Positions 1-64,000 of a stretch of DNA of 64,000 nucleotides are shown in pieces. How positions within the stretch are numbered: the first letter of the stretch is position 1; each line of letters opens with the position of its first letter. Under the pieces are notes generated by a model. That model had not been told where the DNA came from and did no database searches. It saw only the letters and a list, made by a program, of their open reading frames with translations. Both the position numbers and the translations under genes were made by a program. The stretch is from an uncultured Candidatus Berkelbacteria bacterium. GTDB taxonomy: Bacteria; Patescibacteriota; UBA1384; UBA12157. Where the stretch lies: NCBI GenBank assembly GCA_903877885.1, contig CAIRFN010000006.1, positions 3,342 through 67,341 on the forward strand, read 5' to 3'.

Positions 1-1217
1 TTAACGGTGTCATCACTGAACCTAAAGTTTCCAATCCTAAATTAAGTGGTGTGACATCAAGTAATAATAAATCTTTAACTTCACCAGTCATCACGCCACC
101 TTGAATGCCGGCACCGAGGGCAACGCATTCATCAGGATGGACTTCTTGGCTTGGCTCTTTACCAAAGATTTTTTTAACTGTTTCTTTAATCAAAGGCATG
201 CGGGTTTGACCACCAACTAAAATGACTTCTTTAATATCAGCCATAGAAATTTTGGCTTCTTCAACCACTTTTTTACAAATTCCTTCGGTTTTGCTAATTA
301 ATTCCCCAGTGAGTTGCTCAAGTTTAGCTCTGGTTAATTTTTTAACCAAATGTTTTGGGCCATTGCTATCGGCAGTAATAAATGGCAAATTGATTTCACT
401 TTCCATGTTGGTTGAAAGTTCAATTTTGGCTTTTTCGGCCGCTTCTTTAACCCGTTGCAAAGCCATGGCATCGTTTCGCAAATCGACACCTTCTTCAGCT
501 TTAAAATCATCAACAATCCAGTCCATTAATTTTTGGTCTAAATCATCGCCGCCGAGGTGAGTGTCGCCGCCAGTCGATAAAACTTCAAACACGCCGTCGC
601 CGATATCCAAAACAGTGATGTCGAAAGTTCCGCCACCAAAGTCATAAACCGCGACTTTACCTTCTTTGTGCTTGTCTAAACCATAAGCCAAAGCCGAAGC
701 AGTTGGTTCGTTGATAATGCGCTCGACTTCTAACCCGGCAATCTGGCCGGCATCTTTTGTTGCTTGGCGTTGCGAATCATTAAAATAGGCTGGCACAGTA
801 ATAACCGCTTTGGTCACTTTTTCGCCTAAGTAATTTTCAGCGTCTTTTTTAAGTTTTTCCAAAATAAAAGCCGATATTTCTTGAGGCGTGTATTCTTTAC
901 CTGACATGACGACTTTGACACCTTCGCCAGCGCGAACGATTTTGTAAGGCATCAGTTTGATGTCTTTTTGGACTTCGGCATCGTCAAAATGACGGCCGAT
1001 CAAGCGTTTCACTGAATAGATCGTATTTTCTGGATTAGTGACCGCTTGGCGTTTGGCCAGTTGGCCAACAAGACGTTCACCATTTTTGGCTTGAGCCACA
1101 ATTGATGGACAAATGTTGCCGCCTTCGGCAGTAGGGATAACTTTCGGTTTGCCGCCTTCAACAACGGTCACTACCGAGTTGGTTGTACCTAAATCGATAC
1201 CAATAACTTTACTCATA
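1..1217 (-). CDS. dnaK: Chaperone DnaK (Hsp70), N-terminal ~405 aa; C-terminus lies beyond the window edge
   Basis: Reverse-complement translation from ATG at 1217..1215 gives [16 protein letters not shown]...[18 protein letters not shown], the canonical Hsp70 N-terminus including the GIDLGTT and DxGGGTFD motifs. Not in the ORF track because it runs off the window. Confidence 0.9.
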
Positions 1218-1390
1218 GAAACTCCTCTATTGTGTCATCGCGAGGAGCCGAAGCGACGTGGCGATCTTTAAATTAGATTGCCGCACTCCTTGCGGTCGTT
1301 CGCAATGACTATTAATTTACTTTTATCCTTATATGTAAAGTATACTTTACATTCAAAAAGTTTGTCAAGAGGGCTAATTTATTATTTAGT

Positions 1391-1861
1391 TCAAATACCT
1401 TTACTCACTCTTACTTTTGCCGGTTTGATCACGCGGCCAGCAAATTCCCAACCGCTTTCGGCTTCGGTGATGATGTGATCAGCGGGAATTTCGGCATTTT
1501 CTTCATAGGAAATGGCTTCATGCAAGTTTGGGTTAAACTCGCCGGAAACATCGATTTTTTTAAGTCCTTCTTGGGCCAAAATATCTTCAAGTTGTTTTTC
1601 AATTTGTTTGATGCCGGAAATGGCCGGATCAGTTATGTCTAAATGCTCGAAGGCGCGACCAAAATTATCGAGAACTGGGGTGATTTTAGTTAAAATTTCC
1701 GCTTTGGCAAAATTAATCATGTCCAATTTTTGCGTTTCAGTACGTTTGCGGTAATTATCAAAATCAGCCTGGCAGCGTTGCCAACCTTCCTGAAATTCTT
1801 TCAACTTAATATCAGTTTCTGTTTTTATTTCTTCGTTTGTTTGTTCTTGTTTCTTTTTCAT
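1391..1861 (-). CDS. grpE: Nucleotide exchange factor GrpE
   Basis: 156 aa ORF immediately upstream of dnaK on the same strand. It has the coiled-coil N-terminus and GrpE-like C-terminus (…FDNYRKRTE…LHEAI…GRVIKPAKVRV). Confidence 0.8.
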   Translation of the reverse strand: MKKKQEQTNEEIKTETDIKLKEFQEGWQRCQADFDNYRKRTETQKLDMINFAKAEILTKITPVLDNFGRAFEHLDITDPAISGIKQIEKQLEDILAQEGLKKIDVSGEFNPNLHEAISYEENAEIPADHIITEAESGWEFAGRVIKPAKVRVSKGI

Positions 1862-1932
1862 ATACTAAGTATATCGTAAATTTTTTAGCCTGTAAATACG
1901 AACGTGTTTTAAATAAGTGATACGATGGAATT

Positions 1933-3396
1933 ATGCAAATCGGACGATCGAAATTCACAATCGGAGTCTTGATCGGATTTTTAAGCGGGATTTTTTTAGC
2001 TAACTTTATGCCGATTAATTTATGGTGGATGGCCAGATTTTTGATTGTTTTAATCGTTTTAATGCTGGTTTTCTGGTCTAACATTTTGCGACGCTTAATT
2101 ATCTTTTGTCTTTTGGGATTAGTTTTAGGCTTAAGTTATTTTAAGATTTATGACTTAAGAGCATCTTACCATCAACTTGTCTATGGTCAAAAAATGGCCA
2201 TTTCTGGGCAAATTCAGGAACCACCAAAAATTAAACCAACGCAAATCCAGGCGATAATTAGTTACAATGGCGCGAAAATTTTAGTTAATTTACCACGCTA
2301 CCCGGAATATCAATTTGGTGATATTTTAAGTTTCAAAGGGGAGATTACCGATCCCAAAACCATCAAACCAATCGATAATTTCAATTACGGCCAATATTTG
2401 ATTGGCCAAAACATTCGCGGCTGGGTCAAAAACCCTGACACAGATACGATCACCGTAAGACGACCTCCGAGGTCGTCGAACAGTGTTAAATTCAAAAAAA
2501 CAATTTTTCAAACCAGTCAAAAATTTCAAGAAAGTTTAACTAAAACTTTGCCCGAGCCATATGCTTCGTTTCAAATCGGTTTAATTTTGGGTAATCGCAC
2601 GACGCAAATTCCCGATTCGCTGACATCGGCCTTTAATCGGACTGGTACAACTCATATTATTGCTGTAAGCGGTTACAATATTACCATTATTATTTCTATG
2701 CTCGCACTCTGTTTCGCTTTATTTTCTAGGCGGCTGGCTTTTTGGTTAACCTTAATTTTTATCGGTATTTTTATTGTGATGACCGGCGCCTCCGCTTCGG
2801 TAGTGCGCGCCGGAATTTTAGGCGGCTTGGTCGCTTGGGGCAGGTTAGAAGGCCGGCGGATTAATCATTTGATTCTACTTTTATTCGTGACATTCATCAT
2901 GTTACTTTTTAATCCTTACCAAATTCACACCGATGCTTCATTCCAATTATCGTTTCTAGCTTTTGCTGGATTAATTTATGTTTCGCCAATGATCCAAAAC
3001 TTTAGAATCGTTTCAAAATTACCAGAAACCATTCGTGCGGTTTTTTCTGAAACCATGGGTGCGCAAATCGCTTGCTTTCCAATTCTAGTTTATAATTTCG
3101 GCATTATCTCTCTGGTGGCACCAATCGTAAATTGTTTAATCTTGCCTTTTGTGCCACTTTCAATGTTGTTAGGATTTATCGCCGGTATTGGTGGTATGAT
3201 TTGGCTTAAACTTGGTCAGTTGTTGGCTGATATCGCTTGGATAATATTAAAGTATATAATAGTTGTAGAGACCTATTTTTCCCAAATTTCTTGGGCAGCG
3301 ATTTCTTTCAAAACCGCCGAGTGGTTCTGGATACCGATTTATTATGTGGTGATTATTTTATTAATTAATAATAATCATGAAAAATCTAAGATCTAG
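1933..3396 (+). CDS. comEC: ComEC/Rec2 DNA internalization channel, N-terminal membrane part (DUF4131 + competence domain)
   Basis: 487 aa polytopic membrane ORF with the ComEC-type motif region ...FNRTGTTHIIAVSGYNI...; followed in a different frame by the MBL domain ORF. Confidence 0.65.
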   Translation: MQIGRSKFTIGVLIGFLSGIFLANFMPINLWWMARFLIVLIVLMLVFWSNILRRLIIFCLLGLVLGLSYFKIYDLRASYHQLVYGQKMAISGQIQEPPKIKPTQIQAIISYNGAKILVNLPRYPEYQFGDILSFKGEITDPKTIKPIDNFNYGQYLIGQNIRGWVKNPDTDTITVRRPPRSSNSVKFKKTIFQTSQKFQESLTKTLPEPYASFQIGLILGNRTTQIPDSLTSAFNRTGTTHIIAVSGYNITIIISMLALCFALFSRRLAFWLTLIFIGIFIVMTGASASVVRAGILGGLVAWGRLEGRRINHLILLLFVTFIMLLFNPYQIHTDASFQLSFLAFAGLIYVSPMIQNFRIVSKLPETIRAVFSETMGAQIACFPILVYNFGIISLVAPIVNCLILPFVPLSMLLGFIAGIGGMIWLKLGQLLADIAWIILKYIIVVETYFSQISWAAISFKTAEWFWIPIYYVVIILLINNNHEKSKI

Positions 3397-4237
3397 ATTA
3401 CAACTTATCTTTACTTCTTTAATTATTTTGGCCATAATCGTTTGGGCTGGCGTTTTTAGTTCTTACAAAGCTGATTCGGCGAGCAACTTGAAAATTTATT
3501 TTCTAAATGTCGGGCAAGGCGATAGCGAATATATTAAATTACCATATGGTCAAGATATTTTAATCGATGGCGGCCCGGATAATTCGGTTCTTTCAGAACT
3601 CGGAAAAGTGATGGCTTTTGGCGATCGCGAAATCAATTTAGTGGTTTTAACCCATCCGCATGCTGATCATATTTCTGGCTTAGTCGAAGTTTTAAAGCGC
3701 TATAAGGTCGATGAGGTCTGGGAAAGCGGGGTAGACTATCCGTCATCTGTTTATGATACTTGGAAAACAGAAATTTCAGCTCAAAAAATTCCCGATCAAT
3801 TTGTGACAATTGGTACTCAAAAAACCTTTGATAATATTAATTTTAAGGTTCTCTATCCCCTGTCTAGCTTAAAAAATTCTAAAATAGATAATGCGAATAA
3901 CGCTTCGGTCGTGACCGAACTGGATTTTAACCAATTTTCTGCTCTTTTTACCGGCGATTTGGAAAAAACCGTTCAACCGGAAATTTATGATAAACTTCAT
4001 GCCGTAACAGTTTTAAAAGTCGACCACCACGGTTCGACTAATGGCACTGATGATAATTGGCTGAAAATTCTGCGTCCGGCCGTTGCTGTGATCGAAGTCG
4101 GATATAATAATACTTATGGTCATCCGGCGCCTTCAACCATCGATTTACTTAAAAGCTATGCCGCTCAAATTTACCGTACCGATCAAGACGGCACAATTGA
4201 AATCGAATCTGATGGTGTCAATTGGGTTGTTAAATAA
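3377..4237 (+). CDS. ComEC C-terminal metallo-beta-lactamase domain protein (separate ORF, 20-nt overlap with the upstream ORF)
   Basis: 286 aa with an N-terminal TM helix, then VLTHPHADHISG (HxHxDH MBL motif) and DHHGS; domain order matches the C-terminal part of ComEC. Confidence 0.65.
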   Translation: MKNLRSRLQLIFTSLIILAIIVWAGVFSSYKADSASNLKIYFLNVGQGDSEYIKLPYGQDILIDGGPDNSVLSELGKVMAFGDREINLVVLTHPHADHISGLVEVLKRYKVDEVWESGVDYPSSVYDTWKTEISAQKIPDQFVTIGTQKTFDNINFKVLYPLSSLKNSKIDNANNASVVTELDFNQFSALFTGDLEKTVQPEIYDKLHAVTVLKVDHHGSTNGTDDNWLKILRPAVAVIEVGYNNTYGHPAPSTIDLLKSYAAQIYRTDQDGTIEIESDGVNWVVK

Positions 4238-4268
4238 AAAAATGTTAAAATAAAATAAAGGAGAAAAA

Positions 4269-4850
4269 ATGGATTTTTTAATTTATGCTAACCAAGAAAG
4301 AGTAACCAAGTTGCTTCTAGCTGTTATACCGGTAACAGTGCTAATTTATTTTTTTACTTATCAATTTTCCAAATGGTTTTTCAACGAACTTATCAAACAA
4401 AAGTTTTCTTTTGGTCAATTTTTCCAAATATTATTAATGATTGGTCTGATTTTAACTTCTATTGTTCTTACTTTAGTTATTGCAATTTACTTATATCGAT
4501 CGTTTCGGCCAACGCCGCTTTTGACTTTAAAAAACGACCAGCTTATTTGGCAAGATATTTTTTACAAAAAAGAAATAACTTTCGAAAGCATTAAAAACGC
4601 TCAAATTAAAACAGAAAATATTAGTACGAGTAGTGAAGGATATTATCCAACTTATGCTAATTTTCTAAAAATTAATTATTCTCAAAATGGAAAGAATAAA
4701 GTTTATGATATTCCTATGATTAATCTAAGTGTCAAACTTGAAGATTTAACAGCCGCTTTAACAACCAGAGGTATTTTGGTGACCGTTAATCAGAATAGTA
4801 TTGATGAAGCTAAGAACGAAAAATGGCCTCATCAAAATTTTGGTAATTAA
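4269..4850 (+). CDS. Hypothetical membrane protein
   Basis: 193 aa ORF with two predicted N-terminal TM helices and an RBS-like GGAG upstream; no recognisable domain. Confidence 0.4.
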   Translation: MDFLIYANQERVTKLLLAVIPVTVLIYFFTYQFSKWFFNELIKQKFSFGQFFQILLMIGLILTSIVLTLVIAIYLYRSFRPTPLLTLKNDQLIWQDIFYKKEITFESIKNAQIKTENISTSSEGYYPTYANFLKINYSQNGKNKVYDIPMINLSVKLEDLTAALTTRGILVTVNQNSIDEAKNEKWPHQNFGN

Positions 4851-4938
4851 ATAAAATAAAGTCAGTTAAATTTATTAATTCTTTCAAGGAGTCCGATGGT
4901 TTTGATTAGTGGATTAAGGCTAATCTACAGCTCAAACT

Positions 4939-5298
4939 TTAGTTTGCTTTTACGATATTTTCGTCAACAATCTTAATTACAAACCAAGCTACAACAAAAG
5001 CAATGGCCGCTGATATCAAATCTACAAATAACATTAGACTGACGATACCAGTGAGAACAATCCCCAGAATAGTCATTGTCGTAGGCTTATGCTTATACAT
5101 TTTAATAAATAAAGCCATAATAATTCCTGGATTTATAAAAGCAATTATAGCTGATATAATACCGATAATAACTAAACCTAAAAGAGATTTATCTGAGTAT
5201 TCGCCGGCCATAGTAAATAGTGTCATAAACAAAAATAATGGCTGCAAGATAAGAAGTGCCCAGGCCCAAACTTTTGCTTTTTCATAACTAATTTTCAT
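4939..5298 (-). CDS. Hypothetical small polytopic membrane protein
   Basis: 119 aa, strongly hydrophobic; abuts the downstream minus-strand ORF. Confidence 0.35.
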   Translation of the reverse strand: MKISYEKAKVWAWALLILQPLFLFMTLFTMAGEYSDKSLLGLVIIGIISAIIAFINPGIIMALFIKMYKHKPTTMTILGIVLTGIVSLMLFVDLISAAIAFVVAWFVIKIVDENIVKAN

Positions 5299-5300
5299 TT

Positions 5301-5897
5301 TTAATTCTCCCAGGCATCAGGATTTTTATCGACTTGGATGCCAATATCAGCAACTTTATTTTGGCCATTTTCTTTAATCACAACTAAGCTAAAAATCGAA
5401 GGTACCGTACCAGCAGTGAATTTTTTTCGAAAAAGAATTTGTGGTTCGTTTGTTTTTGGATCTTTGCTAACAGTGACAAAAGGATTTTCGTCAAATTTGG
5501 CAGTTTGGAAAATATCCGAATAATTTTTAATATATTCTTTAAAATTTTCATTCTTGTATTTTTCTTTGTAAGAAGTCGAAAGTAGCGTTTCTAATTCAGT
5601 TACATCATTAGCTTTAATTTTCGTAATAAAGTCCTCACAAAAAGGTTTCATCGCATCAGCTTGATTGCTTAAATCTAAAGAGTTAGAAATGTCATCACTT
5701 TGAGAAACGTTGGTATAGTTTGGTCCTGTTGGCATCATTTTAACTTCCTTACTAGTAATAACCGCGCCGATGATCATTAAAATAATAAAAATTCCAATGA
5801 TTGATCCAATCGGAATAACAATCCAAAGCCACCAGCGTTTTGGTTTAGTCTGGGCTGGTTGTGCTTGTTCTGGTTTTTGTTCTGTTAGATTTTCCAT
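5301..5897 (-). CDS. Hypothetical membrane-anchored protein
   Basis: 198 aa; N-terminal Pro/Gln-rich region then a single TM helix. Confidence 0.4.
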   Translation of the reverse strand: MENLTEQKPEQAQPAQTKPKRWWLWIVIPIGSIIGIFIILMIIGAVITSKEVKMMPTGPNYTNVSQSDDISNSLDLSNQADAMKPFCEDFITKIKANDVTELETLLSTSYKEKYKNENFKEYIKNYSDIFQTAKFDENPFVTVSKDPKTNEPQILFRKKFTAGTVPSIFSLVVIKENGQNKVADIGIQVDKNPDAWEN

Positions 5898-6008
5898 TTT
5901 CTCCTTTTTTCTCCTTTTTAATTTACTTTAATTATAAATCATTAGTAAACACTGGTCAAAGGAAAAAAATGATGGTATATTAGCATTAGATTCAAAGAGG
6001 AATAAAAT

Positions 6009-6749
6009 ATGTCAGGACATTCAAAATGGTCTAAAATTAAACGGGCAAAAGGTGCGAGCGATGTTAAGCGCAGCGCTTCTTTTTCTAAATTAGCCAATGC
6101 CATTATCGTTGCCGCCAAAAATGGCGGCGGCAATCCGGATTCAAATTTCAGTTTAAAAATGGCGATGGATAAGGCTCGTGTTGGTTTAATGCCTAAAGAT
6201 AATATTGAGCGAGCAATTAAGCGCGGCACAGGCGAATTGGGTGGTGCGGTGGTGGAAGAAGCTTTGTATGAAGCGATTGGCCCAGATGGCACCGGTATCT
6301 TAATCGAGGCGGCTACTGACAATAAAAATCGGACAACTCCAGATATTAAAAATACTCTAAATAAATTTAATGCTAAATTTGCTTCGGCCGGCGCAGTGGC
6401 TTATCAGTTTAATAAACTAGGTAAAATCGTTGTGGATTTAACTAACCATGATCGCGAAGAGGTAGAACTGATGGCGATTGACGCTGGTAGCGAAGATTTT
6501 GCTGAATATGATGAAGATTTGGCGATTTTTACCAAACCAACCGAACTCGATCAGGTCCGAAAATCACTCGAAGCCCAAGGGTTGGTGATTAAAGAAGTCG
6601 GACTTTCTTGGGAACCAAAAGATCTAATTACGATTGAAAATAAAGACGTGGCCGATAAATTAATGAATTTAGTAGAAACTCTGGAAGAACTAGATGATGT
6701 GACGGCTGTTCATATTAACTTTGATATTCATGAAAAATTGTTAGATTAG
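6009..6749 (+). CDS. yebC: YebC/PmpR family DNA-binding transcriptional regulator
   Basis: N-terminus MSGHSKWSKIKRAKG and overall 246 aa are typical of the YebC (DUF28) family; conserved ruvC neighbour. Confidence 0.9.
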   Translation: MSGHSKWSKIKRAKGASDVKRSASFSKLANAIIVAAKNGGGNPDSNFSLKMAMDKARVGLMPKDNIERAIKRGTGELGGAVVEEALYEAIGPDGTGILIEAATDNKNRTTPDIKNTLNKFNAKFASAGAVAYQFNKLGKIVVDLTNHDREEVELMAIDAGSEDFAEYDEDLAIFTKPTELDQVRKSLEAQGLVIKEVGLSWEPKDLITIENKDVADKLMNLVETLEELDDVTAVHINFDIHEKLLD

Positions 6750-6779
6750 CGTTTGCTATAAAATATTAAGGAGTGGAAT

Positions 6780-7292
6780 TTGAGAATACTCGGAATTGAT
6801 CCTGGGACGGCTCGATGTGGTTGGGGTGTCATTGATGTTAGCAAGCATGATGGCAGAGTTACCTATGTCAAACACGGTTGTATTGAAAGCGACAAAATGA
6901 TTAATACTCAAGACAGATTGGTTAAAGTCCATCGCAATATTTGTGATTTAATTCAAGAATACAAACCAGATCAAGTTTCGCTGGAGCTTTTGTTTATGTT
7001 TAATAATCAGAAAACCGTGATGAAAATCTCTGAAGCCCGCGGGGTAATTTTGCTGGCTTGCGGCCAAAATGGGCTTAAAGACCAAACTTATGAATATACA
7101 CCGGGCCAGGTAAAATTAGCGGTGACTGGTTCAGGTCGGGCGGATAAAAAGTTGGTTGTTGAAGAGGTAAAAAAAGCTTTTCCAGAAGCGGCGGTGAGTT
7201 CCGGTAAAAAAGATGGCTTTGATGATGCGGCTGATGCTTTAGCTGTAGCTATGGCTCGCTTTCACAAATATATTGAAGAAGAAATAAAGTAA
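6780..7292 (+). CDS. ruvC: Crossover junction endodeoxyribonuclease RuvC
   Basis: MRILGIDPGTARCGWGVID N-terminus (RuvC catalytic Asp motif), 170 aa, directly downstream of yebC as in many bacteria. Confidence 0.9.
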   Translation: MRILGIDPGTARCGWGVIDVSKHDGRVTYVKHGCIESDKMINTQDRLVKVHRNICDLIQEYKPDQVSLELLFMFNNQKTVMKISEARGVILLACGQNGLKDQTYEYTPGQVKLAVTGSGRADKKLVVEEVKKAFPEAAVSSGKKDGFDDAADALAVAMARFHKYIEEEIK

Positions 7293-7392
7293 TTAGATAA
7301 TTCAGAATTCATAATTTTATATTGAGAATTAATACAATAATTCATCATTCTGCATTATGCATTAAATAATTTAACCGACAAAGGAGGTTATT

Positions 7393-8364
7393 TTGCCTAA
7401 ACTTAGACAAAATATTGTGACCAGCGAATGGGTAGTAATTTCACCAGAACGATCAAAACGACCAGAAGATTATGTCATGGCCGCCGCGCCAAAACACGGT
7501 ATTCCGGCTGATTGCCCTTTTTGTATCGACAATGCCAATGCTTATCAATTTAGTATTAAAGAAGCGGAAACCGAAAATATCTACGTTATTCCCAATAAAT
7601 ATCCGGCTTTTGTGCACGATGACAGTATTATTTCCGAAGGCGACGGTTTTTATGAAGACACCAAAAGTATTGGTGGCCATGAAGTGATGGTGATTAAAAA
7701 ACATGATCAAGATATTTTTGATGATGGTAAAGCGATTATTGAAGAATTAATCGGTGTCTATCAAAGCCGTTATTTACATTATGCCGAGGATCCGACCAAT
7801 GAATATACGATGATTATTCATAATCATGGTCCAGAATCTGGCGCTTCGATTGAGCATCCGCACTCGCAACTTTTTTCTTCAGCGGTGATGCCTAGTTATA
7901 TTAAAAGAGAACTTGATGGCGCGAAAAAATATTTTGATGAGAATCAAAAATGCGTTTTTTGTGAAATTAATCGTGAAGAAAAAGAAAGCGGCTATCGCTT
8001 AGTTTATGAAAACGATCAGTTTATGGTTTACACTTTTTTTGCTTCGCGTTTTCCTTTTGAAATGTGGATCAGTCCGAAAAAACATCAATCAAATTTTGAA
8101 AAAATTAATGACGAAGAAAAAAAACTTTTAGCCGAAGCCTTACATCATGCGATTAAAAAATTAAACAAAGCTTTGAACTTTCCACCCTTTAATTTTTGGA
8201 TCCATACTAATCCTCATCATCAAGAAGAAACCAGCGAATTCTATCATTGGCATATTGAAATTGCCCCACGGGTTAGTAAATTCGGGGGTTATGAACTTGG
8301 TTCGGGCACAGTTATTGACGTTGTCAGTCCGGAAATCGCCGCTCAATTTTTAAAGAAAGATTAA
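7393..8364 (+). CDS. Galactose-1-phosphate uridylyltransferase-like (GalT/HIT superfamily)
   Basis: CPFC zinc motif near the N-terminus and the HPHSQ (HxHxQ) active-site motif; 323 aa; sits upstream of the glycosyltransferase cluster. Confidence 0.7.
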   Translation: MPKLRQNIVTSEWVVISPERSKRPEDYVMAAAPKHGIPADCPFCIDNANAYQFSIKEAETENIYVIPNKYPAFVHDDSIISEGDGFYEDTKSIGGHEVMVIKKHDQDIFDDGKAIIEELIGVYQSRYLHYAEDPTNEYTMIIHNHGPESGASIEHPHSQLFSSAVMPSYIKRELDGAKKYFDENQKCVFCEINREEKESGYRLVYENDQFMVYTFFASRFPFEMWISPKKHQSNFEKINDEEKKLLAEALHHAIKKLNKALNFPPFNFWIHTNPHHQEETSEFYHWHIEIAPRVSKFGGYELGSGTVIDVVSPEIAAQFLKKD

Positions 8365-8427
8365 ACTTTACTCAATCGCTTGATTATTAAGGCAAATTAG
8401 CGTATAATCAGGTAAAGTAAGGTCTTA

Positions 8428-9726
8428 ATGAACAGAAAAATACGAGTTTTACTATTATTAAAATTTCCGCTCTATGGTGGCGGAAGTGGTGCTTTCACTC
8501 GTCGGCTGGCTCAAAAATTAGTTGAGACCGGCCGTTTTGACGTTGCCATTGCCGCGCCAGACAAACGCCAAATTCCAGGGATTAAAGTTTACCAAATTAA
8601 ACCAGCCTTTAAAGCGGTTTTTGAAAGCCATCCTGAATGGAAGCGGGCAGTTAAATATAGTGAACTAACTAGTCCAGAATTTAATCGCCAATATCTTTCT
8701 TTTATGAAGGCAATTACGGCTGTAGTTGAGGATTTTAGACCAGATGTTATTCATGTTAATCATGCCCATTTTTTAACTTGGCTGGCTTCCTTTATTAAAT
8801 CTATTTTTGGTATTACCTTTATTGTTTCGGTCCATGGCACAGATATTTACAATACCACTATTGATCGCCGATATTTGGTTTTGCTTCGACAAGCTGTGGA
8901 ACGGGCCGAGCAAATTATTGCGGTTTCACCGCATACTAAAAAATGGTTTTTGAAAGTTTGCGGTAAAAAATTAGCCAAAAAAACCCGAACTATTACTCAC
9001 GCGATAAATGCTGAAACATATGCTATTGAACCAGAAAATTTAACTATTGATGAAAAATATAAGCTTAAAGGTAAAAAATTAGTTTTATTTGTTGGCCGTT
9101 TAACTCGGGAAAAAGGCGTCGAATATTTAATTAAAGCAGCTAAAGATATTCAGGCCGAGATTTTTATTATTGGTGATGGCGTGCGCAAAGATTATCTGGT
9201 TAATTATGCAAAATTGATTGAGACTAAAAATGTCCGTTTTTTGGGTTATTTTGGCAAGAAAAATGCTGATTATTTGAAAGAATTTTATCATCGAGCTGAC
9301 GTTTTAGTTTTGCCTTCGGTTGTTGATGAATCTTTGGGCCTAGTAGTTTTGGAAGCGATGGCTGCTAAAACGCCAGTGGTTGCTTCTAATAAAGGTGGTA
9401 TTCCTTTAGTTATTAAAGATGGCTATAATGGGTTTTTAATTCGAGCCCGTAGTCCTAAAGCAATTTACGAATCAGTCAACAAGATTTTGCAAAACGAAAA
9501 ATTAGCGCAAAGATTAGGTCAAAATGCTTACAAAACAGTGATCGAAAAATTTGACTGGAATGTGGTGGTGCCACAGTTTGAATCGGTTTATAATAAAGCT
9601 GCGGAGATGACTAAAAAATTGCAGTCCAACTTAAAGAAATCTATTTTCGACCGCGAAGATTTGGTTCGCGAACAAATCGAACTTAAAGAAAAAATCGATT
9701 ACGATATTAATGTATTCGATAGTTAA
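8428..9726 (+). CDS. Glycosyltransferase family 4 (GT-B, group 1)
   Basis: 432 aa; C-terminal ...LPSVVDESLGLVVLEAMAAKTPVVASNKGGIPLVIKDGYNGFL typical of GT4 E-x7-E enzymes. Confidence 0.75.
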   Translation: MNRKIRVLLLLKFPLYGGGSGAFTRRLAQKLVETGRFDVAIAAPDKRQIPGIKVYQIKPAFKAVFESHPEWKRAVKYSELTSPEFNRQYLSFMKAITAVVEDFRPDVIHVNHAHFLTWLASFIKSIFGITFIVSVHGTDIYNTTIDRRYLVLLRQAVERAEQIIAVSPHTKKWFLKVCGKKLAKKTRTITHAINAETYAIEPENLTIDEKYKLKGKKLVLFVGRLTREKGVEYLIKAAKDIQAEIFIIGDGVRKDYLVNYAKLIETKNVRFLGYFGKKNADYLKEFYHRADVLVLPSVVDESLGLVVLEAMAAKTPVVASNKGGIPLVIKDGYNGFLIRARSPKAIYESVNKILQNEKLAQRLGQNAYKTVIEKFDWNVVVPQFESVYNKAAEMTKKLQSNLKKSIFDREDLVREQIELKEKIDYDINVFDS

Positions 9727-9737
9727 AAAGGAGGAAC

Positions 9738-10733
9738 ATGGTTAAAGCTTCGATTATCATTCCAACTTATAAGCGACCTCAAGAAACTGCTGATTGTTTG
9801 AAATTTTTAAGCAATAGCTTAGGATTTGGACAGGAATTTTTATTGGAAGTAATTATTGTTGATAGCTCTCCAGATAAAAAAACTTTTTCCGAAATTAAAA
9901 AATATCAGGAAATTTTCGAACTAAAATATTTACATTTGCGAAAAAAAACTTTGCCTGGTCAAGCGCGCAATATTGGAATTAAAATAGCAAAAAATGAATT
10001 AATTATCATGCTGGACTCTGATATTGAAATTATGCCAGTCACAATTGGTCGAATGATTAATTATTTAAAAAATCATCCGACAGTTTCCAGATTAACCGGA
10101 AAAACCATTTTTTCATCTGGAGAAAATAAAGGCCAAATAGATCGTCCTACTAAGTGGGATCGGCAGGTTATGATCGACCGAACTAATTATATCGAAGGAA
10201 TTTATGGTCGCTATGAAGCTTTTTACAAAACGCCGTTTTTGTCAATTGGCGGATATGACAAAATTTTCGATGTTTGCGGCGAAGGTACGGATCTTTCGAT
10301 TCGTTTTTGGCGGGCTGGCTTTCCTTTGGCAATCGATGAAAATATCATTGCTTACCACAACACTGAAGCGCCGGAAAGTTTGCGTCGGACAGTTATTAAC
10401 AAAATGACCGCAATGTATCGCTCGCTTTTTATTGTAGCCTACAAATATGGTGTTAAGGAATTAGAATCAAGCCCAAATTTTGTTAAATCTCATCAGGAAC
10501 GAGAAGCCGCTTACGGTGAAACGATTGAATTTCATTCGATTGTTTCAGCCGCTGAATCAATCGAATGGTTTAAGAAAAATTATTCTGATTTAGTAAAAAG
10601 TAAAAAAGCCGTTCCAAAATTATTTGATTTTAAACCGTTTGATGTTTTTTCTGATCAAAAACTTTTTGCTCAATGCATAAACCAAGCTTTAGAAATAAAT
10701 GCCAAAAGCTATAAAAAAGTTTTTACTAATTAG
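9738..10733 (+). CDS. Glycosyltransferase family 2
   Basis: Begins SIIIPTYKRPQE... with a DSD (DxD) motif, typical of the GT-A fold; 331 aa. Confidence 0.65.
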   Translation: MVKASIIIPTYKRPQETADCLKFLSNSLGFGQEFLLEVIIVDSSPDKKTFSEIKKYQEIFELKYLHLRKKTLPGQARNIGIKIAKNELIIMLDSDIEIMPVTIGRMINYLKNHPTVSRLTGKTIFSSGENKGQIDRPTKWDRQVMIDRTNYIEGIYGRYEAFYKTPFLSIGGYDKIFDVCGEGTDLSIRFWRAGFPLAIDENIIAYHNTEAPESLRRTVINKMTAMYRSLFIVAYKYGVKELESSPNFVKSHQEREAAYGETIEFHSIVSAAESIEWFKKNYSDLVKSKKAVPKLFDFKPFDVFSDQKLFAQCINQALEINAKSYKKVFTN

Positions 10734-10740
10734 GAGGACA

Positions 10741-11859
10741 ATGAAAATTGCTATTGTTTCCACAATTCATAATGCTATTTCACCCGCTTTTTCTGGTGGA
10801 ATTGAAGTTTTTAACGCCAGTTTACTTAAGGAATTAACTCGACGTGGTCACGATGTTACGATTTTTGCTTCTGGAGAATCTAAAGTTGAAGGTAAACTTT
10901 ATCCGGTTTGTCCTCAAGCTCTTTTCCAAAGCGGAATTGATCCAAACGAATCTCAAGGTATGAGAAAGCTGATTTATCTTGAAAACCATTATTATATTCA
11001 GACAATCGAATATATTAAAAAAAATAATTTTGATATTATTCATCACAGTCACACTTCATTTTTGCCAATGTATTTAGCTTATAAAGCCCAAATTCCTCAA
11101 ATTTTAACTATTCATATGACTGCAAATTCCAACATTACTTTAAATCAAGATTTGACAGAAATTTTTCATAATAATGGAGAAATTGGTCTAATTTCTATTT
11201 CCAAGCGTCAAGAAGAAATTCTAAATGATCTTAAGTTTTTTAAAAATGTTTATAATGGAATAAATCTGGAAAATCTTGATTATAATAAAATACCTGAAGA
11301 TTATTTTGCCTGGCTTGGTAGAATCGCGCCAAACAAAGGCACAAAAGAAGCTGTGGAAATTGCGCTCAAAGCTGATGTTAAATTGAAACTGGCTGGAGAT
11401 ATTGGTGTTGGTAAAGTTGTGACCGATTATTTTGCTCAAATAAAACCATTTTTAGAAAATAAAAAAATCGAATTTTTAGGTAAAGCAGATGCTAAATTAA
11501 GAAATAGTTTGTTAGGTGGCGCTAAAGCTTTGCTTTTTCCAATTCAATGGGAAGAGCCGTTTGGTCTGGTAATGATTGAAGCGATGGCTTGTGGTACGCC
11601 GGTGATTGCTTTTAATCTCGGTGCGGTTTCGGAAATCGTGGTTGACGGTAAAACAGGTTTTATCATTGCGCCTGGCGATCAAAATGCCATGGCTGAGGCG
11701 ATTAAAAAAATTAATAATATGCCGGAAGATGAATATCGCCAAATGCGCCAAAATTGTCGTAAACACATTGAAGATAATTTCACTATTGAAAAAATGGTAA
11801 ATAATTACGAACAAGTTTATAAAGAGATTCTAATTGACTGGTCAAATAAAACTTTGTAG
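10741..11859 (+). CDS. Glycosyltransferase family 4
   Basis: Start chosen at ATG 10741 downstream of a GGAGG RBS; C-terminal EPFGLVMIEAMACGTPVIAFNLGAVSEIVVDGKTGF GT4 motif. Confidence 0.7.
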   Translation: MKIAIVSTIHNAISPAFSGGIEVFNASLLKELTRRGHDVTIFASGESKVEGKLYPVCPQALFQSGIDPNESQGMRKLIYLENHYYIQTIEYIKKNNFDIIHHSHTSFLPMYLAYKAQIPQILTIHMTANSNITLNQDLTEIFHNNGEIGLISISKRQEEILNDLKFFKNVYNGINLENLDYNKIPEDYFAWLGRIAPNKGTKEAVEIALKADVKLKLAGDIGVGKVVTDYFAQIKPFLENKKIEFLGKADAKLRNSLLGGAKALLFPIQWEEPFGLVMIEAMACGTPVIAFNLGAVSEIVVDGKTGFIIAPGDQNAMAEAIKKINNMPEDEYRQMRQNCRKHIEDNFTIEKMVNNYEQVYKEILIDWSNKTL

Positions 11860-11883
11860 AATATACTGAATAAAGGAGGCTAA

Positions 11884-13383
11884 ATGAAAAAAGACAATTA
11901 CAAAGAAAAACTTCGCGTTCTCCATATTACTTCGGAACTAACTCCGATTGCTAAAGCTGGTGGCTTGGGCGATGTCGTTGGTCAGCTTCCAAAAGAAATG
12001 GCTCGCCAATTTCATATCGAAATTCGGATTATTATGCCGAAGTATAAATTTTTAGATTTGGAAAAATATCCGGCGGAAAAGATCATTACCGATTTAAAAA
12101 TCGCTAGTCCTACCGGCGGTTGGTGGAAAATTTCGGTTTGGAAAACACTTATTCCGGAAACAATTATTCCAGTCTATTTGATTGAAAATAACGAAGTTTT
12201 CAATGCCGATGATATTTATAAACACAAGCCAACGAAAATTTCCAGTCATCCTTTTTTCTTTTTATCGACTGTAGCTTTAGAGTTCATAAAAATTATCGAC
12301 TGGCAACCAAATATTATTCATTGCCATGACGGTATGATGGGTTTGGTACCAAAACTTTTAAAAACTGTTTACAAAGATGATCTATTCTATCAGAAAATCG
12401 CCAGTGTTTTAACGATCCATAATTTACAATTTCAGCCATGGTTTCAATTTAGCGAAGCGAAAAGTGTTGGTCTAAAGCAATCAGATTTTAAACCCACTTC
12501 AAAATTTTTAAAACTTAAAGTGGCTAATGTTATGGCCGAAGCGATTGCTAATGCTGATATGATCAACACAGTTAGTTTGACCTATGCTAAAGAAGTTTTG
12601 ACTAAAAAGTATGGTGCCAGTTTGGATAAATTGCTACGAACTAAGAAAAAGCAATTTACCGGTATCTTAAACGGAGTTGATTATTCTCATTTTGATCCAC
12701 GGACAAACCCTGATGTTCCAGTTAAATATTGGCTTGATTCGCTGGATAAAAAAACAGAAAATAAATTATATTTACAAAAAAAATTAGGTTTAATTCAATC
12801 AGCGAGCATTCCGCTAATCTGCGTAATCAGCCGCTTAACTGATCAAAAAGGTGTTGGTTTAATCGAAGAGGTTTTAAAAAATTTGGTTAATATGGGGGCA
12901 CAGTTTGTGATTTTGGGTAGCGGCGGCAAGTCGGTAGAAAAGATTTTTGTTAAAGCAGAAAAAGATTATCCAAAAGAAATTGCGGCTGAAATTGGTTTTG
13001 ATGCCGATTTTGCTCAAACTATTTATGCTGGTGCTGATATGATTTTAATGCCAAGTCAATTTGAGCCATGCGGATTATCGCAAATTATTGCCATGCGTTT
13101 TGGTACAATTCCGATTGTGCGAAAAACTGGCGGATTGGCTGACACGGTTCGCGATGGCTACACCGGTTTTGTTTTTAAACATTACGATAAAAATGCATTT
13201 TTATGGGCGATTAGCCGGGCAGTTGATGTTTATTATAAACAAAAAGATTATTGGAAAAAGATGCAAATCATGGGTATGAAAAAAGATTTCTCTTGGAAAA
13301 ATTCTGCCAAAAAATATATTTGGTTATATAAAAAAGCAATTAGAAATAAGAAAAAATATCTCGAAGGATTAAATGACAAATAA
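11884..13383 (+). CDS. glgA: Glycogen/starch synthase-like glycosyltransferase (GT5)
   Basis: N-terminus LRVLHITSELTPIAKAGGLGDVVGQLPK (the KxGGL motif) and C-terminal KTGGLADTVRDG, both GlgA hallmarks. Confidence 0.8.
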   Translation: MKKDNYKEKLRVLHITSELTPIAKAGGLGDVVGQLPKEMARQFHIEIRIIMPKYKFLDLEKYPAEKIITDLKIASPTGGWWKISVWKTLIPETIIPVYLIENNEVFNADDIYKHKPTKISSHPFFFLSTVALEFIKIIDWQPNIIHCHDGMMGLVPKLLKTVYKDDLFYQKIASVLTIHNLQFQPWFQFSEAKSVGLKQSDFKPTSKFLKLKVANVMAEAIANADMINTVSLTYAKEVLTKKYGASLDKLLRTKKKQFTGILNGVDYSHFDPRTNPDVPVKYWLDSLDKKTENKLYLQKKLGLIQSASIPLICVISRLTDQKGVGLIEEVLKNLVNMGAQFVILGSGGKSVEKIFVKAEKDYPKEIAAEIGFDADFAQTIYAGADMILMPSQFEPCGLSQIIAMRFGTIPIVRKTGGLADTVRDGYTGFVFKHYDKNAFLWAISRAVDVYYKQKDYWKKMQIMGMKKDFSWKNSAKKYIWLYKKAIRNKKKYLEGLNDK

Positions 13384-14335
13384 ATTACCACAAACCCTTG
13401 ATTTTTTATTAGATAAAAATTGGATCGAAGATTTTTTTAATCAAAATGTTGAAAAAATAATCGGTCGTCAAGCAGAAATTACAGTTAAAGAAGTGAAACG
13501 TTCAAAATCATATGCGCCGGAATCTTTCGCCATGTATTATTCCGTTTTAGTTAACGCTCAAGAAACTTTCTGGCGTGTGTCTGCTTCAACTAAGCAAGAT
13601 CGTTTTTTGCCATTTCAGGCGATGAGTTTTGTTTATAAAAATGGTTTTAACGAAGGCGATATTAGAACGCCACAACCATATTATTTCTTTTCCAAATATA
13701 ATTTTTACATTTATCAAGATGTTTCTGGCCACATGTTAACAAGTTTTTTAAAACAAAAAGATCAAGAATTGGAAAAGAAAATGTTCAAAGCTGGGGAAGT
13801 TTTAAAAAAATTTCATCTTTTACCAACACCGGATTTTGCCCTTTCAAAATTGCAATGGGATTTTCAAAAAGAAAAAATTTTAGAATACGCGCCAGAAATT
13901 AAACAAATTTTTGAAGAACCGTTAACTAAAGCTTTAGAAAAAATTACCATTAACGGTAAGAAATTATGCCATGGTGATTATCAAACCGAAAATTTAATTT
14001 TTGGTCATTTAACTTATCTTATCGATTTTGGTTCGGTTGTCACGGCTCACAAAGAAGCGGATATCGCTAGTTTCATCAGTCAACTAGCCGTGATGCTAAA
14101 ACGTTTTGGTGATATCAATGATTTTGATAATTTATCAAAATCATTTTTTGACGGCTATGGCGCAGATTTTGAAAACGAATTTTTCGAGTCTTATTGTTTT
14201 CTTTATCGATTACAGATTCTACAAGCCTTAATTATTATGTATGAGGTTGACCCAACGGTGGACAAGGAAGAGATTAAGCAAACTATAGAATTTTTATATA
14301 ATAAAATTAAACTCGATAATGAACCTCGAAACTAA
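13373..14335 (+). CDS. Phosphotransferase-family (APH/choline-kinase-like) protein
   Basis: HGDYQTENLIF (catalytic loop) and LIDFGS (DFG-like) motifs; 320 aa. Confidence 0.5.
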   Translation: MTNKLPQTLDFLLDKNWIEDFFNQNVEKIIGRQAEITVKEVKRSKSYAPESFAMYYSVLVNAQETFWRVSASTKQDRFLPFQAMSFVYKNGFNEGDIRTPQPYYFFSKYNFYIYQDVSGHMLTSFLKQKDQELEKKMFKAGEVLKKFHLLPTPDFALSKLQWDFQKEKILEYAPEIKQIFEEPLTKALEKITINGKKLCHGDYQTENLIFGHLTYLIDFGSVVTAHKEADIASFISQLAVMLKRFGDINDFDNLSKSFFDGYGADFENEFFESYCFLYRLQILQALIIMYEVDPTVDKEEIKQTIEFLYNKIKLDNEPRN

Positions 14336-16370
14336 AGTTCAACTTTTAACTGGCGTTGGGCCAAAGACGGTACAAAAATTAGAAAGGTTGGGGATTAATT
14401 CGGTCCGCGACCTTCTTTTTAATTGGCCACGCACGTGGCAGGATTTTAGTTCACCACGCGATATTTCAAGTTTAAGAATTAATGATGAAGCAATTATTAA
14501 AGCAAAAATAAAATCTGTTAAAGAAATTAGAACCAGAAATCGCTGGATGAGTATTATCGAAGCCAATTTGGTTGACGATAAAAATTATGAAATTAAAGCG
14601 ATTTGGTTTAATCAAACTTTTTTAAAAAGTGTTTTACGTGTTGATGATGAATGGCTGTTTTTAGGTAAAATTGGTTGGGATTTTAAAGCTAAACAAAAAA
14701 CTTTAGCCGTCAGTCAAATGGAAAAAGAAGCAGTTATTCTACCAGTTTATTCTGAAACTCCCGGCATAACCAGCAAATTTTTACGCAAATTAATCAAACC
14801 GATTTTAAGCGAAATCGATGCCATAATCGACGATTATTTGCCAGACGAAATCAGAGGATTTTTACTAGACTTACGAACAACGCTTAAGTACATTCATTTT
14901 CCTAACTCCAATGAAAGTTTGGCTAAAGCTAAAAATCGACTCGCTTTTGACGAATTATTTTTAATTGCTCTAAGATTTCTAACCATCAAAAAAGAATTGC
15001 AACAAAATGTGGCGCCGCCGATGCAAATCGATGAAAAAGTTTTGCAAAATTTTACTAAAAAATTGCCATTTAAATTAACTGATGCTCAACGAAAAGTTGC
15101 TTGGGAAATAATTCAGGATTTGGCTAAAAATGTGCCAATGAACCGATTACTGGAAGGCGATGTTGGTTCCGGAAAAACCGTGGTGGCTGCCATGGCTGTG
15201 CTCGTCGCTGCTAAAAATAATTTACAAACAGTCTGGCTTGCGCCAACTGAAATTTTAGCCAATCAACATTATCAAAATATAAAACCGTTGATACACCTCG
15301 TAGGTGTATCAACTGGTTTGTATACCTCGGCCAATAAAATTGCCGATACCCAAAAAGATGATTTAATTATTGGAACACATGCGGTTTTGCAAAAAAATGT
15401 TTCTTTCCCAAATTTGGGCTTAATTATTATTGATGAACAACATCGATTTGGCGTCAAGCAACGCGCTCATCTTCGAAAACCCATACTAACTTCCACCTTT
15501 AGGCAAGCGGTTAGTATGGAAAAAGTTACAATCCCGCATTTACTTAGTATGACAGCCACGCCAATTCCGCGAACACTGGCTTTGGCACTCTATGGCGATT
15601 TAGATCTTTCGATTATCGATCAAATGCCGGCTGGACGACAAACAATTATTACTAAAATTATTAATGAAAAGAATCGCCAAAAAACCTACGATTTTATACG
15701 ATCGGAAATTAAAAATGGTCGCCAAGCTTTTGTTATTTGTCCTTTAATCGAAACTGGCGAAGTAACTACTGGAAAATTATTTGATACCGATCGCAAATCA
15801 GTCATGGAAGAATATAAAAAATTATCAGAACAGATTTTTCCAGAATTTAAGATTGGATTCTTGCATGGCAAAATGAAATCAAAAGAAAAAGAAGCGGTGA
15901 TGAACTCGTTTCACGAACGTGAGCTAAGTATCTTAGTTTCGACTGCCGTGGTGGAAGTGGGGATTGATGTTCCCAATGCCACTGTCATGATGATTGAAAG
16001 CGCTGATCGATTTGGATTAGCACAACTGCATCAATTTCGCGGCCGGGTCGGCCGCGGTAAACATCAATCGTATTGTTTTTTATTAAGCGATTTACGAAGC
16101 GAAAAGTCTGCACAAAGGCTAAAAGCAATGGAAGATTGTTTTGATGGTTTTAAATTAGCCCAAATTGATTTAGAATTAAGAGGCTCGGGCGAAGTAGTCG
16201 GGCTCAAACAATCTGGGCTTGATAATTTAAAAATGGCATCACTTTCCGACACGATTTTAATCGGTGAGGCCCGCGCTGCGGCGCAAAAAATTGTCGAAGA
16301 CGGCATTGAAAAATATCCTTTACTTTGCGCTAAATTAAAAGAGTTTGAAATAGAAAAACATTTGGAATGA
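14319..16370 (+). CDS. recG: ATP-dependent DNA helicase RecG
   Basis: 683 aa; Walker A GDVGSGKT, DEQHRFGV, and the helicase C-terminal motifs QLHQFRGRVGRG. Confidence 0.9.
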   Translation: MNLETKVQLLTGVGPKTVQKLERLGINSVRDLLFNWPRTWQDFSSPRDISSLRINDEAIIKAKIKSVKEIRTRNRWMSIIEANLVDDKNYEIKAIWFNQTFLKSVLRVDDEWLFLGKIGWDFKAKQKTLAVSQMEKEAVILPVYSETPGITSKFLRKLIKPILSEIDAIIDDYLPDEIRGFLLDLRTTLKYIHFPNSNESLAKAKNRLAFDELFLIALRFLTIKKELQQNVAPPMQIDEKVLQNFTKKLPFKLTDAQRKVAWEIIQDLAKNVPMNRLLEGDVGSGKTVVAAMAVLVAAKNNLQTVWLAPTEILANQHYQNIKPLIHLVGVSTGLYTSANKIADTQKDDLIIGTHAVLQKNVSFPNLGLIIIDEQHRFGVKQRAHLRKPILTSTFRQAVSMEKVTIPHLLSMTATPIPRTLALALYGDLDLSIIDQMPAGRQTIITKIINEKNRQKTYDFIRSEIKNGRQAFVICPLIETGEVTTGKLFDTDRKSVMEEYKKLSEQIFPEFKIGFLHGKMKSKEKEAVMNSFHERELSILVSTAVVEVGIDVPNATVMMIESADRFGLAQLHQFRGRVGRGKHQSYCFLLSDLRSEKSAQRLKAMEDCFDGFKLAQIDLELRGSGEVVGLKQSGLDNLKMASLSDTILIGEARAAAQKIVEDGIEKYPLLCAKLKEFEIEKHLE

Positions 16371-16807
16371 TGGAAAATTTTGACGAAATAATTTATAAAT
16401 ATCGATTTATTATTGGCGGCGCGCTGATTGTTATAATTTTGATCGGTTCTGGCGTAATTTTCTTTAACTACTATAATCAAAATCAGCAAAAAAAAGAAAA
16501 CCAAAAATTGGCTAATTTAAAACAAGAAAATGATCAGTTGCGTCAGGAGCTTTCCGCTCAAAACACTAAACAAGTCGCTGGTGTGCAGACGATTAATCAA
16601 AATCAAGGCAGTAAAATTAATTTAAATACAGCCACAGCCGAAGAATTAGATAAAATTCCGGGAGTGGGTCCAGCTCGCGCTAAAGCGATTTTAGATTATC
16701 GCAGTGAACACGGCAGTTTTAAAACCATCGAAGAAATCAAAAACATCAAAGGTATCGGCGATAAAAGTTTTGAAAATATTAAAGATTTAATAACGGTAGG
16801 AGAATAA
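16367..16807 (+). CDS. comEA: Competence protein ComEA (helix-hairpin-helix DNA-binding)
   Basis: N-terminal TM helix; C-terminal INLNTATAEELDKIPGVGPARAKAILDYR...IKGIGDKSFENIK tandem HhH. Confidence 0.8.
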   Translation: MMENFDEIIYKYRFIIGGALIVIILIGSGVIFFNYYNQNQQKKENQKLANLKQENDQLRQELSAQNTKQVAGVQTINQNQGSKINLNTATAEELDKIPGVGPARAKAILDYRSEHGSFKTIEEIKNIKGIGDKSFENIKDLITVGE

Positions 16808-17398
16808 ATGGAAGAGCAATTAAGATCAATAGAGCAAGAAAAAATTAAAACAATTGGAGATGTAGAAAAAATTGGTTCGAGTGGCGCATTAATAAAAAAC
16901 ACAGAACAAATAAAAGAATTAGTTGAAGAGCCTTTAATCCTTGCTTGCCAAATTTTGTATGATAAAAATATCCAAACAGTGGCAAGTAACGCTAATTGCG
17001 AAGGTGAGCAAGGCGAGGCTAGTATTGGAATTGATTGGAATAGTTTATCGGAACAAAACCGTAAAATTGCTGAAAGTCTTGGGCTAACTCCGATTCAGAA
17101 TGAATTTGGTCAAACAATTTCTTTTACAATGCCAATTACAAAAAATACAGTTCTGGAACAAGTGGAAGATTATTTTTCAAAACTTGCTCAAATGTTTGTT
17201 CTGCAAGAACCCTCATGGATACCAAGATATTCGATTGACGATCTTAAAACTATTTATGGCTATCCAGAAAATGAAGAGGCTGAGCCAAGTGAATTTGTTG
17301 AATCAGGCTATTTTTACGATGATGTGTTAAAAACGTTTTATGAAAGCGAAGACCATTATCGAAAAATAAATGAATGGCAGAAATCGGAGAATAAATGA
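16808..17398 (+). CDS. Hypothetical protein
   Basis: 196 aa ORF translationally coupled to comEA and to the next ORF. Confidence 0.4.
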   Translation: MEEQLRSIEQEKIKTIGDVEKIGSSGALIKNTEQIKELVEEPLILACQILYDKNIQTVASNANCEGEQGEASIGIDWNSLSEQNRKIAESLGLTPIQNEFGQTISFTMPITKNTVLEQVEDYFSKLAQMFVLQEPSWIPRYSIDDLKTIYGYPENEEAEPSEFVESGYFYDDVLKTFYESEDHYRKINEWQKSENK

Positions 17399-18129
17399 CA
17401 ATTGAAGAATTTGCCAAAATAAATAATGTTCCAGTTTTAAATAGCCATTCGGTTTTTCCAGATTTTTATGTCACACATGCTTTGGTTGACGAGAAAGCAC
17501 TTGATGAAGATTTTTTGTTATGTTCAGACTTACTAACAGATAAACAATTTTCTTTGAAAATTGATGAATATTTAAACACAACCAAATATGTCTTTCTTGC
17601 TTTAGGCAAAGGTTATTTAAAAACAAAAGATTCTATTGGTCTTATTTACGATCCTTTTGAACTTTCTAAAATAAAAGGTGCTAATATTGTAATGCAAGAT
17701 TTATTATACGAATTAGAAAAAACAGACATCTTGGCAAGTTTTTGTTTAAAAAATAAAAAAGAAATTGAGGAAATAATTTCTGCTGATGACGCACAAATAT
17801 TATTTTATTCAATCGAGCATAAAGAAAGTTTGCTAATTTTTAGTGACAAAACTTCTTTACAATACAGAGCCACGATTATTTTCGATCGCTTGCTAAAATC
17901 TATGTCAGAAAATTTAGAGCAGGAATTAAAACAAGCTATTAAAACTGAAATCAGCGATAAATTTACGATTTTTAATGATTTAGAAAGTAAAATCAAAGAA
18001 ATCTTTTCGACTGAAAAAAGTTTTATTAATTTATTTTTTGATCAAACTTCAGAAGAAAGAATGTTCGAGCTTCGAGTTCCTGAAAAACATGAAATTATAA
18101 AAGGCCTAATTGCTGTTTACAGAAGTTGA
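17395..18129 (+). CDS. Hypothetical protein
   Basis: 244 aa ORF; start overlaps the stop of the upstream ORF. Confidence 0.4.
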   Translation: MTIEEFAKINNVPVLNSHSVFPDFYVTHALVDEKALDEDFLLCSDLLTDKQFSLKIDEYLNTTKYVFLALGKGYLKTKDSIGLIYDPFELSKIKGANIVMQDLLYELEKTDILASFCLKNKKEIEEIISADDAQILFYSIEHKESLLIFSDKTSLQYRATIIFDRLLKSMSENLEQELKQAIKTEISDKFTIFNDLESKIKEIFSTEKSFINLFFDQTSEERMFELRVPEKHEIIKGLIAVYRS

Positions 18130-18220
18130 ATTAAAAGTAATTTTCAGGTATAATAATCAAAGGATGTAAATAATTTTTAAAATTCATGATTCATACTTCT
18201 TGATTCATGATTCAATTTTA

Positions 18221-18307
18221 GCCCGGGTGGAGAAATTGGTAAACTCGTATGATTTAGGATCATATGCTGTAAAAAGCTTGGAGGTTCAAGTCCTCTCCCG
18301 GGCACCA
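18221..18307 (+). tRNA. tRNA-Leu(TAG), type II, CCA encoded
   Basis: Manual cloverleaf: acceptor GCCCGGG/CCCGGGC, anticodon stem TATGA/TCATA with loop TTTAGGA, long variable arm, T-loop TTCAAGT. Confidence 0.8.
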
Positions 18308-18333
18308 AATTAGAAATGAAGTATTGAGAAATT

Positions 18334-18504
18334 ATGAACGATAATAATGACTTAGATGAATTGGAAGACGAGCTAAAGCAAGAAGAAGCCGAAGAAGATT
18401 TGACTGGACATAAAGTTTCGGGTCATTCGGTTTTTGAACTTGAACGAATTATTAAAGAAAAATCTAAAGATAAAGCTGACAAAGAACTCGAAGATAAAAA
18501 TTAA
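18334..18504 (+). CDS. Hypothetical small acidic protein (56 aa)
   Basis: ATG 18334 to TAA 18502..18504, MNDNNDLDELEDELKQEEAEEDL...; below the ORF-track size cutoff, so speculative. Confidence 0.25.
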   Translation: MNDNNDLDELEDELKQEEAEEDLTGHKVSGHSVFELERIIKEKSKDKADKELEDKN

Positions 18505-18517
18505 GAATATTCAAGTT

Positions 18518-19432
18518 ATGCCTAAAATTAATGAACTCGATAAAAAAGTTTTGGCCATTGTTGGTCCGACTGGTTCAGGTAAAACCGCCTGGGCTAGAGT
18601 TTTGGCACAAAAATTTGACGGTAAATTAATTTCGGTCGATTCTCGACAAATTTACAAAGGTATGGATATTGGCACAGCCAAAGACACAAGTTTTCCTCAA
18701 GACTTAATTGATATTGTTGATCCAAGTTATAATTTTACTTTGGCTGATTTTCAAAAAACCGCTACCGAACTAATCGAGCAATATTTAGCGAGTAAAAATC
18801 TACCGATTTTGGTCGGTGGCACTGGTTTGTATTTGGATTCGATTGTGTTTGGTTATGTTCTGCCTGACTTACAAAAAGAAAGTTTAAAGCTGCGCGAGGA
18901 ATTAGAAAAATTATCAGCCGAAGAAATTTTAGCAAAATTAAAAACCGTTGATCCTGAATCGGCCGCCACGATCGATCCGCAAAATGTTCGTCGATTAATC
19001 CGCGCGCTTGAGGTTAGTTTACTTAGCTCACGTTCGTTTAGTAAGCAAAAAAGAAAAACTAAATCTAAATTTAATACTTTGGTGATTGGTATCGATATTC
19101 CAAGAGAAACTTTGTATGCCAAAATCGACGCTCGGGTGGAAAAAATGATTAAAGATGGTTTGGTTGAAGAAGTGCGAAACTTAATTAAAAAATATCCTAC
19201 TGATTTGCCGGCTCTTAATACGATCGGTTATAGAGAAATAATCGATTATTTAAAAAATCGCCAAACTTTACCAGAGGCAATTCAACAAATCAAATATCAT
19301 ACTCACGCTTATGTTCGTCGTCAAATGACCTGGTTTCGTCGCAATGAAAGTATCAAATGGGTTAAAACCATTGCCGAAGCCGAAAAATTGGTTAAAAACT
19401 TTCTTGTTCGTCAAACTACTCTTGACATTTGA
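18518..19432 (+). CDS. miaA: tRNA dimethylallyltransferase MiaA
   Basis: VLAIVGPTGSGKTAWARVLAQKFDGKLISVDSRQIYKGMDIGTAK P-loop/MiaA signature. Start placed at ATG 18518 (MPKINELDKK...), in frame with track ORF 18434. Confidence 0.85.
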   Translation: MPKINELDKKVLAIVGPTGSGKTAWARVLAQKFDGKLISVDSRQIYKGMDIGTAKDTSFPQDLIDIVDPSYNFTLADFQKTATELIEQYLASKNLPILVGGTGLYLDSIVFGYVLPDLQKESLKLREELEKLSAEEILAKLKTVDPESAATIDPQNVRRLIRALEVSLLSSRSFSKQKRKTKSKFNTLVIGIDIPRETLYAKIDARVEKMIKDGLVEEVRNLIKKYPTDLPALNTIGYREIIDYLKNRQTLPEAIQQIKYHTHAYVRRQMTWFRRNESIKWVKTIAEAEKLVKNFLVRQTTLDI

Positions 19433-19501
19433 CTGAAAATCTGTCATACTTTCCATATCCTATTCATTCGCAGCAAGGTCGCTGCAAAAGGAGTTACAGT
19501 T

Positions 19502-19792
19502 ATGGAAGTTTTACGTGTTTCGGCAAAGTCCAATCCGAATTCGGTAGCTGGTGTCCTCGCTGGTGTGATCCGTGAACAAGGCGCCGCCGAATTACAGACC
19601 ATCGGTGCCGGTGCTTTAAACCAAGCGGTTAAAGCTCTGGCTATCGCCCGTGGCTTTATGGCTCCGAGCGGTGTCGACCTGATTTGCCGGCCAGCCTTCA
19701 CGGACTTGTTGGTTGATGGCGCCGAGCGCACCGCCATTCGTCTGATGGTCGAACCCGCGCCCGAGAAGTTGCGCGGACCGCTCGCTCTTTGA
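19502..19792 (+). CDS. spoVS: SpoVS-family protein (stage V sporulation protein S homolog)
   Basis: MEVLRVSAKSNPNSVAGVLAGVIREQGAAELQTIGAGALNQAVKALAIARGF... closely resembles SpoVS. Gene GC is far higher than its flanks. Confidence 0.8.
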   Translation: MEVLRVSAKSNPNSVAGVLAGVIREQGAAELQTIGAGALNQAVKALAIARGFMAPSGVDLICRPAFTDLLVDGAERTAIRLMVEPAPEKLRGPLAL

Positions 19793-19810
19793 CCTCGTTT
19801 GCCAGGCAGT

Positions 19811-19856
19811 CGTATCGAAAGATATAATGACTGCCTGGCTTTTTTAAAATTTGAAT
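19811..19856 (+). terminator. Rho-independent terminator after spoVS
   Basis: GCCAGGCAGTC...GACTGCCTGGC stem followed by TTTTTT. Confidence 0.6.
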
Positions 19857-19885
19857 TTTCGTTACAAAAGGCGCAAAATAAATAT

Positions 19886-20638
19886 ATGCGCTATTCTCAC
19901 ATTTTACACAAAAGTCGGGGTAAGCATACTCTTTTTAACTGGCAATCAATTTTGACTGTTTTTTTGATTTTAGCGGTTTTTACAACCGTAGTATCGTTAT
20001 CAGGAACGATTCATTTAGATAAAATCGCTTTTGTCGGCGGTCTGATTGCTAGTTTAAGCCGGGTTGTCATCGCCTATATGATTGCTTTTGTTTTGGCGAT
20101 TCTTATCGCTCTAATTGTTGTTTCCAATAAAACCGTCGAAGCCTTACTACTACCAGTCTTTGATGTTTTACAGAGTTTCCCAAGTTTTATTTTGTTTCCG
20201 GTTTTAGTTGTGGCTTTAAATAATCAGCCAAACACGGTGATTGTTTTTGTGCTAGTCATCACCATGATTTGGCCTTTGCTGTTTGCGATTATCTCTGGCA
20301 TTAAAGGGCGTCGAAATGATTTGGAAGAGGCGGCAACAGTCTTTGGCGCGGTGGGATTAAAAAGATTTTATGAATTTACTTTGCCAATGTTAATGCCATC
20401 GATTATTACCGGTTCGATTGTAAGTTGGGGCGAAGGTTGGGAATTTATCATTGGTGCAGAACTTTTGGTTCATACTAATTTTGGTGTTGGCCAATATTTA
20501 GGATTTCTGGCTGACTCCAAACAAAATCAACCTTTAGTCTTTGGGATTATTTTACTTTTATTCTTCTTATTCATCTTAAATAAATTAATCTGGTTACCGC
20601 TTTTACATGCCAGCACAGAATATCAGGCGGACGCATGA
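19886..20638 (+). CDS. ABC transporter permease (binding-protein-dependent, NitT/TauT-like)
   Basis: Six TM helices and an EAA-like loop; start at ATG 19886 just after the spoVS terminator. Confidence 0.7.
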   Translation: MRYSHILHKSRGKHTLFNWQSILTVFLILAVFTTVVSLSGTIHLDKIAFVGGLIASLSRVVIAYMIAFVLAILIALIVVSNKTVEALLLPVFDVLQSFPSFILFPVLVVALNNQPNTVIVFVLVITMIWPLLFAIISGIKGRRNDLEEAATVFGAVGLKRFYEFTLPMLMPSIITGSIVSWGEGWEFIIGAELLVHTNFGVGQYLGFLADSKQNQPLVFGIILLLFFLFILNKLIWLPLLHASTEYQADA

Positions 20639-21354
20639 GTATAATTGTTACTTTGGAAAAAGCCAATAAATATTTTGATGATAATTCGGTTTTGCGCGAT
20701 GTTAATTTTGACATTGAAAAAGGTGAATTTCTGTCGCTGGTTGGTCCATCAGGTTGCGGTAAATCCACGTTACTGCGTGTGCTTTTAGGTTTCGAAAAAC
20801 TCGATCATGGTAAAATGACAATCGAACCAAACCTTAAAAAAACTTTAGTTTTTCAAAATTTTGCCCTTTTTCCATGGTTAACCGTGTTTGAAAATATTAG
20901 TTTTGGTCTTAAAATGCAAGGTATGCCAAAGGTAGATATTGATAGAAAAGTCACCGATATTTTGCATGAATTAGATCTTCATGGCGCCCAAAATTTACAT
21001 CCGAAAGAATTGTCTGGTGGTATGAAACAAAGAGTTGGTTTGGGCCGCGCTTTGGTCATGGATCCAGATATTTTATTTTTAGATGAACCGTTTAGTGCGG
21101 TGGACGCTTTTACGGCTAGGGATTTACGCCAAAAACTTTTGGAAATTTGGGAAAAACGTAAAATTACGGTTGTGATGGTAACACATCTAATCGAAGAAGC
21201 AATTGAGCTTTCTGACCGAGTGATTGTAATGTCTAGTGATAAAAATCAAGATTCGATTGTAGAAATCTATACTAATAAATTAGCTCGTCCTCGTGACAAT
21301 CGTTCAAAAGAATTTTTTAACGAAGTTGATTTTTTGGAAACTAAAATTAAATAA
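20635..21354 (+). CDS. ABC transporter ATP-binding protein
   Basis: Walker A GPSGCGKST, ABC signature LSGGMKQR, Walker B ILFLDEP. Confidence 0.85.
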   Translation: MSIIVTLEKANKYFDDNSVLRDVNFDIEKGEFLSLVGPSGCGKSTLLRVLLGFEKLDHGKMTIEPNLKKTLVFQNFALFPWLTVFENISFGLKMQGMPKVDIDRKVTDILHELDLHGAQNLHPKELSGGMKQRVGLGRALVMDPDILFLDEPFSAVDAFTARDLRQKLLEIWEKRKITVVMVTHLIEEAIELSDRVIVMSSDKNQDSIVEIYTNKLARPRDNRSKEFFNEVDFLETKIK

Positions 21355-21365
21355 CAGGAACTATT

Positions 21366-22874
21366 ATGCCTTTAGCCAAAGTTAACTCGGCAGCCGTAAT
21401 TGGATTGGATGCTTCGCCAGTTGAAGTGGAAGTGGATATTTCAAACGGTCTGCCGTCTTTTAGTATTGTGGGACTGCCGGACAAAGCGATTGAAGAATCG
21501 AAAGAGCGAGTTCGCTCGGCGATTAAAAATTCTGGAGCAAATTTTCCAATGAGCCGAATTACAGTTAATTTAGCGCCAGCCGATATTAAAAAAGAAGGTC
21601 CAGCTTATGATTTGGCTATTGCCTTAGGAATACTTGTTGCTGATGGCCAAATTCCAGATATCAGCGAAGATATTTTATTGGTTGGCGAACTGGCTTTGAA
21701 TGGTCGACTTCGACACATCAACGGCATTTTACCGATTGCCATTAGTTTAAATAAGAAGTACTCACAAATCATTTTACCAAAAATCAATGCCGAAGAGGCG
21801 AGTCTGGTTGAAGATATGAATATTTTACCAGCCGAAACTTTGAAAGATTTAATTTATTATTTTAAAAAAGAAAAAATTCTACCCTTTTATACCAAGAAAA
21901 TCACAATCAAAGAAAGAGACGATTACGAGTTTGATTTTGCTTTCATTAAAGGTCAGGAACAAGCTAAACGGGCCTTGGAAATTGCCGCTTCGGGCGGCCA
22001 CAATTTGATTTTTTGTGGGCCGCCCGGATCTGGTAAAACCTTACTGGCTCGAACTATTCCCTCAATTTTACCCAAACTAACCAAAGAAGAAATTTTGGAA
22101 GTGACGAAAATTTATTCTGTTGCCGGACTCTTATCAAACGATTTGCCAATTATCTATGAACGGCCGTTTCGTGCACCGCACCATACCACTTCCAGTGTTG
22201 CCTTGGTTGGTGGCGGCGCCTATCCGCGGCCGGGTGAAATTACTTTAAGTCATCGTGGCGTCTTGTTTATGGATGAATTTGCCGAATTTCCTCGTTCAGT
22301 CTTGGAAGCTTTGCGTCAACCCTTGGAAGACGGCGTGATTACAGTCAGTCGTGCACAAGGTTCAATTACTTATCCAGCCAAATTTATTTTAGTGGCAGCG
22401 CAAAACCCGTGTCCTTGTGGCTATTTGGGGGATTTGAAAAAGCATTGTATTTGTACGCCAGTTCAAATTTTACGTTATCAAAAACGTGTTTCTGGGCCAC
22501 TCCTTGATCGAATCGATATTCATATTGAAGTTCCTCGAGTCGATTACGAAAAGCTTTCTTCGAATGAAATTGCCGAAAGTTCCAAAAAGGTTAGAGAACG
22601 AGTCGAATCTGCCAGGTTAATTCAACTTAAAAGATTTGGTAAGACTAATTCGGAAATGTCGCCGCGAGAAATTAAAAAATATTGCGCGCTCGCGCCTGAC
22701 GTTCAAGAGATTTTAAAATTGGCTATGGCTCAATATGATTTGTCGGCTCGTCAATATACGCGGATTTTGAAAGTCGCTCGAACAATTGCTGATTTGGCTG
22801 AATCAGAAAATATCGAAAAAGAGCACTTAATGGAAGCGATTCATTATCGAGCCAAAGAAAAAAGCACTTATTGA
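21366..22874 (+). CDS. comM: YifB/ComM family Mg-chelatase-like AAA+ ATPase
   Basis: N-terminal Lon-like domain (AAVIGLDASPVEVEVDISNGLPSFSIVGLPD), Walker A GPPGSGKT; 502 aa. Confidence 0.9.
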   Translation: MPLAKVNSAAVIGLDASPVEVEVDISNGLPSFSIVGLPDKAIEESKERVRSAIKNSGANFPMSRITVNLAPADIKKEGPAYDLAIALGILVADGQIPDISEDILLVGELALNGRLRHINGILPIAISLNKKYSQIILPKINAEEASLVEDMNILPAETLKDLIYYFKKEKILPFYTKKITIKERDDYEFDFAFIKGQEQAKRALEIAASGGHNLIFCGPPGSGKTLLARTIPSILPKLTKEEILEVTKIYSVAGLLSNDLPIIYERPFRAPHHTTSSVALVGGGAYPRPGEITLSHRGVLFMDEFAEFPRSVLEALRQPLEDGVITVSRAQGSITYPAKFILVAAQNPCPCGYLGDLKKHCICTPVQILRYQKRVSGPLLDRIDIHIEVPRVDYEKLSSNEIAESSKKVRERVESARLIQLKRFGKTNSEMSPREIKKYCALAPDVQEILKLAMAQYDLSARQYTRILKVARTIADLAESENIEKEHLMEAIHYRAKEKSTY

Positions 22875-22881
22875 ATATGTT

Positions 22882-22920
22882 AAACCATATATCCCACCTC
22901 CAGGGTGGGCTATATGGTTA
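22882..22920. repeat. REP-like palindrome TAACCATATATCCCACC-TCCA-GGGTGGGCTATATGGTTA, a member of the window's REP family
   Basis: Near-perfect 17-bp inverted arms. Lies between the convergent comM and small minus-strand ORF, so may act as a bidirectional terminator. Confidence 0.7.
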
Positions 22921-23095
22921 CAAAAAAACCGGCTGCTAAGAGACCGGCCAGGACAGTGAGCACCTGGATAACATTAGTGGCGAAATTTTCGACCTTAGAA
23001 ACATCAGGCGCATCGGCCAGCGCCGGACTGATTGAAGCGAACACTACGAGAAGTGTACCGCCCAAATAAACAATGAGGGATCGGAAAAGACTCAT
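22910..23095 (-). CDS. Small secreted/membrane protein (signal peptide then hydrophobic C-terminus; possibly pilin-like)
   Basis: 61 aa: MSLFRSLIVYLGGTLLVVFASISPALA | DAPDV...VLTVLAGLLAAGFFVTI. Confidence 0.35.
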   Translation of the reverse strand: MSLFRSLIVYLGGTLLVVFASISPALADAPDVSKVENFATNVIQVLTVLAGLLAAGFFVTI

Positions 23096-23358
23096 ACAAA
23101 TCCTTTCTTCCCTCCAAGTTAAAATATATTTTATCTACAAAATAATTTTAATCCAAACTCATCTATTAATTATGGCATATCAGAGTAAGCGCTTTCTTGT
23201 CAATAGGGCGTCGACAGATTAAGTATGATAATTTCATATTTCAAACCTTATAAAATTGATAACGGGATATCCGTAAGGGCGTTAGAATATATTTTATGGG
23301 CAATTTAGATTTTGTAAATATTCCTGAATTAAAACCAATAATTTGATATAATTACTTT

Positions 23359-24129
23359 ATGGAACTAATTAGAGTTAATACAAAAGAAATTTTTACAAAA
23401 ACCAATTTGCCTGGGGCCGATTATGTAATTAACCAATATGTCGGTTGTGAACACAATTGTGCTTATTGTTATGCCAAATTTATGTCTCGCTGGAAAAAAC
23501 ATGGTCAGTGGGGCACGTGGGTCGAAGCCAAAATGAACGCTCCAGAGTTAGTAAAAAATAAAACTGTTTCTGGCTGGGTGTTTATGAGTTCCGTCTCAGA
23601 CGCCTATCAACCAATCGAGAAAGATCTTAAATTAACTAGACATGTATTAGAAAACCTAGACAAAAGAATAAAACTCTCTATTTTAACAAAATCAGACTTA
23701 GTTTTAAGAGATATTGATCTACTTAAACAATTTAAAGATTCGGAAATCGGTCTCACAATTAATACTTTTGTCGGTAAAGAAAAAGATATTTTTGAACCTA
23801 ATTCACCTTCAAATCAAAAAAGAATTGAAGCTCTTAAGATTCTTAAAGAAAACGGTTTAAAAACTTATGCTTTTATTAGCCCGTTAATACCTGGCTTGAT
23901 TGATCTGGAAAAACTAATAGATGAAACTCGAGAATTTGTAGATTATTATTGGTTAGAAGTGTTGAATTTAAGAGGAGCTGGCAAAGAATTTTCCAATATT
24001 TTAGAAACAGACTATCCGAAAAGTTTTCGAATACTAAAAAAACCTGACTTGTTCAATCAATTTATAAATGAGTTAAAAATCATTTGTAAGAAAAAAGGAA
24101 TCAAAGTCAGAGGATTCGAGGAGCACTAG
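23359..24129 (+). CDS. Radical SAM protein, SplB/DNA-photolyase-like (COG1533-type)
   Basis: GCEHNCAYCYA (CxxxCxxC radical-SAM cluster motif) near the N-terminus; 256 aa. Confidence 0.65.
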   Translation: MELIRVNTKEIFTKTNLPGADYVINQYVGCEHNCAYCYAKFMSRWKKHGQWGTWVEAKMNAPELVKNKTVSGWVFMSSVSDAYQPIEKDLKLTRHVLENLDKRIKLSILTKSDLVLRDIDLLKQFKDSEIGLTINTFVGKEKDIFEPNSPSNQKRIEALKILKENGLKTYAFISPLIPGLIDLEKLIDETREFVDYYWLEVLNLRGAGKEFSNILETDYPKSFRILKKPDLFNQFINELKIICKKKGIKVRGFEEH

Positions 24130-24593
24130 CTCATTTTAGCTTCCCACTCTTTTATAATATCCAAGCATTCGTTCTCAAAATCACCGATATATTCAAGCTC
24201 TATTTGACGATTATTTTTACTATTTATTTCACTGTTTACATTAAAACCTTCATAGAAATTTTTTCCAATCATTTCTTCAGTTCTTTTGCAACCATAAACA
24301 ATCTTCGAAATATTAGCCCAATTTGCCACTGAAAAACACATCAAACACGGTTCTAACGCAGCATACAATATACAACCGGACAAATCTGTTGTCCCAAGTT
24401 TTTTACATGCTTTCCGAATAGCGGAAGTTTCCGAATGTTCCGTTGGATCATTTAATTGTCTGCCAAGACTAATTCCTTCAGAGATTATTTCGCCATCTTT
24501 TACGACCACGGCACCAGCTGGAAATCCGCCTTGCTCAAATGAAATTTTTGCTTGCTTGATTGCTTCTTTAAGAAATATTTTATTTTGTTCCAT
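24126..24593 (-). CDS. CMP/dCMP-type nucleoside deaminase (TadA-like)
   Basis: HSE...PCLMC zinc-binding deaminase motifs; 155 aa. Confidence 0.75.
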   Translation of the reverse strand: MEQNKIFLKEAIKQAKISFEQGGFPAGAVVVKDGEIISEGISLGRQLNDPTEHSETSAIRKACKKLGTTDLSGCILYAALEPCLMCFSVANWANISKIVYGCKRTEEMIGKNFYEGFNVNSEINSKNNRQIELEYIGDFENECLDIIKEWEAKMS

Positions 24594-24901
24594 ACTTAAA
24601 TATTAAACTATTTTGAAATTTAAAAATAGGCCCGAACTATTTGCAAACCTAATTACTTTGTGATAAGCCTAACTTATATGAGGAGGGGCAATTTTATTTT
24701 CAAGAGGTTGAATACCCCGTCAGCTTGCTGCGGGGATGAAAACCTATGAAAACAAACTTTTCCGCAGGAATACCGCTTTACCTAAAGGCGTCAGCTTGTT
24801 GCGAGGTAGTTTATGGCAGGGAGAATTTATGGAATCCTTCCAAAAAATCAATTTAATTGCCGCCCTGAAGTTCTCGCCCCAACTGACAGATCTGTTTAAT
24901 T

Positions 24902-24942
24902 TAACCTTATATAGCCCACCCTGGAGGTGGGCTGTGGTATAA
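24902..24942. repeat. REP-like palindrome, inverted orientation (…AGCCCACC-CTGGA-GGTGGGCT…)
   Basis: Loop CTGGA is the reverse complement of the TCCAG loop in the downstream copy. Confidence 0.65.
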
Positions 24943-24949
24943 TAAATAG

Positions 24950-25621
24950 ATGAATACAAGAAAAACACAATTAACCAACGATCAGCATTACCATATTTTT
25001 AATCGAAGTATAGCGAAATTTGTCATTTTTAATAATGATGATGATTATCTTCGAATGAAAGAGATGTTGAATCTATATCGTTTTGCTGATTTTAATTATA
25101 AATACTCTAAATTTATAATTTTGGATGCGAATCATCAGTCAGCAATTATTCATGATATTACTAAGAAAAATGATTTACTGGTCGAGATAGTGGCGTATAG
25201 TTTAATGCCAACGCATATTCATTTGGTTTTAAAACAGGTGGCTGATGGCGGAATTACAAAATTTATGGGCAAAATTTCTAATAGTTATACTCGATATTTT
25301 AATATCAAACATCATCGTAAAGGTCCACTTTGGGAAGATCATTTTAGAAATGTTTTGGTTTCAAGAGATGAACAAATGTTACATCTAACACGTTACATTC
25401 ATTTAAATGCTAGTTCGGCTGGTTTAGTTGAAAATCCTTCTGACTGGCCATATTCTTCTCTAAAAGAATATACCGACCAAGATGATTATGGATTTTGCGA
25501 TTTTAAGGATGTTATTGATATAGTACCGGCAAAATATAAAAAATTTGTTTTAGATTATAAGGATTATCAACGACAAATTTCTTTAATCAAAACCATTCTA
25601 ATTGATGATTATTCAGGATAA
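24950..25621 (+). CDS. REP-associated tyrosine transposase (RAYT; IS200-like Y1 HUH transposase)
   Basis: HUH motif PTHIHLVL and catalytic Tyr region LTRYIHLN; 223 aa; flanked by inverted REP hairpins. Confidence 0.75.
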   Translation: MNTRKTQLTNDQHYHIFNRSIAKFVIFNNDDDYLRMKEMLNLYRFADFNYKYSKFIILDANHQSAIIHDITKKNDLLVEIVAYSLMPTHIHLVLKQVADGGITKFMGKISNSYTRYFNIKHHRKGPLWEDHFRNVLVSRDEQMLHLTRYIHLNASSAGLVENPSDWPYSSLKEYTDQDDYGFCDFKDVIDIVPAKYKKFVLDYKDYQRQISLIKTILIDDYSG

Positions 25622-25624
25622 TCT

Positions 25625-25657
25625 AACCATATATCCCACCTCCAGGGTGGGCTATAA
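25625..25657. repeat. REP-like palindrome (TAACCATATATCCCACC-TCCAG-GGTGGGCTATA)
   Basis: Same sequence as the 22882 copy; immediately follows the RAYT stop codon. Confidence 0.7.
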
Positions 25658-25709
25658 TTTCGGTAGAAATTTCGGCGACTTTAGTCTATATGGTTAAGCA
25701 CTTATTAGT

Positions 25710-26036
25710 CTATTGAATATGAAGAAGTTTAAAGAGGAAATTGCCAAAAGTTAAGAGAACGTGATGTTTCTGATCTAAAATGGCTAGCACCAAAATTGCG
25801 ACAGCCAAAACTGCAACCACAATACCGGTTTTAGCTAAATCAGCTTTAATTTGTTTTAAGTTTTGAATTTCAACAACTGGTTTAGCGATGTTCGCGGCCA
25901 GATTTTTTTTAATCGATTCGCTCGGCTCAAGTTTGGTATTTCCAACCGTTTCAGCTTTATTGCTAGTTTGGGCAATCTGATTTAATACTTGGTTCTTGAT
26001 TTGGCGAACAAATTTAGCTTTGTTTTTCTTTGACAT
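25710..26036 (-). CDS. Hypothetical protein with C-terminal TM helix
   Basis: 108 aa ORF downstream of tRNA-Cys on the minus strand. Confidence 0.3.
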   Translation of the reverse strand: MSKKNKAKFVRQIKNQVLNQIAQTSNKAETVGNTKLEPSESIKKNLAANIAKPVVEIQNLKQIKADLAKTGIVVAVLAVAILVLAILDQKHHVLLTFGNFLFKLLHIQ

Positions 26037-26069
26037 TTGATTCCTTTGGATTCTATTTCAACCAATAAT

Positions 26070-26144
26070 TGGAGGCGTCGCCGGGACTTGCACCCGGGTA
26101 CGCGGTTTTGCAGACCGCTCCCTGAACTGCTCGGGCACGACGCC
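26070..26144 (-). tRNA. tRNA-Cys(GCA), CCA encoded
   Basis: Reverse complement GGCGTCG-TG-CCCG...GCGGT-CTGCAAA-ACCGC...CCGGG-TGCAAGT-CCCGG-CGACGCC-T-CCA folds as a canonical cloverleaf. Confidence 0.8.
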
Positions 26145-26145
26145 A

Positions 26146-26805
26146 TTACTTATAATAATTTTTATATATTAAGTTTTTTCGGTTTAGAAATAGATTATTA
26201 CTTTCTTCATAAATTTTGTCAAGAACTATTTTGGAATCATGAGTATAATATCTTAGTTGATAGCTATCCTTACAAAATAAAACAGGTCTTTTTTTAATTT
26301 GTAAAAATTTCGATAGCTTTTCTGATAAATTTTCCAGGAACAAGGAATTGCCGCAGGTAAAAACAGTTAATAGTAAATTATTTTTTGTTAAAAATACTGA
26401 ACCATCTCCGTCAAAATACCCTCTGACAAAATGCGGAAAAAATAATGTAGGAATTTCAGGAAATTTAAGTGTTAATGATTTTCGTGTTGTGACACCGAGA
26501 TTAATTAGATCATCAAATATTTTATGATCGCCAATTCTTAATAAGTATAAAACTTTCGAGAAATAAGTACTTTTTTTAAAGTTGATTTTAATAGGTTTTC
26601 TTAACTGTAATTTATGACTCGAGTTCAATATTTTTTTAATTTTTAACAATATTTCTTCGTCTTTGCTTGTTATCCTAAGATATTTCCCTCTTAAATATGA
26701 TGCATCTTCCAAACTTCCATCAGCAAAAATATACCCCAATATATAAGCCATTTCTGGAGTCCATTTTTCAAAGAAACTAGAATTAACTTGATATTTAATG
26801 CCCAT
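26146..26805 (-). CDS. LAGLIDADG homing endonuclease, double-motif single-chain
   Basis: Motifs ILGYIFADGSL and VRGYFDGDGSV about 100 aa apart; 219 aa. Sits 1 nt from tRNA-Cys and 6 nt from the upstream tRNA on the same strand. Confidence 0.8.
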   Translation of the reverse strand: MGIKYQVNSSFFEKWTPEMAYILGYIFADGSLEDASYLRGKYLRITSKDEEILLKIKKILNSSHKLQLRKPIKINFKKSTYFSKVLYLLRIGDHKIFDDLINLGVTTRKSLTLKFPEIPTLFFPHFVRGYFDGDGSVFLTKNNLLLTVFTCGNSLFLENLSEKLSKFLQIKKRPVLFCKDSYQLRYYTHDSKIVLDKIYEESNNLFLNRKNLIYKNYYK

Positions 26806-26811
26806 ATTTAT

Positions 26812-26886
26812 TGGAGCGGGTAACGGGAGTCGAACCCGTATCTCATCCTTGGCAAGGACGTATAAGAACCGTTATACGATACCCGC
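26812..26886 (-). tRNA. Putative tRNA-Gly(GCC), CCA encoded, slightly atypical D-arm
   Basis: Reverse complement GCGGGTA...CGTCC-TTGCCAA-GGATG...ACGGG-TTCGACT-CCCGT-TACCCGC-T-CCA: acceptor, anticodon (GCC) and T arms fold well, but the D-arm spacer is irregular. Needs tRNAscan-SE. Confidence 0.5.
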
Positions 26887-26972
26887 GTGCCATATGCAAT
26901 TATCATTTTACACTGTACTTTTATATTATAGCATCTTTACTTCTTCTCGTAAATACATTATATTATTGTCAT

Positions 26973-27188
26973 ATGCAAAATATCTTAAATTATATTCAAA
27001 TTTGTGTCGGTATTCTTCTGATTACCAGCATTTTACTCCAGCATCGTGGTACCGGCCTTGGTGGTGCTTTTGGTGGCGAAGGTAATGTTTACCGCAGCCG
27101 CCGTGGTGCCGAAAAATTTCTCTTTAATGCGACTGTCGCCCTGGCTGTGATTTTTGTTGGCCTGGCAGTTGCTCATATCGTTCTTTAA
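26973..27188 (+). CDS. secG: Preprotein translocase subunit SecG
   Basis: MQNILNYIQICVGILLITSILLQHRGTGLGGAFGG… is the SecG signature (TM helix + GLGGAFGG). Start chosen at ATG 26973, in frame with track ORF 26811; the upstream part of that track ORF overlaps the tRNA. Confidence 0.8.
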   Translation: MQNILNYIQICVGILLITSILLQHRGTGLGGAFGGEGNVYRSRRGAEKFLFNATVALAVIFVGLAVAHIVL

Positions 27189-27204
27189 GTTCTAAGGAAA
27201 CCAA

Positions 27205-28584
27205 ATGCAAAACAAGGATTGGTTTAGTTTTAGTAAAATCAAAAAATACTTTTACCGTCAGACTTGGACTGGGATCAAGACGGTTCATGAACGTTTGACT
27301 CAAATCGATCAAGCGATAATTTTTGTTTTGATTTTGGCAATTTTTGCGTCAGGCTTTTTTATTTGGCGTAATCATTGGATTAAAACTACTTATGAAGTTC
27401 CGGCAAATGGCGGAACTTTGGTTGAGGGAATTGTCGGCGAACCCAAAAATTTGGATCAATATTTAGCCAGATTGACTAGCGCGGGTTTAACTAAACTTCA
27501 GCCAACTGGTGAAGTCAAAGGCGATTTAGCTGAAAGTTGGCAAGTTTCAACAGATAATAAAACATTTGATTTTAAATTGCGTGATGGGGTTAGTTCCCAA
27601 GATCTTTCAAATCAACTTCAAGCATCAAATATTTGGCCAAATATTGAAGTTGCCACCCCAACCGATGATCATATTCAATTTAAATTTAAAGCTCCATTTA
27701 GCCCATTTTTATACACTTCGACTGAACCGGTTTTTAATCTTGGACCATATAAAATCACTAAAGAAGATAAAACTCAAATTACATTGGTGGCGCGTGATGA
27801 TTATTGGCAGGGAAGACCTTATATTGATAAAATTATTGTTCGACTTTATCCGAATGAAGATGCTTTAATTCGGGCCGCTAAAAGTCATCAGATTATGAAT
27901 TACGTTATTGTCGATAAAAACGAGTGGCGAACCAGTAATTCTAATCTATTGGAAATGGCCTTACCAAAGCAATTAGATCTTTTCTTTAATATGAATAATG
28001 CTGATTTGAAAAATAAAGCTTTACGCCAGGCTTTGCGTGATAATAAACCAGCCGACAAGGCATATAAATTTACTTTAGTTACCTCTGACACGACTAAAAA
28101 TATACAGATGGCCGAACAAATTAAAGCTCAATACGCGGCTTTAAAGGTTGATGTTACGATTCAAAAATACAGCAATGTTGTTTTGCAGAAGGATATTATT
28201 CCCAAACGGAGTTACGATATACTACTCTATGGTTTGGATTACGGTCCTGATCCTGATCCGTATCCATTTTGGCATTCGTCGCAAATTGCTTCAACTAAAA
28301 ATCCGACCGGGATGAATTTATCAAATTATTATAATAAATCAGCTGACCGGTTGCTCGAAGATGCACGTCAAACTTTTGATTTTAAGGTGCGCGAAGATAA
28401 ATATAATCAATTTAATAAGATTTTAGATGATGATGTACCATATATAAAATTGTTACAAGAGTCGATGGATTATGTGGTTAGCCCCAATGTAAAAGGTTTG
28501 GATAAGATTTTTGGCTTTAGTGAAACCGACCGATTCTTAAATGTGAACCAGTGGTATTTAAAGACAAAGAGAATTAAAAAATGA
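27205..28584 (+). CDS. Extracellular solute-binding protein, family 5 (OppA/DppA-like), membrane-anchored
   Basis: N-terminal TM anchor; 459 aa with periplasmic SBP_bac_5-like organisation. Assigned by overall similarity, weakly. Confidence 0.5.
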   Translation: MQNKDWFSFSKIKKYFYRQTWTGIKTVHERLTQIDQAIIFVLILAIFASGFFIWRNHWIKTTYEVPANGGTLVEGIVGEPKNLDQYLARLTSAGLTKLQPTGEVKGDLAESWQVSTDNKTFDFKLRDGVSSQDLSNQLQASNIWPNIEVATPTDDHIQFKFKAPFSPFLYTSTEPVFNLGPYKITKEDKTQITLVARDDYWQGRPYIDKIIVRLYPNEDALIRAAKSHQIMNYVIVDKNEWRTSNSNLLEMALPKQLDLFFNMNNADLKNKALRQALRDNKPADKAYKFTLVTSDTTKNIQMAEQIKAQYAALKVDVTIQKYSNVVLQKDIIPKRSYDILLYGLDYGPDPDPYPFWHSSQIASTKNPTGMNLSNYYNKSADRLLEDARQTFDFKVREDKYNQFNKILDDDVPYIKLLQESMDYVVSPNVKGLDKIFGFSETDRFLNVNQWYLKTKRIKK

Positions 28585-28631
28585 CATCGTAATGTCATCC
28601 TGAGCCGCTATCCGGCGAAGGATCTTAATTT

Positions 28632-28717
28632 GCCCGAGTGGTGAAACGGTATACACGCATGCTTCAGGTGCATGTGATCGCAAGGTCGTGGAGGTTCAAC
28701 TCCTCTCTCGGGCACCA
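28632..28717 (+). tRNA. tRNA-Leu(CAG), type II, CCA encoded
   Basis: GCCCGAG...CATGC-TTCAGGT-GCATG, long variable arm, GGAGG-TTCAACT-CCTCT, CTCGGGC-A-CCA. Confidence 0.8.
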
Positions 28718-30769
28718 TCAATATTTTACTTGATAAATTCTAGTTTGATTTTGGTCATAGATTTTTGAGAAATTTTCCGGATGTTTTACTAAATCAATTT
28801 CAAGAACATTGGTTTCTGGTGTAATAATAAACTGAATTTTATATTTTTTAATTAAATTTAATTTGTTCTCAAAGCTAATATTTGTAAAAATTGAATCGAT
28901 CTTTTTTTGATTGGTAGAACGTGGATAGGCAGCCATAAAATTGTCGGTCAAAAGCGGTAAAATATCGGTCGTGTAATCATTAGCTAATATCACTGATTTG
29001 GCTGGAATTTTTGAATTTACAAAATCAATCATATTTTGGCCACCGATAGAATCTAATTCTAATTTAGTATGATCGGCATCATATTTTTCAGGTTTTTGAG
29101 CTAAATCGATATAAGCTGGCGAAAAGAAAAAGAAAAGAATAACAGTAGCTAATAAAAAGATTATTAAATAATTTTTAAAATGATCTTTAATGAAATTATT
29201 GAAATTGATTTTCGTTTGCCAAAGACAAATGAGAGAAATAATCGCGATGATTATTATTAATAAAAACCAATAATAATTATTTAATAAATTTGTGAGATTT
29301 AAATTTACAAAAGTCTTGTTATATAAGTTTGAAATAAAATGAAACTTTTGTTCTAGAAATATTTCGATTAAGAAAACTAAACTCAAACCAATATTCAATA
29401 TTTTTTGCCATTTAATTTCAGTAATTATAGAATCTAAATAACTTAAAAATAAGGTTAAACAAACACCCCAAATCGCGAAATCCCAAGTGACGTAACTATC
29501 TAAACGTGATAAAAAAACTGACCCAAAAATATGCAAAAATAAAATTTGTATAAAACTTAAATTAAAAAAATAAATAATTGGCAAAACCAAAAACAAGCTA
29601 AAAATAAAAACTAGTCGTATGTTTTTTCGAATTAAGAAAATCAAAACAGGAAAAATCAAAAAAGTAATTTTACTAAATAAAAATAAATTATTAAACGTTG
29701 GCTGGCTGATTTCTTCCGATAATTCTTGGTTAAAGTTAAACAAATGCCAGTGCCAAAATATTAGAAAAAATACTAAAACAATAATAAAATAACTAGCTAA
29801 AATAGCTAGAGACTTTTTAAATAAAATTTTCAAATTCTCATTTTTGAAAGAAAAAATTCCAAAAGTTAAAACAAAAAAACTGTAAATTAGGCCAAAATAA
29901 ATAAATTGTAAACTATGAATAAGGCTGGTAAAAAAAAGTAGCAACCAAAAAATTGTTAATATTTTTTGATTATTTTGTTCAAAAATGTATTTTAAACTTA
30001 AGCCAAATAAAAGCGGTATTAAAATAAAAAGTCCAAGTGTATTTGGCACGGCTAGGCGTTCAAACAGATAACTATGATTAAAAAGTAAAATCGTAATTAG
30101 AAAAAAACTTAAACTAAGGGCGGATAGAGTTCTGTTTTGAAAAATTAAACTTAGTAGCCAGGCCCAAATAATGATAACAAAAATGCTTAAGGGAATAAGC
30201 GCGGCTTGCCAGATGATAAAAATATCAGTTTTGCAAATATGACTTATTAGCGCCAAAAAAATGTGCCAAAGCGGAAAACTGTAAACGGGATGAAAAATAT
30301 TTGTGCCAATAAAATTAAGATTCTTGATACTTAAAGCTTGGCCACTGACCGCCTTTTTCATAATCGCCAAATGGAAAAATGATTCTTCTTCGAAAATAGC
30401 GCCGTGACTTTGCGCTACGTAAATCGTAAAAATGGCTAAAATAATTGGCAAAATCCAAATAAAATTTTCTTTAAAAAAGTTAAAATTAATTTTCCATTCA
30501 AGATTAAATCGGTCCGGAATTTTAACTTTGCTAACTACAACCAAAACAAAAAATCCAATAAAATAAAAAATAACGAGTTCGCCAATATTTAAATTTGTTA
30601 AAAGCCCAATAGCCGTTAGAAACATATTCCAAATGAAACTCAAAATAAACCAAGAAATAATTTTTTCTAGTAAGTTGTTTTTAGACCAAAAATTAAAAAT
30701 TAGAGCCAAGAAAAAACCTGGCAAAAGCATTAAAATAAATAAAATTATCGCCGAGTAAAACATGACCAC
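28718..30769 (-). CDS. Large polytopic membrane protein (≥12 TM) with C-terminal extracytoplasmic domain; possibly a GT-C-type glycosyltransferase
   Basis: 683 aa, extremely hydrophobic N-terminal 540 aa, soluble C-terminal ~140 aa. The function is a guess from architecture only. Confidence 0.4.
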   Translation of the reverse strand: MVMFYSAIILFILMLLPGFFLALIFNFWSKNNLLEKIISWFILSFIWNMFLTAIGLLTNLNIGELVIFYFIGFFVLVVVSKVKIPDRFNLEWKINFNFFKENFIWILPIILAIFTIYVAQSHGAIFEEESFFHLAIMKKAVSGQALSIKNLNFIGTNIFHPVYSFPLWHIFLALISHICKTDIFIIWQAALIPLSIFVIIIWAWLLSLIFQNRTLSALSLSFFLITILLFNHSYLFERLAVPNTLGLFILIPLLFGLSLKYIFEQNNQKILTIFWLLLFFTSLIHSLQFIYFGLIYSFFVLTFGIFSFKNENLKILFKKSLAILASYFIIVLVFFLIFWHWHLFNFNQELSEEISQPTFNNLFLFSKITFLIFPVLIFLIRKNIRLVFIFSLFLVLPIIYFFNLSFIQILFLHIFGSVFLSRLDSYVTWDFAIWGVCLTLFLSYLDSIITEIKWQKILNIGLSLVFLIEIFLEQKFHFISNLYNKTFVNLNLTNLLNNYYWFLLIIIIAIISLICLWQTKINFNNFIKDHFKNYLIIFLLATVILFFFFSPAYIDLAQKPEKYDADHTKLELDSIGGQNMIDFVNSKIPAKSVILANDYTTDILPLLTDNFMAAYPRSTNQKKIDSIFTNISFENKLNLIKKYKIQFIITPETNVLEIDLVKHPENFSKIYDQNQTRIYQVKY

Positions 30770-30871
30770 ATCATATAGATTCTAACGTTCGTCCGCAAGG
30801 CGTTTGACAAGCTGAAAAATAGTTGAGATGATAATTAAAAGATTAATTTAACGAACTAAAAAGGAGACGGG

Positions 30872-32008
30872 GTGACTAAAAGATTAAAGATTCTACTATC
30901 GATCTGGGTGGTTGTCATGATGGTATCAGCCGGCGGGCTTTTTATGTATCAAAAACAATTAAGGAGTTCGGCCGATACGTTATCACCGTTTAGTTCTTTA
31001 AGTCATCATCATGGAACACCGAAGCCACGTCCATCAAGTCCTTATATTGGTCTAAATCATAATCACAAAAACTTTTTAATAGTAACAACTAATCCAGCTT
31101 CTAGTGTGAGTACAACTAGTGCTACACTAAATGGATCAGTTAATAAGCAAGCGGCAAATCGAGGTTTTGTGCTTTACACTGGTTCAACTTGTGTCACTGG
31201 TCCGCATTATTTTGATTCTGCAATTGGCGGTATCGGAAACTTCTCTCAAACGTTAAAAACAACAAGTTCTTTTACTTTGCAACCGAACACAGCCTATTCA
31301 TATAAGGCCTATGCTAGTGCTGTATCTGGCGGTTTGAGCCTTTATGGTAACTGTGTCCCATTTACAACTACATCTACAAATCCGGTTATTGCCACTTATA
31401 CCATTACGTCATCAGCAACTTCACTATCAGCGAATTATACTGGTACGATTACGCCTTTAGGTAACACCACTGTTCAATTAGGTAAAAGTCAACAATATAT
31501 AATTAAGTCAAATGCAGGCTCAAACCAATTTGATGTTTTAGTTGATGGTAAATCTATTGGTGCGGCGCAGCTTTACACCTTTACCAATGTAACTACTAAT
31601 CATACGATTGTAGTAAATTTTGGGCCAATTCCGGTCGTACCAACTCCAACTCCAAAACCAACACCGACAGTACCTAAACCAACTCCAACTCCTACACCTA
31701 CACCAACAATTATTCCACAAGCTATGGCCAGTGGTATAGTCACTTATTCTAGCGCAGCTTCATCTGGTGCAATCGTAACGATCGCGAAAACCGGTATTGT
31801 TACTATTTTGAAAACTTTGACTACAGATACCAAGGGTATCTACCAAGTCACCGGCTTAGCGGCGGGTAACTATTCAGCTACAGCTAAACAGCATATCTGC
31901 ACAAAGTATTTCTTCTTTATTAATATTTGTCGCGATTATACTGGTACAGCCAATTTCACTTTAACGGCTGGCAAAAATACGGTTATTCCAAATATTGTCT
32001 TAAAATAA
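30872..32008 (+). CDS. Secreted/cell-surface protein with Pro-Thr-rich linker
   Basis: N-terminal TM/signal; low-complexity PTPTPKPTPTVPKPTPTPTPTPT linker; Thr/Ser-rich beta-type domains. Confidence 0.5.
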   Translation: MTKRLKILLSIWVVVMMVSAGGLFMYQKQLRSSADTLSPFSSLSHHHGTPKPRPSSPYIGLNHNHKNFLIVTTNPASSVSTTSATLNGSVNKQAANRGFVLYTGSTCVTGPHYFDSAIGGIGNFSQTLKTTSSFTLQPNTAYSYKAYASAVSGGLSLYGNCVPFTTTSTNPVIATYTITSSATSLSANYTGTITPLGNTTVQLGKSQQYIIKSNAGSNQFDVLVDGKSIGAAQLYTFTNVTTNHTIVVNFGPIPVVPTPTPKPTPTVPKPTPTPTPTPTIIPQAMASGIVTYSSAASSGAIVTIAKTGIVTILKTLTTDTKGIYQVTGLAAGNYSATAKQHICTKYFFFINICRDYTGTANFTLTAGKNTVIPNIVLK

Positions 32009-32053
32009 ATTAAAGATAATATATTAAAAAAGACCCAATAATATGGGTCTTTT

Positions 32054-33301
32054 TTAATTAGCGCAAGATTTTCCGGCTAAATATCCGGAGCTCCAGGCCC
32101 ATTGTAAATTAAAACCACCAGAGTCGCCGTCGACATCCAAAATCTCGCCAGCGAAATAAAGGCCGGGCACAATTTTTGATTCCAGAGTTTTAACATCAAC
32201 TTCATCTAAATTAACACCGCCGTGGGTAACTTGCGCTTCTTTAAATGGTCGAACGCCAGAGATTGTTAATTCGATGTTTTTTAAAATTTTACTGATATTT
32301 ATGCGATCAACTTTGGAAACTTCGGCCGCTTTTTTGTCAGGATTAATTTTTAAGATTGATAAAATAATTGGCGCTAAATTTGAAGGGATTAAGCCAGCTA
32401 AAACATTTTTAATTTGTTTGGCGCCATTTGAAGAAATAATCGAAATAATTTTTTCATCTAATTTTTTAAGTTCCATTTCCGGAAATAAATCTAAACTGAT
32501 TTTAACATCTGATTTACCTAAAAACGGTCCAATAAAACCAGCTTGAGCCATAGCTGCTGGGCCAGAAAGTCCAAAGTGGGTGAATAACGAATCACCATAT
32601 TTTTCGTGAATTTTTTCATTATTAACTATTGTTTTAACATTAGCTTCAACTTTTAAACCTTGAACATCTTTAATCCAAGTTTCTTTTATTTCGATGGGCG
32701 ATAGAGCAGGGTAGAGGTCGGCTATTGTGTGCCCCATTTTGGTGAGCCAGAAATACGCATCCCCCGAAGTTCCTAAGTGTTCAGCGGATTTGCCGCCAGT
32801 GGTTAAAATTAATTTATGCGTAATTATTTCTCGACTATCTTGTAGAACTATTTTAAACGCTTCCCCTACTTTTTCGATTTTTCGAACTTGATTACCAAGA
32901 ACTATATCAATATTTTGATTTTCAATTTCGCCGATTAGAGCATCAACCACGCTACTGGCCTGATCACTTCGTGGAAAAATTCGGCCCAAATTTTCTTCCT
33001 TCAAAATTAGTCCCAGATTTTCAAAAAAATTCATTGTGGTAAACTGATCAAAATTTTTCAAAACCGACTCAATGAATTGAGAATTTCCACCGTGATAGCG
33101 GCTAACATCAGCGAATTTATTAGTCAAATTACAGCGACCGTTACCGGTCGCAAGGACTTTTCGACCTAGTTGAGGATTTTTTTCAATCAAAATCACACTA
33201 GCTTTATTTTTACTAGCTGTGATTGCGGCCATCATACCAGAGGCACCGCCGCCAACAATGGCAATGTCATATATTTTTTGATTTAATTTACTCATATCCA
33301 A
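32054..33301 (-). CDS. HI0933/BaiN-family FAD-dependent oxidoreductase
   Basis: YDIAIVGGGASGMMAAITASK dinucleotide-binding motif and ...GRCNLTN, characteristic of the HI0933-like family; 415 aa. Confidence 0.8.
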   Translation of the reverse strand: MDMSKLNQKIYDIAIVGGGASGMMAAITASKNKASVILIEKNPQLGRKVLATGNGRCNLTNKFADVSRYHGGNSQFIESVLKNFDQFTTMNFFENLGLILKEENLGRIFPRSDQASSVVDALIGEIENQNIDIVLGNQVRKIEKVGEAFKIVLQDSREIITHKLILTTGGKSAEHLGTSGDAYFWLTKMGHTIADLYPALSPIEIKETWIKDVQGLKVEANVKTIVNNEKIHEKYGDSLFTHFGLSGPAAMAQAGFIGPFLGKSDVKISLDLFPEMELKKLDEKIISIISSNGAKQIKNVLAGLIPSNLAPIILSILKINPDKKAAEVSKVDRINISKILKNIELTISGVRPFKEAQVTHGGVNLDEVDVKTLESKIVPGLYFAGEILDVDGDSGGFNLQWAWSSGYLAGKSCAN

Positions 33302-33489
33302 AATATTATAGCATAAAAATTCGGTTTTGTCGACCCTAAAAAGCTAAAAAACCTCACCTCCACTTCCGCCTTTAGGCATGCAGTGGCGGTGGTCGAAAAT
33401 TCATCTCAGTCTTTACAATCAAATTTGATAGTGGTATTTTAACAAAGGGAGCTCTACGACAATTATGTCCGAAATAGCTCTCTTTTTGT

Positions 33490-33954
33490 GTGATTAGAAT
33501 TCAAGGGGGAAGCATGAGCAATGCAACTCTGGTTCACAAGAATTGGCCAACATTCCCAATCATCAGACTGGACATCACTAGTCCAGAAATTGGCAAGCAT
33601 TTGGCAGACTACATCAGACAGATGTTCAAGGTTTGCTTCAAAAACGGAATTGATGTTGATAGCCTTTGTCTAAACGGTGGCTATCTGATAGTTGGCCACA
33701 AGCCAGGATTTGGTACATCAAAACTGGCACCAACTAGTGAATCCCACTGGCAATTTGTGATTGCGATCGATCCATTGCTTACTGGCTCGGAGCGAACAAG
33801 AGCTATTCTTGGAGCAATCGCTGACAGTTTTTTCTACGATCGCAGTTTGCGCTTACCAAGGTCTTTTGTTGATGACAATGAAGTCTCGACTCATCCGAGA
33901 GCGATAAGAATTCGAAACGCCTTTGTCGAATCGATCATGTCGTACTCTGACTAA
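33490..33954 (+). CDS. Hypothetical protein (GC richer than its surroundings)
   Basis: 154 aa ORF followed by a strong terminator; no recognisable motif. Confidence 0.35.
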   Translation: MIRIQGGSMSNATLVHKNWPTFPIIRLDITSPEIGKHLADYIRQMFKVCFKNGIDVDSLCLNGGYLIVGHKPGFGTSKLAPTSESHWQFVIAIDPLLTGSERTRAILGAIADSFFYDRSLRLPRSFVDDNEVSTHPRAIRIRNAFVESIMSYSD

Positions 33955-33962
33955 ATTACTTT

Positions 33963-33991
33963 CTCCTCCAGGGTAACTTGGAGGTTTTTTT
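33963..33991 (+). terminator. Rho-independent terminator (CCTCCAGGGTAACTTGGAGG + T7)
   Basis: Hairpin plus T-run; the stem sequence resembles the REP core CCTCCAGGG. Confidence 0.55.
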
Positions 33992-34035
33992 GTTGATTTT
34001 TTTAGGAATTTAAGGTATGATGGAGATACAAGTGT

Positions 34036-34122
34036 GCCCAGGTGGCGGAATTGGTATACGCTTAGCCTTGAGGTGGCTATGGGAGCAATCCCGTGCAGGT
34101 TCAAGTCCTGTCCTGGGCACCA
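34036..34122 (+). tRNA. tRNA-Leu(GAG), type II, CCA encoded
   Basis: GCCCAGG...TAGCC-TTGAGGT-GGCTA, long variable arm, GCAGG-TTCAAGT-CCTGT, CCTGGGC-A-CCA. Confidence 0.8.
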
Positions 34123-35633
34123 AATGAGACAGGTTCGCTGTTTAAGACCAATATTGAGGTATAAACAGGGCTAATTTCGGTGTTTAATAAGCGTTTTTCA
34201 TTATATCGCAATCCGGTGGGGTATATTGAACACAAGAGCGCCCGCTTCTGTTCCAGGTTTGATTTTTGATATGTTTCCACTAAATTCGCTAATTTCGTTT
34301 CGATAAATTTTATAATGAGCTCCAAGCTGTATTTGCGTAGCAAGTCGTCATTTTTGGTAATCTGAATGTCTCTCACCTTTTCTTCGACGATTTTGTTTTG
34401 TTCTTTAAACATTTCATCGGAATAAACACCCGATAAATTCTTTTCGATCAACGCCTGCCGAAATTCATACAGTTTTTTCAGTTCATCGTCCGCCTGAGCT
34501 CTTCTTTTAACCAATTCCGAGGCCCGACTGTAGTATTTTGTCCGAAGATAGGAAATAAATAATTCGATAGTTTTCTTTTTCGGAGCCACTTTGCCCAACT
34601 CTTCAATCGTTGCTTCCTCCAACAATCCTGCGGCCACATTTGAGCCGCTACAACGATGGGAACAGAAATAATGGGCGTAATGCTTCCTTTTCCCTTTACA
34701 CCAACCGCCGGTCATTGAGGCGCCACACTTGCCGCATTTTATAATTCGTCTTAATGGAAAATCGGGATTGTCTGGATTTCTTCTGGCCAGCGGCGCCGAT
34801 ATATTGACGTTTCTGCCATCCAGGACGGCCTGCACCCGATAAAATTGTTCCTCGGTTACCATCGGCGGGTGCTGACCTTGAGTTTCCAGTCCATGCTTTT
34901 TGGAGACGATTTTACCGATATAAAATTTATTGCGGAAAATTCTACTCAACTCTTGTGGGTATATTTTTCCGCCTTTACCGCTTGTAATGCCTTTTTCGTT
35001 GAGAATTACGGCCAGCTGCCGCAAAGTTTTGGTACCGGTAGCCGTTTGAGCCCAAGTTTCTTGCCAAATATCCCAAGTTTTGGAGTCTTTAATGGCATAA
35101 CCGCTTTGAGATATATAGCCAGGAGGTACGCAGCCGTTACTTGGGAGACCTGCCCAAAACCTGGCACGCATACCGTTTTTAGTTCGTTCGCTTCGGACAT
35201 CATTATCCATTTGAGCAAAACCGGCCAGCATCGTTTCGACGAATTTTTCCGTCGGGCTGTTGCCGGTCGGCTCGGTCACGGAAAGCAGTTTAATTTCCGA
35301 TTCCATCAACTTTTTCCTGATAGCCAAATAGTCCGCCGTTTGGCGCGAAATTCGGTCTAATCGGTAAACAATCACCGCGTCGACCTCTTTCCGATGTTTT
35401 CGACAATACTCTAACATCTCAATTAATACTGGTCGACCGGTAATCGTTTTGGCGGATCGTCCCTCTTCACGAAAAACCTGTAAAATTTCGATTTCCCGGC
35501 GTTCCGCTTCCTTGCGGCAAATGTCCTCCTGTGTTTCCAGCGAATAATTGCCGACTTGTTCTTCGGTTGAGACCCGAAGATAAACCACCGCCTTGGATGG
35601 TTGTTGGGTTTTACCGGCTGTAAAATGCTCCAT
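34101..35633 (-). CDS. Large serine recombinase (resolvase catalytic domain + recombinase domain + zinc ribbon); candidate integrase of an integrated element
   Basis: N-terminus AVVYLRVSTEEQ (catalytic Ser), ...DAVIVYRLDRISR; C-terminal Cys cluster CGKCGASMTGGWCKG...HYFCSHRC. The 3' end overlaps the tRNA-Leu(GAG) 3' end by ~22 nt. Confidence 0.85.
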   Translation of the reverse strand: MEHFTAGKTQQPSKAVVYLRVSTEEQVGNYSLETQEDICRKEAERREIEILQVFREEGRSAKTITGRPVLIEMLEYCRKHRKEVDAVIVYRLDRISRQTADYLAIRKKLMESEIKLLSVTEPTGNSPTEKFVETMLAGFAQMDNDVRSERTKNGMRARFWAGLPSNGCVPPGYISQSGYAIKDSKTWDIWQETWAQTATGTKTLRQLAVILNEKGITSGKGGKIYPQELSRIFRNKFYIGKIVSKKHGLETQGQHPPMVTEEQFYRVQAVLDGRNVNISAPLARRNPDNPDFPLRRIIKCGKCGASMTGGWCKGKRKHYAHYFCSHRCSGSNVAAGLLEEATIEELGKVAPKKKTIELFISYLRTKYYSRASELVKRRAQADDELKKLYEFRQALIEKNLSGVYSDEMFKEQNKIVEEKVRDIQITKNDDLLRKYSLELIIKFIETKLANLVETYQKSNLEQKRALLCSIYPTGLRYNEKRLLNTEISPVYTSILVLNSEPVSFGAQDRT

Positions 35634-36108
35634 TTTGTCCCTCCTTTGTTAATTGCTTTAATGTTTTGCCATCAAAAACTTGTTTTTCGTACTCGTCAAG
35701 CCAAGAATCTAAAAGAAATTGAAACTCGGCGATATAGACTCCCAATTCTTCATCAGGAACTCCAGCCACTTCTTCCCCAAGAATCTTTCTGGCTTTTTGA
35801 AGCTTGGTCTCTTCTTTCTTGTCTAAAAATATGGTGTTAAGCGTCTCTTCATCAATGTTTCTTCTGTCGTTAGTAAAATCCATCATTACAGCGGGGCTTT
35901 TTATGGAAGGTGGAACGGTAGGGCGGTTAATTATTGGGATATCCAATAAGGCTGTGCTGCCGGTATTTTGTTCAATTGATTTTAATTGAGATAACTGCAA
36001 TTTAACCTCCAAAGTATCGCTATATTTATATAATACTATCGTAATAGCGATACTGTCAAGAGGGTGAATTGAACCTGTAATAAGTGCGAGAAGTGGCTTT
36101 GAGATCAA
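35611..36108 (-). CDS. Hypothetical protein upstream of the recombinase (possible excisionase/RDF position)
   Basis: 165 aa ORF overlapping the recombinase start; function not recognisable. Confidence 0.3.
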   Translation of the reverse strand: MISKPLLALITGSIHPLDSIAITIVLYKYSDTLEVKLQLSQLKSIEQNTGSTALLDIPIINRPTVPPSIKSPAVMMDFTNDRRNIDEETLNTIFLDKKEETKLQKARKILGEEVAGVPDEELGVYIAEFQFLLDSWLDEYEKQVFDGKTLKQLTKEGQNGAFYSR

Positions 36109-36249
36109 AATATTATAAGTTATCCACAGGACTTTTTGTGGTCATAATAAGCAAGCAAAAAATTGACAATTTATGAGATCATCTGTTAGTATGCAGGTGA
36201 ATTAACAAGCGATAATTTCTAAAGTAAAACGGAGGGGAAGGAGTATGTT

Positions 36250-39129
36250 TTGGACATATTTTCCTACCTCGAACAAAACGATCAGATCAAAAACTATCAG
36301 CCGACACCTCAAGACGGCAAATTCGTGGCCGATCTGTTTAACGCCTTTCACCACCACCTGCCACTCGATTTTCTTCAAAAGTCATTCGTGATCTCTATTT
36401 TATTTCCGGGAACCGTTTCGTCAAAATTAGCCTTTTTCTCATATTTATCATCTCTATCGTCGCTCTCATTCGCGCCGATTTTTGTAATTATCGGTATTAT
36501 CGCTCTCTTATTTATCCTTTACCTGATATTCAAATTGTTCGGCCACAAACTGATTAAAAAAGAACCTCTTGCTTATTTGATGCTCACGTTTCCATCCAAT
36601 ACTGAAAAGTCCGCCTACGCGACAGAGCAGCTCTTTTCGCTCTTTCACGCTTTAGCCGGACAGCGTTCCTTTTTTCAAAGAATTTTAAGATCAAAAACAG
36701 AGTATTCTTTGGAAATCGTGTCGAGCCGAGAATTGGGAATAAGATATGTTATGAGTGCGCCCGCTTCCGATGCCGAAATCATCGCAAAAAGCCTTATCTC
36801 TTTTCTACCAGGTCTCTCAATCGAGGAAATTGAAGATTATCTGCCGGACAATTTTGTCTCCGATTCTTTTAAAGAAAAACAAAAAGCGGGTATCGGTATC
36901 ACCGAACTGAAATTAAAAAACGATTTCGCACTGGCCTTGGAAAAAAACAAGGTGTTGGCTGAACACGACACGATCGCCTATTTAGCCGGCAATATGACCA
37001 AACTCGCATCTGGCGAAGAGATGGTTTTTCAAATCGTCTTGACGCCCATAACCGATTCCGCCCACGGTAAAATTATGAAGCGCGTCTTAGAAATCGAAAA
37101 TAAAATTTATACCAATCAACCGCTATCGGGGGAACTGCACAAAAGTGCAATCGAGGCATCTTTATCGTGGCCGGCGGCTGTCTTCGAATGGCTCGGTGGT
37201 CTTGTCGGAGCTTTTGCCAGAACCGTTTCGGACGTGATTGGGCATTTTTTAGGTGGCTCGCAGGAATATCATGATCCGGTTTCGCAACGGTCAACTCTTT
37301 TAGCCGCCCAGCGTCAGGAGATTATTAACCCTTACGAACAGGAACTGCAAATAAGGGTTAAGGAAAAACTGGGTCAGCCGATGTTTGAAACCTCGCTTCG
37401 CCTATATGTTCGCGTCAAAAACAAGCGAGAATACGGTTTAAGAGTTTCAGGCTTTCTGGCCTCGCTCGGACAGCTTTCAGGTCGTCATCAATCATTGGTC
37501 GTCAAATCTCCGGGGTGGTTTACTTCGGTCAAGTCTGTACTCTCGGCGTTCCAGGGCCGAGAATTGTCTTCGGCCCACAATCCGATTCTTTCGGCCTCGG
37601 AACTGGCCGATCTCTATCATTTCCCATATGCAGGCACGACCAAAACCGAGGATCTTGTTAAAAGCAAAAATAATCCGCTGCCGGCGCCGTTATCGTTTAA
37701 ACAGGCTTCGACCGAGTTTGATAATGTCTTTGCTAAAAACCTTTACGGAGGCTCCGAAACTTTAATCGGACAAACCCTGGAAGAACGCCGGCGCCACACC
37801 TATATTTTAGGGGCGACGGGTTCGGGTAAAACAACCTTGTTGTCGACCATGATTTACAACGATATTGCCAATGGCAAGGGGGTAGCCGTAGTCGATCCGC
37901 ACGGACAACTGGTGGAGAATCTTTTACGGGTAATTCCCGAAGAACGCATCAAAGACGTGGTATGGTTCGCGCCCGACGACGACGGATATCCCGTCGCCTT
38001 AAACTTGTTGGAACTCGAATATGATAACACTCTTACTTCGAGTCAGCTTGAAAAACGAAAGTCTCTGGTGGTAAGCAGTATCGTCTCCATTATTAAAAAG
38101 TTTTATCCCGTAAATTCGTTCGGCCCGAGAATGGAATATGTTTTAAAAAACGCGATTCTAACCGCTCTGGAAACGCCTGAGCCGACACTGCAAACGGTTC
38201 TCGACATTTTAACCAAAGAGGCTTATCGCAAGGAGGTGATGAAAACTTTGGAAAACGAAACTTTAAAAGACTACTGGACTTACGAATTCGCCAAATACGG
38301 CGACCTTCAAAGAAACACTGTCGTCTCTCCGATTACCAACAAAATCGGCGGACTCTTAAGCTCGCCGATTAATCGCAACATCCTGCTTCAAAAGAAAAGC
38401 AAGTTGGATTTTGACGAGGTTTTGAATTCTGGTAAAATTCTGCTCTGTGATTTAAGCAAAGGTAAAATCGGCGAAGACGAATCAAGCTTTTTCGGCTCGC
38501 TGGTCATTGCCAAAATCCAGTTGGCGGCGCTCTCCAGGGCCAGGATTCCGGAAGAAAAACGAAAAGATTTTTACCTCTATGTCGACGAGTTTCAAAACTT
38601 CGCGACTAAAAGTTTCGGCGAATTGGTCTCGGAAGCCAGGAAATACCGGCTTTCAACGATTTTGGCGCATCAGTCGATTTCGCAGATCGAAGACCAAAAT
38701 ATCGTCAAAACGATCCTAGCCAACGTCGGCACGGTCATTTGTTTTAGAACGGCCAATCCCGAAGACGAGCAATTCATTCTGCCGATCTTTTCGCCCGAAG
38801 TTTCCAAACACGAAATCGGAAACTTGCCGCTTTACAACTTTTACCTGAAAATATCGGTGGGCAAACCCCAAGACGCTTTCCTAGCACAGGCAGATGATTT
38901 TACAATTGAAAGTAACGAGAAAACCGCCGAAGACACGATCAACCGTTCTCGCAAACAATACGCCGTGCCAGTCGAGACATTAAAGAAACCGCGGGCGGTG
39001 AAAACGGAGAATGAAGAAATCAAAAAAGTTAAGACTAAAGCTATCGCAAAAAAACCGATCAAACAGCCGGAAACCGAACCCGAATTAGAGCCGAAAACGG
39101 AGTCCGAAAACGGGAAAATTTGGTGGTAG
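36250..39129 (+). CDS. Membrane-anchored FtsK/HerA/TraG-VirD4-like P-loop ATPase (candidate DNA-translocation or coupling protein)
   Basis: 959 aa; N-terminal TM helices, Walker A ILGATGSGKTTLL, Walker B-like FYLYVDEFQNFA, Lys/Glu-rich C-terminal tail. Confidence 0.55.
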   Translation: MDIFSYLEQNDQIKNYQPTPQDGKFVADLFNAFHHHLPLDFLQKSFVISILFPGTVSSKLAFFSYLSSLSSLSFAPIFVIIGIIALLFILYLIFKLFGHKLIKKEPLAYLMLTFPSNTEKSAYATEQLFSLFHALAGQRSFFQRILRSKTEYSLEIVSSRELGIRYVMSAPASDAEIIAKSLISFLPGLSIEEIEDYLPDNFVSDSFKEKQKAGIGITELKLKNDFALALEKNKVLAEHDTIAYLAGNMTKLASGEEMVFQIVLTPITDSAHGKIMKRVLEIENKIYTNQPLSGELHKSAIEASLSWPAAVFEWLGGLVGAFARTVSDVIGHFLGGSQEYHDPVSQRSTLLAAQRQEIINPYEQELQIRVKEKLGQPMFETSLRLYVRVKNKREYGLRVSGFLASLGQLSGRHQSLVVKSPGWFTSVKSVLSAFQGRELSSAHNPILSASELADLYHFPYAGTTKTEDLVKSKNNPLPAPLSFKQASTEFDNVFAKNLYGGSETLIGQTLEERRRHTYILGATGSGKTTLLSTMIYNDIANGKGVAVVDPHGQLVENLLRVIPEERIKDVVWFAPDDDGYPVALNLLELEYDNTLTSSQLEKRKSLVVSSIVSIIKKFYPVNSFGPRMEYVLKNAILTALETPEPTLQTVLDILTKEAYRKEVMKTLENETLKDYWTYEFAKYGDLQRNTVVSPITNKIGGLLSSPINRNILLQKKSKLDFDEVLNSGKILLCDLSKGKIGEDESSFFGSLVIAKIQLAALSRARIPEEKRKDFYLYVDEFQNFATKSFGELVSEARKYRLSTILAHQSISQIEDQNIVKTILANVGTVICFRTANPEDEQFILPIFSPEVSKHEIGNLPLYNFYLKISVGKPQDAFLAQADDFTIESNEKTAEDTINRSRKQYAVPVETLKKPRAVKTENEEIKKVKTKAIAKKPIKQPETEPELEPKTESENGKIWW

Positions 39130-39293
39130 GCGTTACCACCAACAAATGACGGGTTTTGAGATTAAAACAATGGAATGTTTTCGCATTAACCTTATACAAG
39201 GAGGAGTAGGTAGGGATTGGCATAAGTATAAGTAAAAAAACAAAAATACAAACAAACTGCAACACAACAACATCAATCAAATTAAAAACTCCA

Positions 39294-40070
39294 ATGACTA
39301 AACTACCCTCAATTACCAAAACACAAGAAAATATTATCCAACTCATCTATCGCTTCAGATTTCTTAATCGAATCCAAATACAAAAATTACTCAAAATTAA
39401 ATCGGTCAGTAAACTCAATTACTATCTAAAAGACCTGACCGAAAAAGAATATCTTAAGCGATCACATGAAGATACGTTCCCAAACAAACTTCGGCCGGCC
39501 GTTTACCATATCGGCCCAAACGGGATCCGGTTTTTGAGATCGCAAGATAATTGCGAAGCCGAAGCGATCAAGAATCTTTATCGGGAAGATAATCGATCAA
39601 GCAGTTTTAGGGATTGTTGTCTTCTGCTGGCCGATATTTACCTCGGATTTGAAAACCGCCAAGACAAAGATGTCCAATCGATCATGCAGATGAGAAGCGA
39701 TTATCCGGCCCATCCGCTCAAAGATATACTTAGCGATCTCAAGCCTTCCGCCTATGTTGCCCAAAAGAAATCTGGCAAGACTAAACGGTCCTTTTTGGAA
39801 ATTTTGTACGATCTGCCGGATCAATATTTAAGGCAAAGAATAAAGCAATATCTTAAATTTTATCGAGGAAGCGTTTGGGAATCAGAAACGAAAACGGATT
39901 TCCCGACGATTATGATCGTCTGCCCCAATGACAGAGTTCTGGCCTACGTCAGACATTACGTCAAAACAAAGCTCGCACAATTCGACGGATCGGATTTGAT
40001 CATCGATTTGACCACGTCCGATAAGGTTAAAGAGTTTGGCCTTACCAGTGATATTTGGAAGAAAATTTAA
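39294..40070 (+). CDS. Hypothetical protein with N-terminal winged-helix region (possibly replication-relaxation-like)
   Basis: 258 aa; ...ENIIQLIYRFRFLNRIQIQKLLKIKSVSKLNYYLKDLTEKEYLKR HTH-like N-terminus. A weak call. Confidence 0.3.
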   Translation: MTKLPSITKTQENIIQLIYRFRFLNRIQIQKLLKIKSVSKLNYYLKDLTEKEYLKRSHEDTFPNKLRPAVYHIGPNGIRFLRSQDNCEAEAIKNLYREDNRSSSFRDCCLLLADIYLGFENRQDKDVQSIMQMRSDYPAHPLKDILSDLKPSAYVAQKKSGKTKRSFLEILYDLPDQYLRQRIKQYLKFYRGSVWESETKTDFPTIMIVCPNDRVLAYVRHYVKTKLAQFDGSDLIIDLTTSDKVKEFGLTSDIWKKI

Positions 40071-40086
40071 GCAATAAATTTCGCTT

Positions 40087-40794
40087 GTGTTTCTATCGGC
40101 GATAAAATTTGCTATAGTTTGGGCAAGAAAGGATAATATGGAAATATTCGTTGAAGAATATCTGGCGAAATCGGTGCCGAATACAAAACAGTGGGTTGAA
40201 AAAATTATTGACAAATGCGCCAGGAGAATAAAATTTAAGGATGCCAAAATCGGTGTTTTTCTAACGCCGGGATCGAATGGCTTGGAAGATGTCAACGGTA
40301 TCGGAGGGTACTGCCCTTCGAGCGCTCTTGTCGAGATAAGCGTCGATTTAAATCATCCGAATTTTGATTTTGATTCGCTTAAATTAACTTTGGCTCACGA
40401 ACTTTACCATCTCGCGCGCCGACAATCGGGAATCAAAATCGGCGAGAGTACGGTTTTAGAATGCCTAATCAGCGAAGGGTTGGCCGATCGATTTGTCTAC
40501 GAAACTTACGGATTAACACCCGTCTGGATTTCTAAACTAGGTGGAACGGATGCGGCCAAGTTACTAAAGAAAATATCCCCAATTTTGGATGAAAAAATTG
40601 ATGATGAAATTTACAACGATTGGTTTTTAAGCGGTTCAAAGAAACTAGGCGTTGCTAAATGGTCGGGCTACTCGCTTAGTTACGCGTTAGTGTCGCAGAT
40701 ATTAAAGAAGGATAAAAAGTTGAATTCCATATCATTTTTAGATGTTCCCGCGAAAGAAATCGCCGATATAACCACTTTGTATGATAAAGTATGA
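40087..40794 (+). CDS. HExxH-motif protein (putative zinc-dependent peptidase, DUF2268-like)
   Basis: LAHELYHLARRQ contains HELYH (HExxH); 235 aa. Confidence 0.4.
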   Translation: MFLSAIKFAIVWARKDNMEIFVEEYLAKSVPNTKQWVEKIIDKCARRIKFKDAKIGVFLTPGSNGLEDVNGIGGYCPSSALVEISVDLNHPNFDFDSLKLTLAHELYHLARRQSGIKIGESTVLECLISEGLADRFVYETYGLTPVWISKLGGTDAAKLLKKISPILDEKIDDEIYNDWFLSGSKKLGVAKWSGYSLSYALVSQILKKDKKLNSISFLDVPAKEIADITTLYDKV

Positions 40795-40845
40795 ATTTCA
40801 ACCACAAAAAAAGCCCGGAAGTCTGGAAACTCCCGAGCCTTTTAA

Positions 40846-41178
40846 TTAGTACTCTTTGGCAAGCATTATAGTCACAACCCGTTTGCATGTATCTGAAAGC
40901 GGATCCTCAAAATGTGTTAAAGTCGGATCAAAGTAATCGATCTTCCAAAGTACTCTTTGACCTTTCCAATCAAAATATCCCAAATCGTGCCAGCCGTAAA
41001 AATCATCATGCTTGTTAAACTTATTAAAAGAACGGACTGCATAAAGCAATTCTTCAATATCCGGTAATTCAGCCGCCTTGTTAGTTAATACAACATTTAA
41101 ACCTAGCTGTCGGGCAACATCGTTGCGCCTCGCCATCTCTTTGAACTTATTTTCCTGATTATCCATTTTAACCTCCAA
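40846..41178 (-). CDS. Uncharacterised protein, paralog of the adjacent ORF
   Basis: 110 aa; shares ...LLxAVRxFxxFxxxDDxYGxHDxG...WxxQRVxWKIDYxD...DPxSxxCxRxxTxMLAxEY with the 41240..41650 ORF. Confidence 0.45.
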   Translation of the reverse strand: MEVKMDNQENKFKEMARRNDVARQLGLNVVLTNKAAELPDIEELLYAVRSFNKFNKHDDFYGWHDLGYFDWKGQRVLWKIDYFDPTLTHFEDPLSDTCKRVVTIMLAKEY

Positions 41179-41239
41179 TAATTAAATTAAATTAAAGAAA
41201 AAGGCCTGAAAGTCACCACAACTTCCAGGCCCTCATCTC

Positions 41240-41650
41240 TCAATACTCCTCAGCCAGCATCACCGTTAACCTGCGCTGGCACTCCGGAGATGTCGGGTCT
41301 TGCCAATAGCCCAATGATTGATCGTAGTAATCAATCTTCCAAAAAACTCTTTCCCGCTGCCAAATGAGCGAACCGAAGTCATGCTCACCATAGGGATCAT
41401 TGTCATCGGTAAACCGATCGTAATCGCGCACCGCGGCTAGTAACCCTTCGGGATCCGGTAAGTCCCGTGCTCCAGAAGTCATTAACACTCCATATCCCAT
41501 CCTACGGAACCCATCGTTCTTTTGCGCCACGTCCAAAGTTTGTACACAGTTCATTTTGACCTCCATTCTATTATCTTTAATCTCAAGAACAAGCGTATCG
41601 ACCTTCCGCCTGTCGACTGGAAGGCAAGGACAGCACGCTAAAATAGTCAA
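41240..41650 (-). CDS. Uncharacterised protein, paralog of the 40846..41178 ORF (N-terminally extended)
   Basis: 136 aa; C-terminal 100 aa align with the neighbouring ORF. Confidence 0.45.
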   Translation of the reverse strand: MTILACCPCLPVDRRKVDTLVLEIKDNRMEVKMNCVQTLDVAQKNDGFRRMGYGVLMTSGARDLPDPEGLLAAVRDYDRFTDDNDPYGEHDFGSLIWQRERVFWKIDYYDQSLGYWQDPTSPECQRRLTVMLAEEY

Positions 41651-41833
41651 GGTGGAGTCCTACCTTAATGAAAGTATTTAATAGTCAAAAGAACCGACCT
41701 TGACGATTTTAGACCTGTCCTTACGATGGGAAGACTGGGCGGAAGAAAAGAAACCCACCATTGACAAAATCTTGACGCCAGTGATGGGGGGGTAAAATGA
41801 AAATAGGAAAGCTATTAAAAAAGGAGTAACAAT

Positions 41834-42214
41834 ATGTCAAATTTAGAAAGTGAACAAGGAGAATTTAAATCAGAAGAAGAAAGACAAGCCGCAGAAGGTT
41901 TTGAAGCACCGGTTAATGGCCAACAAGAAATCAAAGAAACTGAAAATATCACTGTCCCGGAAAGAAATGGAAGAAATTTTATTCAGTCTATGCGAGAAAA
42001 ATTTCCCAAGATATCCGATGAAGACAAAAAAGCAATTACGGCAGGCATCCTGAGTGGTCTTATGGCGGTTACGGGAGTTGGCATGGCTCTTGGCGCAGGC
42101 ATTGATAAAGGGCTTACCGGAGCAGAAGCAATAGAGTTGGCTTCAGCTGGTGCTGGTTTTATGATGACGGGAATAATTGCATTAGGATCATTAGGGCAGA
42201 GAAGAACGCAATAA
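41834..42214 (+). CDS. Small acidic protein with Gly-rich hydrophobic C-terminus
   Basis: 126 aa, RBS AAAGGAG; N-terminal GEFKSEEERQAAEGFE motif shared with the 43444 ORF. Confidence 0.4.
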   Translation: MSNLESEQGEFKSEEERQAAEGFEAPVNGQQEIKETENITVPERNGRNFIQSMREKFPKISDEDKKAITAGILSGLMAVTGVGMALGAGIDKGLTGAEAIELASAGAGFMMTGIIALGSLGQRRTQ

Positions 42215-42227
42215 AAAGGAGATTATA

Positions 42228-42530
42228 ATGAACAATGATTTGAATTTAATCGAATTATCAAATAAAACTAAAAATGTACTAGTATCGGTTGGTTTTTCAG
42301 AAGAAGAAGCGAACAACCAATTAATGGACTTGTCGGAAATTATTACATCCGCTTTTGCTCAAAAAATGACAGACAAATCACTGTTAAACAACCCCGAAGA
42401 GACAAGAAGAATATTTTTTGAAACCGCTAAACCAATAGTTAAAGAATATCTTCAGAATATTAGTCAAAGTCTGAACGACGACGAAAAGAAAAAGCTATTT
42501 GATCAAATTAATAACTTGCCCGAAAAATAG
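42228..42530 (+). CDS. Hypothetical small protein
   Basis: 100 aa, RBS AAGGAG; no recognisable motif. Confidence 0.35.
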   Translation: MNNDLNLIELSNKTKNVLVSVGFSEEEANNQLMDLSEIITSAFAQKMTDKSLLNNPEETRRIFFETAKPIVKEYLQNISQSLNDDEKKKLFDQINNLPEK

Positions 42531-42561
42531 ATAAACGACGAAAATAAAGAAGGAGACAAAG

Positions 42562-43428
42562 ATGGGCGAATCACTGGGCTACATGCCAGAGGAAGAAATT
42601 GCAAAATTTGAAAAAGAACCTACGCAAGCTGAGCAACCTGTCGGGAATGAGCCCGGCGACCGGTTTGACGAACTTTTACTTGAACAGTTAGGACAATTTG
42701 AAAGAACTCAAACAGAACAGTTTCAAGCTACGAATGAAAGTTTGGAAAATTTTGTCAGAGAAATTAATGAAAAATTTTCTGCCGAAGATCAGAGAGAAAT
42801 CTACGATGCACTAACTTTAATGTTTACTCTGCATATTTATCAAAAAGATCGGCCAGAAGGAAGCCCTTATGTCAGTCACCCTCTGGCTGTTGCCCAAAAA
42901 GCCATCGGTATGTCGCCCAACCCGGACAAAGGATTGGTTATCGCAGCCTTAATGCATGATTCGGTTGAAGATCAAGCCGATAAATTAGCGTCTCTGACCG
43001 AGCAGACTGACACATCTCTAACGGACGAGCAAAAAGCTTTGACGGAAATTCAAACCAAATACGGTGAGAGAGTGGCAAATATTGTCTCACATCTATCAAA
43101 TCCCGATTTTGATGCCGTTTTAGCTAGTCAAGGTATTACCAAAGAAAATTCTCAATATAAAGAATTAAAAAATAAACTTTATGCCGAACATGTAGCGGAA
43201 GCCATTGAAGATCCTGATGTTTTGCGGATTAAATTGGCGGATTTTTCCGAAAACGCTTTAAAATTATCAAAATTACCAACCGAGACAGATGCTCAGATAA
43301 AGCAAAAACAAAAATATATTGATAAATACGTGCCGGTTATGAAAATTTTCGCCGATCGCCTGCAACGCGACAATCTTTTTCCGGAATATCAAACAGCATT
43401 AATTGAAGAATATAACAAATTAAAATAA
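42562..43428 (+). CDS. RelA/SpoT-type HD-domain protein (small alarmone hydrolase-like, (p)ppGpp pyrophosphohydrolase fold)
   Basis: ...YDALTLMFTLHIYQKDRPEGSPYVSHPLAVAQ...VIAALMHDSVEDQ matches the SpoT/Mesh1 HD motifs (HxxQ…YxxHP…HD…ED). Confidence 0.65.
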   Translation: MGESLGYMPEEEIAKFEKEPTQAEQPVGNEPGDRFDELLLEQLGQFERTQTEQFQATNESLENFVREINEKFSAEDQREIYDALTLMFTLHIYQKDRPEGSPYVSHPLAVAQKAIGMSPNPDKGLVIAALMHDSVEDQADKLASLTEQTDTSLTDEQKALTEIQTKYGERVANIVSHLSNPDFDAVLASQGITKENSQYKELKNKLYAEHVAEAIEDPDVLRIKLADFSENALKLSKLPTETDAQIKQKQKYIDKYVPVMKIFADRLQRDNLFPEYQTALIEEYNKLK

Positions 43429-43443
43429 CTAAAAAGGAGAAAA

Positions 43444-44067
43444 ATGTCAATTGAAGACAATGGCGAGTTCAAGTCTAAAGAAGAAAAACAAGCGGCCGAA
43501 CAGTTTGAATTAGAACAAGAGAATACTTCTTCACAAAACGAATTACAAACAGATCCTGTACTCGGTGAAGTCGATGCTTTTCTTGAAAGATGCAGATCAG
43601 GGCTTTCACAAGAAGAATCTAAACGTACAGGCAACGGATCAATCATATCTGAAATTCGTAATGCTACTCAAGAATGGAAAGATTTAGCCGCCAAATACAA
43701 TGAGTTATCCAATCAGATTCAAGGAGAAGATAGGACTGCGACAGAAGCAGAGTGGTCTGAACTAAATAAACTACAAAATAAGATAACTAAAAAACAAGCA
43801 GAAGCTATCTCAAATTACAATAAAGTTGCTAACGGCCTTTTACTGCCAAATAAAACAGAGCAGCATTCTAGAGGTGAAGCAGAAAAATCAAGACAAGAGG
43901 TTGACGATGCATACTGGCATATGCGACATGCCGAGCTTAATGGCGATCCCGATGATTTAACCGAGGCAAGATCTAATTACAAAAAATTATCCGAGGAACA
44001 TCAAACTCGTTCAAGCGATGTCAGACAAGACGAGAGAGATTTCGACGATCAAATGTCTGGAAGATAA
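43444..44067 (+). CDS. Hypothetical acidic protein (shares N-terminal motif with the 41834 ORF)
   Basis: 207 aa; MSIEDNGEFKSKEEKQAAEQFE... Confidence 0.4.
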   Translation: MSIEDNGEFKSKEEKQAAEQFELEQENTSSQNELQTDPVLGEVDAFLERCRSGLSQEESKRTGNGSIISEIRNATQEWKDLAAKYNELSNQIQGEDRTATEAEWSELNKLQNKITKKQAEAISNYNKVANGLLLPNKTEQHSRGEAEKSRQEVDDAYWHMRHAELNGDPDDLTEARSNYKKLSEEHQTRSSDVRQDERDFDDQMSGR

Positions 44068-44086
44068 CAAATAGAGAAGGAGAAAA

Positions 44087-44602
44087 ATGGACGAACAGCA
44101 AAATGAAAAAGAGCAAGCTTCGTTTGAAGAAAGCTTGAGCGATGAGCAAAGAAAAAAAATGGCAGGACAGATTACCGAATTGGGTGGCCAATTGCATGAC
44201 GAATGGCGCGCACCAAGAAAACAAGAAGACGGCACATTCGAGCCGCGAATAAAAACGACAAAAGATCAAGCTTGGATTGAAAAAAACGGAACCGACCAAA
44301 TAGATATCGCAAATAACTCTTATGAAAATTTACCGGAAGATTGGAAAGGCGAAAACAAAGCTTCAGCCGAAGTAGCAATTCCGGAAATTTATAAAGCTAT
44401 TTCTGAAGGAAAAGAATTAGATGATCAATTTATTGAAGAAACGAGCGATATAATTCATCAAAAATGGCTTGAGAGAAACGGTAGCTGGGCTCCCGCAGAA
44501 CAAAATAAACCATATGCGGAACTTTCCGAAGAAGAAAAAGAAAAAGACCGCGCAATTGTCAGAAAAGCGGTTGAAACTTATAAAGAAAACGCTACCAACT
44601 AA
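44087..44602 (+). CDS. Hypothetical acidic protein
   Basis: 171 aa, RBS GAAGGAG; followed by a terminator. Confidence 0.4.
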   Translation: MDEQQNEKEQASFEESLSDEQRKKMAGQITELGGQLHDEWRAPRKQEDGTFEPRIKTTKDQAWIEKNGTDQIDIANNSYENLPEDWKGENKASAEVAIPEIYKAISEGKELDDQFIEETSDIIHQKWLERNGSWAPAEQNKPYAELSEEEKEKDRAIVRKAVETYKENATN

Positions 44603-44623
44603 AGATAAAAACATGTAAATTGA

Positions 44624-44666
44624 CCCGCAAAGTAAATCGCAAGATCGAAATGCGGGTTTTTGTTTT
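44624..44666 (+). terminator. Rho-independent terminator
   Basis: ACCCGCA...TGCGGGT stem + TTTTGTTTT. Confidence 0.55.
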
Positions 44667-44893
44667 GGCCTGTTTGTTTTATAAATGTCATTTTTAGATC
44701 TAAGCCGTAAATGACATTTTCCGCGAGAGCGAGCCGAAGCGAGATCTCTATACAATTAGAAGACAGGTGGAAGAAAACCCTTGATTTTTCTTGAATTATC
44801 CGTAGCTTTTCGCTACGATAAGATTGAGATTATTATACAAAATCATTTGATTAATTCTGGTGGATTCCCTGAAACAATAAGGAGAATAAAAGG

Positions 44894-47800
44894 ATGGGTG
44901 AATTTCAAAATCATAGTGTAGAATTTGATAATTTAGGTGGATTAACTTCTGAAGATCGGCAAGCAATTTTGATGCGAGGCGATTTAAGAAAGCGCAGTCA
45001 AGAACTCAAGGTTAACGCGCTTAATTTAAATCCACCAGAAAGTACGCCTGAACACAAAGCTTACTACGAACGAATTTTATCTTTAGTAAACCGTGAGGCA
45101 GATGGCGAAGAAAAGATGGATCCAGCTCAAGCCGAAGCCACTTTGGATGAAAAAGAAAAAGGTATGCGTGTTAAGATCGCCACCATGGGAGAAATTGCTC
45201 CTAACTTTGGCGGCTACTTGTATGCTAACTTAGCAAAATATGAGCAACTTGCCGGACAAGATTTTTCAGAGGATTTATCCAAATCAAAAGAATACATGGA
45301 CCGAGCGACTCATATTCCAAAACTCGTGCCTTCAAACCTGCTGCCGGATGCAATTACGCTTGGTATTCAAAAAAGATTTTTAGATACTCAAGAATTGCCA
45401 AGCAAAGAAAAAATTGCTCAAGCCGCCCAAATGGATCCAGAACTTATTAAATCATATGCTTTAGTTCTCCATGAAAATGAACGTGAAGATTTTCTAAAAC
45501 TTATCCCTGAGGATCAACGCCGCCAGATTGGTATTGAACTAGACACATCGGTGTCGAGTGTTTTACACCAATCGTTAATTGAAAAAAATACACCAGAAGA
45601 AGAGCAACGCCGCCAAGTCAGAATGCGTTTATTTAGAGAGTTAAGAAGCTCTCTATCAGAAACTGATCCGTCGGACAAAAAAACAGTTCAATTAATGGGT
45701 GAAGCTTTAGGAACTCTTGGCGAAGATGCCAGACAGTTGATCTTGGAACTCATTCGGGATGAAACGGATAGTCGAGAAGAAGGTGTAGATAGACAAACAG
45801 ATCATTTGCCCCGAATCATGAAAGTGATGATAGATAATTTTGATGATTGGCGTGGCAACGATATTATTTTGCAAACAGCAGCGTCTCCAGAATTAAATCA
45901 TCATATGTCTATTTATCTATTTGGCAAACTGGTAGATAAAGGATACTTACCAAAAGATGTTGCCGATTGGTGGAACACAAGAAAAACAACTGCTTCCAAT
46001 GAGGGTCGTGAGCCAGATGATGAAAAATTTAGGCTCGATATCCTAAAAGGTACGGTTGATGAATTAGGAGTTATTCCTAATAAAGAAATTTTGGAATTCA
46101 TTTCAAAGGATGAAAACTGGCAAGGTGATGATGGGCAAACAGTTCCGGTTTCCGAGCGTTTTGAAAGAATTGCCTCATCTCAAGCAGAATTCAGTGGAGT
46201 TAAGTCTAACAGTGAGCTAGTAGATTTACTAAAAAATAATGAAAACAAAGCGATGATTTATTTCCTTCTTCACGGCGGAGATGATCGCTTTAATTTAATT
46301 AACAATTATAGTTTTGATAAATTTAAGGAAATGCTTGGACTTATATCCGATTTGGAAATAAATGAACGACCGATTCAAAGTTTCAAAGAAACCTTGCTAA
46401 ATTCTGGAATGAACGAGGGTCAAGCAAATGATGTTATTACCAGACTAAGAGCAGGCCATTTTCCACTGCCAAATTCACAACAGGCATATCAAGAGGTTAG
46501 CTTTGAAATCTCGGAAAATGCTGCTTTAAATAATGCTAACGGCGAAATCGGTCAGGTTTTGGGTAAAGATCAGTTGGGCGTGGTTTTAACTTTCCCAATG
46601 TATCGTGAATACTTGGAAGCCGACGGGAGCGAACAAGCACAAGAAATGTTTGCCAGAATGCAGCAAGCCACTACTTTTACCGACAGACAGGCAATAATTG
46701 CCGAGATAAACGGATTATATCCGGATTTTCAAGAGAGAATTAAAAACGATTTGCAAGATTCTTGGATTAAATTCGGCGATAAAATGGTTATTGAAACAAC
46801 TCTGGATCAAGTTTTAACCAGCGATCAAATCCAGATTCATGGCGAAGAATTATTGCCTAAACTAGATGCTAAAAGAATTGATTTAAAACGCATAAATAAA
46901 GAATTGCTTATTGCCTTAAAGAGTGAAAATAGAAATGTTTCGGATCTAAACAGTGAAATTTCTCGTAAAAAGAAAGCCAGAACTGGCCTTGAACAAGGAT
47001 TGGCCAGGCAAACTGATGTAGGCAAGCGCGGTGAGCTTCAAAGAAAAATTGACGAAATCGATTCAGATATTGCTAACTTAGAAACTCGTCGTGCTGCAGT
47101 TGGAGAAATGAAAGTTGATGATCGTTTTACGGGATTAAGCAAGGAAGAAAAAGAGGCTGAAGTTGATCGCTTAAGCCAAGAAATAATTGCTTTGACCGAA
47201 AAAAGCCCGAGCGCGATTTTTACATTCATTACCATGCAGGTTTTAGGCGAACAAAGGTTAAGAGAAAACGATATTACTTTAGTCAAAGAAATGGAAAGCC
47301 ATTTGCAGGGACCGTTTCAAACTATCAATGATGTTCTGACCTATGAACGACCAAAAACAGAAAGCAAAAAACGAACCCGTGTTGGTTTACAATATTTGGA
47401 TAAAGTTGATCGTTTGGCAACTATGGTCCGTTTTGCCGACAGTAAAATTTGTTGTTTTTCCAGCTCTAATTATGAGATGCGGGTTCAACATAATACGCCT
47501 AATAAAATTTGGGTGGCTTCGATTAATAAAGACCCAATGAGTTTTGTTCTTTCGATGGAAATGCCTCAAGTCCAAACTGATCAACCAGGCAAAAAGGTAA
47601 ATGAAAACATCGGGTTTATCTTTGGCAGTTTTGCTCAAGATAATGAGGGCAAACTTGGCGTCATGATGAACGGCATTTACTACGCCCCTGGCATTGAAGA
47701 CGCAAGACAAGTCGAACAAATTATGGGTGGAGTTGAGAAAATTTTCGAGGGCTTACCCATTAATACCGAAGTGATAGCAACCCAATATGGCGGTTCAGTT

Positions 47801-47986
47801 AAAATGCCGGAGAGTTTTTCAACGGAACCGATTGAGATGACACGATTAAGAGCTATTGACGACGGTCGTGGTAGGCCGGAGTCAATGATATATGATGATT
47901 TGGCGACTGGTACCGATTTAAACAAACCTCATATGTATGGCGGCTCCGCTTGGCACAGATCGCTAGAAGGTAGGACTAATGGGTGA
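44894..47986 (+). CDS. Large hypothetical protein (1030 aa) heading the tandem paralog array
   Basis: Long ORF with a good RBS (AAGGAGAATAAAAGGATG); its stop overlaps the start of the first paralog. No domain recognisable by eye. Confidence 0.5.
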   Translation: MGEFQNHSVEFDNLGGLTSEDRQAILMRGDLRKRSQELKVNALNLNPPESTPEHKAYYERILSLVNREADGEEKMDPAQAEATLDEKEKGMRVKIATMGEIAPNFGGYLYANLAKYEQLAGQDFSEDLSKSKEYMDRATHIPKLVPSNLLPDAITLGIQKRFLDTQELPSKEKIAQAAQMDPELIKSYALVLHENEREDFLKLIPEDQRRQIGIELDTSVSSVLHQSLIEKNTPEEEQRRQVRMRLFRELRSSLSETDPSDKKTVQLMGEALGTLGEDARQLILELIRDETDSREEGVDRQTDHLPRIMKVMIDNFDDWRGNDIILQTAASPELNHHMSIYLFGKLVDKGYLPKDVADWWNTRKTTASNEGREPDDEKFRLDILKGTVDELGVIPNKEILEFISKDENWQGDDGQTVPVSERFERIASSQAEFSGVKSNSELVDLLKNNENKAMIYFLLHGGDDRFNLINNYSFDKFKEMLGLISDLEINERPIQSFKETLLNSGMNEGQANDVITRLRAGHFPLPNSQQAYQEVSFEISENAALNNANGEIGQVLGKDQLGVVLTFPMYREYLEADGSEQAQEMFARMQQATTFTDRQAIIAEINGLYPDFQERIKNDLQDSWIKFGDKMVIETTLDQVLTSDQIQIHGEELLPKLDAKRIDLKRINKELLIALKSENRNVSDLNSEISRKKKARTGLEQGLARQTDVGKRGELQRKIDEIDSDIANLETRRAAVGEMKVDDRFTGLSKEEKEAEVDRLSQEIIALTEKSPSAIFTFITMQVLGEQRLRENDITLVKEMESHLQGPFQTINDVLTYERPKTESKKRTRVGLQYLDKVDRLATMVRFADSKICCFSSSNYEMRVQHNTPNKIWVASINKDPMSFVLSMEMPQVQTDQPGKKVNENIGFIFGSFAQDNEGKLGVMMNGIYYAPGIEDARQVEQIMGGVEKIFEGLPINTEVIATQYGGSVKMPESFSTEPIEMTRLRAIDDGRGRPESMIYDDLATGTDLNKPHMYGGSAWHRSLEGRTNG

Positions 47987-48878
47987 AAATTTAGAGCCTT
48001 TTGAAATTCAACGCGAGGCATTAGCTGAAAGATTAAAACTCAAAGAACAATGGGAGTCACAGATTAGTATTCTTAATGAAACAGGAATTCTACAATTGCT
48101 CCCAGAAAGTCAGGAGCTAGGGATCGTTGGTATTGATGGTGAAGAATATCCAATTCCAGATTATAAAGAAATCATAGATCGTCTTACACCAGAAAAAGCA
48201 CAAATTCTGGAGCAGAAAATTGAACAAGGGTTTAGTAAAATGCTATTAGTGCCTTTTGGTATGTCCATGGAGACCTTAGCTCAAAGGTACAGAGAAGTAG
48301 TTCTTAAAAAAAGTAATGAAGAAACTCTTTTGGATACTGATGGTTTAAGGATTGAGTTAGACAAAAATAACCCCTTCCCAAACCTAATATCCCTGAACAC
48401 TGACATCGATAAAAGACTGTCCTACTATCCAAGTAATTTTGAGGAGCAAGAGGGCTTCACTAAGTCTGAGATACTCAGTAGAGGTGCCGGGTTTAAGATC
48501 GAGTTTATCGAGGATCGACCAGACTTATCTGATAACCGGCAAGCTCAAGGTGGAAGATTCAGTCCACCATCCAGGAGTATGCCAGCCAGGTATCTAGAGA
48601 TAATCCAGAACGATGAAAACATGTCGAATGAACAAGGATGGACGATGGAAACGTGGTTAACATATGCTATTACGAATTTAAAAGAAAGAAACCAACAAAT
48701 TGATAGTAATCGTTGGGGAAAGTTTTCTTGGCTTTTGGGCGCCTATTTCCCAGCACAAGCTCCTAGTGTGCCAATAGTGATGTATGCAGGTTGGTCTAAA
48801 GGCAAAGCAGAATTATTTAGTGGTGAATTTGATGATAGGTCAACCAACGCTAGTCTACGTACTTCAGTGGAGATATAA
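47979..48878 (+). CDS. Tandem paralog 1 of the 7-member family (no variable repeat)
   Basis: Conserved N-terminus LEPFEIQREALAERLKLKEQWESQISILNETGILQLLPESQELGIVGIDGEEYPIP; C-terminus ...ASLRTSVEI. Confidence 0.6.
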   Translation: MGENLEPFEIQREALAERLKLKEQWESQISILNETGILQLLPESQELGIVGIDGEEYPIPDYKEIIDRLTPEKAQILEQKIEQGFSKMLLVPFGMSMETLAQRYREVVLKKSNEETLLDTDGLRIELDKNNPFPNLISLNTDIDKRLSYYPSNFEEQEGFTKSEILSRGAGFKIEFIEDRPDLSDNRQAQGGRFSPPSRSMPARYLEIIQNDENMSNEQGWTMETWLTYAITNLKERNQQIDSNRWGKFSWLLGAYFPAQAPSVPIVMYAGWSKGKAELFSGEFDDRSTNASLRTSVEI

Positions 48879-48880
48879 CT

Positions 48881-49798
48881 ATGAATAATGAATCATTACA
48901 ACCATTTGAAATTCAACGTGAAGCGTTAGCTGAGCGATTGAATCTAAGAGAACAGTGGGAATCACAAGTTAAAATCTTGAATGAGACTGGTATTTTGGAG
49001 ATCCTTCCAGAGGCCCAAGAGTTGGGAATCATTGGTATTGACGGTCGAGAGCATCCAGTACCAGATTTTCAGGAAATTATGTCTCGAATTTCGCCGGAGC
49101 AGATGGAAGTCTTAGAGAAAAAGAATGAGCAAGGATTCAATAAAATGGTCCTAGTTCCTTTTGCTGTACCGCTAGACATATTGATTGATCGATACAAAAA
49201 GCTTCTTATTGAAAAAGATGCGGAAGGATCACTCTCATCAACTGATGGTTCAAAACTTAATCTCGATCGCGACCAACCAATCTATGTTTGGGACAAATAT
49301 ACCGGTGCTGATGCAAGCGGTGAGTTAGTTTATTTCCCGAATACATTTGATCAACAAAATCACGGTGGTAAAACAAAAAATACCCTAATACAAGAAGGTA
49401 AATCTTGGCAATTTGAATTACTTGAAGAAAATATTAATATCCCTGCTAAAGGTCAGGGAGAGATACTTGACGGCCGCAAACAACTAGAAGCCGGACAATC
49501 ACCAAATCAATATTTAAAAGAATTACAAATCGATCCTCAATATCAAAATGAGGTCGGCTTGACACCAGAAGCATGGTTGGTTTTAGCTATAACCCAATTA
49601 AAAGAAAACCATGGCCAAATTGACGATTATCAAGGTCAAGGCAAAATAAATTTTCTTACGGGTGCCTATTTCCCCGGTTCTGACAGTGTCCCGCGCGCGC
49701 GCTGGAGCCGTGACGGTCGTCGGGCGTTCTTGGACAGGAGCGTTCCCTCTGGCTCGCTTTCGAGCATTGGGTGTCGCTCCTCGGTGGAAATTCAGTAA
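48881..49798 (+). CDS. Tandem paralog 2; DGR target gene carrying variable repeat VR1 at its 3' end
   Basis: Same conserved N-terminus. The last ~38 codons (…VPRARWSRDGRRAFLDRSVPSGSLSSIGCRSSVEIQ) are the VR copy of the template repeat. Confidence 0.7.
   Translation: MNNESLQPFEIQREALAERLNLREQWESQVKILNETGILEILPEAQELGIIGIDGREHPVPDFQEIMSRISPEQMEVLEKKNEQGFNKMVLVPFAVPLDILIDRYKKLLIEKDAEGSLSSTDGSKLNLDRDQPIYVWDKYTGADASGELVYFPNTFDQQNHGGKTKNTLIQEGKSWQFELLEENINIPAKGQGEILDGRKQLEAGQSPNQYLKELQIDPQYQNEVGLTPEAWLVLAITQLKENHGQIDDYQGQGKINFLTGAYFPGSDSVPRARWSRDGRRAFLDRSVPSGSLSSIGCRSSVEIQ
49676..49789 (+). repeat. DGR variable repeat VR1
   Basis: ~114 bp matching the template repeat at 54708..54821, except at the template's adenine positions (all 17 differences fall on them). 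Confidence 0.8.
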
Positions 49799-49893
49799 TT
49801 TGATATTTGGCTTTTAAACTTTCTTTTTTCTTTATCTTTGATTCGGTATCCCGCCTTCGGCGGGCCACTGCAAAAATTTTAAAGGAGATAGAT

Positions 49894-50781
49894 ATGGAGA
49901 GTAATATGAGTGAAAATCTTCAACCATTTGAAATACAGCGCGAAGCACTTGCTGAACGGCTAAAACTCAAAGACCAGTGGGCATCACAGGTTAAGATGCT
50001 GAATGAAGCGGGTGTTTTGGAATTGCTTCCAGAGAGTCAGGAGCTAGGAATTATCGGAATTGATGGACAAGAATATGCAATACCTAGTTATGAACAAATT
50101 TTAGGTCGTATTACTCAAGGAAAAGCTGAGATTTTAGAAAATCAAACAGAAAACGGTTATAAGCAATTAATTTTAACTCCTTTCGCAATGCCTTTGAGGC
50201 AACTGTGTAAATTAGTTGAAGGATCATTTAAGAAAGTCTTATCAGAAAACCAAGTTGTTGATGCTTATGGAAGTGATGAAAGAATCAATTCTGATAACTT
50301 TATTGAAGATAATGGAAATATTCTCGATTCCGATATTAACGGAGAAATGGTTTACTACCCAAACTCAGACGATAGCAAAGACGGTTTGACAAAAATAGAT
50401 TGCATTAAAGAAAATGGTGGTTGGGAAATTGATTTTATTGCCAAAGAACCTCAGAAATACATACAAGATATCAACAAGCAAAAAAAGGCCATGGTGCAAG
50501 GTGGATTTAGAGGATTAACTCTTGAAAGCTGGTTGACTCAGTCAATGAATTTTTTCCAGAACGAGAAAAAGTTTTCAGATTATCTCGAACCATGTCTTTT
50601 GGCGGGATCGTCTCTGCGAGAGAAGAGGACTATCCCGGCAGCATGGTTTGCTGATAATCGATCTAATTACAAAGGTAAATATTTAGTAATAAAAACTTTA
50701 GAAGAAAATCGTAATCAAAATAAAGCATTTGGCGGTTTTTCGCAAACTGACGGAAATGCGCGTTTCAGCGTGAATTTATAA
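49894..50781 (+). CDS. Tandem paralog 3
   Basis: Start chosen at ATG 49894 after RBS AAAGGAG; the ORF track starts earlier at 49807. N-terminus MESNMSENLQPFEIQREALAERLKLKDQW... Confidence 0.6.
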   Translation: MESNMSENLQPFEIQREALAERLKLKDQWASQVKMLNEAGVLELLPESQELGIIGIDGQEYAIPSYEQILGRITQGKAEILENQTENGYKQLILTPFAMPLRQLCKLVEGSFKKVLSENQVVDAYGSDERINSDNFIEDNGNILDSDINGEMVYYPNSDDSKDGLTKIDCIKENGGWEIDFIAKEPQKYIQDINKQKKAMVQGGFRGLTLESWLTQSMNFFQNEKKFSDYLEPCLLAGSSLREKRTIPAAWFADNRSNYKGKYLVIKTLEENRNQNKAFGGFSQTDGNARFSVNL

Positions 50782-50790
50782 AGGGAAAAT

Positions 50791-51675
50791 ATGAATGAAT
50801 CCTTACAACCATTTGAAGTCCAAAGAGAAGCTTTAACTGAAAGGCTAAAACTCAAAGAGCAGTGGGAATCGCAAATAAAAATACTTAACGAAGTTGGAAT
50901 TCTTGAAATTCTACCTGAAAGTCAGGAGCTGGGAATCATTGGAATTGATCAAAAAGAATATCCAATCCCCAATTATGAAGATATTCTTAATAAAATTACT
51001 CAAGAACAAGCAGACTTAGTAACCCAAAAAACTGAACAGGGGTTTAATAAGTTAATATTGGTTCCCTTCGCTAAATCCCTTCAAGAAACCATAGAACTCT
51101 ATGCTAGATTATTAGTCCAAAAAAAACACGAAAAGACCCTTGTAGGGGCTGAAAACGAAGAATTTGACCTCGATATCAATAATCCTATCGTTGATATGAC
51201 TAAAAATGATTCTTTGTTTTATATTCCATCAAATGGAAAAAGATTCACGAAATCGGAATTTCTTGTAAGCGAAATGCGTTACCCGGGTTGGCAAGTCGCA
51301 TTAATCGAAGATTCTCCCGTCCCGTTCGAGAAAGATTCAGATAAAAAGGAATATGGCTACAAACAACCAAATGGCGATTTAGTAAGAGATTGGAGTCATC
51401 AGCTAAAGCTAATGAAAGAGAACGAATCTTATATCGGCGAAGAGGAAATATCTCCAGAGGCATGGCTTGCATATGCCATCACTAACTTAAAGGAAAAAAA
51501 CCAGCAGATTGATTTTCAAAATGAATCAATTGACAGGTGTTGGCTTGGTGCTTTTAGTAAAAAAGGAGAAACTGTTTACTCTTTATTTAAAAACAATCAA
51601 ATTAACTTTCATATCTATTCTCCCTTTGAGAGGGAGAAATCAAAAGCTATTTTTAGGTCGGTCGTACAGATTTAA
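50791..51675 (+). CDS. Tandem paralog 4
   Basis: MNESLQPFEVQREALTERLKLKEQWESQIKILNEVGILEILPESQELGIIGID... Confidence 0.6.
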   Translation: MNESLQPFEVQREALTERLKLKEQWESQIKILNEVGILEILPESQELGIIGIDQKEYPIPNYEDILNKITQEQADLVTQKTEQGFNKLILVPFAKSLQETIELYARLLVQKKHEKTLVGAENEEFDLDINNPIVDMTKNDSLFYIPSNGKRFTKSEFLVSEMRYPGWQVALIEDSPVPFEKDSDKKEYGYKQPNGDLVRDWSHQLKLMKENESYIGEEEISPEAWLAYAITNLKEKNQQIDFQNESIDRCWLGAFSKKGETVYSLFKNNQINFHIYSPFEREKSKAIFRSVVQI

Positions 51676-51704
51676 ACTATTTAAATTTAGATTGAAAAGG
51701 TAAT

Positions 51705-52592
51705 ATGAATGAATCATTACAACCATTTGAAATCCAAAGAGAATCCTTAGCTGAAAGACTAAAACTAAAAGACCAATGGGAATCTCAAATTCGTGTACTA
51801 AATGAGGCTGGTATTTTAGAAATTCTTCCTGAAAGCCAAGAATTGGGAGTTATTGGCGTTGATGGTCAGCAATATCCGATACCAGAATACTCTGATGTGC
51901 TTAACCAACTAACACCAGAAAATTTGGAATTATTAGAGGCAAAACAGGAAGAAGATTATAACAAACTAATTATTACGCCGTTTGCGATGCCTTTAAAACA
52001 ACTAATTGATAGATATTCTTCTCTTCTAAAGAGAAAAGACAAAACAGGAGAACTTAAAGATTCACAAGGAAATAGTATAAATATATCTGACGGTGATGAA
52101 CCTATTAAGTTACCTGTTAAACTTATCGAAGATGGTTACGATGACACACTCTTGTATTTTGGAAAATTGGGCGAAGAACAAGAGACTGGTAAAACAAAAA
52201 AGAAATCGATAGAGCAAGGAAAAATTTGGCACTTTTGTCTGGTTCAGGATACAAACTCTCTTGAAAACAAGAGGATTGAGACGAAAATCGATTCTTATCT
52301 TCAAGAAGGCGGTTTATCTGGATATACGCTTGAAGATTGGTTGATGCATGCAATTACGAATTTGCAAGAAAGTGGAAAACAAATAGATTGCACTGATTCC
52401 AAAGAAATAATCCCAAATTGGTTAATGGGATCGTACCTTCCAAAAGATGATTGTTATTTCAGAGCAGCCTATGATATTCACGATCCCTCTTCTACTGGCG
52501 CTGTCATCGGCGGCGCAAAAGGAGAAATTTTGAAAAGTCGAAAGAATTTTATTAATTTTAGAAACTTGATTGAGCTAGGAAGCAATTTATGA
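51705..52592 (+). CDS. Tandem paralog 5
   Basis: MNESLQPFEIQRESLAERLKLKDQWESQIRVLNEAGILEILPESQELGVIGVDG... Confidence 0.6.
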   Translation: MNESLQPFEIQRESLAERLKLKDQWESQIRVLNEAGILEILPESQELGVIGVDGQQYPIPEYSDVLNQLTPENLELLEAKQEEDYNKLIITPFAMPLKQLIDRYSSLLKRKDKTGELKDSQGNSINISDGDEPIKLPVKLIEDGYDDTLLYFGKLGEEQETGKTKKKSIEQGKIWHFCLVQDTNSLENKRIETKIDSYLQEGGLSGYTLEDWLMHAITNLQESGKQIDCTDSKEIIPNWLMGSYLPKDDCYFRAAYDIHDPSSTGAVIGGAKGEILKSRKNFINFRNLIELGSNL

Positions 52593-53506
52593 ATGAATCC
52601 TTGCAACCTTTTGAAACCCAGTGTGAGGCACTTGCCGAACGATTAAAACTCAAGGAACAGTGGGAATCACAGGTTCAGTTTCTCAATGAAGTAGGTATTT
52701 TAGAATTATTACCTGAATCGCAAGAATTGGGCATTGTTGGAATTGATGGTCGGGAATACCCAGTTCCTGAATATTCGGAGATAATGCAAAAAATCACCCC
52801 GGAAAAGGCGGAGATTTTGGAAAGAAAATCCGAACAAGGATTTAATAAAATGCTCTTAGTGCCTTTCGCGATACCTTTAGAAAGGTTGATAGATCGTTAT
52901 GAACGAGAATTAGTTAAACAATCTGAAAATGGCGGTGTAATCAATTCTAATGGTGAAAAGATAGAAATTAATCCGAAAAATCCAATAACTTTTATGGATA
53001 ATGAATTTAAAAGCTCAGATCTAACTAAAAAGTTAGCCTACTACCCAACTCATCCCGATTATGGTGGCGAAACGAAATCAGAAATAATTTCAAAAGATAG
53101 CCCCTGGAAATTTCATTTTGTTGAAGATTTAGACCATATTCCTCAGCAAGAGGAAGGTCAAACTATTGGCGGCAGAAAACAGCTTGAAACAGGTATGAGT
53201 CCAAGACAATATTTACTTCAGGTACAACGAAATGCTATGTATTCGAACGAACAAGGTATGACACCAGAAGACTGGCTTTGTAATGCAATTTTAAATTTAA
53301 GAAATAACGGAAAGCAAATTGATAGCGCTGGAAGAAACGGTCAAACTTGTTATTTAATCGGTTCTGGTTATCAATATGGCCCGTCAGGTGAAGAAATAGC
53401 TAGTGCTGGATGGGGTCGCATAAAAAGTGATTCTGCTTTTTTGGGTGCCGACTTCAATAGTGAATCACAACAAAATTTTGGCGTTAGAACTGTAGTAGAA
53501 ATCTAA
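52589..53506 (+). CDS. Tandem paralog 6
   Basis: MNESLQPFETQCEALAERLKLKEQWESQVQFLNEVGILELLPESQELGIVGIDG...; C-terminus ...NFGVRTVVEI. Confidence 0.6.
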   Translation: MNESLQPFETQCEALAERLKLKEQWESQVQFLNEVGILELLPESQELGIVGIDGREYPVPEYSEIMQKITPEKAEILERKSEQGFNKMLLVPFAIPLERLIDRYERELVKQSENGGVINSNGEKIEINPKNPITFMDNEFKSSDLTKKLAYYPTHPDYGGETKSEIISKDSPWKFHFVEDLDHIPQQEEGQTIGGRKQLETGMSPRQYLLQVQRNAMYSNEQGMTPEDWLCNAILNLRNNGKQIDSAGRNGQTCYLIGSGYQYGPSGEEIASAGWGRIKSDSAFLGADFNSESQQNFGVRTVVEI

Positions 53507-53515
53507 AGGAATATT

Positions 53516-54421
53516 ATGACAGAAAACTTACAACCATTCGAAATTCAACGCGAAGCATTTGCCGAGCGGTTAAATCTGAAAGAACAATGGGAATCACAGG
53601 TCAAAATACTTAATGAAGTAGGTATTCTTGAGATACTGCCCGAAAGTCAGGAATTAGGGATCATTGGTATTGACGGTCAAGAGTATCCAGTACCAGATTT
53701 CCAGGAAATTATGTCTCGAATTACCCCAGAACAGATGGAAGTTTTAGAAAAGAAAAATGAGCAAGGTTTTAACAAAATGCTTATTACTCCCTTTGGCATG
53801 CCTCTGGACATCCTAATTAGTAGGTATAAAGAACTCTTACTTAAAAAAGATTCTGAAAGCACGTTACTGGCTACCGATGGCTCGAAACTTGATCTTGATA
53901 GAAATGAACCAACATGGGTTTGGGAAGGATACAACGGTGCTGACGCAAACGGAGGGCTAGTTTATTTTCCAGAAAGCTTCACCCAAAATCATGAGGGGCA
54001 AACTAAACAAGAGATATTGGCTAACTCAGGTGCTTTCAAAATCGAGTTTATTGAAGATACGCCAGACATGCCTCGAAACGAACAAACTCAAGGCGGCCGC
54101 ATTAAACCTACTCCAGGTAAAAAAGCGTCTCAGTATCTTGAAATCATGCAAAACGATGAAAATATGACCAACGAGCATGGTCTCACCCCTGAAACATGGC
54201 TGACTTATGCTATTACTAACTTAAAAGAAAGAAACCAACAAATAGATGACTGGCAAGGTCAAGGTAAGGGTTCCTGGCTTACCGGTGCTTATTTCCCGGC
54301 TTCTGGCTTTGTCCCGTGCGCGGACTGGGACCGTGACGCTCGTCTGGCGTACTTGGACGGGAGCGGTCCCTCTGTCTCGTTTTCGGGCTTTGGGTGTCGC
54401 TCCTCGGTGGAAATAAAATAG
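53516..54421 (+). CDS. Tandem paralog 7; DGR target gene carrying variable repeat VR2 at its 3' end
   Basis: Conserved N-terminus; C-terminal …VPCADWDRDARLAYLDGSGPSVSFSGFGCRSSVEIK is the VR copy. Confidence 0.7.
   Translation: MTENLQPFEIQREAFAERLNLKEQWESQVKILNEVGILEILPESQELGIIGIDGQEYPVPDFQEIMSRITPEQMEVLEKKNEQGFNKMLITPFGMPLDILISRYKELLLKKDSESTLLATDGSKLDLDRNEPTWVWEGYNGADANGGLVYFPESFTQNHEGQTKQEILANSGAFKIEFIEDTPDMPRNEQTQGGRIKPTPGKKASQYLEIMQNDENMTNEHGLTPETWLTYAITNLKERNQQIDDWQGQGKGSWLTGAYFPASGFVPCADWDRDARLAYLDGSGPSVSFSGFGCRSSVEIK
54311..54412 (+). repeat. DGR variable repeat VR2
   Basis: Matches the template repeat except at its adenine positions; shares the identical 3' end GGGTGTCGCTCCTCGGTGGAA. 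Confidence 0.8.
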
Positions 54422-54707
54422 TTTTGAAATTTGTTCTTTAATTTTTCTTTATATTTTTAACTTTAGGTGCTGGCGTTAGCCAGCTAGACGCAATTGGGCT
54501 AATGAACCCGCCTTGGGCGGGGCGCCCAAAATTTGTTTTAGAAAATAAGTGAAACTTCGCTAACCGCGAACACTTTCGAAAAACAGCAAACAAATGAATT
54601 TCCACGTGAGCCCCGTTCATTCCGATTTGAGAGGAATGAAATATGAAAGCTAATTCTAAATTGGATGGCTGCGGCTGTCTGATGAATAATGCGGCGGGGT
54701 CACAAAT

Positions 54708-54821
54708 GGTTCTGACAATGTCCCGAACGCGAACTGGAACCGTGACGATCGTCAGGCGAACTTGAACAGGAACGATCCCTCTAACTCGAATTCGAACATT
54801 GGGTGTCGCTCCTCGGTGGAA
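54708..54821 (+). repeat. DGR template repeat (TR), non-coding, rich in AAC codons
   Basis: GGTTCTGACAATGTCCCGAACGCGAACTGGAACCGTGACGATCGTCAGGCGAACTTGAACAGGAACGATCCCTCTAACTCGAATTCGAACATTGGGTGTCGCTCCTCGGTGGAA. Every mismatch to VR1 and VR2 lies at an A of this copy. Confidence 0.85.
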
Positions 54822-54842
54822 GTTCTTTTTGTTTTAAGAAAG

Positions 54843-55884
54843 GGCTTAATATCAAAAACGTGCACCTAGTTTTGCAAAATATAGTTAATTATTTTGTCTT
54901 TTAGTTCTTTGGTAAAGCCTCTGTGAATGTTTACTTTTTGTTTTAGCCAACTAAAACTGCCCTCTAAAGAATTGGTGGTTTTGGGGATATTAAGTTCAGG
55001 ATATTTTAGATACGTAAAAAGATATGGCAAATTAGTTTTAAGGCTTCTAAAAGCCGCTCGCGTTCTCTTGTGAGTATAATGCCATCGGTTTGTAATTTGG
55101 TCGGTTGTTCTCTCCTTTAGAAACTCTTGCCACTTTTGGTGCCATAGGAGTAGTTTTTGGGTAAATTCTTTCTCGGTGGCATAGGTCAAAGTATCGCTAA
55201 TAGCTTTGAGTTCTAAGCTTGCTTCTAACTTTGGGTTTAAGGTTAAATAACGCTGGATAATTTGTTTTTGATGAAAATGACACATCTGGACTGGGACATC
55301 TAAAAATAGATTTCTCACTCCGGGTCTGCCATCCAAAACAATAGCTTTAAACTTAAAGCCTTGATTTTCTAGGGTAATTCTTCCCATTAGGTACTCGTTG
55401 ATTGTCTCGAATATAACAGGTTTGAAATAGAGATTACGTTTGAGCTCGACCGCTCTAAAAACCAGAAAACCGTATGCTCTGCCAAAGAAAGTAGCATCGA
55501 CAACAAAAACTAGACCATCAGGTGTGGTCTTCTTTTTAATGGTTTTCGCTTTCTCGATTTTAGTTCTAACCCAGTTGATGCTTTTGCCGTACTCGCAAGA
55601 GAGATTCTTGAGAGTCTGGCGCTTTCCGACATATTTTCCCAGGATAATTTGTTCTAATTTTTGAGGTCTGGATTTCGTTTGAAAATAACTTTGGCAATCT
55701 TTGCAAAAATATCTTTGCTTTTTTGCCGAGCGAGTACTTTTACCCTTTTTTACGCAACGATTTGAACTGCATTTAGGACAGTTTTTTTAACCATGTTTAC
55801 ATCCTCCTGTAAATTAACTTTAAATTACTGGTTCAAATATATCACATTCAGGTTAAGTTAGGTGCACGTTTTTGATATTAAGCC
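54843..55884 (-). mobile_element. IS1-family-like insertion sequence (1042 bp) with 26-bp terminal inverted repeats and 8-bp target-site duplication TAAGAAAG
   Basis: IRL GGCTTAATATCAAAAACGTGCACCTA (54843..54868) is the exact reverse complement of IRR (55859..55884). The direct repeat TAAGAAAG sits at 54835..54842 and 55885..55892. Confidence 0.8.
54866..55794 (-). CDS. IS1-like transposase (InsA-type zinc finger fused to DDE domain); reading frame requires a -1 shift in an A7 run at codon 4
   Basis: After RBS AGGAGG and ATG at 55794, the 0-frame stops after 14 codons. The -1 frame gives ...CPKCSSNRCVKKGKSTRSAKKQRYFCKDCQSYF... (the IS1 InsA C-x2-C…QRY-x-C-x2-C finger). It continues to ...TNSLEGSFSWLKQK... 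and a stop at 54866. Confidence 0.6.
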
Positions 55885-56202
55885 TAAGAAAGAGATCGAA
55901 TCCATCCGCCAAGCATGCGGCCGATTTCTCTTAAATCAGATTGCGCTTGGAAAATTTTGGTTTCATTCCCTAAATGCAGTTCCAAGCAGGCTCTTAGTTT
56001 CAGAGTAATTATTTCTAATCGGCCGGAAGCTTTAAGGAGATAAGAAGATTTTAGGGTTTTCGGCGCATTTTTAGCCATAATTAGCTCTTCAAGCAGATCC
56101 AAAATCGAATTTTCAAGACTCATGCCCAAAGAATAGCGCCATCTTTTTTCGAGCTTGGCGTTAAATTCAAGAATGAATTTATATAAATCGTAGGATTGAT
56201 TA

Positions 56203-56222
<20 letters not shown>
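55884..56222 (-). CDS. avd: DGR accessory variability determinant (Avd-like four-helix-bundle protein)
   Basis: 112 aa; ...RWRYSLGMSL... and C-terminal ...EIGRMLGGWIRSLS resemble Bordetella bAvd (…EVGRILGSWIARV…). Adjacent to the RT gene. Confidence 0.7.
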
Positions 56223-57214
<992 letters not shown>

Positions 57215-57246
57215 TTAAAACTTGCTCGCTTATAGTTTTTATAATA

Positions 57247-57972
57247 TCACCGCCTATTGTGTGCGGTTTCGATGAAGCGTTTGATTAGCAACTTAATACC
57301 AAGTTTTATAACCTGATAACCGTTCAATAAGCACCATAATAACGCCGGAAATATGACTCCCGTTAAAAACGTCTTGATTGTCTGGAAAAAGTTGTATTTC
57401 GAGTTTGCGACTAAACTCCGGTATAATCTCTCGTACTGGAATTTGTAGCCTTCGACCATTTTTTTGTTTAAATCAAGATAGGTCATAACCTGCATGGCCG
57501 CGTTTTCGTCTACGATTCGACGCATCATTTCCCGACTTTCCCTTTGGGACAAAATATTCAGACTTCCTTCCCAAAGTATTTCTCGATCAATAACGGCCAC
57601 CTTTTCATGAATCAATCCGGGTAGTTGGAAAACACAGACTCCCAACTCTTCGTAATCTTTTATAGCACAGGAAATCTCTGTTCGCATTAGATAGTCGTGC
57701 TCCTCAAGAGGACGAGTGAAGATAAAAACACAAATATTTCTTCTTCGAAGCTCAGTTAATGATTTTCTGAAAAACTCCGATCGGAACTTGCTTACAAATG
57801 GACTGTAAATGATAATTTCTTTTTTGGCCTTGAGCATATCTTGGACGAAAACCCGATAAAATGTCCTTTCATTATAAAGATCGAGTTTTTGTAATTCATG
57901 TAATTTTTTGGCGTCGATTTCGTTCTGGATGTTCATCAAATGTTGTCTATGCGCCGGCGAATTAATTGGCAT
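57247..57972 (-). CDS. Phospholipase D-family (single HKD motif) nuclease-like protein with hydrophobic C-terminus
   Basis: ...LIHEKVAVIDREILWEGSLNI... = HxK(x)4D(x)6GSxN motif; 241 aa. Confidence 0.6.
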   Translation of the reverse strand: MPINSPAHRQHLMNIQNEIDAKKLHELQKLDLYNERTFYRVFVQDMLKAKKEIIIYSPFVSKFRSEFFRKSLTELRRRNICVFIFTRPLEEHDYLMRTEISCAIKDYEELGVCVFQLPGLIHEKVAVIDREILWEGSLNILSQRESREMMRRIVDENAAMQVMTYLDLNKKMVEGYKFQYERLYRSLVANSKYNFFQTIKTFLTGVIFPALLWCLLNGYQVIKLGIKLLIKRFIETAHNRR

Positions 57973-58047
57973 GGTTTTCTCCTTTTTGTTAAAACTATCG
58001 TTCGAAGTCTTTTAATATTTTGGTTTTTATGATACTATGACCTCATA

Positions 58048-58254
58048 ATGGATAATGAAAAAGCAAGAATTAATCTGGTTGGCAAACTTCGTAAAGAAAG
58101 AGAAAAGGCAAGACTGACTCAGGCAGAAGTTGCCACGGCTTCTGGTATTGGCATAAATTATTATGCTCAGATTGAGCGTGGCGAAGTAAATTTCTCGGTT
58201 GAAAAGTTGCTAAGCATAATGAAGAAGCTGAAAATAAAGTCGATAGATATCTAA
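58048..58254 (+). CDS. XRE-family helix-turn-helix transcriptional regulator
   Basis: 68 aa; ...LTQAEVATASGIGINYYAQIERGEVNFSVEKLLSIMKKL is a Cro/CI-type HTH. Confidence 0.7.
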   Translation: MDNEKARINLVGKLRKEREKARLTQAEVATASGIGINYYAQIERGEVNFSVEKLLSIMKKLKIKSIDI

Positions 58255-58397
58255 TCTGGTTAATCTTTTTCCTTGTATGTGCTCACTAAAAAACTGAGCC
58301 ACCTTAAAAGGTGTTCAAATGAAAGTGCATCAAGGGCACCAAACAAAAAACAGACCAGAGTTTTTAATCTAAAAATTCCAGTCTGTTTTTTAGTTTC

Positions 58398-58540
58398 TTA
58401 ACCATATGTTACCACCTCCAAGGTGGCAACGTGGTAAATTTTAACCATATAGCCCACTTCCGAAGTGGGCTGTGAAGTGGGCTGTGACAGGTTAATAACC
58501 ATAGATTCCACCTCTAAGGTGGACAGTGATAAGGTTATGA
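58398..58540. repeat. Cluster of three REP-like palindromes, each preceded by TAACCATA
   Basis: TTACCACC-TCCAA-GGTGG..., AGCCCACT-TCCGA-AGTGGGCT (plus a partial duplication AAGTGGGCTGTG) and TTCCACC-TCTAA-GGTGGA. Compensatory changes in the stems (CCCACC/GGTGGG vs CCCACT/AGTGGG) maintain the hairpins. Confidence 0.7.
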
Positions 58541-58656
58541 TTATTGTTCGAGCCCGCAGGCGAGAACTAATATAAATTTGTCATTGCGTAACGATTTTTC
58601 CCAAACAAAAAACCGCATTTATCCAACTTGATATTTGCGGTTTCTTAAGATTGCTA

Positions 58657-59274
58657 TTATTTCGTAAATTTGAAAGTTTGAAGAATCTGGTCGAACTGAG
58701 TGTAATCTATATTTCCTCTTGAAATAACATATGTCTGAGAATTATTTGCAATGACTACAGCTTCTATCCTTTTACTATTATCTTCTCTTACAGGGTCATT
58801 ACTGAATATTTTAATACCCTTGATATCATCTAACACATAATCCTCTTTCTGGCTATACGAAATACTATAACCAGTTTTTTCATAAATTTGTTCTGGGGTA
58901 AGGGATTCAATATTAATGCTAAATCCAATTTTTTTACCCTTATCGTCAAATGAAACAATATTTAGGTAATATTTGTTTTGTTCCACAGCACCGCTTGTGA
59001 TAGTTTCTGTGATATCTTTTGGGCTAAAATTATTAGGGTACTTTATCGAATAGCTATATTTAGAATTTGTATAAGTTTGCCATTCAGTAGTTGATGTACT
59101 TAAATTTGTTGGTGTGGCTGTTGCAGTATTATTTGACGGAATGGTAGTTGATACTTCTGGTTTGCTAATTGATTTTGAATAAACGATGTAACCAATTAAA
59201 CCGATGATAATTACAACCAAAATGCCAACTAACCACTTCAGGGTGGTATTAGAACCTGATTTGTTCTGTTCCAT
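58657..59274 (-). CDS. Hypothetical membrane-anchored secreted protein
   Basis: 205 aa; N-terminal TM helix, Thr/Asn-rich linker. Confidence 0.4.
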   Translation of the reverse strand: MEQNKSGSNTTLKWLVGILVVIIIGLIGYIVYSKSISKPEVSTTIPSNNTATATPTNLSTSTTEWQTYTNSKYSYSIKYPNNFSPKDITETITSGAVEQNKYYLNIVSFDDKGKKIGFSINIESLTPEQIYEKTGYSISYSQKEDYVLDDIKGIKIFSNDPVREDNSKRIEAVVIANNSQTYVISRGNIDYTQFDQILQTFKFTK

Positions 59275-59460
59275 TTTTCCTCCTCAAATTTTATTTAGTT
59301 TAATTCTACTACTACTACTTTACAACAAAATAGACTAAAAAATATCAGTTTGTATTAAAGCCATTGAAAAATAAGGCAAAATCAGGTAAAATAAAGAAGG
59401 AATGGGCGGTTGGCTCAGTTGGTAGAGCGCTTCGTTTATTTACCCCGTTAAATAGATTCC

Positions 59461-59532
59461 GGCCGCTTAACTCAGCGGTAGAGTACTTCGTTTACATCGA
59501 AGGAGTCGCAGGTTCGAATCCTGCAGCGGCCA
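59461..59532 (+). tRNA. tRNA-Val(TAC), no encoded CCA
   Basis: GGCCGCT-TA-ACTC-AGCGGTA-GAGT-A-CTTCG-TTTACAT-CGAAG-GAGTC-GCAGG-TTCGAAT-CCTGC-AGCGGCC-A folds as a canonical cloverleaf. Confidence 0.8.
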
Positions 59533-59731
59533 AATTTAACGGGGCAAGTCGAGAGGGTCAGAGGCTCGCTTTGCTCCGACTTCCGTCGGCGAATCCTCTA
59601 TTGCCCACCACCTTGTTATTAGGTTACCTTTATGGTAAGATAAATATATCTTAAATATCAGCCTCCTAATACAATAAATTTTCGATAGATTTGCATTTGA
59701 TCTTTGTTTGAACAAGTGAGATAATATTTTT

Positions 59732-60424
59732 ATGAATAGTCTCATCAGTTCAAAAGAAAGAGTCATATCTTTACGAAAAGAAGGTAAAAGTTATGGAGAA
59801 ATAAATAAGATTTTAGGATTACCTAAAAGCACTTTATCAACCTGGCTAAAAGATTTGCCGATTTCTAAAAAGGTAAGAGAGAAAAATATTAATAATGCTA
59901 AATCTGTTTGGGCTAAAAATATTATAGAGTTTAATAAATTACGCTCTGAAAAATACCAAAAAGATACACAATTACTATTAGATAATTTTTCTTTACAAGT
60001 TCCTTTGGTTTCAAAAGATATTCTATTTTTTATCGGTTTGTCGTTATTTTGGGCTGAAGGTGGAAAAAGAGAAAAATGGAGTGTAATATTCGTCAATTCC
60101 GATCCAATAATGGTCAAAGCGATGATGAGATTTTTCAGAGAAGTTTGCTTTGTTCCGGAAGAAAAATTCAGACTAAGAATGCACATCTACCCAAATATCG
60201 ATGAAAATGAAGCTAAAGAATTTTGGTCAAAGATAACCAAATTACCATTAACGCAATTTGGAAAGTCACAAACTCAAATCAGTAAAAGTAGCCAGCATAA
60301 AAGACCAATAAATAGGTTGCCATATGGAACCTTAAATATAAGAATTGGAGATGCCAGCCTAAATAAGAAAATAAAAGGATGGCTTTTAGGATTAGGTAAA
60401 CAATTTAACAATATGCCTGGGTAG
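59732..60424 (+). CDS. HTH + LAGLIDADG-like (I-SceI-type) homing endonuclease-like protein
   Basis: N-terminal HTH (…SYGEINKILGLPKSTLSTWLKDL…); ...IGLSLFWAEGGKREKW resembles the second LAGLIDADG block of I-SceI (LAYWFMDDGGKWDY). The stop overlaps the 5' end of tRNA-Phe. Confidence 0.5.
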   Translation: MNSLISSKERVISLRKEGKSYGEINKILGLPKSTLSTWLKDLPISKKVREKNINNAKSVWAKNIIEFNKLRSEKYQKDTQLLLDNFSLQVPLVSKDILFFIGLSLFWAEGGKREKWSVIFVNSDPIMVKAMMRFFREVCFVPEEKFRLRMHIYPNIDENEAKEFWSKITKLPLTQFGKSQTQISKSSQHKRPINRLPYGTLNIRIGDASLNKKIKGWLLGLGKQFNNMPG

Positions 60425-60697
60425 CTCAGTGGTAGAGCACATGACTGAATTTTCGGTCCACTCGACAGTAATGTCGATGTGAGAATCGGGTGAATTCGGG
60501 GAAACCTCGCAAATCGCGGGTCAATCCCGAGCCGAGCCTCGGTGGGTTTAAGTATCGAGGAAGGTGTAGAGACTAATAGGTGAGTCCCAACAATAATCCT
60601 ATAAATAGCGCCCGACTTCCCTCTGGGAAGATGAGATAGTCCACCACGTAATTGGAAAATCATGGTGTCGGCAGTCCGATCCTGCCCCCAGGCACCA
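60415..60697 (+). tRNA. tRNA-Phe(GAA) interrupted by a 208-nt group I intron in the anticodon loop (exons 60415..60446 and 60655..60697; CCA encoded)
   Basis: Exon 1 is GCCTGGG-TA-GCTC-AGTGGTA-GAGC-A-CATGA-CT. Exon 2 is GAAAA-TCATG-GTGTC-GGCAG-TCCGATC-CTGCC-CCCAGGC-A-CCA. The intron ends in G after a 5' exon U, and contains group I R-like (GGTGTAGAGACTAATAG) and S-like (GATGAGATAGTCC) elements. Confidence 0.75.
60447..60654 (+). ncRNA. Group I self-splicing intron (no ORF) within tRNA-Phe
   Basis: Conserved R/S core elements and terminal G; too short to encode an endonuclease. Confidence 0.65.
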
Positions 60698-60717
60698 GCA
60701 TAAATTTATCAAAGGTG

Positions 60718-60760
60718 ATAAATAGTTTCGGCAGTTCGCCTTTAGGTATAGTTCCTGCCC
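60718..60760 (+). repeat. Duplicated tRNA 3'-end fragment (TCGGCAGTTCGCCTTTAGGTATAGTTCCTGCCCCCAGGCACCA)
   Basis: Ends with the same CCTGCCCCCAGGCACCA as tRNA-Phe, 21 nt downstream of it; an att-site-like direct repeat. Confidence 0.6.
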
Positions 60761-60822
60761 CCAGGCACCAAATTATATCACTGCTAAAAATATTAGTAGT
60801 GAATGTTTAGTATTGGAAAAAC

Positions 60823-61245
60823 ATGAAAATACCAAGCTTAATTAATTTCAAAGATTTAGTGAGTTTCACCCGAATTTTTGAAATTACGCCAAGTGGTACG
60901 GGCAAATATCTTTATTTAGGGATTTTGTTCAGTCTTGGCTTAATTACCGCTTGTGTGATCTGGTTTTTCAATCACTTAATCAAAAAAGATTGGCAAAATC
61001 TTTACGCGAAAATCACCGGTTTATTAGCCACGATTAGTATTATTGGCTTGGTTTTAATCGCGCTTCGGTATCAGCAAGTGCCATATCTTGGCAGCCGCTT
61101 ATTGATGGATATTCTAGGTTTAATTACAGTTTTTTGGATTATTGATATTGTCAGATACCGCTATGTCACTATTCCTGAAGAATTGGGTAAGCGCCAGAAA
61201 AAAGCCGAATTTACTAAATATCTGCCCAAAAATTACAAAATTTGA
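60823..61245 (+). CDS. Hypothetical membrane protein
   Basis: 140 aa with three predicted TM helices. Confidence 0.4.
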   Translation: MKIPSLINFKDLVSFTRIFEITPSGTGKYLYLGILFSLGLITACVIWFFNHLIKKDWQNLYAKITGLLATISIIGLVLIALRYQQVPYLGSRLLMDILGLITVFWIIDIVRYRYVTIPEELGKRQKKAEFTKYLPKNYKI

Positions 61246-61270
61246 TTTTCAAAGAAAGGAAATATATATC

Positions 61271-62416
61271 ATGTCAAACGAACCACAGTCGATGAAAGAT
61301 TTGGTGGCCGATTATGCCAACAGATTAGTCCCATTCAAACAAGGAGATGTTGTTGAAGTTAAAATCCTAGAAGTCAGCCGAACCCGCGCGTTAGTGGATG
61401 TGGCTGGACTCTCTTTGGGTTATATTCCGGAAAAAGAAATGTCGCCGGAAATGGGTGAAATGAAGCCTGGCGATAAAGTCTTGGCTTATGTTTTAGTTTT
61501 GGAAAACCCAGATGGTTATTGTATTTTGTCTTTAAAACGCGCTGATAAAGAACGCGTTACCAAAATTCTGGAAGAAAAATTCACTAGCGGCGGAGTACTT
61601 CCGGTTAAATGTCACGACGCTAACCGCGGCGGTTTGCTTTGTGCCTATGGTGAATACGAAGGATTCTTACCAGTTTCCCAATTAGCATCCTCACATTATC
61701 CAAAAGTTTCTTCAGGTGATAAAGATGAAATTTTGGCTAAACTTCGCCAATTATTGAATCAGACTTTTCAAGTTAAAATCATTTCTTTTGAACCAAATAA
61801 TAATAAATTGATTTTCTCGGAAAAAGCGGCAGGGGATTCTGTTCAACAAGAAAAAATTAAAAACTATCAACTTGGCGATATTTTAGAAGGCGAAATTACC
61901 GGTATTGTTGATTTCGGTTTGTTTATTAGTCTTGGTGAAGTTGAAGGTTTGGTCCACATTACCGAAGTTGCTTGGGGTCATATCGATAATTTACGCGATA
62001 TGTTCAAGGTTGGTCAAAAGGTTAAAGTCCAAATTATCTCTACTGAAAATAATCGTTTGTCACTTTCGATTAAACGGTTGATTGAAGATCCTTGGATTAA
62101 AACTGTTGAAAAATACAAAGTTGGCGACAAAGTTAAAGCTAAAGCGACTCGCAATACTCCATTTGGCGCTTTTGTTACTTTCGATGGTTTAGACGGTTTG
62201 GTTCATAAAACAAAAATGGGCGGCCGAGAAATCGAAGTTGGTTCTGAATACGATTTCTATATCGTTTCGATTGAACCAGAACTTCATAAATTGAATCTCT
62301 CCATGGATGAAGCCGGTTCTGAAGAAGTATCAAAAGAAGAATCAAACGCAAAACCAGCTAAAAAAGCCAAAGCTACTAAAAAAACAGCTAAAGCTAAAAC
62401 CAAAAAATCTAAATAA
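61271..62416 (+). CDS. rpsA: 30S ribosomal protein S1 (four S1 domains, Lys-rich C-terminal tail)
   Basis: Start at ATG 61271 after AAAGGAAAT; repeated S1-domain pattern (…GDVVEVKILEV…, …GDKVLAYVL…, …GDILEGEITGIVDFGLFISL…, …GDKVKAKATRNTPFGAFVTF…). Confidence 0.85.
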   Translation: MSNEPQSMKDLVADYANRLVPFKQGDVVEVKILEVSRTRALVDVAGLSLGYIPEKEMSPEMGEMKPGDKVLAYVLVLENPDGYCILSLKRADKERVTKILEEKFTSGGVLPVKCHDANRGGLLCAYGEYEGFLPVSQLASSHYPKVSSGDKDEILAKLRQLLNQTFQVKIISFEPNNNKLIFSEKAAGDSVQQEKIKNYQLGDILEGEITGIVDFGLFISLGEVEGLVHITEVAWGHIDNLRDMFKVGQKVKVQIISTENNRLSLSIKRLIEDPWIKTVEKYKVGDKVKAKATRNTPFGAFVTFDGLDGLVHKTKMGGREIEVGSEYDFYIVSIEPELHKLNLSMDEAGSEEVSKEESNAKPAKKAKATKKTAKAKTKKSK

Positions 62417-62447
62417 CAAAATTTAGTAAAAAATACGGAGGTGGTTC

Positions 62448-62927
62448 ATGATTGTCACTTGGCAAGGCGGACAGGATTTTACTTTAAAATCCAAAGGTAT
62501 AAACGTGGTCTTGAAAGATAAACCAAAACTAGGGGATATGGTTATCGACGAGCCAGGCGAATATGAAATTGGCGGTGTCCAACTCGATTGGATCGACGGC
62601 GTTGTTCAAGTTTATTTAGAAGGTTTAAATGTCAGCCATATTAAAAAAGGTAAAGTTTTATCTGACGAAGAGTTAGAAAAGTTAAATGGGATTGATATAT
62701 TGCTGATTGGCGTTGGTGGCGGTGAATTCACTGAAACAAAAACTGCTCATGCCGTGGTCAACCAAATTGATCCATCAGTGGTAATTCCGATGTATACCAA
62801 CCCGATCGAAGATTTTATTAAAGAAGAGGGGGGCGCGTCCGAACCTCTGGCTGAATACAAAGTTACTAAGCCAGAATTGCCGATTGATGGTCGAAAAATC
62901 GTCATCCTCAATGCTGAATCTAAATAA
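62448..62927 (+). CDS. Hypothetical protein
   Basis: 159 aa ORF with RBS GGAGG; no domain assigned. Confidence 0.4.
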   Translation: MIVTWQGGQDFTLKSKGINVVLKDKPKLGDMVIDEPGEYEIGGVQLDWIDGVVQVYLEGLNVSHIKKGKVLSDEELEKLNGIDILLIGVGGGEFTETKTAHAVVNQIDPSVVIPMYTNPIEDFIKEEGGASEPLAEYKVTKPELPIDGRKIVILNAESK

Positions 62928-62961
62928 AACCCCAATTCACAAAGTTATCGCCAGGTTTGCA

Positions 62962-63894
62962 ATGGCAGAAAAAATTCTGTTGATTATTCACGAAACTCCT
63001 GATGGCGATACTTTGGCTGCGGCCACAGTTTTATCTAAAGTTCTTAAAAAAATGGGTAAAAGTCCGGCGATGGTTTGTAAAGATTTGATTCCTAAACCAT
63101 TTCTTTTTTTGCCAGAAGTAAGCGAAATCCACCACGATCTTTTATTCGGCGATTATGATTTGCTGGCCGTGATTGATTGTGGCGATATCAAGCGAACTGG
63201 TTTTGCCGACCGACTTAAAAAATTTTCTAAAACAAAATCCAAAACAATTATCAATATTGATCATCATCCCAAAAATGATTTGCATAAAATTGCCCATTTG
63301 AACTTAGTTGATTATGAGGCGTCATCGACTTCAGAAATTGTTTATGAATTGTGTCAAAAGATGAATGCCGATTTGGATAAAAATCTGGCGACAGCTCTTC
63401 TAACCGGAATTTACACTGATACCGGCGGTTTTAAACATTCCAATACTTCGGATAAAACTTTGCGGATTGCCGGCGAACTATTGCGAAGTGGTGGTAAAAT
63501 TAAAACTATCACAGAAAATATTAGCTTGAATAAGACTGTGCCGGCCTTAAAACTTTGGGGTTTAGCCTTAAAGCGAATGCATCGTCATCCAAAATTAGGT
63601 ATTGTTTCATCGGTCATTACGCGTGAAGATTTGACTAATTGTGGTGCGACTGATGATGATTTAGCAGGGGTCGTTAATTTAATCAACACTGTACCAGATG
63701 CCAAAGCGGCGATTTTGTTTCATGAAACACAAGACAAAAAAATCCGCGCCTCGCTTCGAACCGAAAGCGATTCGGTTGATGTCTCGCGCCTAGCTAATAT
63801 TTTCGGCGGCGGCGGACATAAAAGAGCGGCTGGTTTTACGATCGATGGTTATTTAAAAACCACCGATAACGTCTGGCAGATTGTATTAAATTGA
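62962..63894 (+). CDS. nrnA: DHH-family phosphoesterase (NrnA-like oligoribonuclease/pAp phosphatase)
   Basis: ...LLIIHETPDGDTLAAA... (DHH motif I), ...INIDHHPKN (DHH); start placed at ATG 62962, in frame with track ORF 62884. Confidence 0.75.
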   Translation: MAEKILLIIHETPDGDTLAAATVLSKVLKKMGKSPAMVCKDLIPKPFLFLPEVSEIHHDLLFGDYDLLAVIDCGDIKRTGFADRLKKFSKTKSKTIINIDHHPKNDLHKIAHLNLVDYEASSTSEIVYELCQKMNADLDKNLATALLTGIYTDTGGFKHSNTSDKTLRIAGELLRSGGKIKTITENISLNKTVPALKLWGLALKRMHRHPKLGIVSSVITREDLTNCGATDDDLAGVVNLINTVPDAKAAILFHETQDKKIRASLRTESDSVDVSRLANIFGGGGHKRAAGFTIDGYLKTTDNVWQIVLN

Positions 63895-63917
63895 GTTTTA
63901 AGGTATAATAATAGTGT

Positions 63918-64000
63918 GCCCGAGTGTTGGAACGGTAGACAATCATCGCTTAAAACGATGCGACTCGAAAGGGTCATGCGAGTTCGAATCTCGCCTCGGG
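63918..64000 (+). tRNA. tRNA-Leu(TAA), type II, truncated by the window end
   Basis: GCCCGAG...CATCG-CTTAAAA-CGATG, long variable arm, GCGAG-TTCGAAT-CTCGC, CTCGGG…. Confidence 0.75.

Follow-up and report, generated by a model that had tools for sequence, protein, structure and literature searches.

Control of transposase synthesis by frameshifting is textbook knowledge for the IS1, IS3, IS5 and IS630 families, and to our knowledge the shift joins two real open reading frames in every known case. Elements of the IS256 family are typically 1.2-1.5 kb long and are, as described in ISfinder, bounded by inverted repeats of about 24-41 bp that begin with GG and flanked by target duplications of 8-9 bp. 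We found no description of frameshifting or slippage in the IS256 family (or in IS1249) in the searchable literature, and ISfinder may already note the feature. The element considered here lies in a 64,000-nucleotide stretch, hereafter the window, of contig CAIRFN010000006.1 from an uncultured Candidatus Berkelbacteria bacterium, where it has inserted into a diversity-generating retroelement (DGR) exactly at the stop codon of the accessory gene avd. Judged from its sequence it belongs with the IS256 family, in the branch that carries a zinc finger (IS1249-like group), and not with IS1; it is intact and mobile, and its transposase is very probably expressed by programmed recoding at a run of A residues that limits output. 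The element, its ends and the surrounding retroelement genes are the following, in window coordinates.

54843..55884, minus strand: insertion sequence, IS256 family Zn-binding variant (IS1249-like), from its inverted repeats, target-site duplication, NF048019 match (296.8 bits) and identical copies
54843..54868, unstranded: terminal inverted repeat GGCTTAATATCAAAAACGTGCACCTA, distal to the transposase start; includes the transposase stop TAG (54868..54866)
55859..55884, unstranded: terminal inverted repeat at the transposase-start end; it closes with C at 55884, which avd now uses as the G of its stop TAG
54835..54842, unstranded: target-site duplication, left copy, TAAGAAAG
55885..55892, unstranded: target-site duplication, right copy, TAAGAAAG; spans the final two avd codons and the TA of the stop
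54708..54825, plus strand: DGR template repeat (TR), matching the variable repeats VR1 (49676-49793) and VR2 (54301-54412)
55884..56222, minus strand: avd, DGR accessory protein of 112 aa; PF22296 41.2 bits (cutoff 40), NF033474 60.8 bits (below its cutoff of 80)
56203..57214, plus strand: DGR reverse transcriptase (RT), two open reading frames split at (GA)18 (56722-56757), with RVT_1 matches in both halves

The locus contains a genuine IS insertion that has duplicated its target site. The 26-nt inverted repeats at 54843-54868 and 55859-55884 are 100% complementary and open with GGCTTAAT, and their motif occurs twice in the whole window, where the chance expectation is 0 even with three mismatches allowed. 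The identical 8-bp flanks at 54835-54842 and 55885-55892 enclose 1042 bp, and the 26-bp repeats starting with GG together with the 8-bp duplication agree with the ends of IS256-type elements, as do the ends of a second insertion of the element and of its relatives. The avd stop codon TAG consists of the last IS base and TA from the duplication, and in-silico excision of the IS with one copy of the duplication turns it back into TAA. The first-pass annotation, which had described a 1042-bp element with perfect 26-bp inverted repeats and 8-bp direct repeats that fell exactly at the avd stop and changed TAA to TAG, is therefore borne out by the complementarity of the ends and the reconstructed junction. 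Its statement that the element sits 13 bp after the template repeat is correct for the duplication, which begins 9-13 bp beyond the end of TR/VR homology at 54821-54825, but not for the IS itself, which begins 17-21 bp beyond. The insertion is called recent only because its repeats and its duplication are perfect and its copies identical.

The host locus has the hallmarks of a DGR, namely a TR/VR pair differing at TR adenines (18/19 mismatches for VR1 and 21/21 for VR2), an avd gene with a bAvd match and an RT with RVT_1 matches. The RT gene is not intact, being independently frameshifted at its (GA)n tract, where none of the alleles (17, 18 and 20 units) preserves the frame, as 16, 19 or 22 units would; the locus thus documents an IS inside a DGR whose RT has its own hypervariable tract. 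About 1 kb now separates the template repeat from avd and the RT, as first proposed, and this distance is the 1042-bp IS. The avd gene lies antisense between TR and RT whatever the IS, the Avd protein sequence is unaltered and only its stop codon differs, and any effect of the insertion on the retroelement, including the uncoupling of TR transcription from the RT that the first-pass annotation put forward as a possibility, is one that we infer. An empty-site allele, sought by way of the exact Avd protein, of the C-terminal RT reading frame and, in JGI metagenomes, of an exact 27-nt pattern of the empty junction, was not found, and all 14-17 contigs with this locus carry the IS or end inside it. 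A comparison of VR2 and TR, meant to reveal diversification later than the insertion, covered five IS-bearing contigs from four samples; all were identical, with no change seen.

The conceptual transposase of 309 aa scores 296.8 bits against the NCBIfam model NF048019 ('IS256 family transposase, variant Zn-binding type'; cutoff 150) in an alignment of nearly full length, residues 8-307 corresponding to model positions 2-299 of 304, and the IS256 core model NF033543 matches residues 142-297. A four-cysteine zinc ribbon at the N-terminus (55780..55694) precedes a core with the IS256-type signature D..DGxxG..QxCxFH..TNSLE..K. The putative catalytic residues are D100 (55498), D155 (55333; LDGRPG ... 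QMCHFH) and E278 (54964; TTNSLEG), with K285 seven residues past the glutamate; in an alignment of 20 sequences D100, D155 and K285 never vary, while position 278 is always acidic (D or E). The family HMM NF048019 appears to start within the first CxxC. The single uninterrupted reading frame of the IS256 family is not found here, the start being off-frame in this copy and in 136/136 relatives, and since the entire subgroup shares this trait it is no bar to membership in NF048019. The start region, which lies on the minus strand, contains the following features.

55796..55813, minus strand: hairpin TTTACA-GGAGGA-TGTAAA, folding as a 6-bp stem whose loop contains the Shine-Dalgarno sequence; located 1 nt ahead of the ATG
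55750..55794, minus strand: ORF0, ATG GTT AAA AAA ACT ..., 14 codons and a stop; entry frame only
55782..55788, minus strand: slippery run A7, read as T7 on the plus strand, candidate recoding site; A7 in 12 loci, A5-A8 in 135/136 relatives
54866..55783, minus strand: transposase main frame, -1 relative to the ATG; with 55794..55783 it gives the conceptual 309 aa

A Shine-Dalgarno sequence GGAGGA (55807..55802) is followed by ATG (55794..55792), GTT and the A7 run (55788..55782), and the claim of a strong ribosome binding site and start codon ahead of the slip site accordingly stands. The frame of this ATG reaches a stop after 14 codons, whereas the frame of the zinc finger, shifted by -1 from it, is preceded directly by a TAA and contains no ATG, GTG or TTG until Met138; as had been proposed, the transposase can be read only by way of a -1 shift on A7. 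Either a -1 ribosomal shift or one added A in the mRNA links ATG-GTT-AAA-AAA to AAC-TGT-CCT-AAA-TGC. The annotated transposase reading frame is just 173 aa long and lacks the first catalytic aspartate. Two other routes to the main frame were considered and rejected: a non-canonical in-frame start is ruled out in this copy, where only AAA and AAC stand between the TAA and the first cysteine, and termination-reinitiation from ORF0 is ruled out by the ORF0 stop, which lies 3' of the first CxxC, and by the ORF0 of relatives, which spans 6-91 codons. No significant RNA fold was found around the start region of this copy (fold z = -1.14), a sigma-70 promoter and terminator scan gave nothing convincing upstream of the transposase, and an Rfam scan of 53500-57500 at E <= 1 gave no matches.

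The off-frame start is shared widely. We tabulated 136 non-redundant loci of 43-70% identity from several phyla, 66 from a genome collection and 70 from JGI metagenomes. They are phylogenetically related, so that their numbers should not be read as independent trials; a -1 shift is needed in 86 of them and a +1 shift in 50, and none is in frame. The genome collection contributes 31 and 35 of these, respectively, and the independent metagenome set 55 and 15, with no in-frame ATG, GTG or TTG in any of its 70 loci. An A5-A8 run lies 2-5 codons past a Shine-Dalgarno-preceded ATG in 135/136 relatives, while their ORF0 is not conserved. The codons of the first CxxC vary synonymously (TGT 46, TGC 22; proline as CCA, CCT, CCG and CCC), and since this motif is conserved and has no in-frame start before it, the frame is evidently translated. 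The first CxxC is missing from all of the best 120 protein clusters, and gene callers therefore find no start upstream of it. Furthermore, in three unrelated genomes, Sulfurovum sp. CS9 (an isolate with a complete genome, in which there are two such copies), OY781066 and Syntrophorhabdus, elements that depend on recoding are present in copies 100% identical in sequence and bounded by 8-bp duplications, which shows that such elements still transpose. Hairpins with the Shine-Dalgarno sequence in the loop, their stems differing between clades, are found in 53% of 115 relatives compared with 19% of shuffles. Protein homologues of the clade number more than 1,900 and come from Patescibacteria, Desulfobacterota, Nitrospirota, Campylobacterota and Bacteroidota. 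A relative from Emticicia, 28% identical, has an A8 off-frame arrangement, and in the outgroup, IS1249 proper from Collinsella, the ATG is in frame in the ordinary way. Recoding may be bypassed by some members, for example a Klebsiella plasmid relative with an in-frame TTG that PGAP takes as the start. One clade member adjoins mcr-2.3 on a Klebsiella plasmid.

Because all 136 relatives are off-frame and 135 of them carry the A run, programmed recoding is the reading that we favor, and the option of an expression-limiting programmed frameshift, raised in the first-pass annotation, is the one that the comparative data support; the occurrence of recoding and its level are what we infer from this comparison of sequences. 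Ribosomes would start at the Shine-Dalgarno-preceded ATG, read ATG GTT AAA AAA and then continue in the -1 frame (AAC TGT CCT AAA TGC). Without the shift translation would terminate after a 14-residue peptide and with it the 309-aa zinc-ribbon and DDE protein would be made, so that recoding at the A run would hold transposase output very low. RNA polymerase slippage would add or drop A residues in a fraction of the transcripts, and the hairpin would probably cut initiation further. That the hairpin, which is AU-rich and ends 7 nt before the A run, may also act as a slippage stimulator of the Roseiflexus type is speculation.

As to the agent of the shift, slippage by RNA polymerase is the most economical proposal, because close relatives need opposite shifts on the same type of A run, and we would give it an even chance of being the mechanism. 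Antonov et al. 2013 (PMC3711429) regard the occurrence of both +1 and -1 directions at poly-A within one transposase family as the mark of programmed transcriptional realignment. Bacterial transcriptional realignment runs are however listed as An with n > 7 and Tn with n > 8, and the A5-A8 runs found here are shorter than the published An runs, which counts against polymerase slippage. On a wider scale, the data somewhat favor the existence of a phylum-spanning IS256-type clade whose transposase would be made only via start-proximal A-run recoding, likeliest by bidirectional polymerase slippage, with no functional upstream protein and with the Shine-Dalgarno sequence in a hairpin loop.

It is quite possible that the ribosome itself performs the shift, by -1 slippage of tRNA-Lys on AAA AAA A, in which the initiation Shine-Dalgarno sequence may assist. 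A7 is indeed short for efficient polymerase slippage, and the Shine-Dalgarno sequence lies 14 nt upstream of the run, a distance in keeping with the spacings that promote -1 shifting in dnaX. In addition, T_AAA_AAA and AAA_AAA_A are among the published A-rich heptamers that recur at predicted frameshift sites. A ribosomal -1 shift is however in poor agreement with the roughly one third of relatives that need +1 (or -2) with the same motif and the same Shine-Dalgarno spacing. A review of 2016 states that no IS elements using +1 ribosomal frameshifting had been identified to date, and published work treats shifts in both directions as the hallmark of transcriptional realignment; moreover, folding of the start region disclosed no downstream stimulatory structure.

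Phase variation at the DNA level is an unlikely alternative to recoding. In this view replication alters the length of the A run, transposase is produced only by the occasional A8 'ON' copy, which then moves, and genomes mostly keep 'OFF' copies as 'ON' is selected against; it has in its favor that DNA polymerase also slips on poly-A tracts and that +1 and -1 states are both present among relatives. No 'ON' allele is however seen in the 136 loci or in the best 120 protein clusters, and a cis-acting transposase would spread the 'ON' allele, yet freshly duplicated copies are 'OFF'. The copies of the element itself point the same way. The whole 1042 bp are base-identical in eight independent assemblies and in at least three flank contexts, and the start region is readable, with A7 invariant, at 12 loci from 10 samples, whereas the hypermutable (GA)n repeat that these contigs also carry occurs with 17, 18 or 20 units. 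One of the copies is the second insertion, inside an acyltransferase gene and with an 8-bp duplication of its own, CAATTTAT, and together with the further flank contexts it implies that the element is mobile.

The notion that the element is dead, a decaying pseudogene whose transposase was inactivated by a frameshift mutation, is very improbable. It could draw on the annotated reading frame of 173 aa without the first catalytic aspartate, and on the fact that neither an empty site nor a new insertion in the making was seen, but the 309-aa frame is fully open apart from the shift and matches NF048019 almost from end to end, the inverted repeats and duplication are perfect, several identical copies occupy different sites, and every relative examined, even those found as identical multi-copy elements, has this 'defect' as well. 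A sequencing or assembly error, under which the true run would be A8 (or A5) and the transposase an ordinary continuous reading frame, had also been considered at the outset, homopolymers being a classic source of errors and one extra A sufficing to put the transposase in frame, but it is hardly credible with A7 constant over the 12 loci, 10 samples and several assemblers, with (GA)n on the same contigs varying, and with 136/136 diverged relatives likewise off-frame, in two directions.

It is just as improbable that the element belongs to the IS1 family and uses the IS1 A6C frameshift between InsA and InsB', as the initial label 'IS1-like' would have it. The label stems from the zinc ribbon, which does resemble IS1 InsA and reaches 28.4 bits against NF050000 (cutoff 28), a Zn domain shared by IS1 and IS1595 and common to several families, and from the slippery motif TTAAAAAAAC, which is similar to TTAAAAAAC of IS1. 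Yet the Pfam InsA model PF03811 gives 22.9 bits on the ribbon, under its gathering score of 26.1, the IS1 transposase model NF033558 gives 26.7 bits against a cutoff of 100 and covers residues 6-85 only, that is the zinc ribbon, the DDE_Tnp_IS1 Pfam domain was not matched in the conceptual transposase, and the catalytic body is of IS256 type. The description of the zinc finger as InsA-like hence holds for general resemblance and not for the rest of the protein. Likewise, the likeness of the motifs is real, but no InsA-like protein is encoded upstream, ORF0 being 14 codons long and unconserved, and the shift at codon 4 does not join a DNA-binding to a catalytic reading frame.

If programmed recoding indeed operates here, the elements would represent a start-proximal 'throttle' type of recoding: the shift would follow initiation almost at once, and its only evident role would be to limit output. 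Such sites would be missed by frameshift finders based on pairs of reading frames and by current annotation, which yields truncated gene calls and 'hypothetical protein' labels. Hundreds of such elements are annotated as N-terminally truncated hypothetical proteins, RefSeq plasmids included, and IS content is therefore under-counted in genomes of the candidate phyla radiation and elsewhere. The hairpin, ATG, one codon and A7 furthermore make up a compact test of the shortest homopolymer on which polymerase or ribosome can usefully slip, and of the direction of the slip.

Among the known systems, IS1 has a related zinc-ribbon N-terminus and a nearly identical A-run slippery site, and in both the shift would limit transposase supply. 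The catalytic domains are however unrelated at the family level, and whereas the IS1 shift fuses a functional 91-aa InsA repressor to InsB', the upstream frame of the present element is a non-conserved peptide of 14 codons, and the zinc finger, unlike that of IS1 InsA, lies downstream of the shift. With OrfA-OrfAB of IS3 and IS911 the element would have in common that recoding sets the transposase level, but the A_AAA_AAG-type heptamer, downstream structure, fixed shift direction and regulatory OrfA of IS3-type elements are not seen in it. The poly-A elements of the IS630 and IS5 (DDE_Tnp_1) types come closer in having a homopolymer, mixed +1 and -1 directions among orthologues and inferred polymerase slippage. 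In these, and in the Roseiflexus IS, the site lies between two substantial reading frames and usually has longer runs or a GC-rich stem-loop directly 5', whereas in the present clade it lies at codons 2-6 (3-5 in this copy) with runs of 5-8 nt, and where slippage in the Roseiflexus IS is stem-loop-assisted, the only hairpin near the A run of our element is weak and situated 7 nt upstream around the Shine-Dalgarno sequence. The IS1249-like members of the IS256 family share most with the element, that is NF048019 scores above cutoff, a four-cysteine ribbon followed by a DDE core with QxCxxH and TNxxE..K, inverted repeats starting with GG, and an 8-bp target duplication. The element is 1042 bp long, compared with the 1.2-1.5 kb typical of the family, and whereas IS256 and IS1249 proper have one uninterrupted reading frame with an in-frame ATG, in the present clade the ATG is off-frame and the A run follows right after it.

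On the minus strand the transposase start region of the 1042-bp element reads TTTACA-GGAGGA-TGTAAA-C-ATG-GTT-AAAAAAA-C-TGT-CCT-AAA-TGC, and the frame opened by this ATG meets a stop after 14 codons. The zinc-finger frame lies at -1 relative to the ATG frame, with a TAA overlapping GTT-AAA, and offers its first ATG, GTG or TTG only at Met138; since no start codon precedes Met138, gene callers report a 173-aa fragment devoid of the first catalytic Asp. The conceptual product of 309 aa is reached if reading slips by -1 within the run or if the mRNA gains one A. The element and its surroundings are laid out as follows.

Features of the element and of the neighbouring diversity-generating retroelement (DGR)
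54843-55884, transposase on the minus strand: the element, 1042 bp
54843-54868 and 55859-55884: terminal inverted repeat arms, 26 nt each, 100% complementary
54835-54842 and 55885-55892: target-site duplication, TAAGAAAG
55884..56222, minus strand: avd ORF (PF22296, 41.2 bits, above cutoff)
54708-54825: template repeat (TR)
49676-49793: variable repeat VR1, differing from TR at TR adenines in 18 of 19 mismatches
54301-54412: variable repeat VR2, differing from TR at TR adenines in 21 of 21 mismatches

The first-pass annotation had described the repeats, the duplication and the insertion at the avd stop accurately: the TAG stop consists of the final base of the element plus TA from the duplication, and TAA returns upon in-silico excision of the element with one duplication copy, so that the Avd protein is unchanged, the stop codon alone being altered. 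NF033474 gives the Avd ORF 60.8 bits, below its cutoff of 80. The inverted repeat motif has no further occurrence in the window, the chance expectation being zero even at a tolerance of three mismatches. The homology of TR and VR extends to 54821-54825, which is 9-13 bp from the duplication and 17-21 bp from the element proper. An IS256-type circle, if formed, would create a possible junction promoter, TTGATA of the right end (55859-55884) lying about 17-19 nt from TAATAT of the left end (54843-54868) if the ends abutted.

The same annotation called the element IS1-like, which holds for the resemblance of the zinc ribbon and is rejected for the element, since IS1-related models match the N-terminal ribbon of the 309-aa product only (NF033558, 26.7 bits, cutoff 100; PF03811, 22.9, cutoff 26.1; the shared IS1/IS1595 zinc domain, 28.4 against 28) and the body is of IS256 type. 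Indeed NF048019 ('IS256 family transposase, variant Zn-binding type') matches essentially the full length at 296.8 bits (cutoff 150), the IS1249 model reaches 119 bits, the IS256 core model covers residues 142-297, and the body carries the signatures D100, D155 within LDGRPG followed by QMCHFH, and TTNSLEG with K285. The GG-initial inverted repeats and 8-bp duplication fit the IS256 family as described in ISfinder as well.

A homopolymer sequencing error, the other option raised for the A7 run, is effectively excluded. Exact look-up of the 173-aa fragment returned 17 contigs, and all 8 compared at the DNA level, from 8 different samples, carry the identical 1042-bp element with A7; four more contigs found via Avd add two samples with the same start region, which brings the total to 12 loci in 10 samples. 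The (GA)n tract of the reverse transcriptase (RT) gene on these contigs has 17, 18 or 20 units, and length-variable repeats are thus detectable in these assemblies, the A run not being among them. Copies of the element are all base-identical, and contig L006 (472-1513) holds a second, clean insertion within an acyltransferase gene (Acyl_transf_3) with its own duplication, CAATTTAT. Other flank combinations occur on contigs L001 (2504-3545), L007 and AZZbOG-n; in the mixed-flank contigs the DGR side is joined either to HsdM or to the acyltransferase flank, which would reflect rearrangement mediated by the IS or chimeric assembly across the repeat.

At E <= 1e-10 the conceptual protein finds 1,971 homologues. 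In none of the best 120 clusters does the protein include the first CxxC of the four-Cys ribbon, the gene calls beginning at assorted downstream codons, some of them inside the knuckle (e.g. MFCGS). NF048019 position 2 aligns to residue 8, within the first CxxC knuckle, and the model seems to derive from gene calls truncated at the N-terminus and lacking the first cysteine. We compared the DNA of relatives with 43-70% identity, 80 of them from species-representative genomes, with hosts including Patescibacteria, Syntrophorhabdus/Smithella, Nitrospirota, Sulfurovum/Sulfurimonas and others, and 80 from JGI metagenomes.

Shift needed to enter the zinc-finger frame in non-redundant start regions
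Genome representatives: 66 regions; -1, 31; +1 (or -2), 35; in frame, 0
JGI metagenomes: 70 regions; -1, 55; +1 (or -2), 15; in frame, 0
Combined: 136 regions; -1, 86; +1 (or -2), 50; in frame, 0

A single, distant in-frame TTG occurs among the genome-set loci, and no in-frame ATG, GTG or TTG among the 70 metagenome start regions; the 0/66 corresponds to p ~2e-12 under random frame, a figure that is illustrative only, the loci being related. Of the 136 runs, most of which start at codon 3 or 4, 101 are A7, 20 are A6, 11 are A8 and 4 are A5; one further locus, L029, has a run without a recognisable start codon. The short ATG frame is not conserved (6-91 codons). The codons of the conserved first CxxC vary synonymously (first Cys TGT 46, TGC 22; second Cys TGC 38, TGT 30; Pro CCA, CCT, CCG or CCC), and the zinc-finger frame is therefore translated, though no start codon precedes the motif in it. 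Recoding-dependent copies that are 100% identical and have clean 8-bp duplications occur in the complete genome of Sulfurovum sp. CS9 (A6, -1 class), in OY781066 (A5, +1 class) and in a Syntrophorhabdus MAG (A7, -1 class). An Emticicia relative (28% identical) has an out-of-frame start with A8. In a 38% identical member on K. pneumoniae plasmid p90CM2-MCR-253k (NZ_CP071820.1, 1489-2427) an ATG with A5 is likewise out of frame, and PGAP took an in-frame TTG as the start. This member, which carries no annotation beyond 'hypothetical protein', is located about 1.4 kb from mcr-2.3 and adjoins an ISSpu2-type IS630 element. In contrast, the outgroup IS1249 proper of Collinsella starts ordinarily (ATG AAG GCC GTT TAT TGC CCC TAC TGC). 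From the out-of-frame starts and the CxxC conservation across relatives it would follow that these elements require recoding and that selection maintains it.

Which machine slips we infer from the following. Ribosomal frameshift genes keep their shift direction among orthologues, whereas transcriptional realignment operates in transposase families whose poly-A sites call for +1 in some members and -1 in others (Antonov et al. 2013, PMC3711429). Near relatives reading ATG GGT A7 T TGT and ATG AGT A7 TGT differ only in a single base that separates the run from the Cys codon, and therefore need opposite corrections, which favours slippage of RNA polymerase; the enzyme would add or drop A residues at the run and so join the zinc-finger frame to the ATG. 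This transcriptional route stands an even chance, although runs of 5-8 A are short compared with those listed as implicated in realignment (PMC3711429). Slippage of tRNA-Lys on AAA AAA A is a plausible but rather less probable route, since the mixed +1/-1 classes speak against a ribosomal mechanism and no IS with +1 ribosomal frameshifting had been identified as of a 2016 review (Atkins et al., PMC5009743); folding found no significant downstream structure at the start region of the window copy. DNA-level switching of run length is very improbable.

Besides the run, a small hairpin adjoins the transposase ATG (55813..55796, minus strand), and its loop contains the Shine-Dalgarno. Hairpins with 5 bp or more that end 0-4 nt ahead of the ATG occur in 53% of 115 non-redundant relatives; shuffled sequences give 19% (at most 28% in 300 shuffles), and a control window further upstream gives 26%. 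The stems differ between clades (TTTACA/TGTAAA, TTCAG/CTGAA, CTCA/TGAG, ACTCAGG/CCTGAGT, AACTAAAA/TTTTAGTT, TATTCA/TGAATA), which looks like covariation, and the hairpins, weak at -2 to -6 kcal/mol, may serve as a second brake on initiation.

Judged by its repeats, the DGR is genuine, and its layout departs from the classical avd-TR-RT operon: TR is located past the 3' end of avd, which runs antisense between TR and RT, the divergent start codons of avd (minus) and RT (plus) overlapping by 20 nt (56203-56222). The RT (56203..57214) is split into two ORFs by a (GA)18 microsatellite at 56722-56757, after which comes a GC-rich insert that forms a hairpin, CCCGCC-GGCA-GGCGGG (56777-56792). As only 16, 19 or 22 units are in frame, none of the observed alleles encodes an intact RT, which could be phase-variable or decaying, and this is a reason, independent of the element, for DGR silence or phase variation. 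VR2 is identical in 5/5 element-bearing contigs compared, and searches for loci without the element found no empty-site allele. The tandem array at 47979-54421 comprises seven paralogues, each about 300 aa long; those tested have no Pfam match, and just two, 48881..49798 and 53516..54421, terminate in a VR that matches TR. A nested hairpin rich in GC, TTGGGC...CCCGCC-TTG-GGCGGG...GCCCAA (54497-54540), stands out from AT-rich surroundings some 80 nt downstream of VR2 and may be the target-site hairpin of the DGR or else a terminator.

For IS transposases in general programmed recoding is well established; for those of IS256 and IS1249 elements, full-text literature searches and two comprehensive surveys gave no report of it. 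Annotation misses the recoded start, gene calls being truncated and products named 'hypothetical protein'. The present case differs from known ones in that the site follows the start codon by just two to five codons and no functional ORF precedes it, and detectors based on ORF pairs would miss a recoding site this close to the start.

Follow-up and report, generated by a model that had tools for sequence, protein, structure and literature searches.

A complete tRNA-Val gene nested in the remains of another in a Berkelbacteria genome: a probable case of tRNA gene replacement by insertion

We analysed a stretch of 64,000 nt (the window) from an uncultured Candidatus Berkelbacteria bacterium, in which a sequence-only reading had suggested an outer tRNA gene whose anticodon loop is broken by an insertion with a whole tRNA-Val in it, or else a split or permuted tRNA. 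Every sequence element named in that reading was found present at the locus, and comparison with syntenic homologues showed that the suggested interruption is correct at the DNA level. The locus has the following features:

59364-59392, + strand: promoter-like site TTGAAA-17-TAAAAT (10/12 matches), 11 nt 5' of the 5' relic
59404-59438, + strand: 5' relic, as we read it, of the native tRNA-Val(UAC), positions 1-35, GGGCGGTTGGCTCAGTTGGTAGAGCGCTTCGTTTA
59439-59460, + strand: left spacer of the insert, with the left repeat arm and then the 7-nt unpaired leader AGATTCC
59443-59453 (perfect core) and 59440-59453 (with one mismatch): left inverted-repeat arm, CCCCGTTAAAT
59461-59532, + strand: inner complete tRNA-Val(UAC) (ARAGORN; Rfam RF00005; identity to L039/L040)
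59533-59544, + strand: right spacer of the insert, which carries the right repeat arm
59534-59544 (perfect core) and 59534-59547 (14 nt with one mismatch): right inverted-repeat arm, ATTTAACGGGG
59545-59566, + strand: 3' relic, first part (CAAGT, CGAGA, GGGTC, AGAGG, C-T)
59567-59589, + strand: T-loop insert of 23 nt, at about position 55/56 of the relic
59590-59610, + strand: 3' relic, second part (CGAAT, CCTCT, ATTGCCC, A73, CCA)

The insert of 106 nt (59439-59544) lies in the anticodon loop, between positions 35 and 36, and contains no ORF, hence no endonuclease gene; the segment bounded by the 14-nt repeat arms (59440-59547) measures 108 nt. A stretch of 1.2-1.6 kb that includes the nested locus showed 99.8-100% identity across four independent public assemblies, and contigs with this locus reach 445 kb in length. 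Because of this near-identity the locus is not an assembly artefact, and a chimeric assembly was rejected.

The inner gene was called as tRNA-Val(tac) by ARAGORN and scored 70.2 bits against RF00005 (threshold 29), the top tRNA score in the window, in agreement with the complete tRNA-Val(TAC) that had been reported at 59461-59532. It is a canonical cloverleaf above the Rfam gathering threshold with a 7-nt anticodon loop, and the discriminator A73 is followed by AAT, with no encoded CCA. Its acceptor stem, GGCCGCT, is unlike that of the outer gene. The inner gene is 90% identical to the ordinary CCA-bearing tRNA-Val of the related genomes L039 and L040, and 81% identical to that of L001. By these identities it would be foreign to the lineage of the window and of a type native to a sister lineage; it looks intact and, within the 64 kb of this genome in view, is presumed to be the working tRNA-Val copy. 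A phage origin of the inner tRNA was rejected, with no exact 24-mer match in IMG/VR and only generic matches (~80%) to cyanophage tRNA-Val.

The 5' tRNA half previously noticed at 59404-59438 is present, with GGGCGGT as acceptor strand, an intact D arm, CTTCG as anticodon-stem strand and TTTA as loop bases. Its first 19 nt are identical to the outer tRNA-Val of L012, and its local match score was 29/35 to both the L012 outer and the L009 inner tRNA-Val, compared with 18/35 to the inner gene of the window. Taken over the outer pieces, the matches to the L001/L012 type were 17/19, 14/18 and 29/35, compared with 8/19, 8/18 and 18/35 to the inner gene. In the 3' relic, CAAGT is the loop remnant (36-38) plus 2 extra nt, CGAGA the anticodon-stem strand, GGGTC the variable loop and AGAGG the T-stem strand; in the second part CGAAT is the remaining T-loop and CCTCT the T-stem strand, and a CCA is encoded. 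The first part includes CGAGAGGGTCAGAGG, which is identical to the L001 tRNA-Val. The outer acceptor strands ATTGCCC and GGGCGGT pair as had been proposed, two G-U pairs among them, and the 3' end, earlier drawn as far as 59612, was located at 59600-59610.

The breakpoints of the outer gene are contiguous (35/36). In the syntenic genomes L001 and L008, which show the tRNA row Leu(GAG)-Val-Phe-S1-Leu(TAA), the tRNA-Val gene is uninterrupted (GGGCGGTTGGCTCAGCGGTAGAGCATCTCGTTTACATCGAGAGGGTCAGAGGTTCGAATCCTCTACCGCCCACCA), and the outer pieces of the window align collinearly with it; the syntenic relatives have one Val gene each. Because they are collinear with this orthologous gene, the flanks are true tRNA-Val remnants, and to judge from the alignment the outer pieces are the lineage's native, CCA-encoding tRNA-Val(UAC), broken at 35/36.

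The outer flanks showed no Infernal match at E <= 10, and ARAGORN run on 59381-59640 with intron options or a lowered threshold called the inner tRNA alone. As long as the T-loop insert was present ARAGORN called nothing from the outer pieces; it gave an outer cloverleaf solely after both inserts had been cut by hand, and then with anticodon aca or tat, not tac. The anticodon-stem strands CTTCG and CGAGA form a C-A mismatch (pair 27-43) and one G-U pair. The outer tRNA had resisted folding by eye because of the 23-nt insert in its T-loop. No contiguous or spliceable cloverleaf with the correct anticodon was obtained, and since the anticodon is destroyed, the anticodon stem mismatched and the T-loop interrupted, the outer gene cannot yield a normal tRNA; we read it as a dead relic. 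The idea of a functional split or permuted tRNA was thus not sustained, the pieces standing in normal order at one locus, with their anticodon destroyed, a T-loop insert and no ribozyme. Both ARAGORN and Infernal gave a single ordinary tRNA-Val and no significant score for the flanks, which points to a remnant, though one of unusual and recurrent origin. Rfam at E <= 10 likewise gave the inner tRNA alone, and tmRNA or another known RNA family across the locus was rejected.

The inner gene is bracketed by an inverted repeat, whose 11-bp left arm had been placed correctly and whose right arm lies one base to the left of its earlier placement. Of 20000 random placements of a 72-nt gene in the window, 8 gave flanks of 30 nt with a perfect 11-mer complement to each other (P = 4e-4), and for the other tRNAs of the window the flank complement never exceeded 7. 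In the minimum-free-energy fold the repeat arms pair and enclose the inner cloverleaf. For nested inner tRNAs the leader-trailer duplexes ranged from -12 to -19 kcal/mol, with p <= 0.027 in 4/5 nested inner tRNAs compared with 2/19 ordinary tRNAs, and CCA was encoded in 0/5 nested inner genes compared with 38/53 other tRNAs. The bracketing inverted repeat and the absent CCA are systematic features of nested inner genes. The T-loop insert forms a hairpin of its own (CCGAC, 59576-59580; TTCC; GTCGG, 59585-59589). No further copies of the repeat arm or of the T-loop insert were found in the window, each being single-copy, and a multi-copy repeat family was rejected.

The site TTGAAA-17-TAAAAT is the joint best-scoring promoter-like site in the region. 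The number of such sites is not above shuffle expectation, so that its function as a promoter can only be inferred; it is likely the native tRNA-Val promoter, now driving the inner gene. This site and the leader-trailer stem are consistent with inner-gene expression. Transcripts of the inner gene would start at the old promoter and carry the 5' relic as part of a 57-nt leader, and the outer pieces would give no tRNA any more. The leader-trailer stem formed by the inverted repeat would shield the inner cloverleaf from competition by the relic halves. RNase P would then cleave the 5' end of the inner tRNA and RNase Z its 3' end, as would fit a CCA-less gene, and the CCA-adding enzyme would complete it.

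The pattern of old tRNA pieces around a CCA-less whole tRNA recurs in relatives for Val, Leu and Phe. In L012 the inner gene sits in the D-loop of an outer tRNA-Val gene that also has a T-loop insert, and despite the two inserts all four stems of the outer gene are perfect and it encodes a CCA. The inner gene of the L009 tRNA-Val locus sits at 9/10, accompanied by a D-loop insert, and nested genes were also found for Phe in L006 and for Leu(GAG) in L039. We found 5' relics in L016, L001 and L033, with truncated halves and point damage noted in L016 and L001, and stacked 5' halves lie 5' of tRNA-Phe in L016. L002 has a Leu(TAA) 5' relic plus a degenerate second Phe copy, and L027 has a Leu(GAG) 3' relic bearing a T-loop insert. 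The Leu(GAG) gene of L016 is of the same CCA-less type as the L039 inner gene and has no relic left; therefore replacement can run to completion.

Nearly all of the ~20 insert sites read by eye in 14 relics are loop-coding (9/10, 19/20, 35/36, 55-57). Global alignment to a reference tRNA, which in nested loci mixes the inner with the outer copy, was restricted to relic-only cases. L009 and L012 have a homologous D-loop insert in common, with one covarying hairpin pair, and their outer tRNA-Val genes differ by four compensatory pair changes; going by these changes, the insert-bearing tRNA could perhaps have been functional for a long time. In several genomes, Phe and Leu relics carry at one fixed D-loop site hairpin inserts whose ends are conserved (CAGAY...RTCA, then TAG), and none was found outside this site in the 206 kb scanned. 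A protein-database search for other nested loci, using a spurious 96-aa ORF that overlaps the locus, gave no matches.

Some of the loci carry nuclease genes. GIY-YIG ORFs lie between a 5' relic and a whole tRNA in L033 (1397-1633) and L002 (12463-12771). In the window a LAGLIDADG_3 ORF (26146-26805) lies between tRNA-Cys and tRNA-Gly, and a LAGLIDADG-fold/HTH ORF (59732-60424; 230 aa) adjoins tRNA-Phe. We consider it rather probable that the locus is the wreck of a native CCA-encoding tRNA-Val(UAC) with a functional replacement inside, and one case of a recurrent replacement by insertion in this clade. A cassette with a whole tRNA gene, or with the part of it that goes missing, would enter a conserved loop-coding segment of the resident gene, probably after cleavage by a putative homing-type nuclease. 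The cell would retain a working tRNA yet could not shed the insert, and the displaced pieces would decay and later be deleted. The scars at other tRNA genes of related genomes suggest a mode of tRNA gene turnover.

In its layout the locus resembles fungal mitochondrial mORFs, in which an endonuclease gene arrives with a foreign replacement gene end and the native end is left as a relic (Allomyces macrogynus atp6; Glomus atp6, atp9, cox2 and nad3; PMC3630166). In both, an essential gene is entered by a mobile insert that supplies, from a related lineage, a foreign and more divergent substitute for the displaced part, and the displaced part stays adjacent as an unexpressed relic; at the window locus, too, the native displaced part is kept beside a foreign, more divergent substitute. 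The L033 and L002 cassettes share the mORF layout (5' relic, GIY-YIG ORF, whole tRNA). However, mORFs lie in protein-coding organelle genes and replace the 3' end only, whereas the targets here are bacterial tRNA genes and the substitute is a whole gene, which can be nested with relics on both sides; the insert of the window has no endonuclease ORF, and an inverted repeat brackets the substitute. Nuclease-driven replacement by insertion, akin to mORFs, is the best reading, and we infer both the mechanism and its direction. Several observations weigh against a nuclease: the GIY-YIG ORFs are only 78-83 aa long and comprise the catalytic domain alone, the whole tRNA beside them keeps the presumed target intact, unlike a classical homing site, and the insert of the window has no nuclease gene; a nuclease cutting tRNA genes is itself part of the conjecture. 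Against replacement by insertion more generally, the inverted-repeat arm sequences vary from case to case, relic D- and T-loops carry hairpin inserts that are perfectly palindromic and sit at fixed positions, and the flawless outer stems of L012 are not expected from slow neutral decay. The homologous D-loop insert of L009 and L012 and the four compensatory pair changes between their outer genes weigh in the same direction. An undescribed nuclease or repair activity could lie behind the fixed insert positions (19/20, 35/36, 55-57) and the perfect hairpins.

Other explanations were weighed against this one. The inner tRNA with its repeat arms might be a small non-autonomous REPIN- or MITE-like element moved by a hairpin-acting transposase, for instance the IS200-like Y1 (HUH) transposase at 24950-25621, with the small hairpin inserts as related elements or footprints. 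A Y1_Tnp ORF does lie within the window, and the 108-nt repeat-bounded element adjoins TTTAC; IS608-type elements insert 3' of TTAC, which this neighbour recalls. The CAGAY...RTCA hairpins, confined to one fixed D-loop site in the 206 kb, would also suit such an element. We nevertheless think this origin unlikely, as the repeat arm and the T-loop insert are each single-copy in the window, the arm sequences are wholly different among the window, L012 and L009, there is no target-site duplication, and all inserts lie in a cognate tRNA gene, beyond what a transposase alone explains; IS200/IS605 elements are not known to have terminal inverted repeats. The nesting could also be illusory, with three tandem tRNA-Val genes arising by duplication or acquisition and deletions leaving only the 5' half of the first and only the 3' half of the third. 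The 5' relic strand CTTCG (L009/L011 type) is not matched to the 3' relic strand CGAGA (L001/L012 type), which would allow for two source genes, and stacked 5' halves are known upstream of the L016 tRNA-Phe. The breakpoints are, however, complementary in the window (35/36), L012 (19/20) and L009 (9/10), which disfavours tandem genes because random deletions would not give complementary breakpoints three times. In every case the outer acceptor strands pair mutually and differ from the inner acceptor stem, the syntenic relatives have a single Val gene, and the tandem model leaves the inverted repeat around the inner gene unexplained, so that we hold tandem genes to be very unlikely. More doubtful still is that the tRNA fragments are attachment-site duplications of a ~25-kb integrated conjugative-type element between tRNA-Leu(GAG) and the locus, which we regard as extremely improbable. 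The Leu(GAG)-Val spacing is 5-400 nt in relatives (36 nt in L001) compared with 25 kb in the window, and this 25 kb encodes a large serine recombinase, a coupling protein and a relaxase-like protein. Both relic halves, however, abut the tRNA-bearing insert 59439-59544 and not the 25-kb element, in which the recombinase gene is placed at the opposite end, where it overlaps tRNA-Leu(GAG) at its 3' end; serine recombinases are not known to make long duplications. Moreover, no Leu or Val fragment was found at any other element boundary, and the nested loci of L012, L009, L006 and L039 have no large element in or beside them in the sequence read.

A further explanation places the events at the RNA level: the outer tRNA would still be functional, the inserts would be intervening sequences, and the pieces would be ligated (e.g. 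by RtcB) or act as a base-paired split tRNA. RNase P and RNase Z would free the inner tRNA, a double-strand-specific RNase would remove the T-loop hairpin, and the inverted repeat would join the pieces. Nearly all of the ~20 insert sites in the 14 relics would be single-stranded in a folded tRNA, and the relic hairpins are perfect. The four perfect stems and CCA of the L012 outer gene despite its two inserts, the homologous D-loop insert of L009 and L012 with its covarying hairpin pair and the four compensatory changes, and the ARAGORN cloverleaf after removal of both inserts in silico all speak for it. In the window, however, the anticodon is not restorable: the loop would have 9 nt (TTTACAAGT), precise removal of the repeat-bounded element would leave TTTATGT with anticodon TAT and G37, and pair 27-43 is C-A. 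Neither a ribozyme nor another Rfam family was found, and no bulge-helix-bulge was seen by eye; we know of no bacterial pathway that trims and joins ends of such a kind. Truncation to halves and point damage mark many of the relics (L016, L001), and the intact inner gene in every nested case makes the outer one dispensable. We therefore judge a functional outer tRNA very unlikely in general; the narrower version, in which the inserts are new bacterial tRNA intervening sequences, the outer tRNA is re-ligated or split, the window copy has recently decayed and L012 is live, seems to us a slightly slimmer prospect. If true, the RNA-level explanation would mean protein-enzyme tRNA splicing, or gene-in-gene tRNA expression, in bacteria.

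If replacement by insertion holds, these minimal-genome bacteria would turn over tRNA genes by cassettes that break the resident gene while supplying a substitute. This would be an intron-like selfish strategy without splicing, undeletable without loss of an essential tRNA. It would explain Berkelbacteria tRNA alleles out of step with organism phylogeny, the mixture of CCA-less and CCA-bearing genes in one genome, and odd tRNA-like debris in standard annotation, and would extend the fungal-mitochondrial principle of an endonuclease plus replacement gene end to bacterial RNA genes. The loci give a concrete set for asking whether small GIY-YIG and LAGLIDADG-fold proteins of the Candidate Phyla Radiation (CPR) target tRNA genes. 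We found no published description of replacement by insertion at bacterial tRNA genes, and the literature on nested tRNA genes or tRNA fragments in CPR, Patescibacteria and Berkelbacteria yielded group I intron papers only.

Several known systems share part of this anatomy. Genomic islands and prophages in tRNA genes reportedly leave a duplicated tRNA 3' fragment. Like the inserts described here, such islands target a tRNA gene, restore its function with their own partial copy and leave a fragment, and they prefer crossover in the anticodon and T-loop regions. Islands, however, duplicate the 3' part as a direct repeat at the ends of a multi-kb integrase-encoding element, whereas here the pieces are different gene parts (1-35 and 36-76) that directly flank a 106-nt ORF-less insert with a whole tRNA gene, and no integrase gene lies inside or directly beside it. 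Free-standing homing endonucleases of phage T4-type tRNA clusters, such as SegB, are likewise GIY-YIG-type nucleases with genes in the midst of tRNA genes, and they favour the inheritance or replacement of the tRNA genes next to them (PMC2988022, PMC13096335). They act in phage genomes by homologous gene conversion and leave no nested relics, in contrast to the illegitimate nested insertions in cellular genomes seen here. In archaeal split, permuted and multi-intron tRNA genes, pieces are processed to a functional tRNA (PMC3218864). These genes likewise come in pieces, with D-, anticodon- and T-loop inserts and complementary sequences that join the halves. However, they occur in archaea and algae and depend on bulge-helix-bulge motifs and a splicing endonuclease plus ligase, whereas the present locus is bacterial, its halves are in normal order and its outer gene is damaged. 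The halves are neither separate nor permuted, the 5' piece coming first and the 3' piece following after 106 nt on the same strand. By eye no bulge-helix-bulge was seen at the junctions in sequence and fold; the junctions run into an 11-14 bp helix, with no 4-bp helix set between 3-nt bulges.

Group I introns in Patescibacteria tRNA genes include the unusual 35/36 site (PMC13011429), and the window locus shares with them the phylum, the interruption of the anticodon loop and the exact position. It differs in having no ribozyme core, in that the insert holds a tRNA gene and in that the host gene is not restored. The 5' piece ends in ...TTTA, with A and not U at position 35. A group I 5' splice site requires U at the last position of the 5' exon. 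A search of 59439-59549 with RF00028 at E <= 10 gave nothing, and 72 nt of the 106-nt insert are tRNA. A group I intron remnant at the Val locus was thus rejected for the missing RF00028 signal and the A at position 35. A genuine group I intron is present in the tRNA-Phe gene 900 nt downstream of the Val locus, where the sole RF00028 match spans 60437-60664.

The nested feature at the Val locus (59404-59610) is genuine. Its elements were as follows:

59404-59438, + strand, tRNA 5' half, GGGCGGTTGGCTCAGTTGGTAGAGCGCTTCGTTTA (sequence read)
59443-59453, + strand, left inverted-repeat arm, CCCCGTTAAAT (sequence read)
59461-59532, + strand, whole tRNA-Val(TAC), the inner gene (ARAGORN; Rfam, 70.2 bits)
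59534-59544, + strand, right inverted-repeat arm, ATTTAACGGGG (sequence read)
ending at 59610, + strand, T-loop-like CGAATCC, then ATTGCCC-A-CCA (sequence read)

All of these had been named in the sequence-only reading, which placed the right arm one base too far to the right. The locus sequence was the same in four independent assemblies (99.8-100% identity) and the elements were as described, and the feature is therefore real. In a repeat search the inverted repeat around the inner gene grew to 14 nt with one mismatch. Among 20000 random placements within the window, 8 had a perfect 11-mer between the two 30-nt flanks, and the flank-to-flank match was at most 7 for every other tRNA in the window, compared with 11 at the Val locus. 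The minimum-free-energy fold of 59404-59612 showed paired arms with the inner cloverleaf intact inside (z = -2.6). The inner gene was the sole ARAGORN and Rfam call at the locus; no other hit reached E <= 10, and turning on the intron settings of ARAGORN gave no further tRNA.

With an S1-domain gene that lies 1.7 kb downstream serving as anchor, syntenic loci were collected from genomes and metagenomes, and further relatives' loci were fetched via protein look-ups. The DNA comes from a Candidatus Berkelbacteria bacterium (CPR/Patescibacteria), whose relatives have in common the gene order tRNA-Leu(GAG), tRNA-Val(TAC), tRNA-Phe(GAA), a 140-aa ORF, S1 and tRNA-Leu(TAA). The nearest genome-collection relative found, L001 (S1 identity 85%; L008, from a metagenome, is the same sequence), has an unbroken tRNA-Val, GGGCGGTTGGCTCAGCGGTAGAGCATCTCGTTTACATCGAGAGGGTCAGAGGTTCGAATCCTCTACCGCCCACCA. 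The window pieces are collinear with it: the insert is preceded by positions 1-35 and followed by CAAGT, CGAGAGGGTCAGAGG (same as L001), C-TCG, a 23-nt insert (59567-59589), CGAATCCTCT, ATTGCCC, A and CCA. This agrees with the earlier proposal that a tRNA-Val-bearing insert breaks the anticodon loop of an outer tRNA gene. The outer T stem (AGAGG/CCTCT) is present, as is the suggested acceptor pairing GGGCGGT/ATTGCCC, with two G-U pairs; the outer tRNA could not be folded by eye because of the second insert, in the T-loop. The relic pieces matched the L001/L012 type at 17/19, 14/18 and 29/35 positions, versus 8/19, 8/18 and 18/35 for the inner gene, so they did not arise from it by partial copying.

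We conclude that the outer gene is a relic. With the T-loop insert left in, ARAGORN called no tRNA. With both inserts removed by hand it called a cloverleaf with a wrong anticodon: keeping CAAGT gave a 9-nt loop with the anticodon read as aca, and exact excision of the repeat-bounded 108 nt gave TTTATGT, with anticodon tat and G37. The outer anticodon-stem strands (CTTCG/CGAGA) have one C-A mismatch and one G-U pair, no ribozyme was found at the locus and no bulge-helix-bulge motif was seen there by eye. These results speak against a functional split tRNA, the part of the earlier interpretation that failed, while the interrupted outer gene stands. Archaeal split and permuted tRNAs also differ from the Val locus in domain of life, motif and outcome (PMC3218864). 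The CTTCG strand of the 5' relic is of the type found in the inner gene and in the relatives L009 and L011, which may reflect either co-conversion of a patch from the donor or plain mutation.

The inner gene has GGCCGCT as acceptor stem and GCAGG as T stem, both unlike the native type. It shares 90% identity with an ordinary tRNA-Val that encodes CCA, that of L039/L040, another Berkelbacteria lineage (GCA_964631885.1; S1 74%), versus 81% with the tRNA-Val of L001. The inner gene is a sister-lineage xenolog, and a search for a phage source gave none. It is followed by AAT and no encoded CCA. Upstream of the 5' relic, and separated from it by 11 nt, is a promoter-like TTGAAA-17-TAAAAT; the 22-nt spacer before the inner gene is too short for a promoter. 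We infer that transcription of the inner gene runs through the 5' relic.

Relatives showed the same pattern. The outer tRNA-Val of L012, with four perfect stems and an encoded CCA, has a first break after AGTTGG (19/20), where a structured insert carries a CCA-less whole tRNA-Val between 13-nt repeat arms, and a second, of 31 nt, in the T-loop. In L009 the outer Val is broken at 9/10 by a CCA-less Val, with a 15-bp stem around the inner gene. Both outer genes carry a homologous two-hairpin D-loop insert (L009 393-452; L012 1692-1816), the first hairpin of which has one covarying pair (GGATTGC/GCAATCC versus GGATTA/TAATCC); the whole inner tRNA of L012 sits within the second. A nested tRNA-Phe in L006 has one 5' relic before it and two 3' relics after it, and a tRNA-Leu(GAG) in L039 lies between a 5' relic truncated in the D-loop and a T-arm 3' relic. 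L016 has a CCA-less Leu(GAG) of the same type as the nested gene of L039 and no relic, so replacement can reach completion. In L016 and L001, tRNA-Phe 5' halves are stacked upstream of the working gene. Two cassettes contain GIY-YIG ORFs: in L033 the order is Leu(CAG) 5' relic, GIY-YIG ORF and whole tRNA, and in L002 it is Leu(TAA) 5' relic cut at ~35/36, two hairpins, GIY-YIG ORF and whole CCA-less tRNA. Segment 505-690 of L027, downstream of tRNA-Leu(GAG), holds a degenerate second copy, with its last 21 nt the same as the gene and a 33-nt hairpin insert in its T-loop, followed by three tandem repeats of ~30 nt (CCACGTAGGGTTCATGGCAAG-like).

CCA was absent from all five inner genes and encoded in 38/53 other tRNAs of the same loci (Fisher's exact test calculated by hand, P ~0.003). 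Leader-trailer pairing at inner genes ranged from -12 to -19 kcal/mol and was significant in 4/5, versus 2/19 ordinary tRNAs. RNase Z acts on precursors that lack CCA, and an encoded CCA inhibits it; a gene embedded in a long precursor requires endonucleolytic 3' release. On our reading, the lack of CCA and the stem either adapt the inner gene to its nested position or were traits selected among insertion events. Nearly all of the ~20 insert sites, in sequences read by eye, were loop-coding positions, and the recurrent sites (n = 3) were 19/20, 35/36 and 55-57. Four relatives carry hairpins with perfect stems, 16-35 nt long, whose conserved ends (CAGAY...RTCA) are followed by TAG:

L016, 3334-3436 and 6744-6788
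L006, 603-664
L001, 9273-9302
L033, 1334-1372

They occupy one common D-loop site (after GG, before TAGAGC or TAGACG) in tRNA-Phe and tRNA-Leu relics, with extra copies at 9/10 and 26/27 in L006, and none occurred outside tRNA relics in the 206 kb scanned. These hairpins may represent footprints, products of snap-back repair or a very small mobile element.

Nuclease genes linked to tRNAs are conspicuous in these loci. The following window ORFs lie near a tRNA-Cys/tRNA-Gly pair:

24950-25621, + strand, IS200-like Y1 (HUH) transposase ORF (Pfam Y1_Tnp)
26146-26805, - strand, double-motif LAGLIDADG endonuclease ORF (Pfam LAGLIDADG_3)

The LAGLIDADG_3 ORF fills the gap between tRNA-Cys (26070-26144) and tRNA-Gly (26812-26886); in L001 these two genes are separated by 30 nt, and their orientation relative to tRNA-Leu(CAG) is reversed. 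A 230-aa family lies directly upstream of tRNA-Phe wherever that gene carries a group I intron. The nearest published analogue of the tRNA cassettes is a fungal mitochondrial mobile endonuclease ORF, which enters atp6, atp9, cox2 or nad3 with a foreign replacement C-terminus, the native C-terminus staying as a relic (PMC3630166). From the tRNA-linked nuclease genes and this analogue we propose nuclease-driven replacement by insertion, in which the resident tRNA gene would be broken in a conserved loop-coding segment, a cassette with a whole tRNA would enter at the break, and the displaced outer pieces would decay. We see the finding as a variation on a known class, that of mobile nuclease-associated cassettes bringing a substitute for what they disrupt. 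The model has four weak points: no ORF is present in the window's insert, the GIY-YIG proteins consist of the catalytic domain alone, the whole tRNA beside the GIY-YIG ORF retains the presumed target sequence, and the origin of the inverted repeats and perfect hairpins is left unexplained.

Nuclease-driven replacement nevertheless fits better than all four rivals. A live outer tRNA with its inserts removed at the RNA level fits less well, despite the loop-only insert positions, the flawless stems of L012, and the D-loop insert common to L009 and L012 alongside four compensatory stem changes between their outer genes. Decay of a tandem array is opposed by the breakpoints of the two outer pieces, contiguous in all three Val cases, and by the outer acceptor strands, which always pair together and are unlike the inner gene's. 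The Y1 transposase gene in the window favors a hairpin-dependent transposon, again a poorer fit; as a side observation, this ORF is a candidate for action on DNA hairpins. The fourth rival, also fitting less well, is attachment-site debris from an integrated element in the ~25 kb (34101-about 59300) between tRNA-Leu(GAG) and the Val locus. This region is missing in relatives and looks like an integrated conjugative-type element, with the following features:

34101-35633, - strand, large serine recombinase ORF, 3' end overlapping the last 22 nt of tRNA-Leu(GAG)
36250-39129, type IV coupling protein
39294-40070, Replic_Relax protein
47979-54421, seven ORFs in a row, ~300 aa each
55884-56222, diversity-generating retroelement, bAvd
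56203-57214, diversity-generating retroelement, reverse transcriptase split at a (GA)n-encoded RERERE run

In open-access papers and bioRxiv preprints we found no report from bacteria of tRNA replacement cassettes, or of an entire tRNA gene nested within remnants of its own isoacceptor. The neighboring tRNA-Phe region contains:

60415-60697, + strand, tRNA-Phe(GAA) with a group I intron in the anticodon loop, intron core 60437-60664 (RF00028, 51.9 bits)
about 60722-60770, + strand, partial second tRNA-Phe 3' half (3' relic), 25 nt after the real gene

In-silico splicing of the gene gave 100% identity to its intron-less counterpart in the complete Berkelbacteria genome CP011213 (L034). The intron in the window is of a published kind: in Patescibacteria, tRNAs with a group I intron at 35/36 have been described (PMC13011429). 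The second copy has its last 18 nt the same as the gene and a 13-nt T-loop insert (CCTTTAGGTATAG). Only 3 SNPs (60698, 60706 and 60715) separated the assemblies over 1454 nt, all in the spacer just before this copy. A conserved intergenic motif, (A)TCAGYCTCCTAAC-like, was also observed 20-70 nt upstream of tRNA-Phe or of its preceding 230-aa ORF:

window, 59662-59676
L002, 8964-8978
L017, 2516-2530
L009, 1103-1117
L011, 3457-3470
L039, 2780-2794

The motif spans loci with S1 identity to the window of 60 to 100%.
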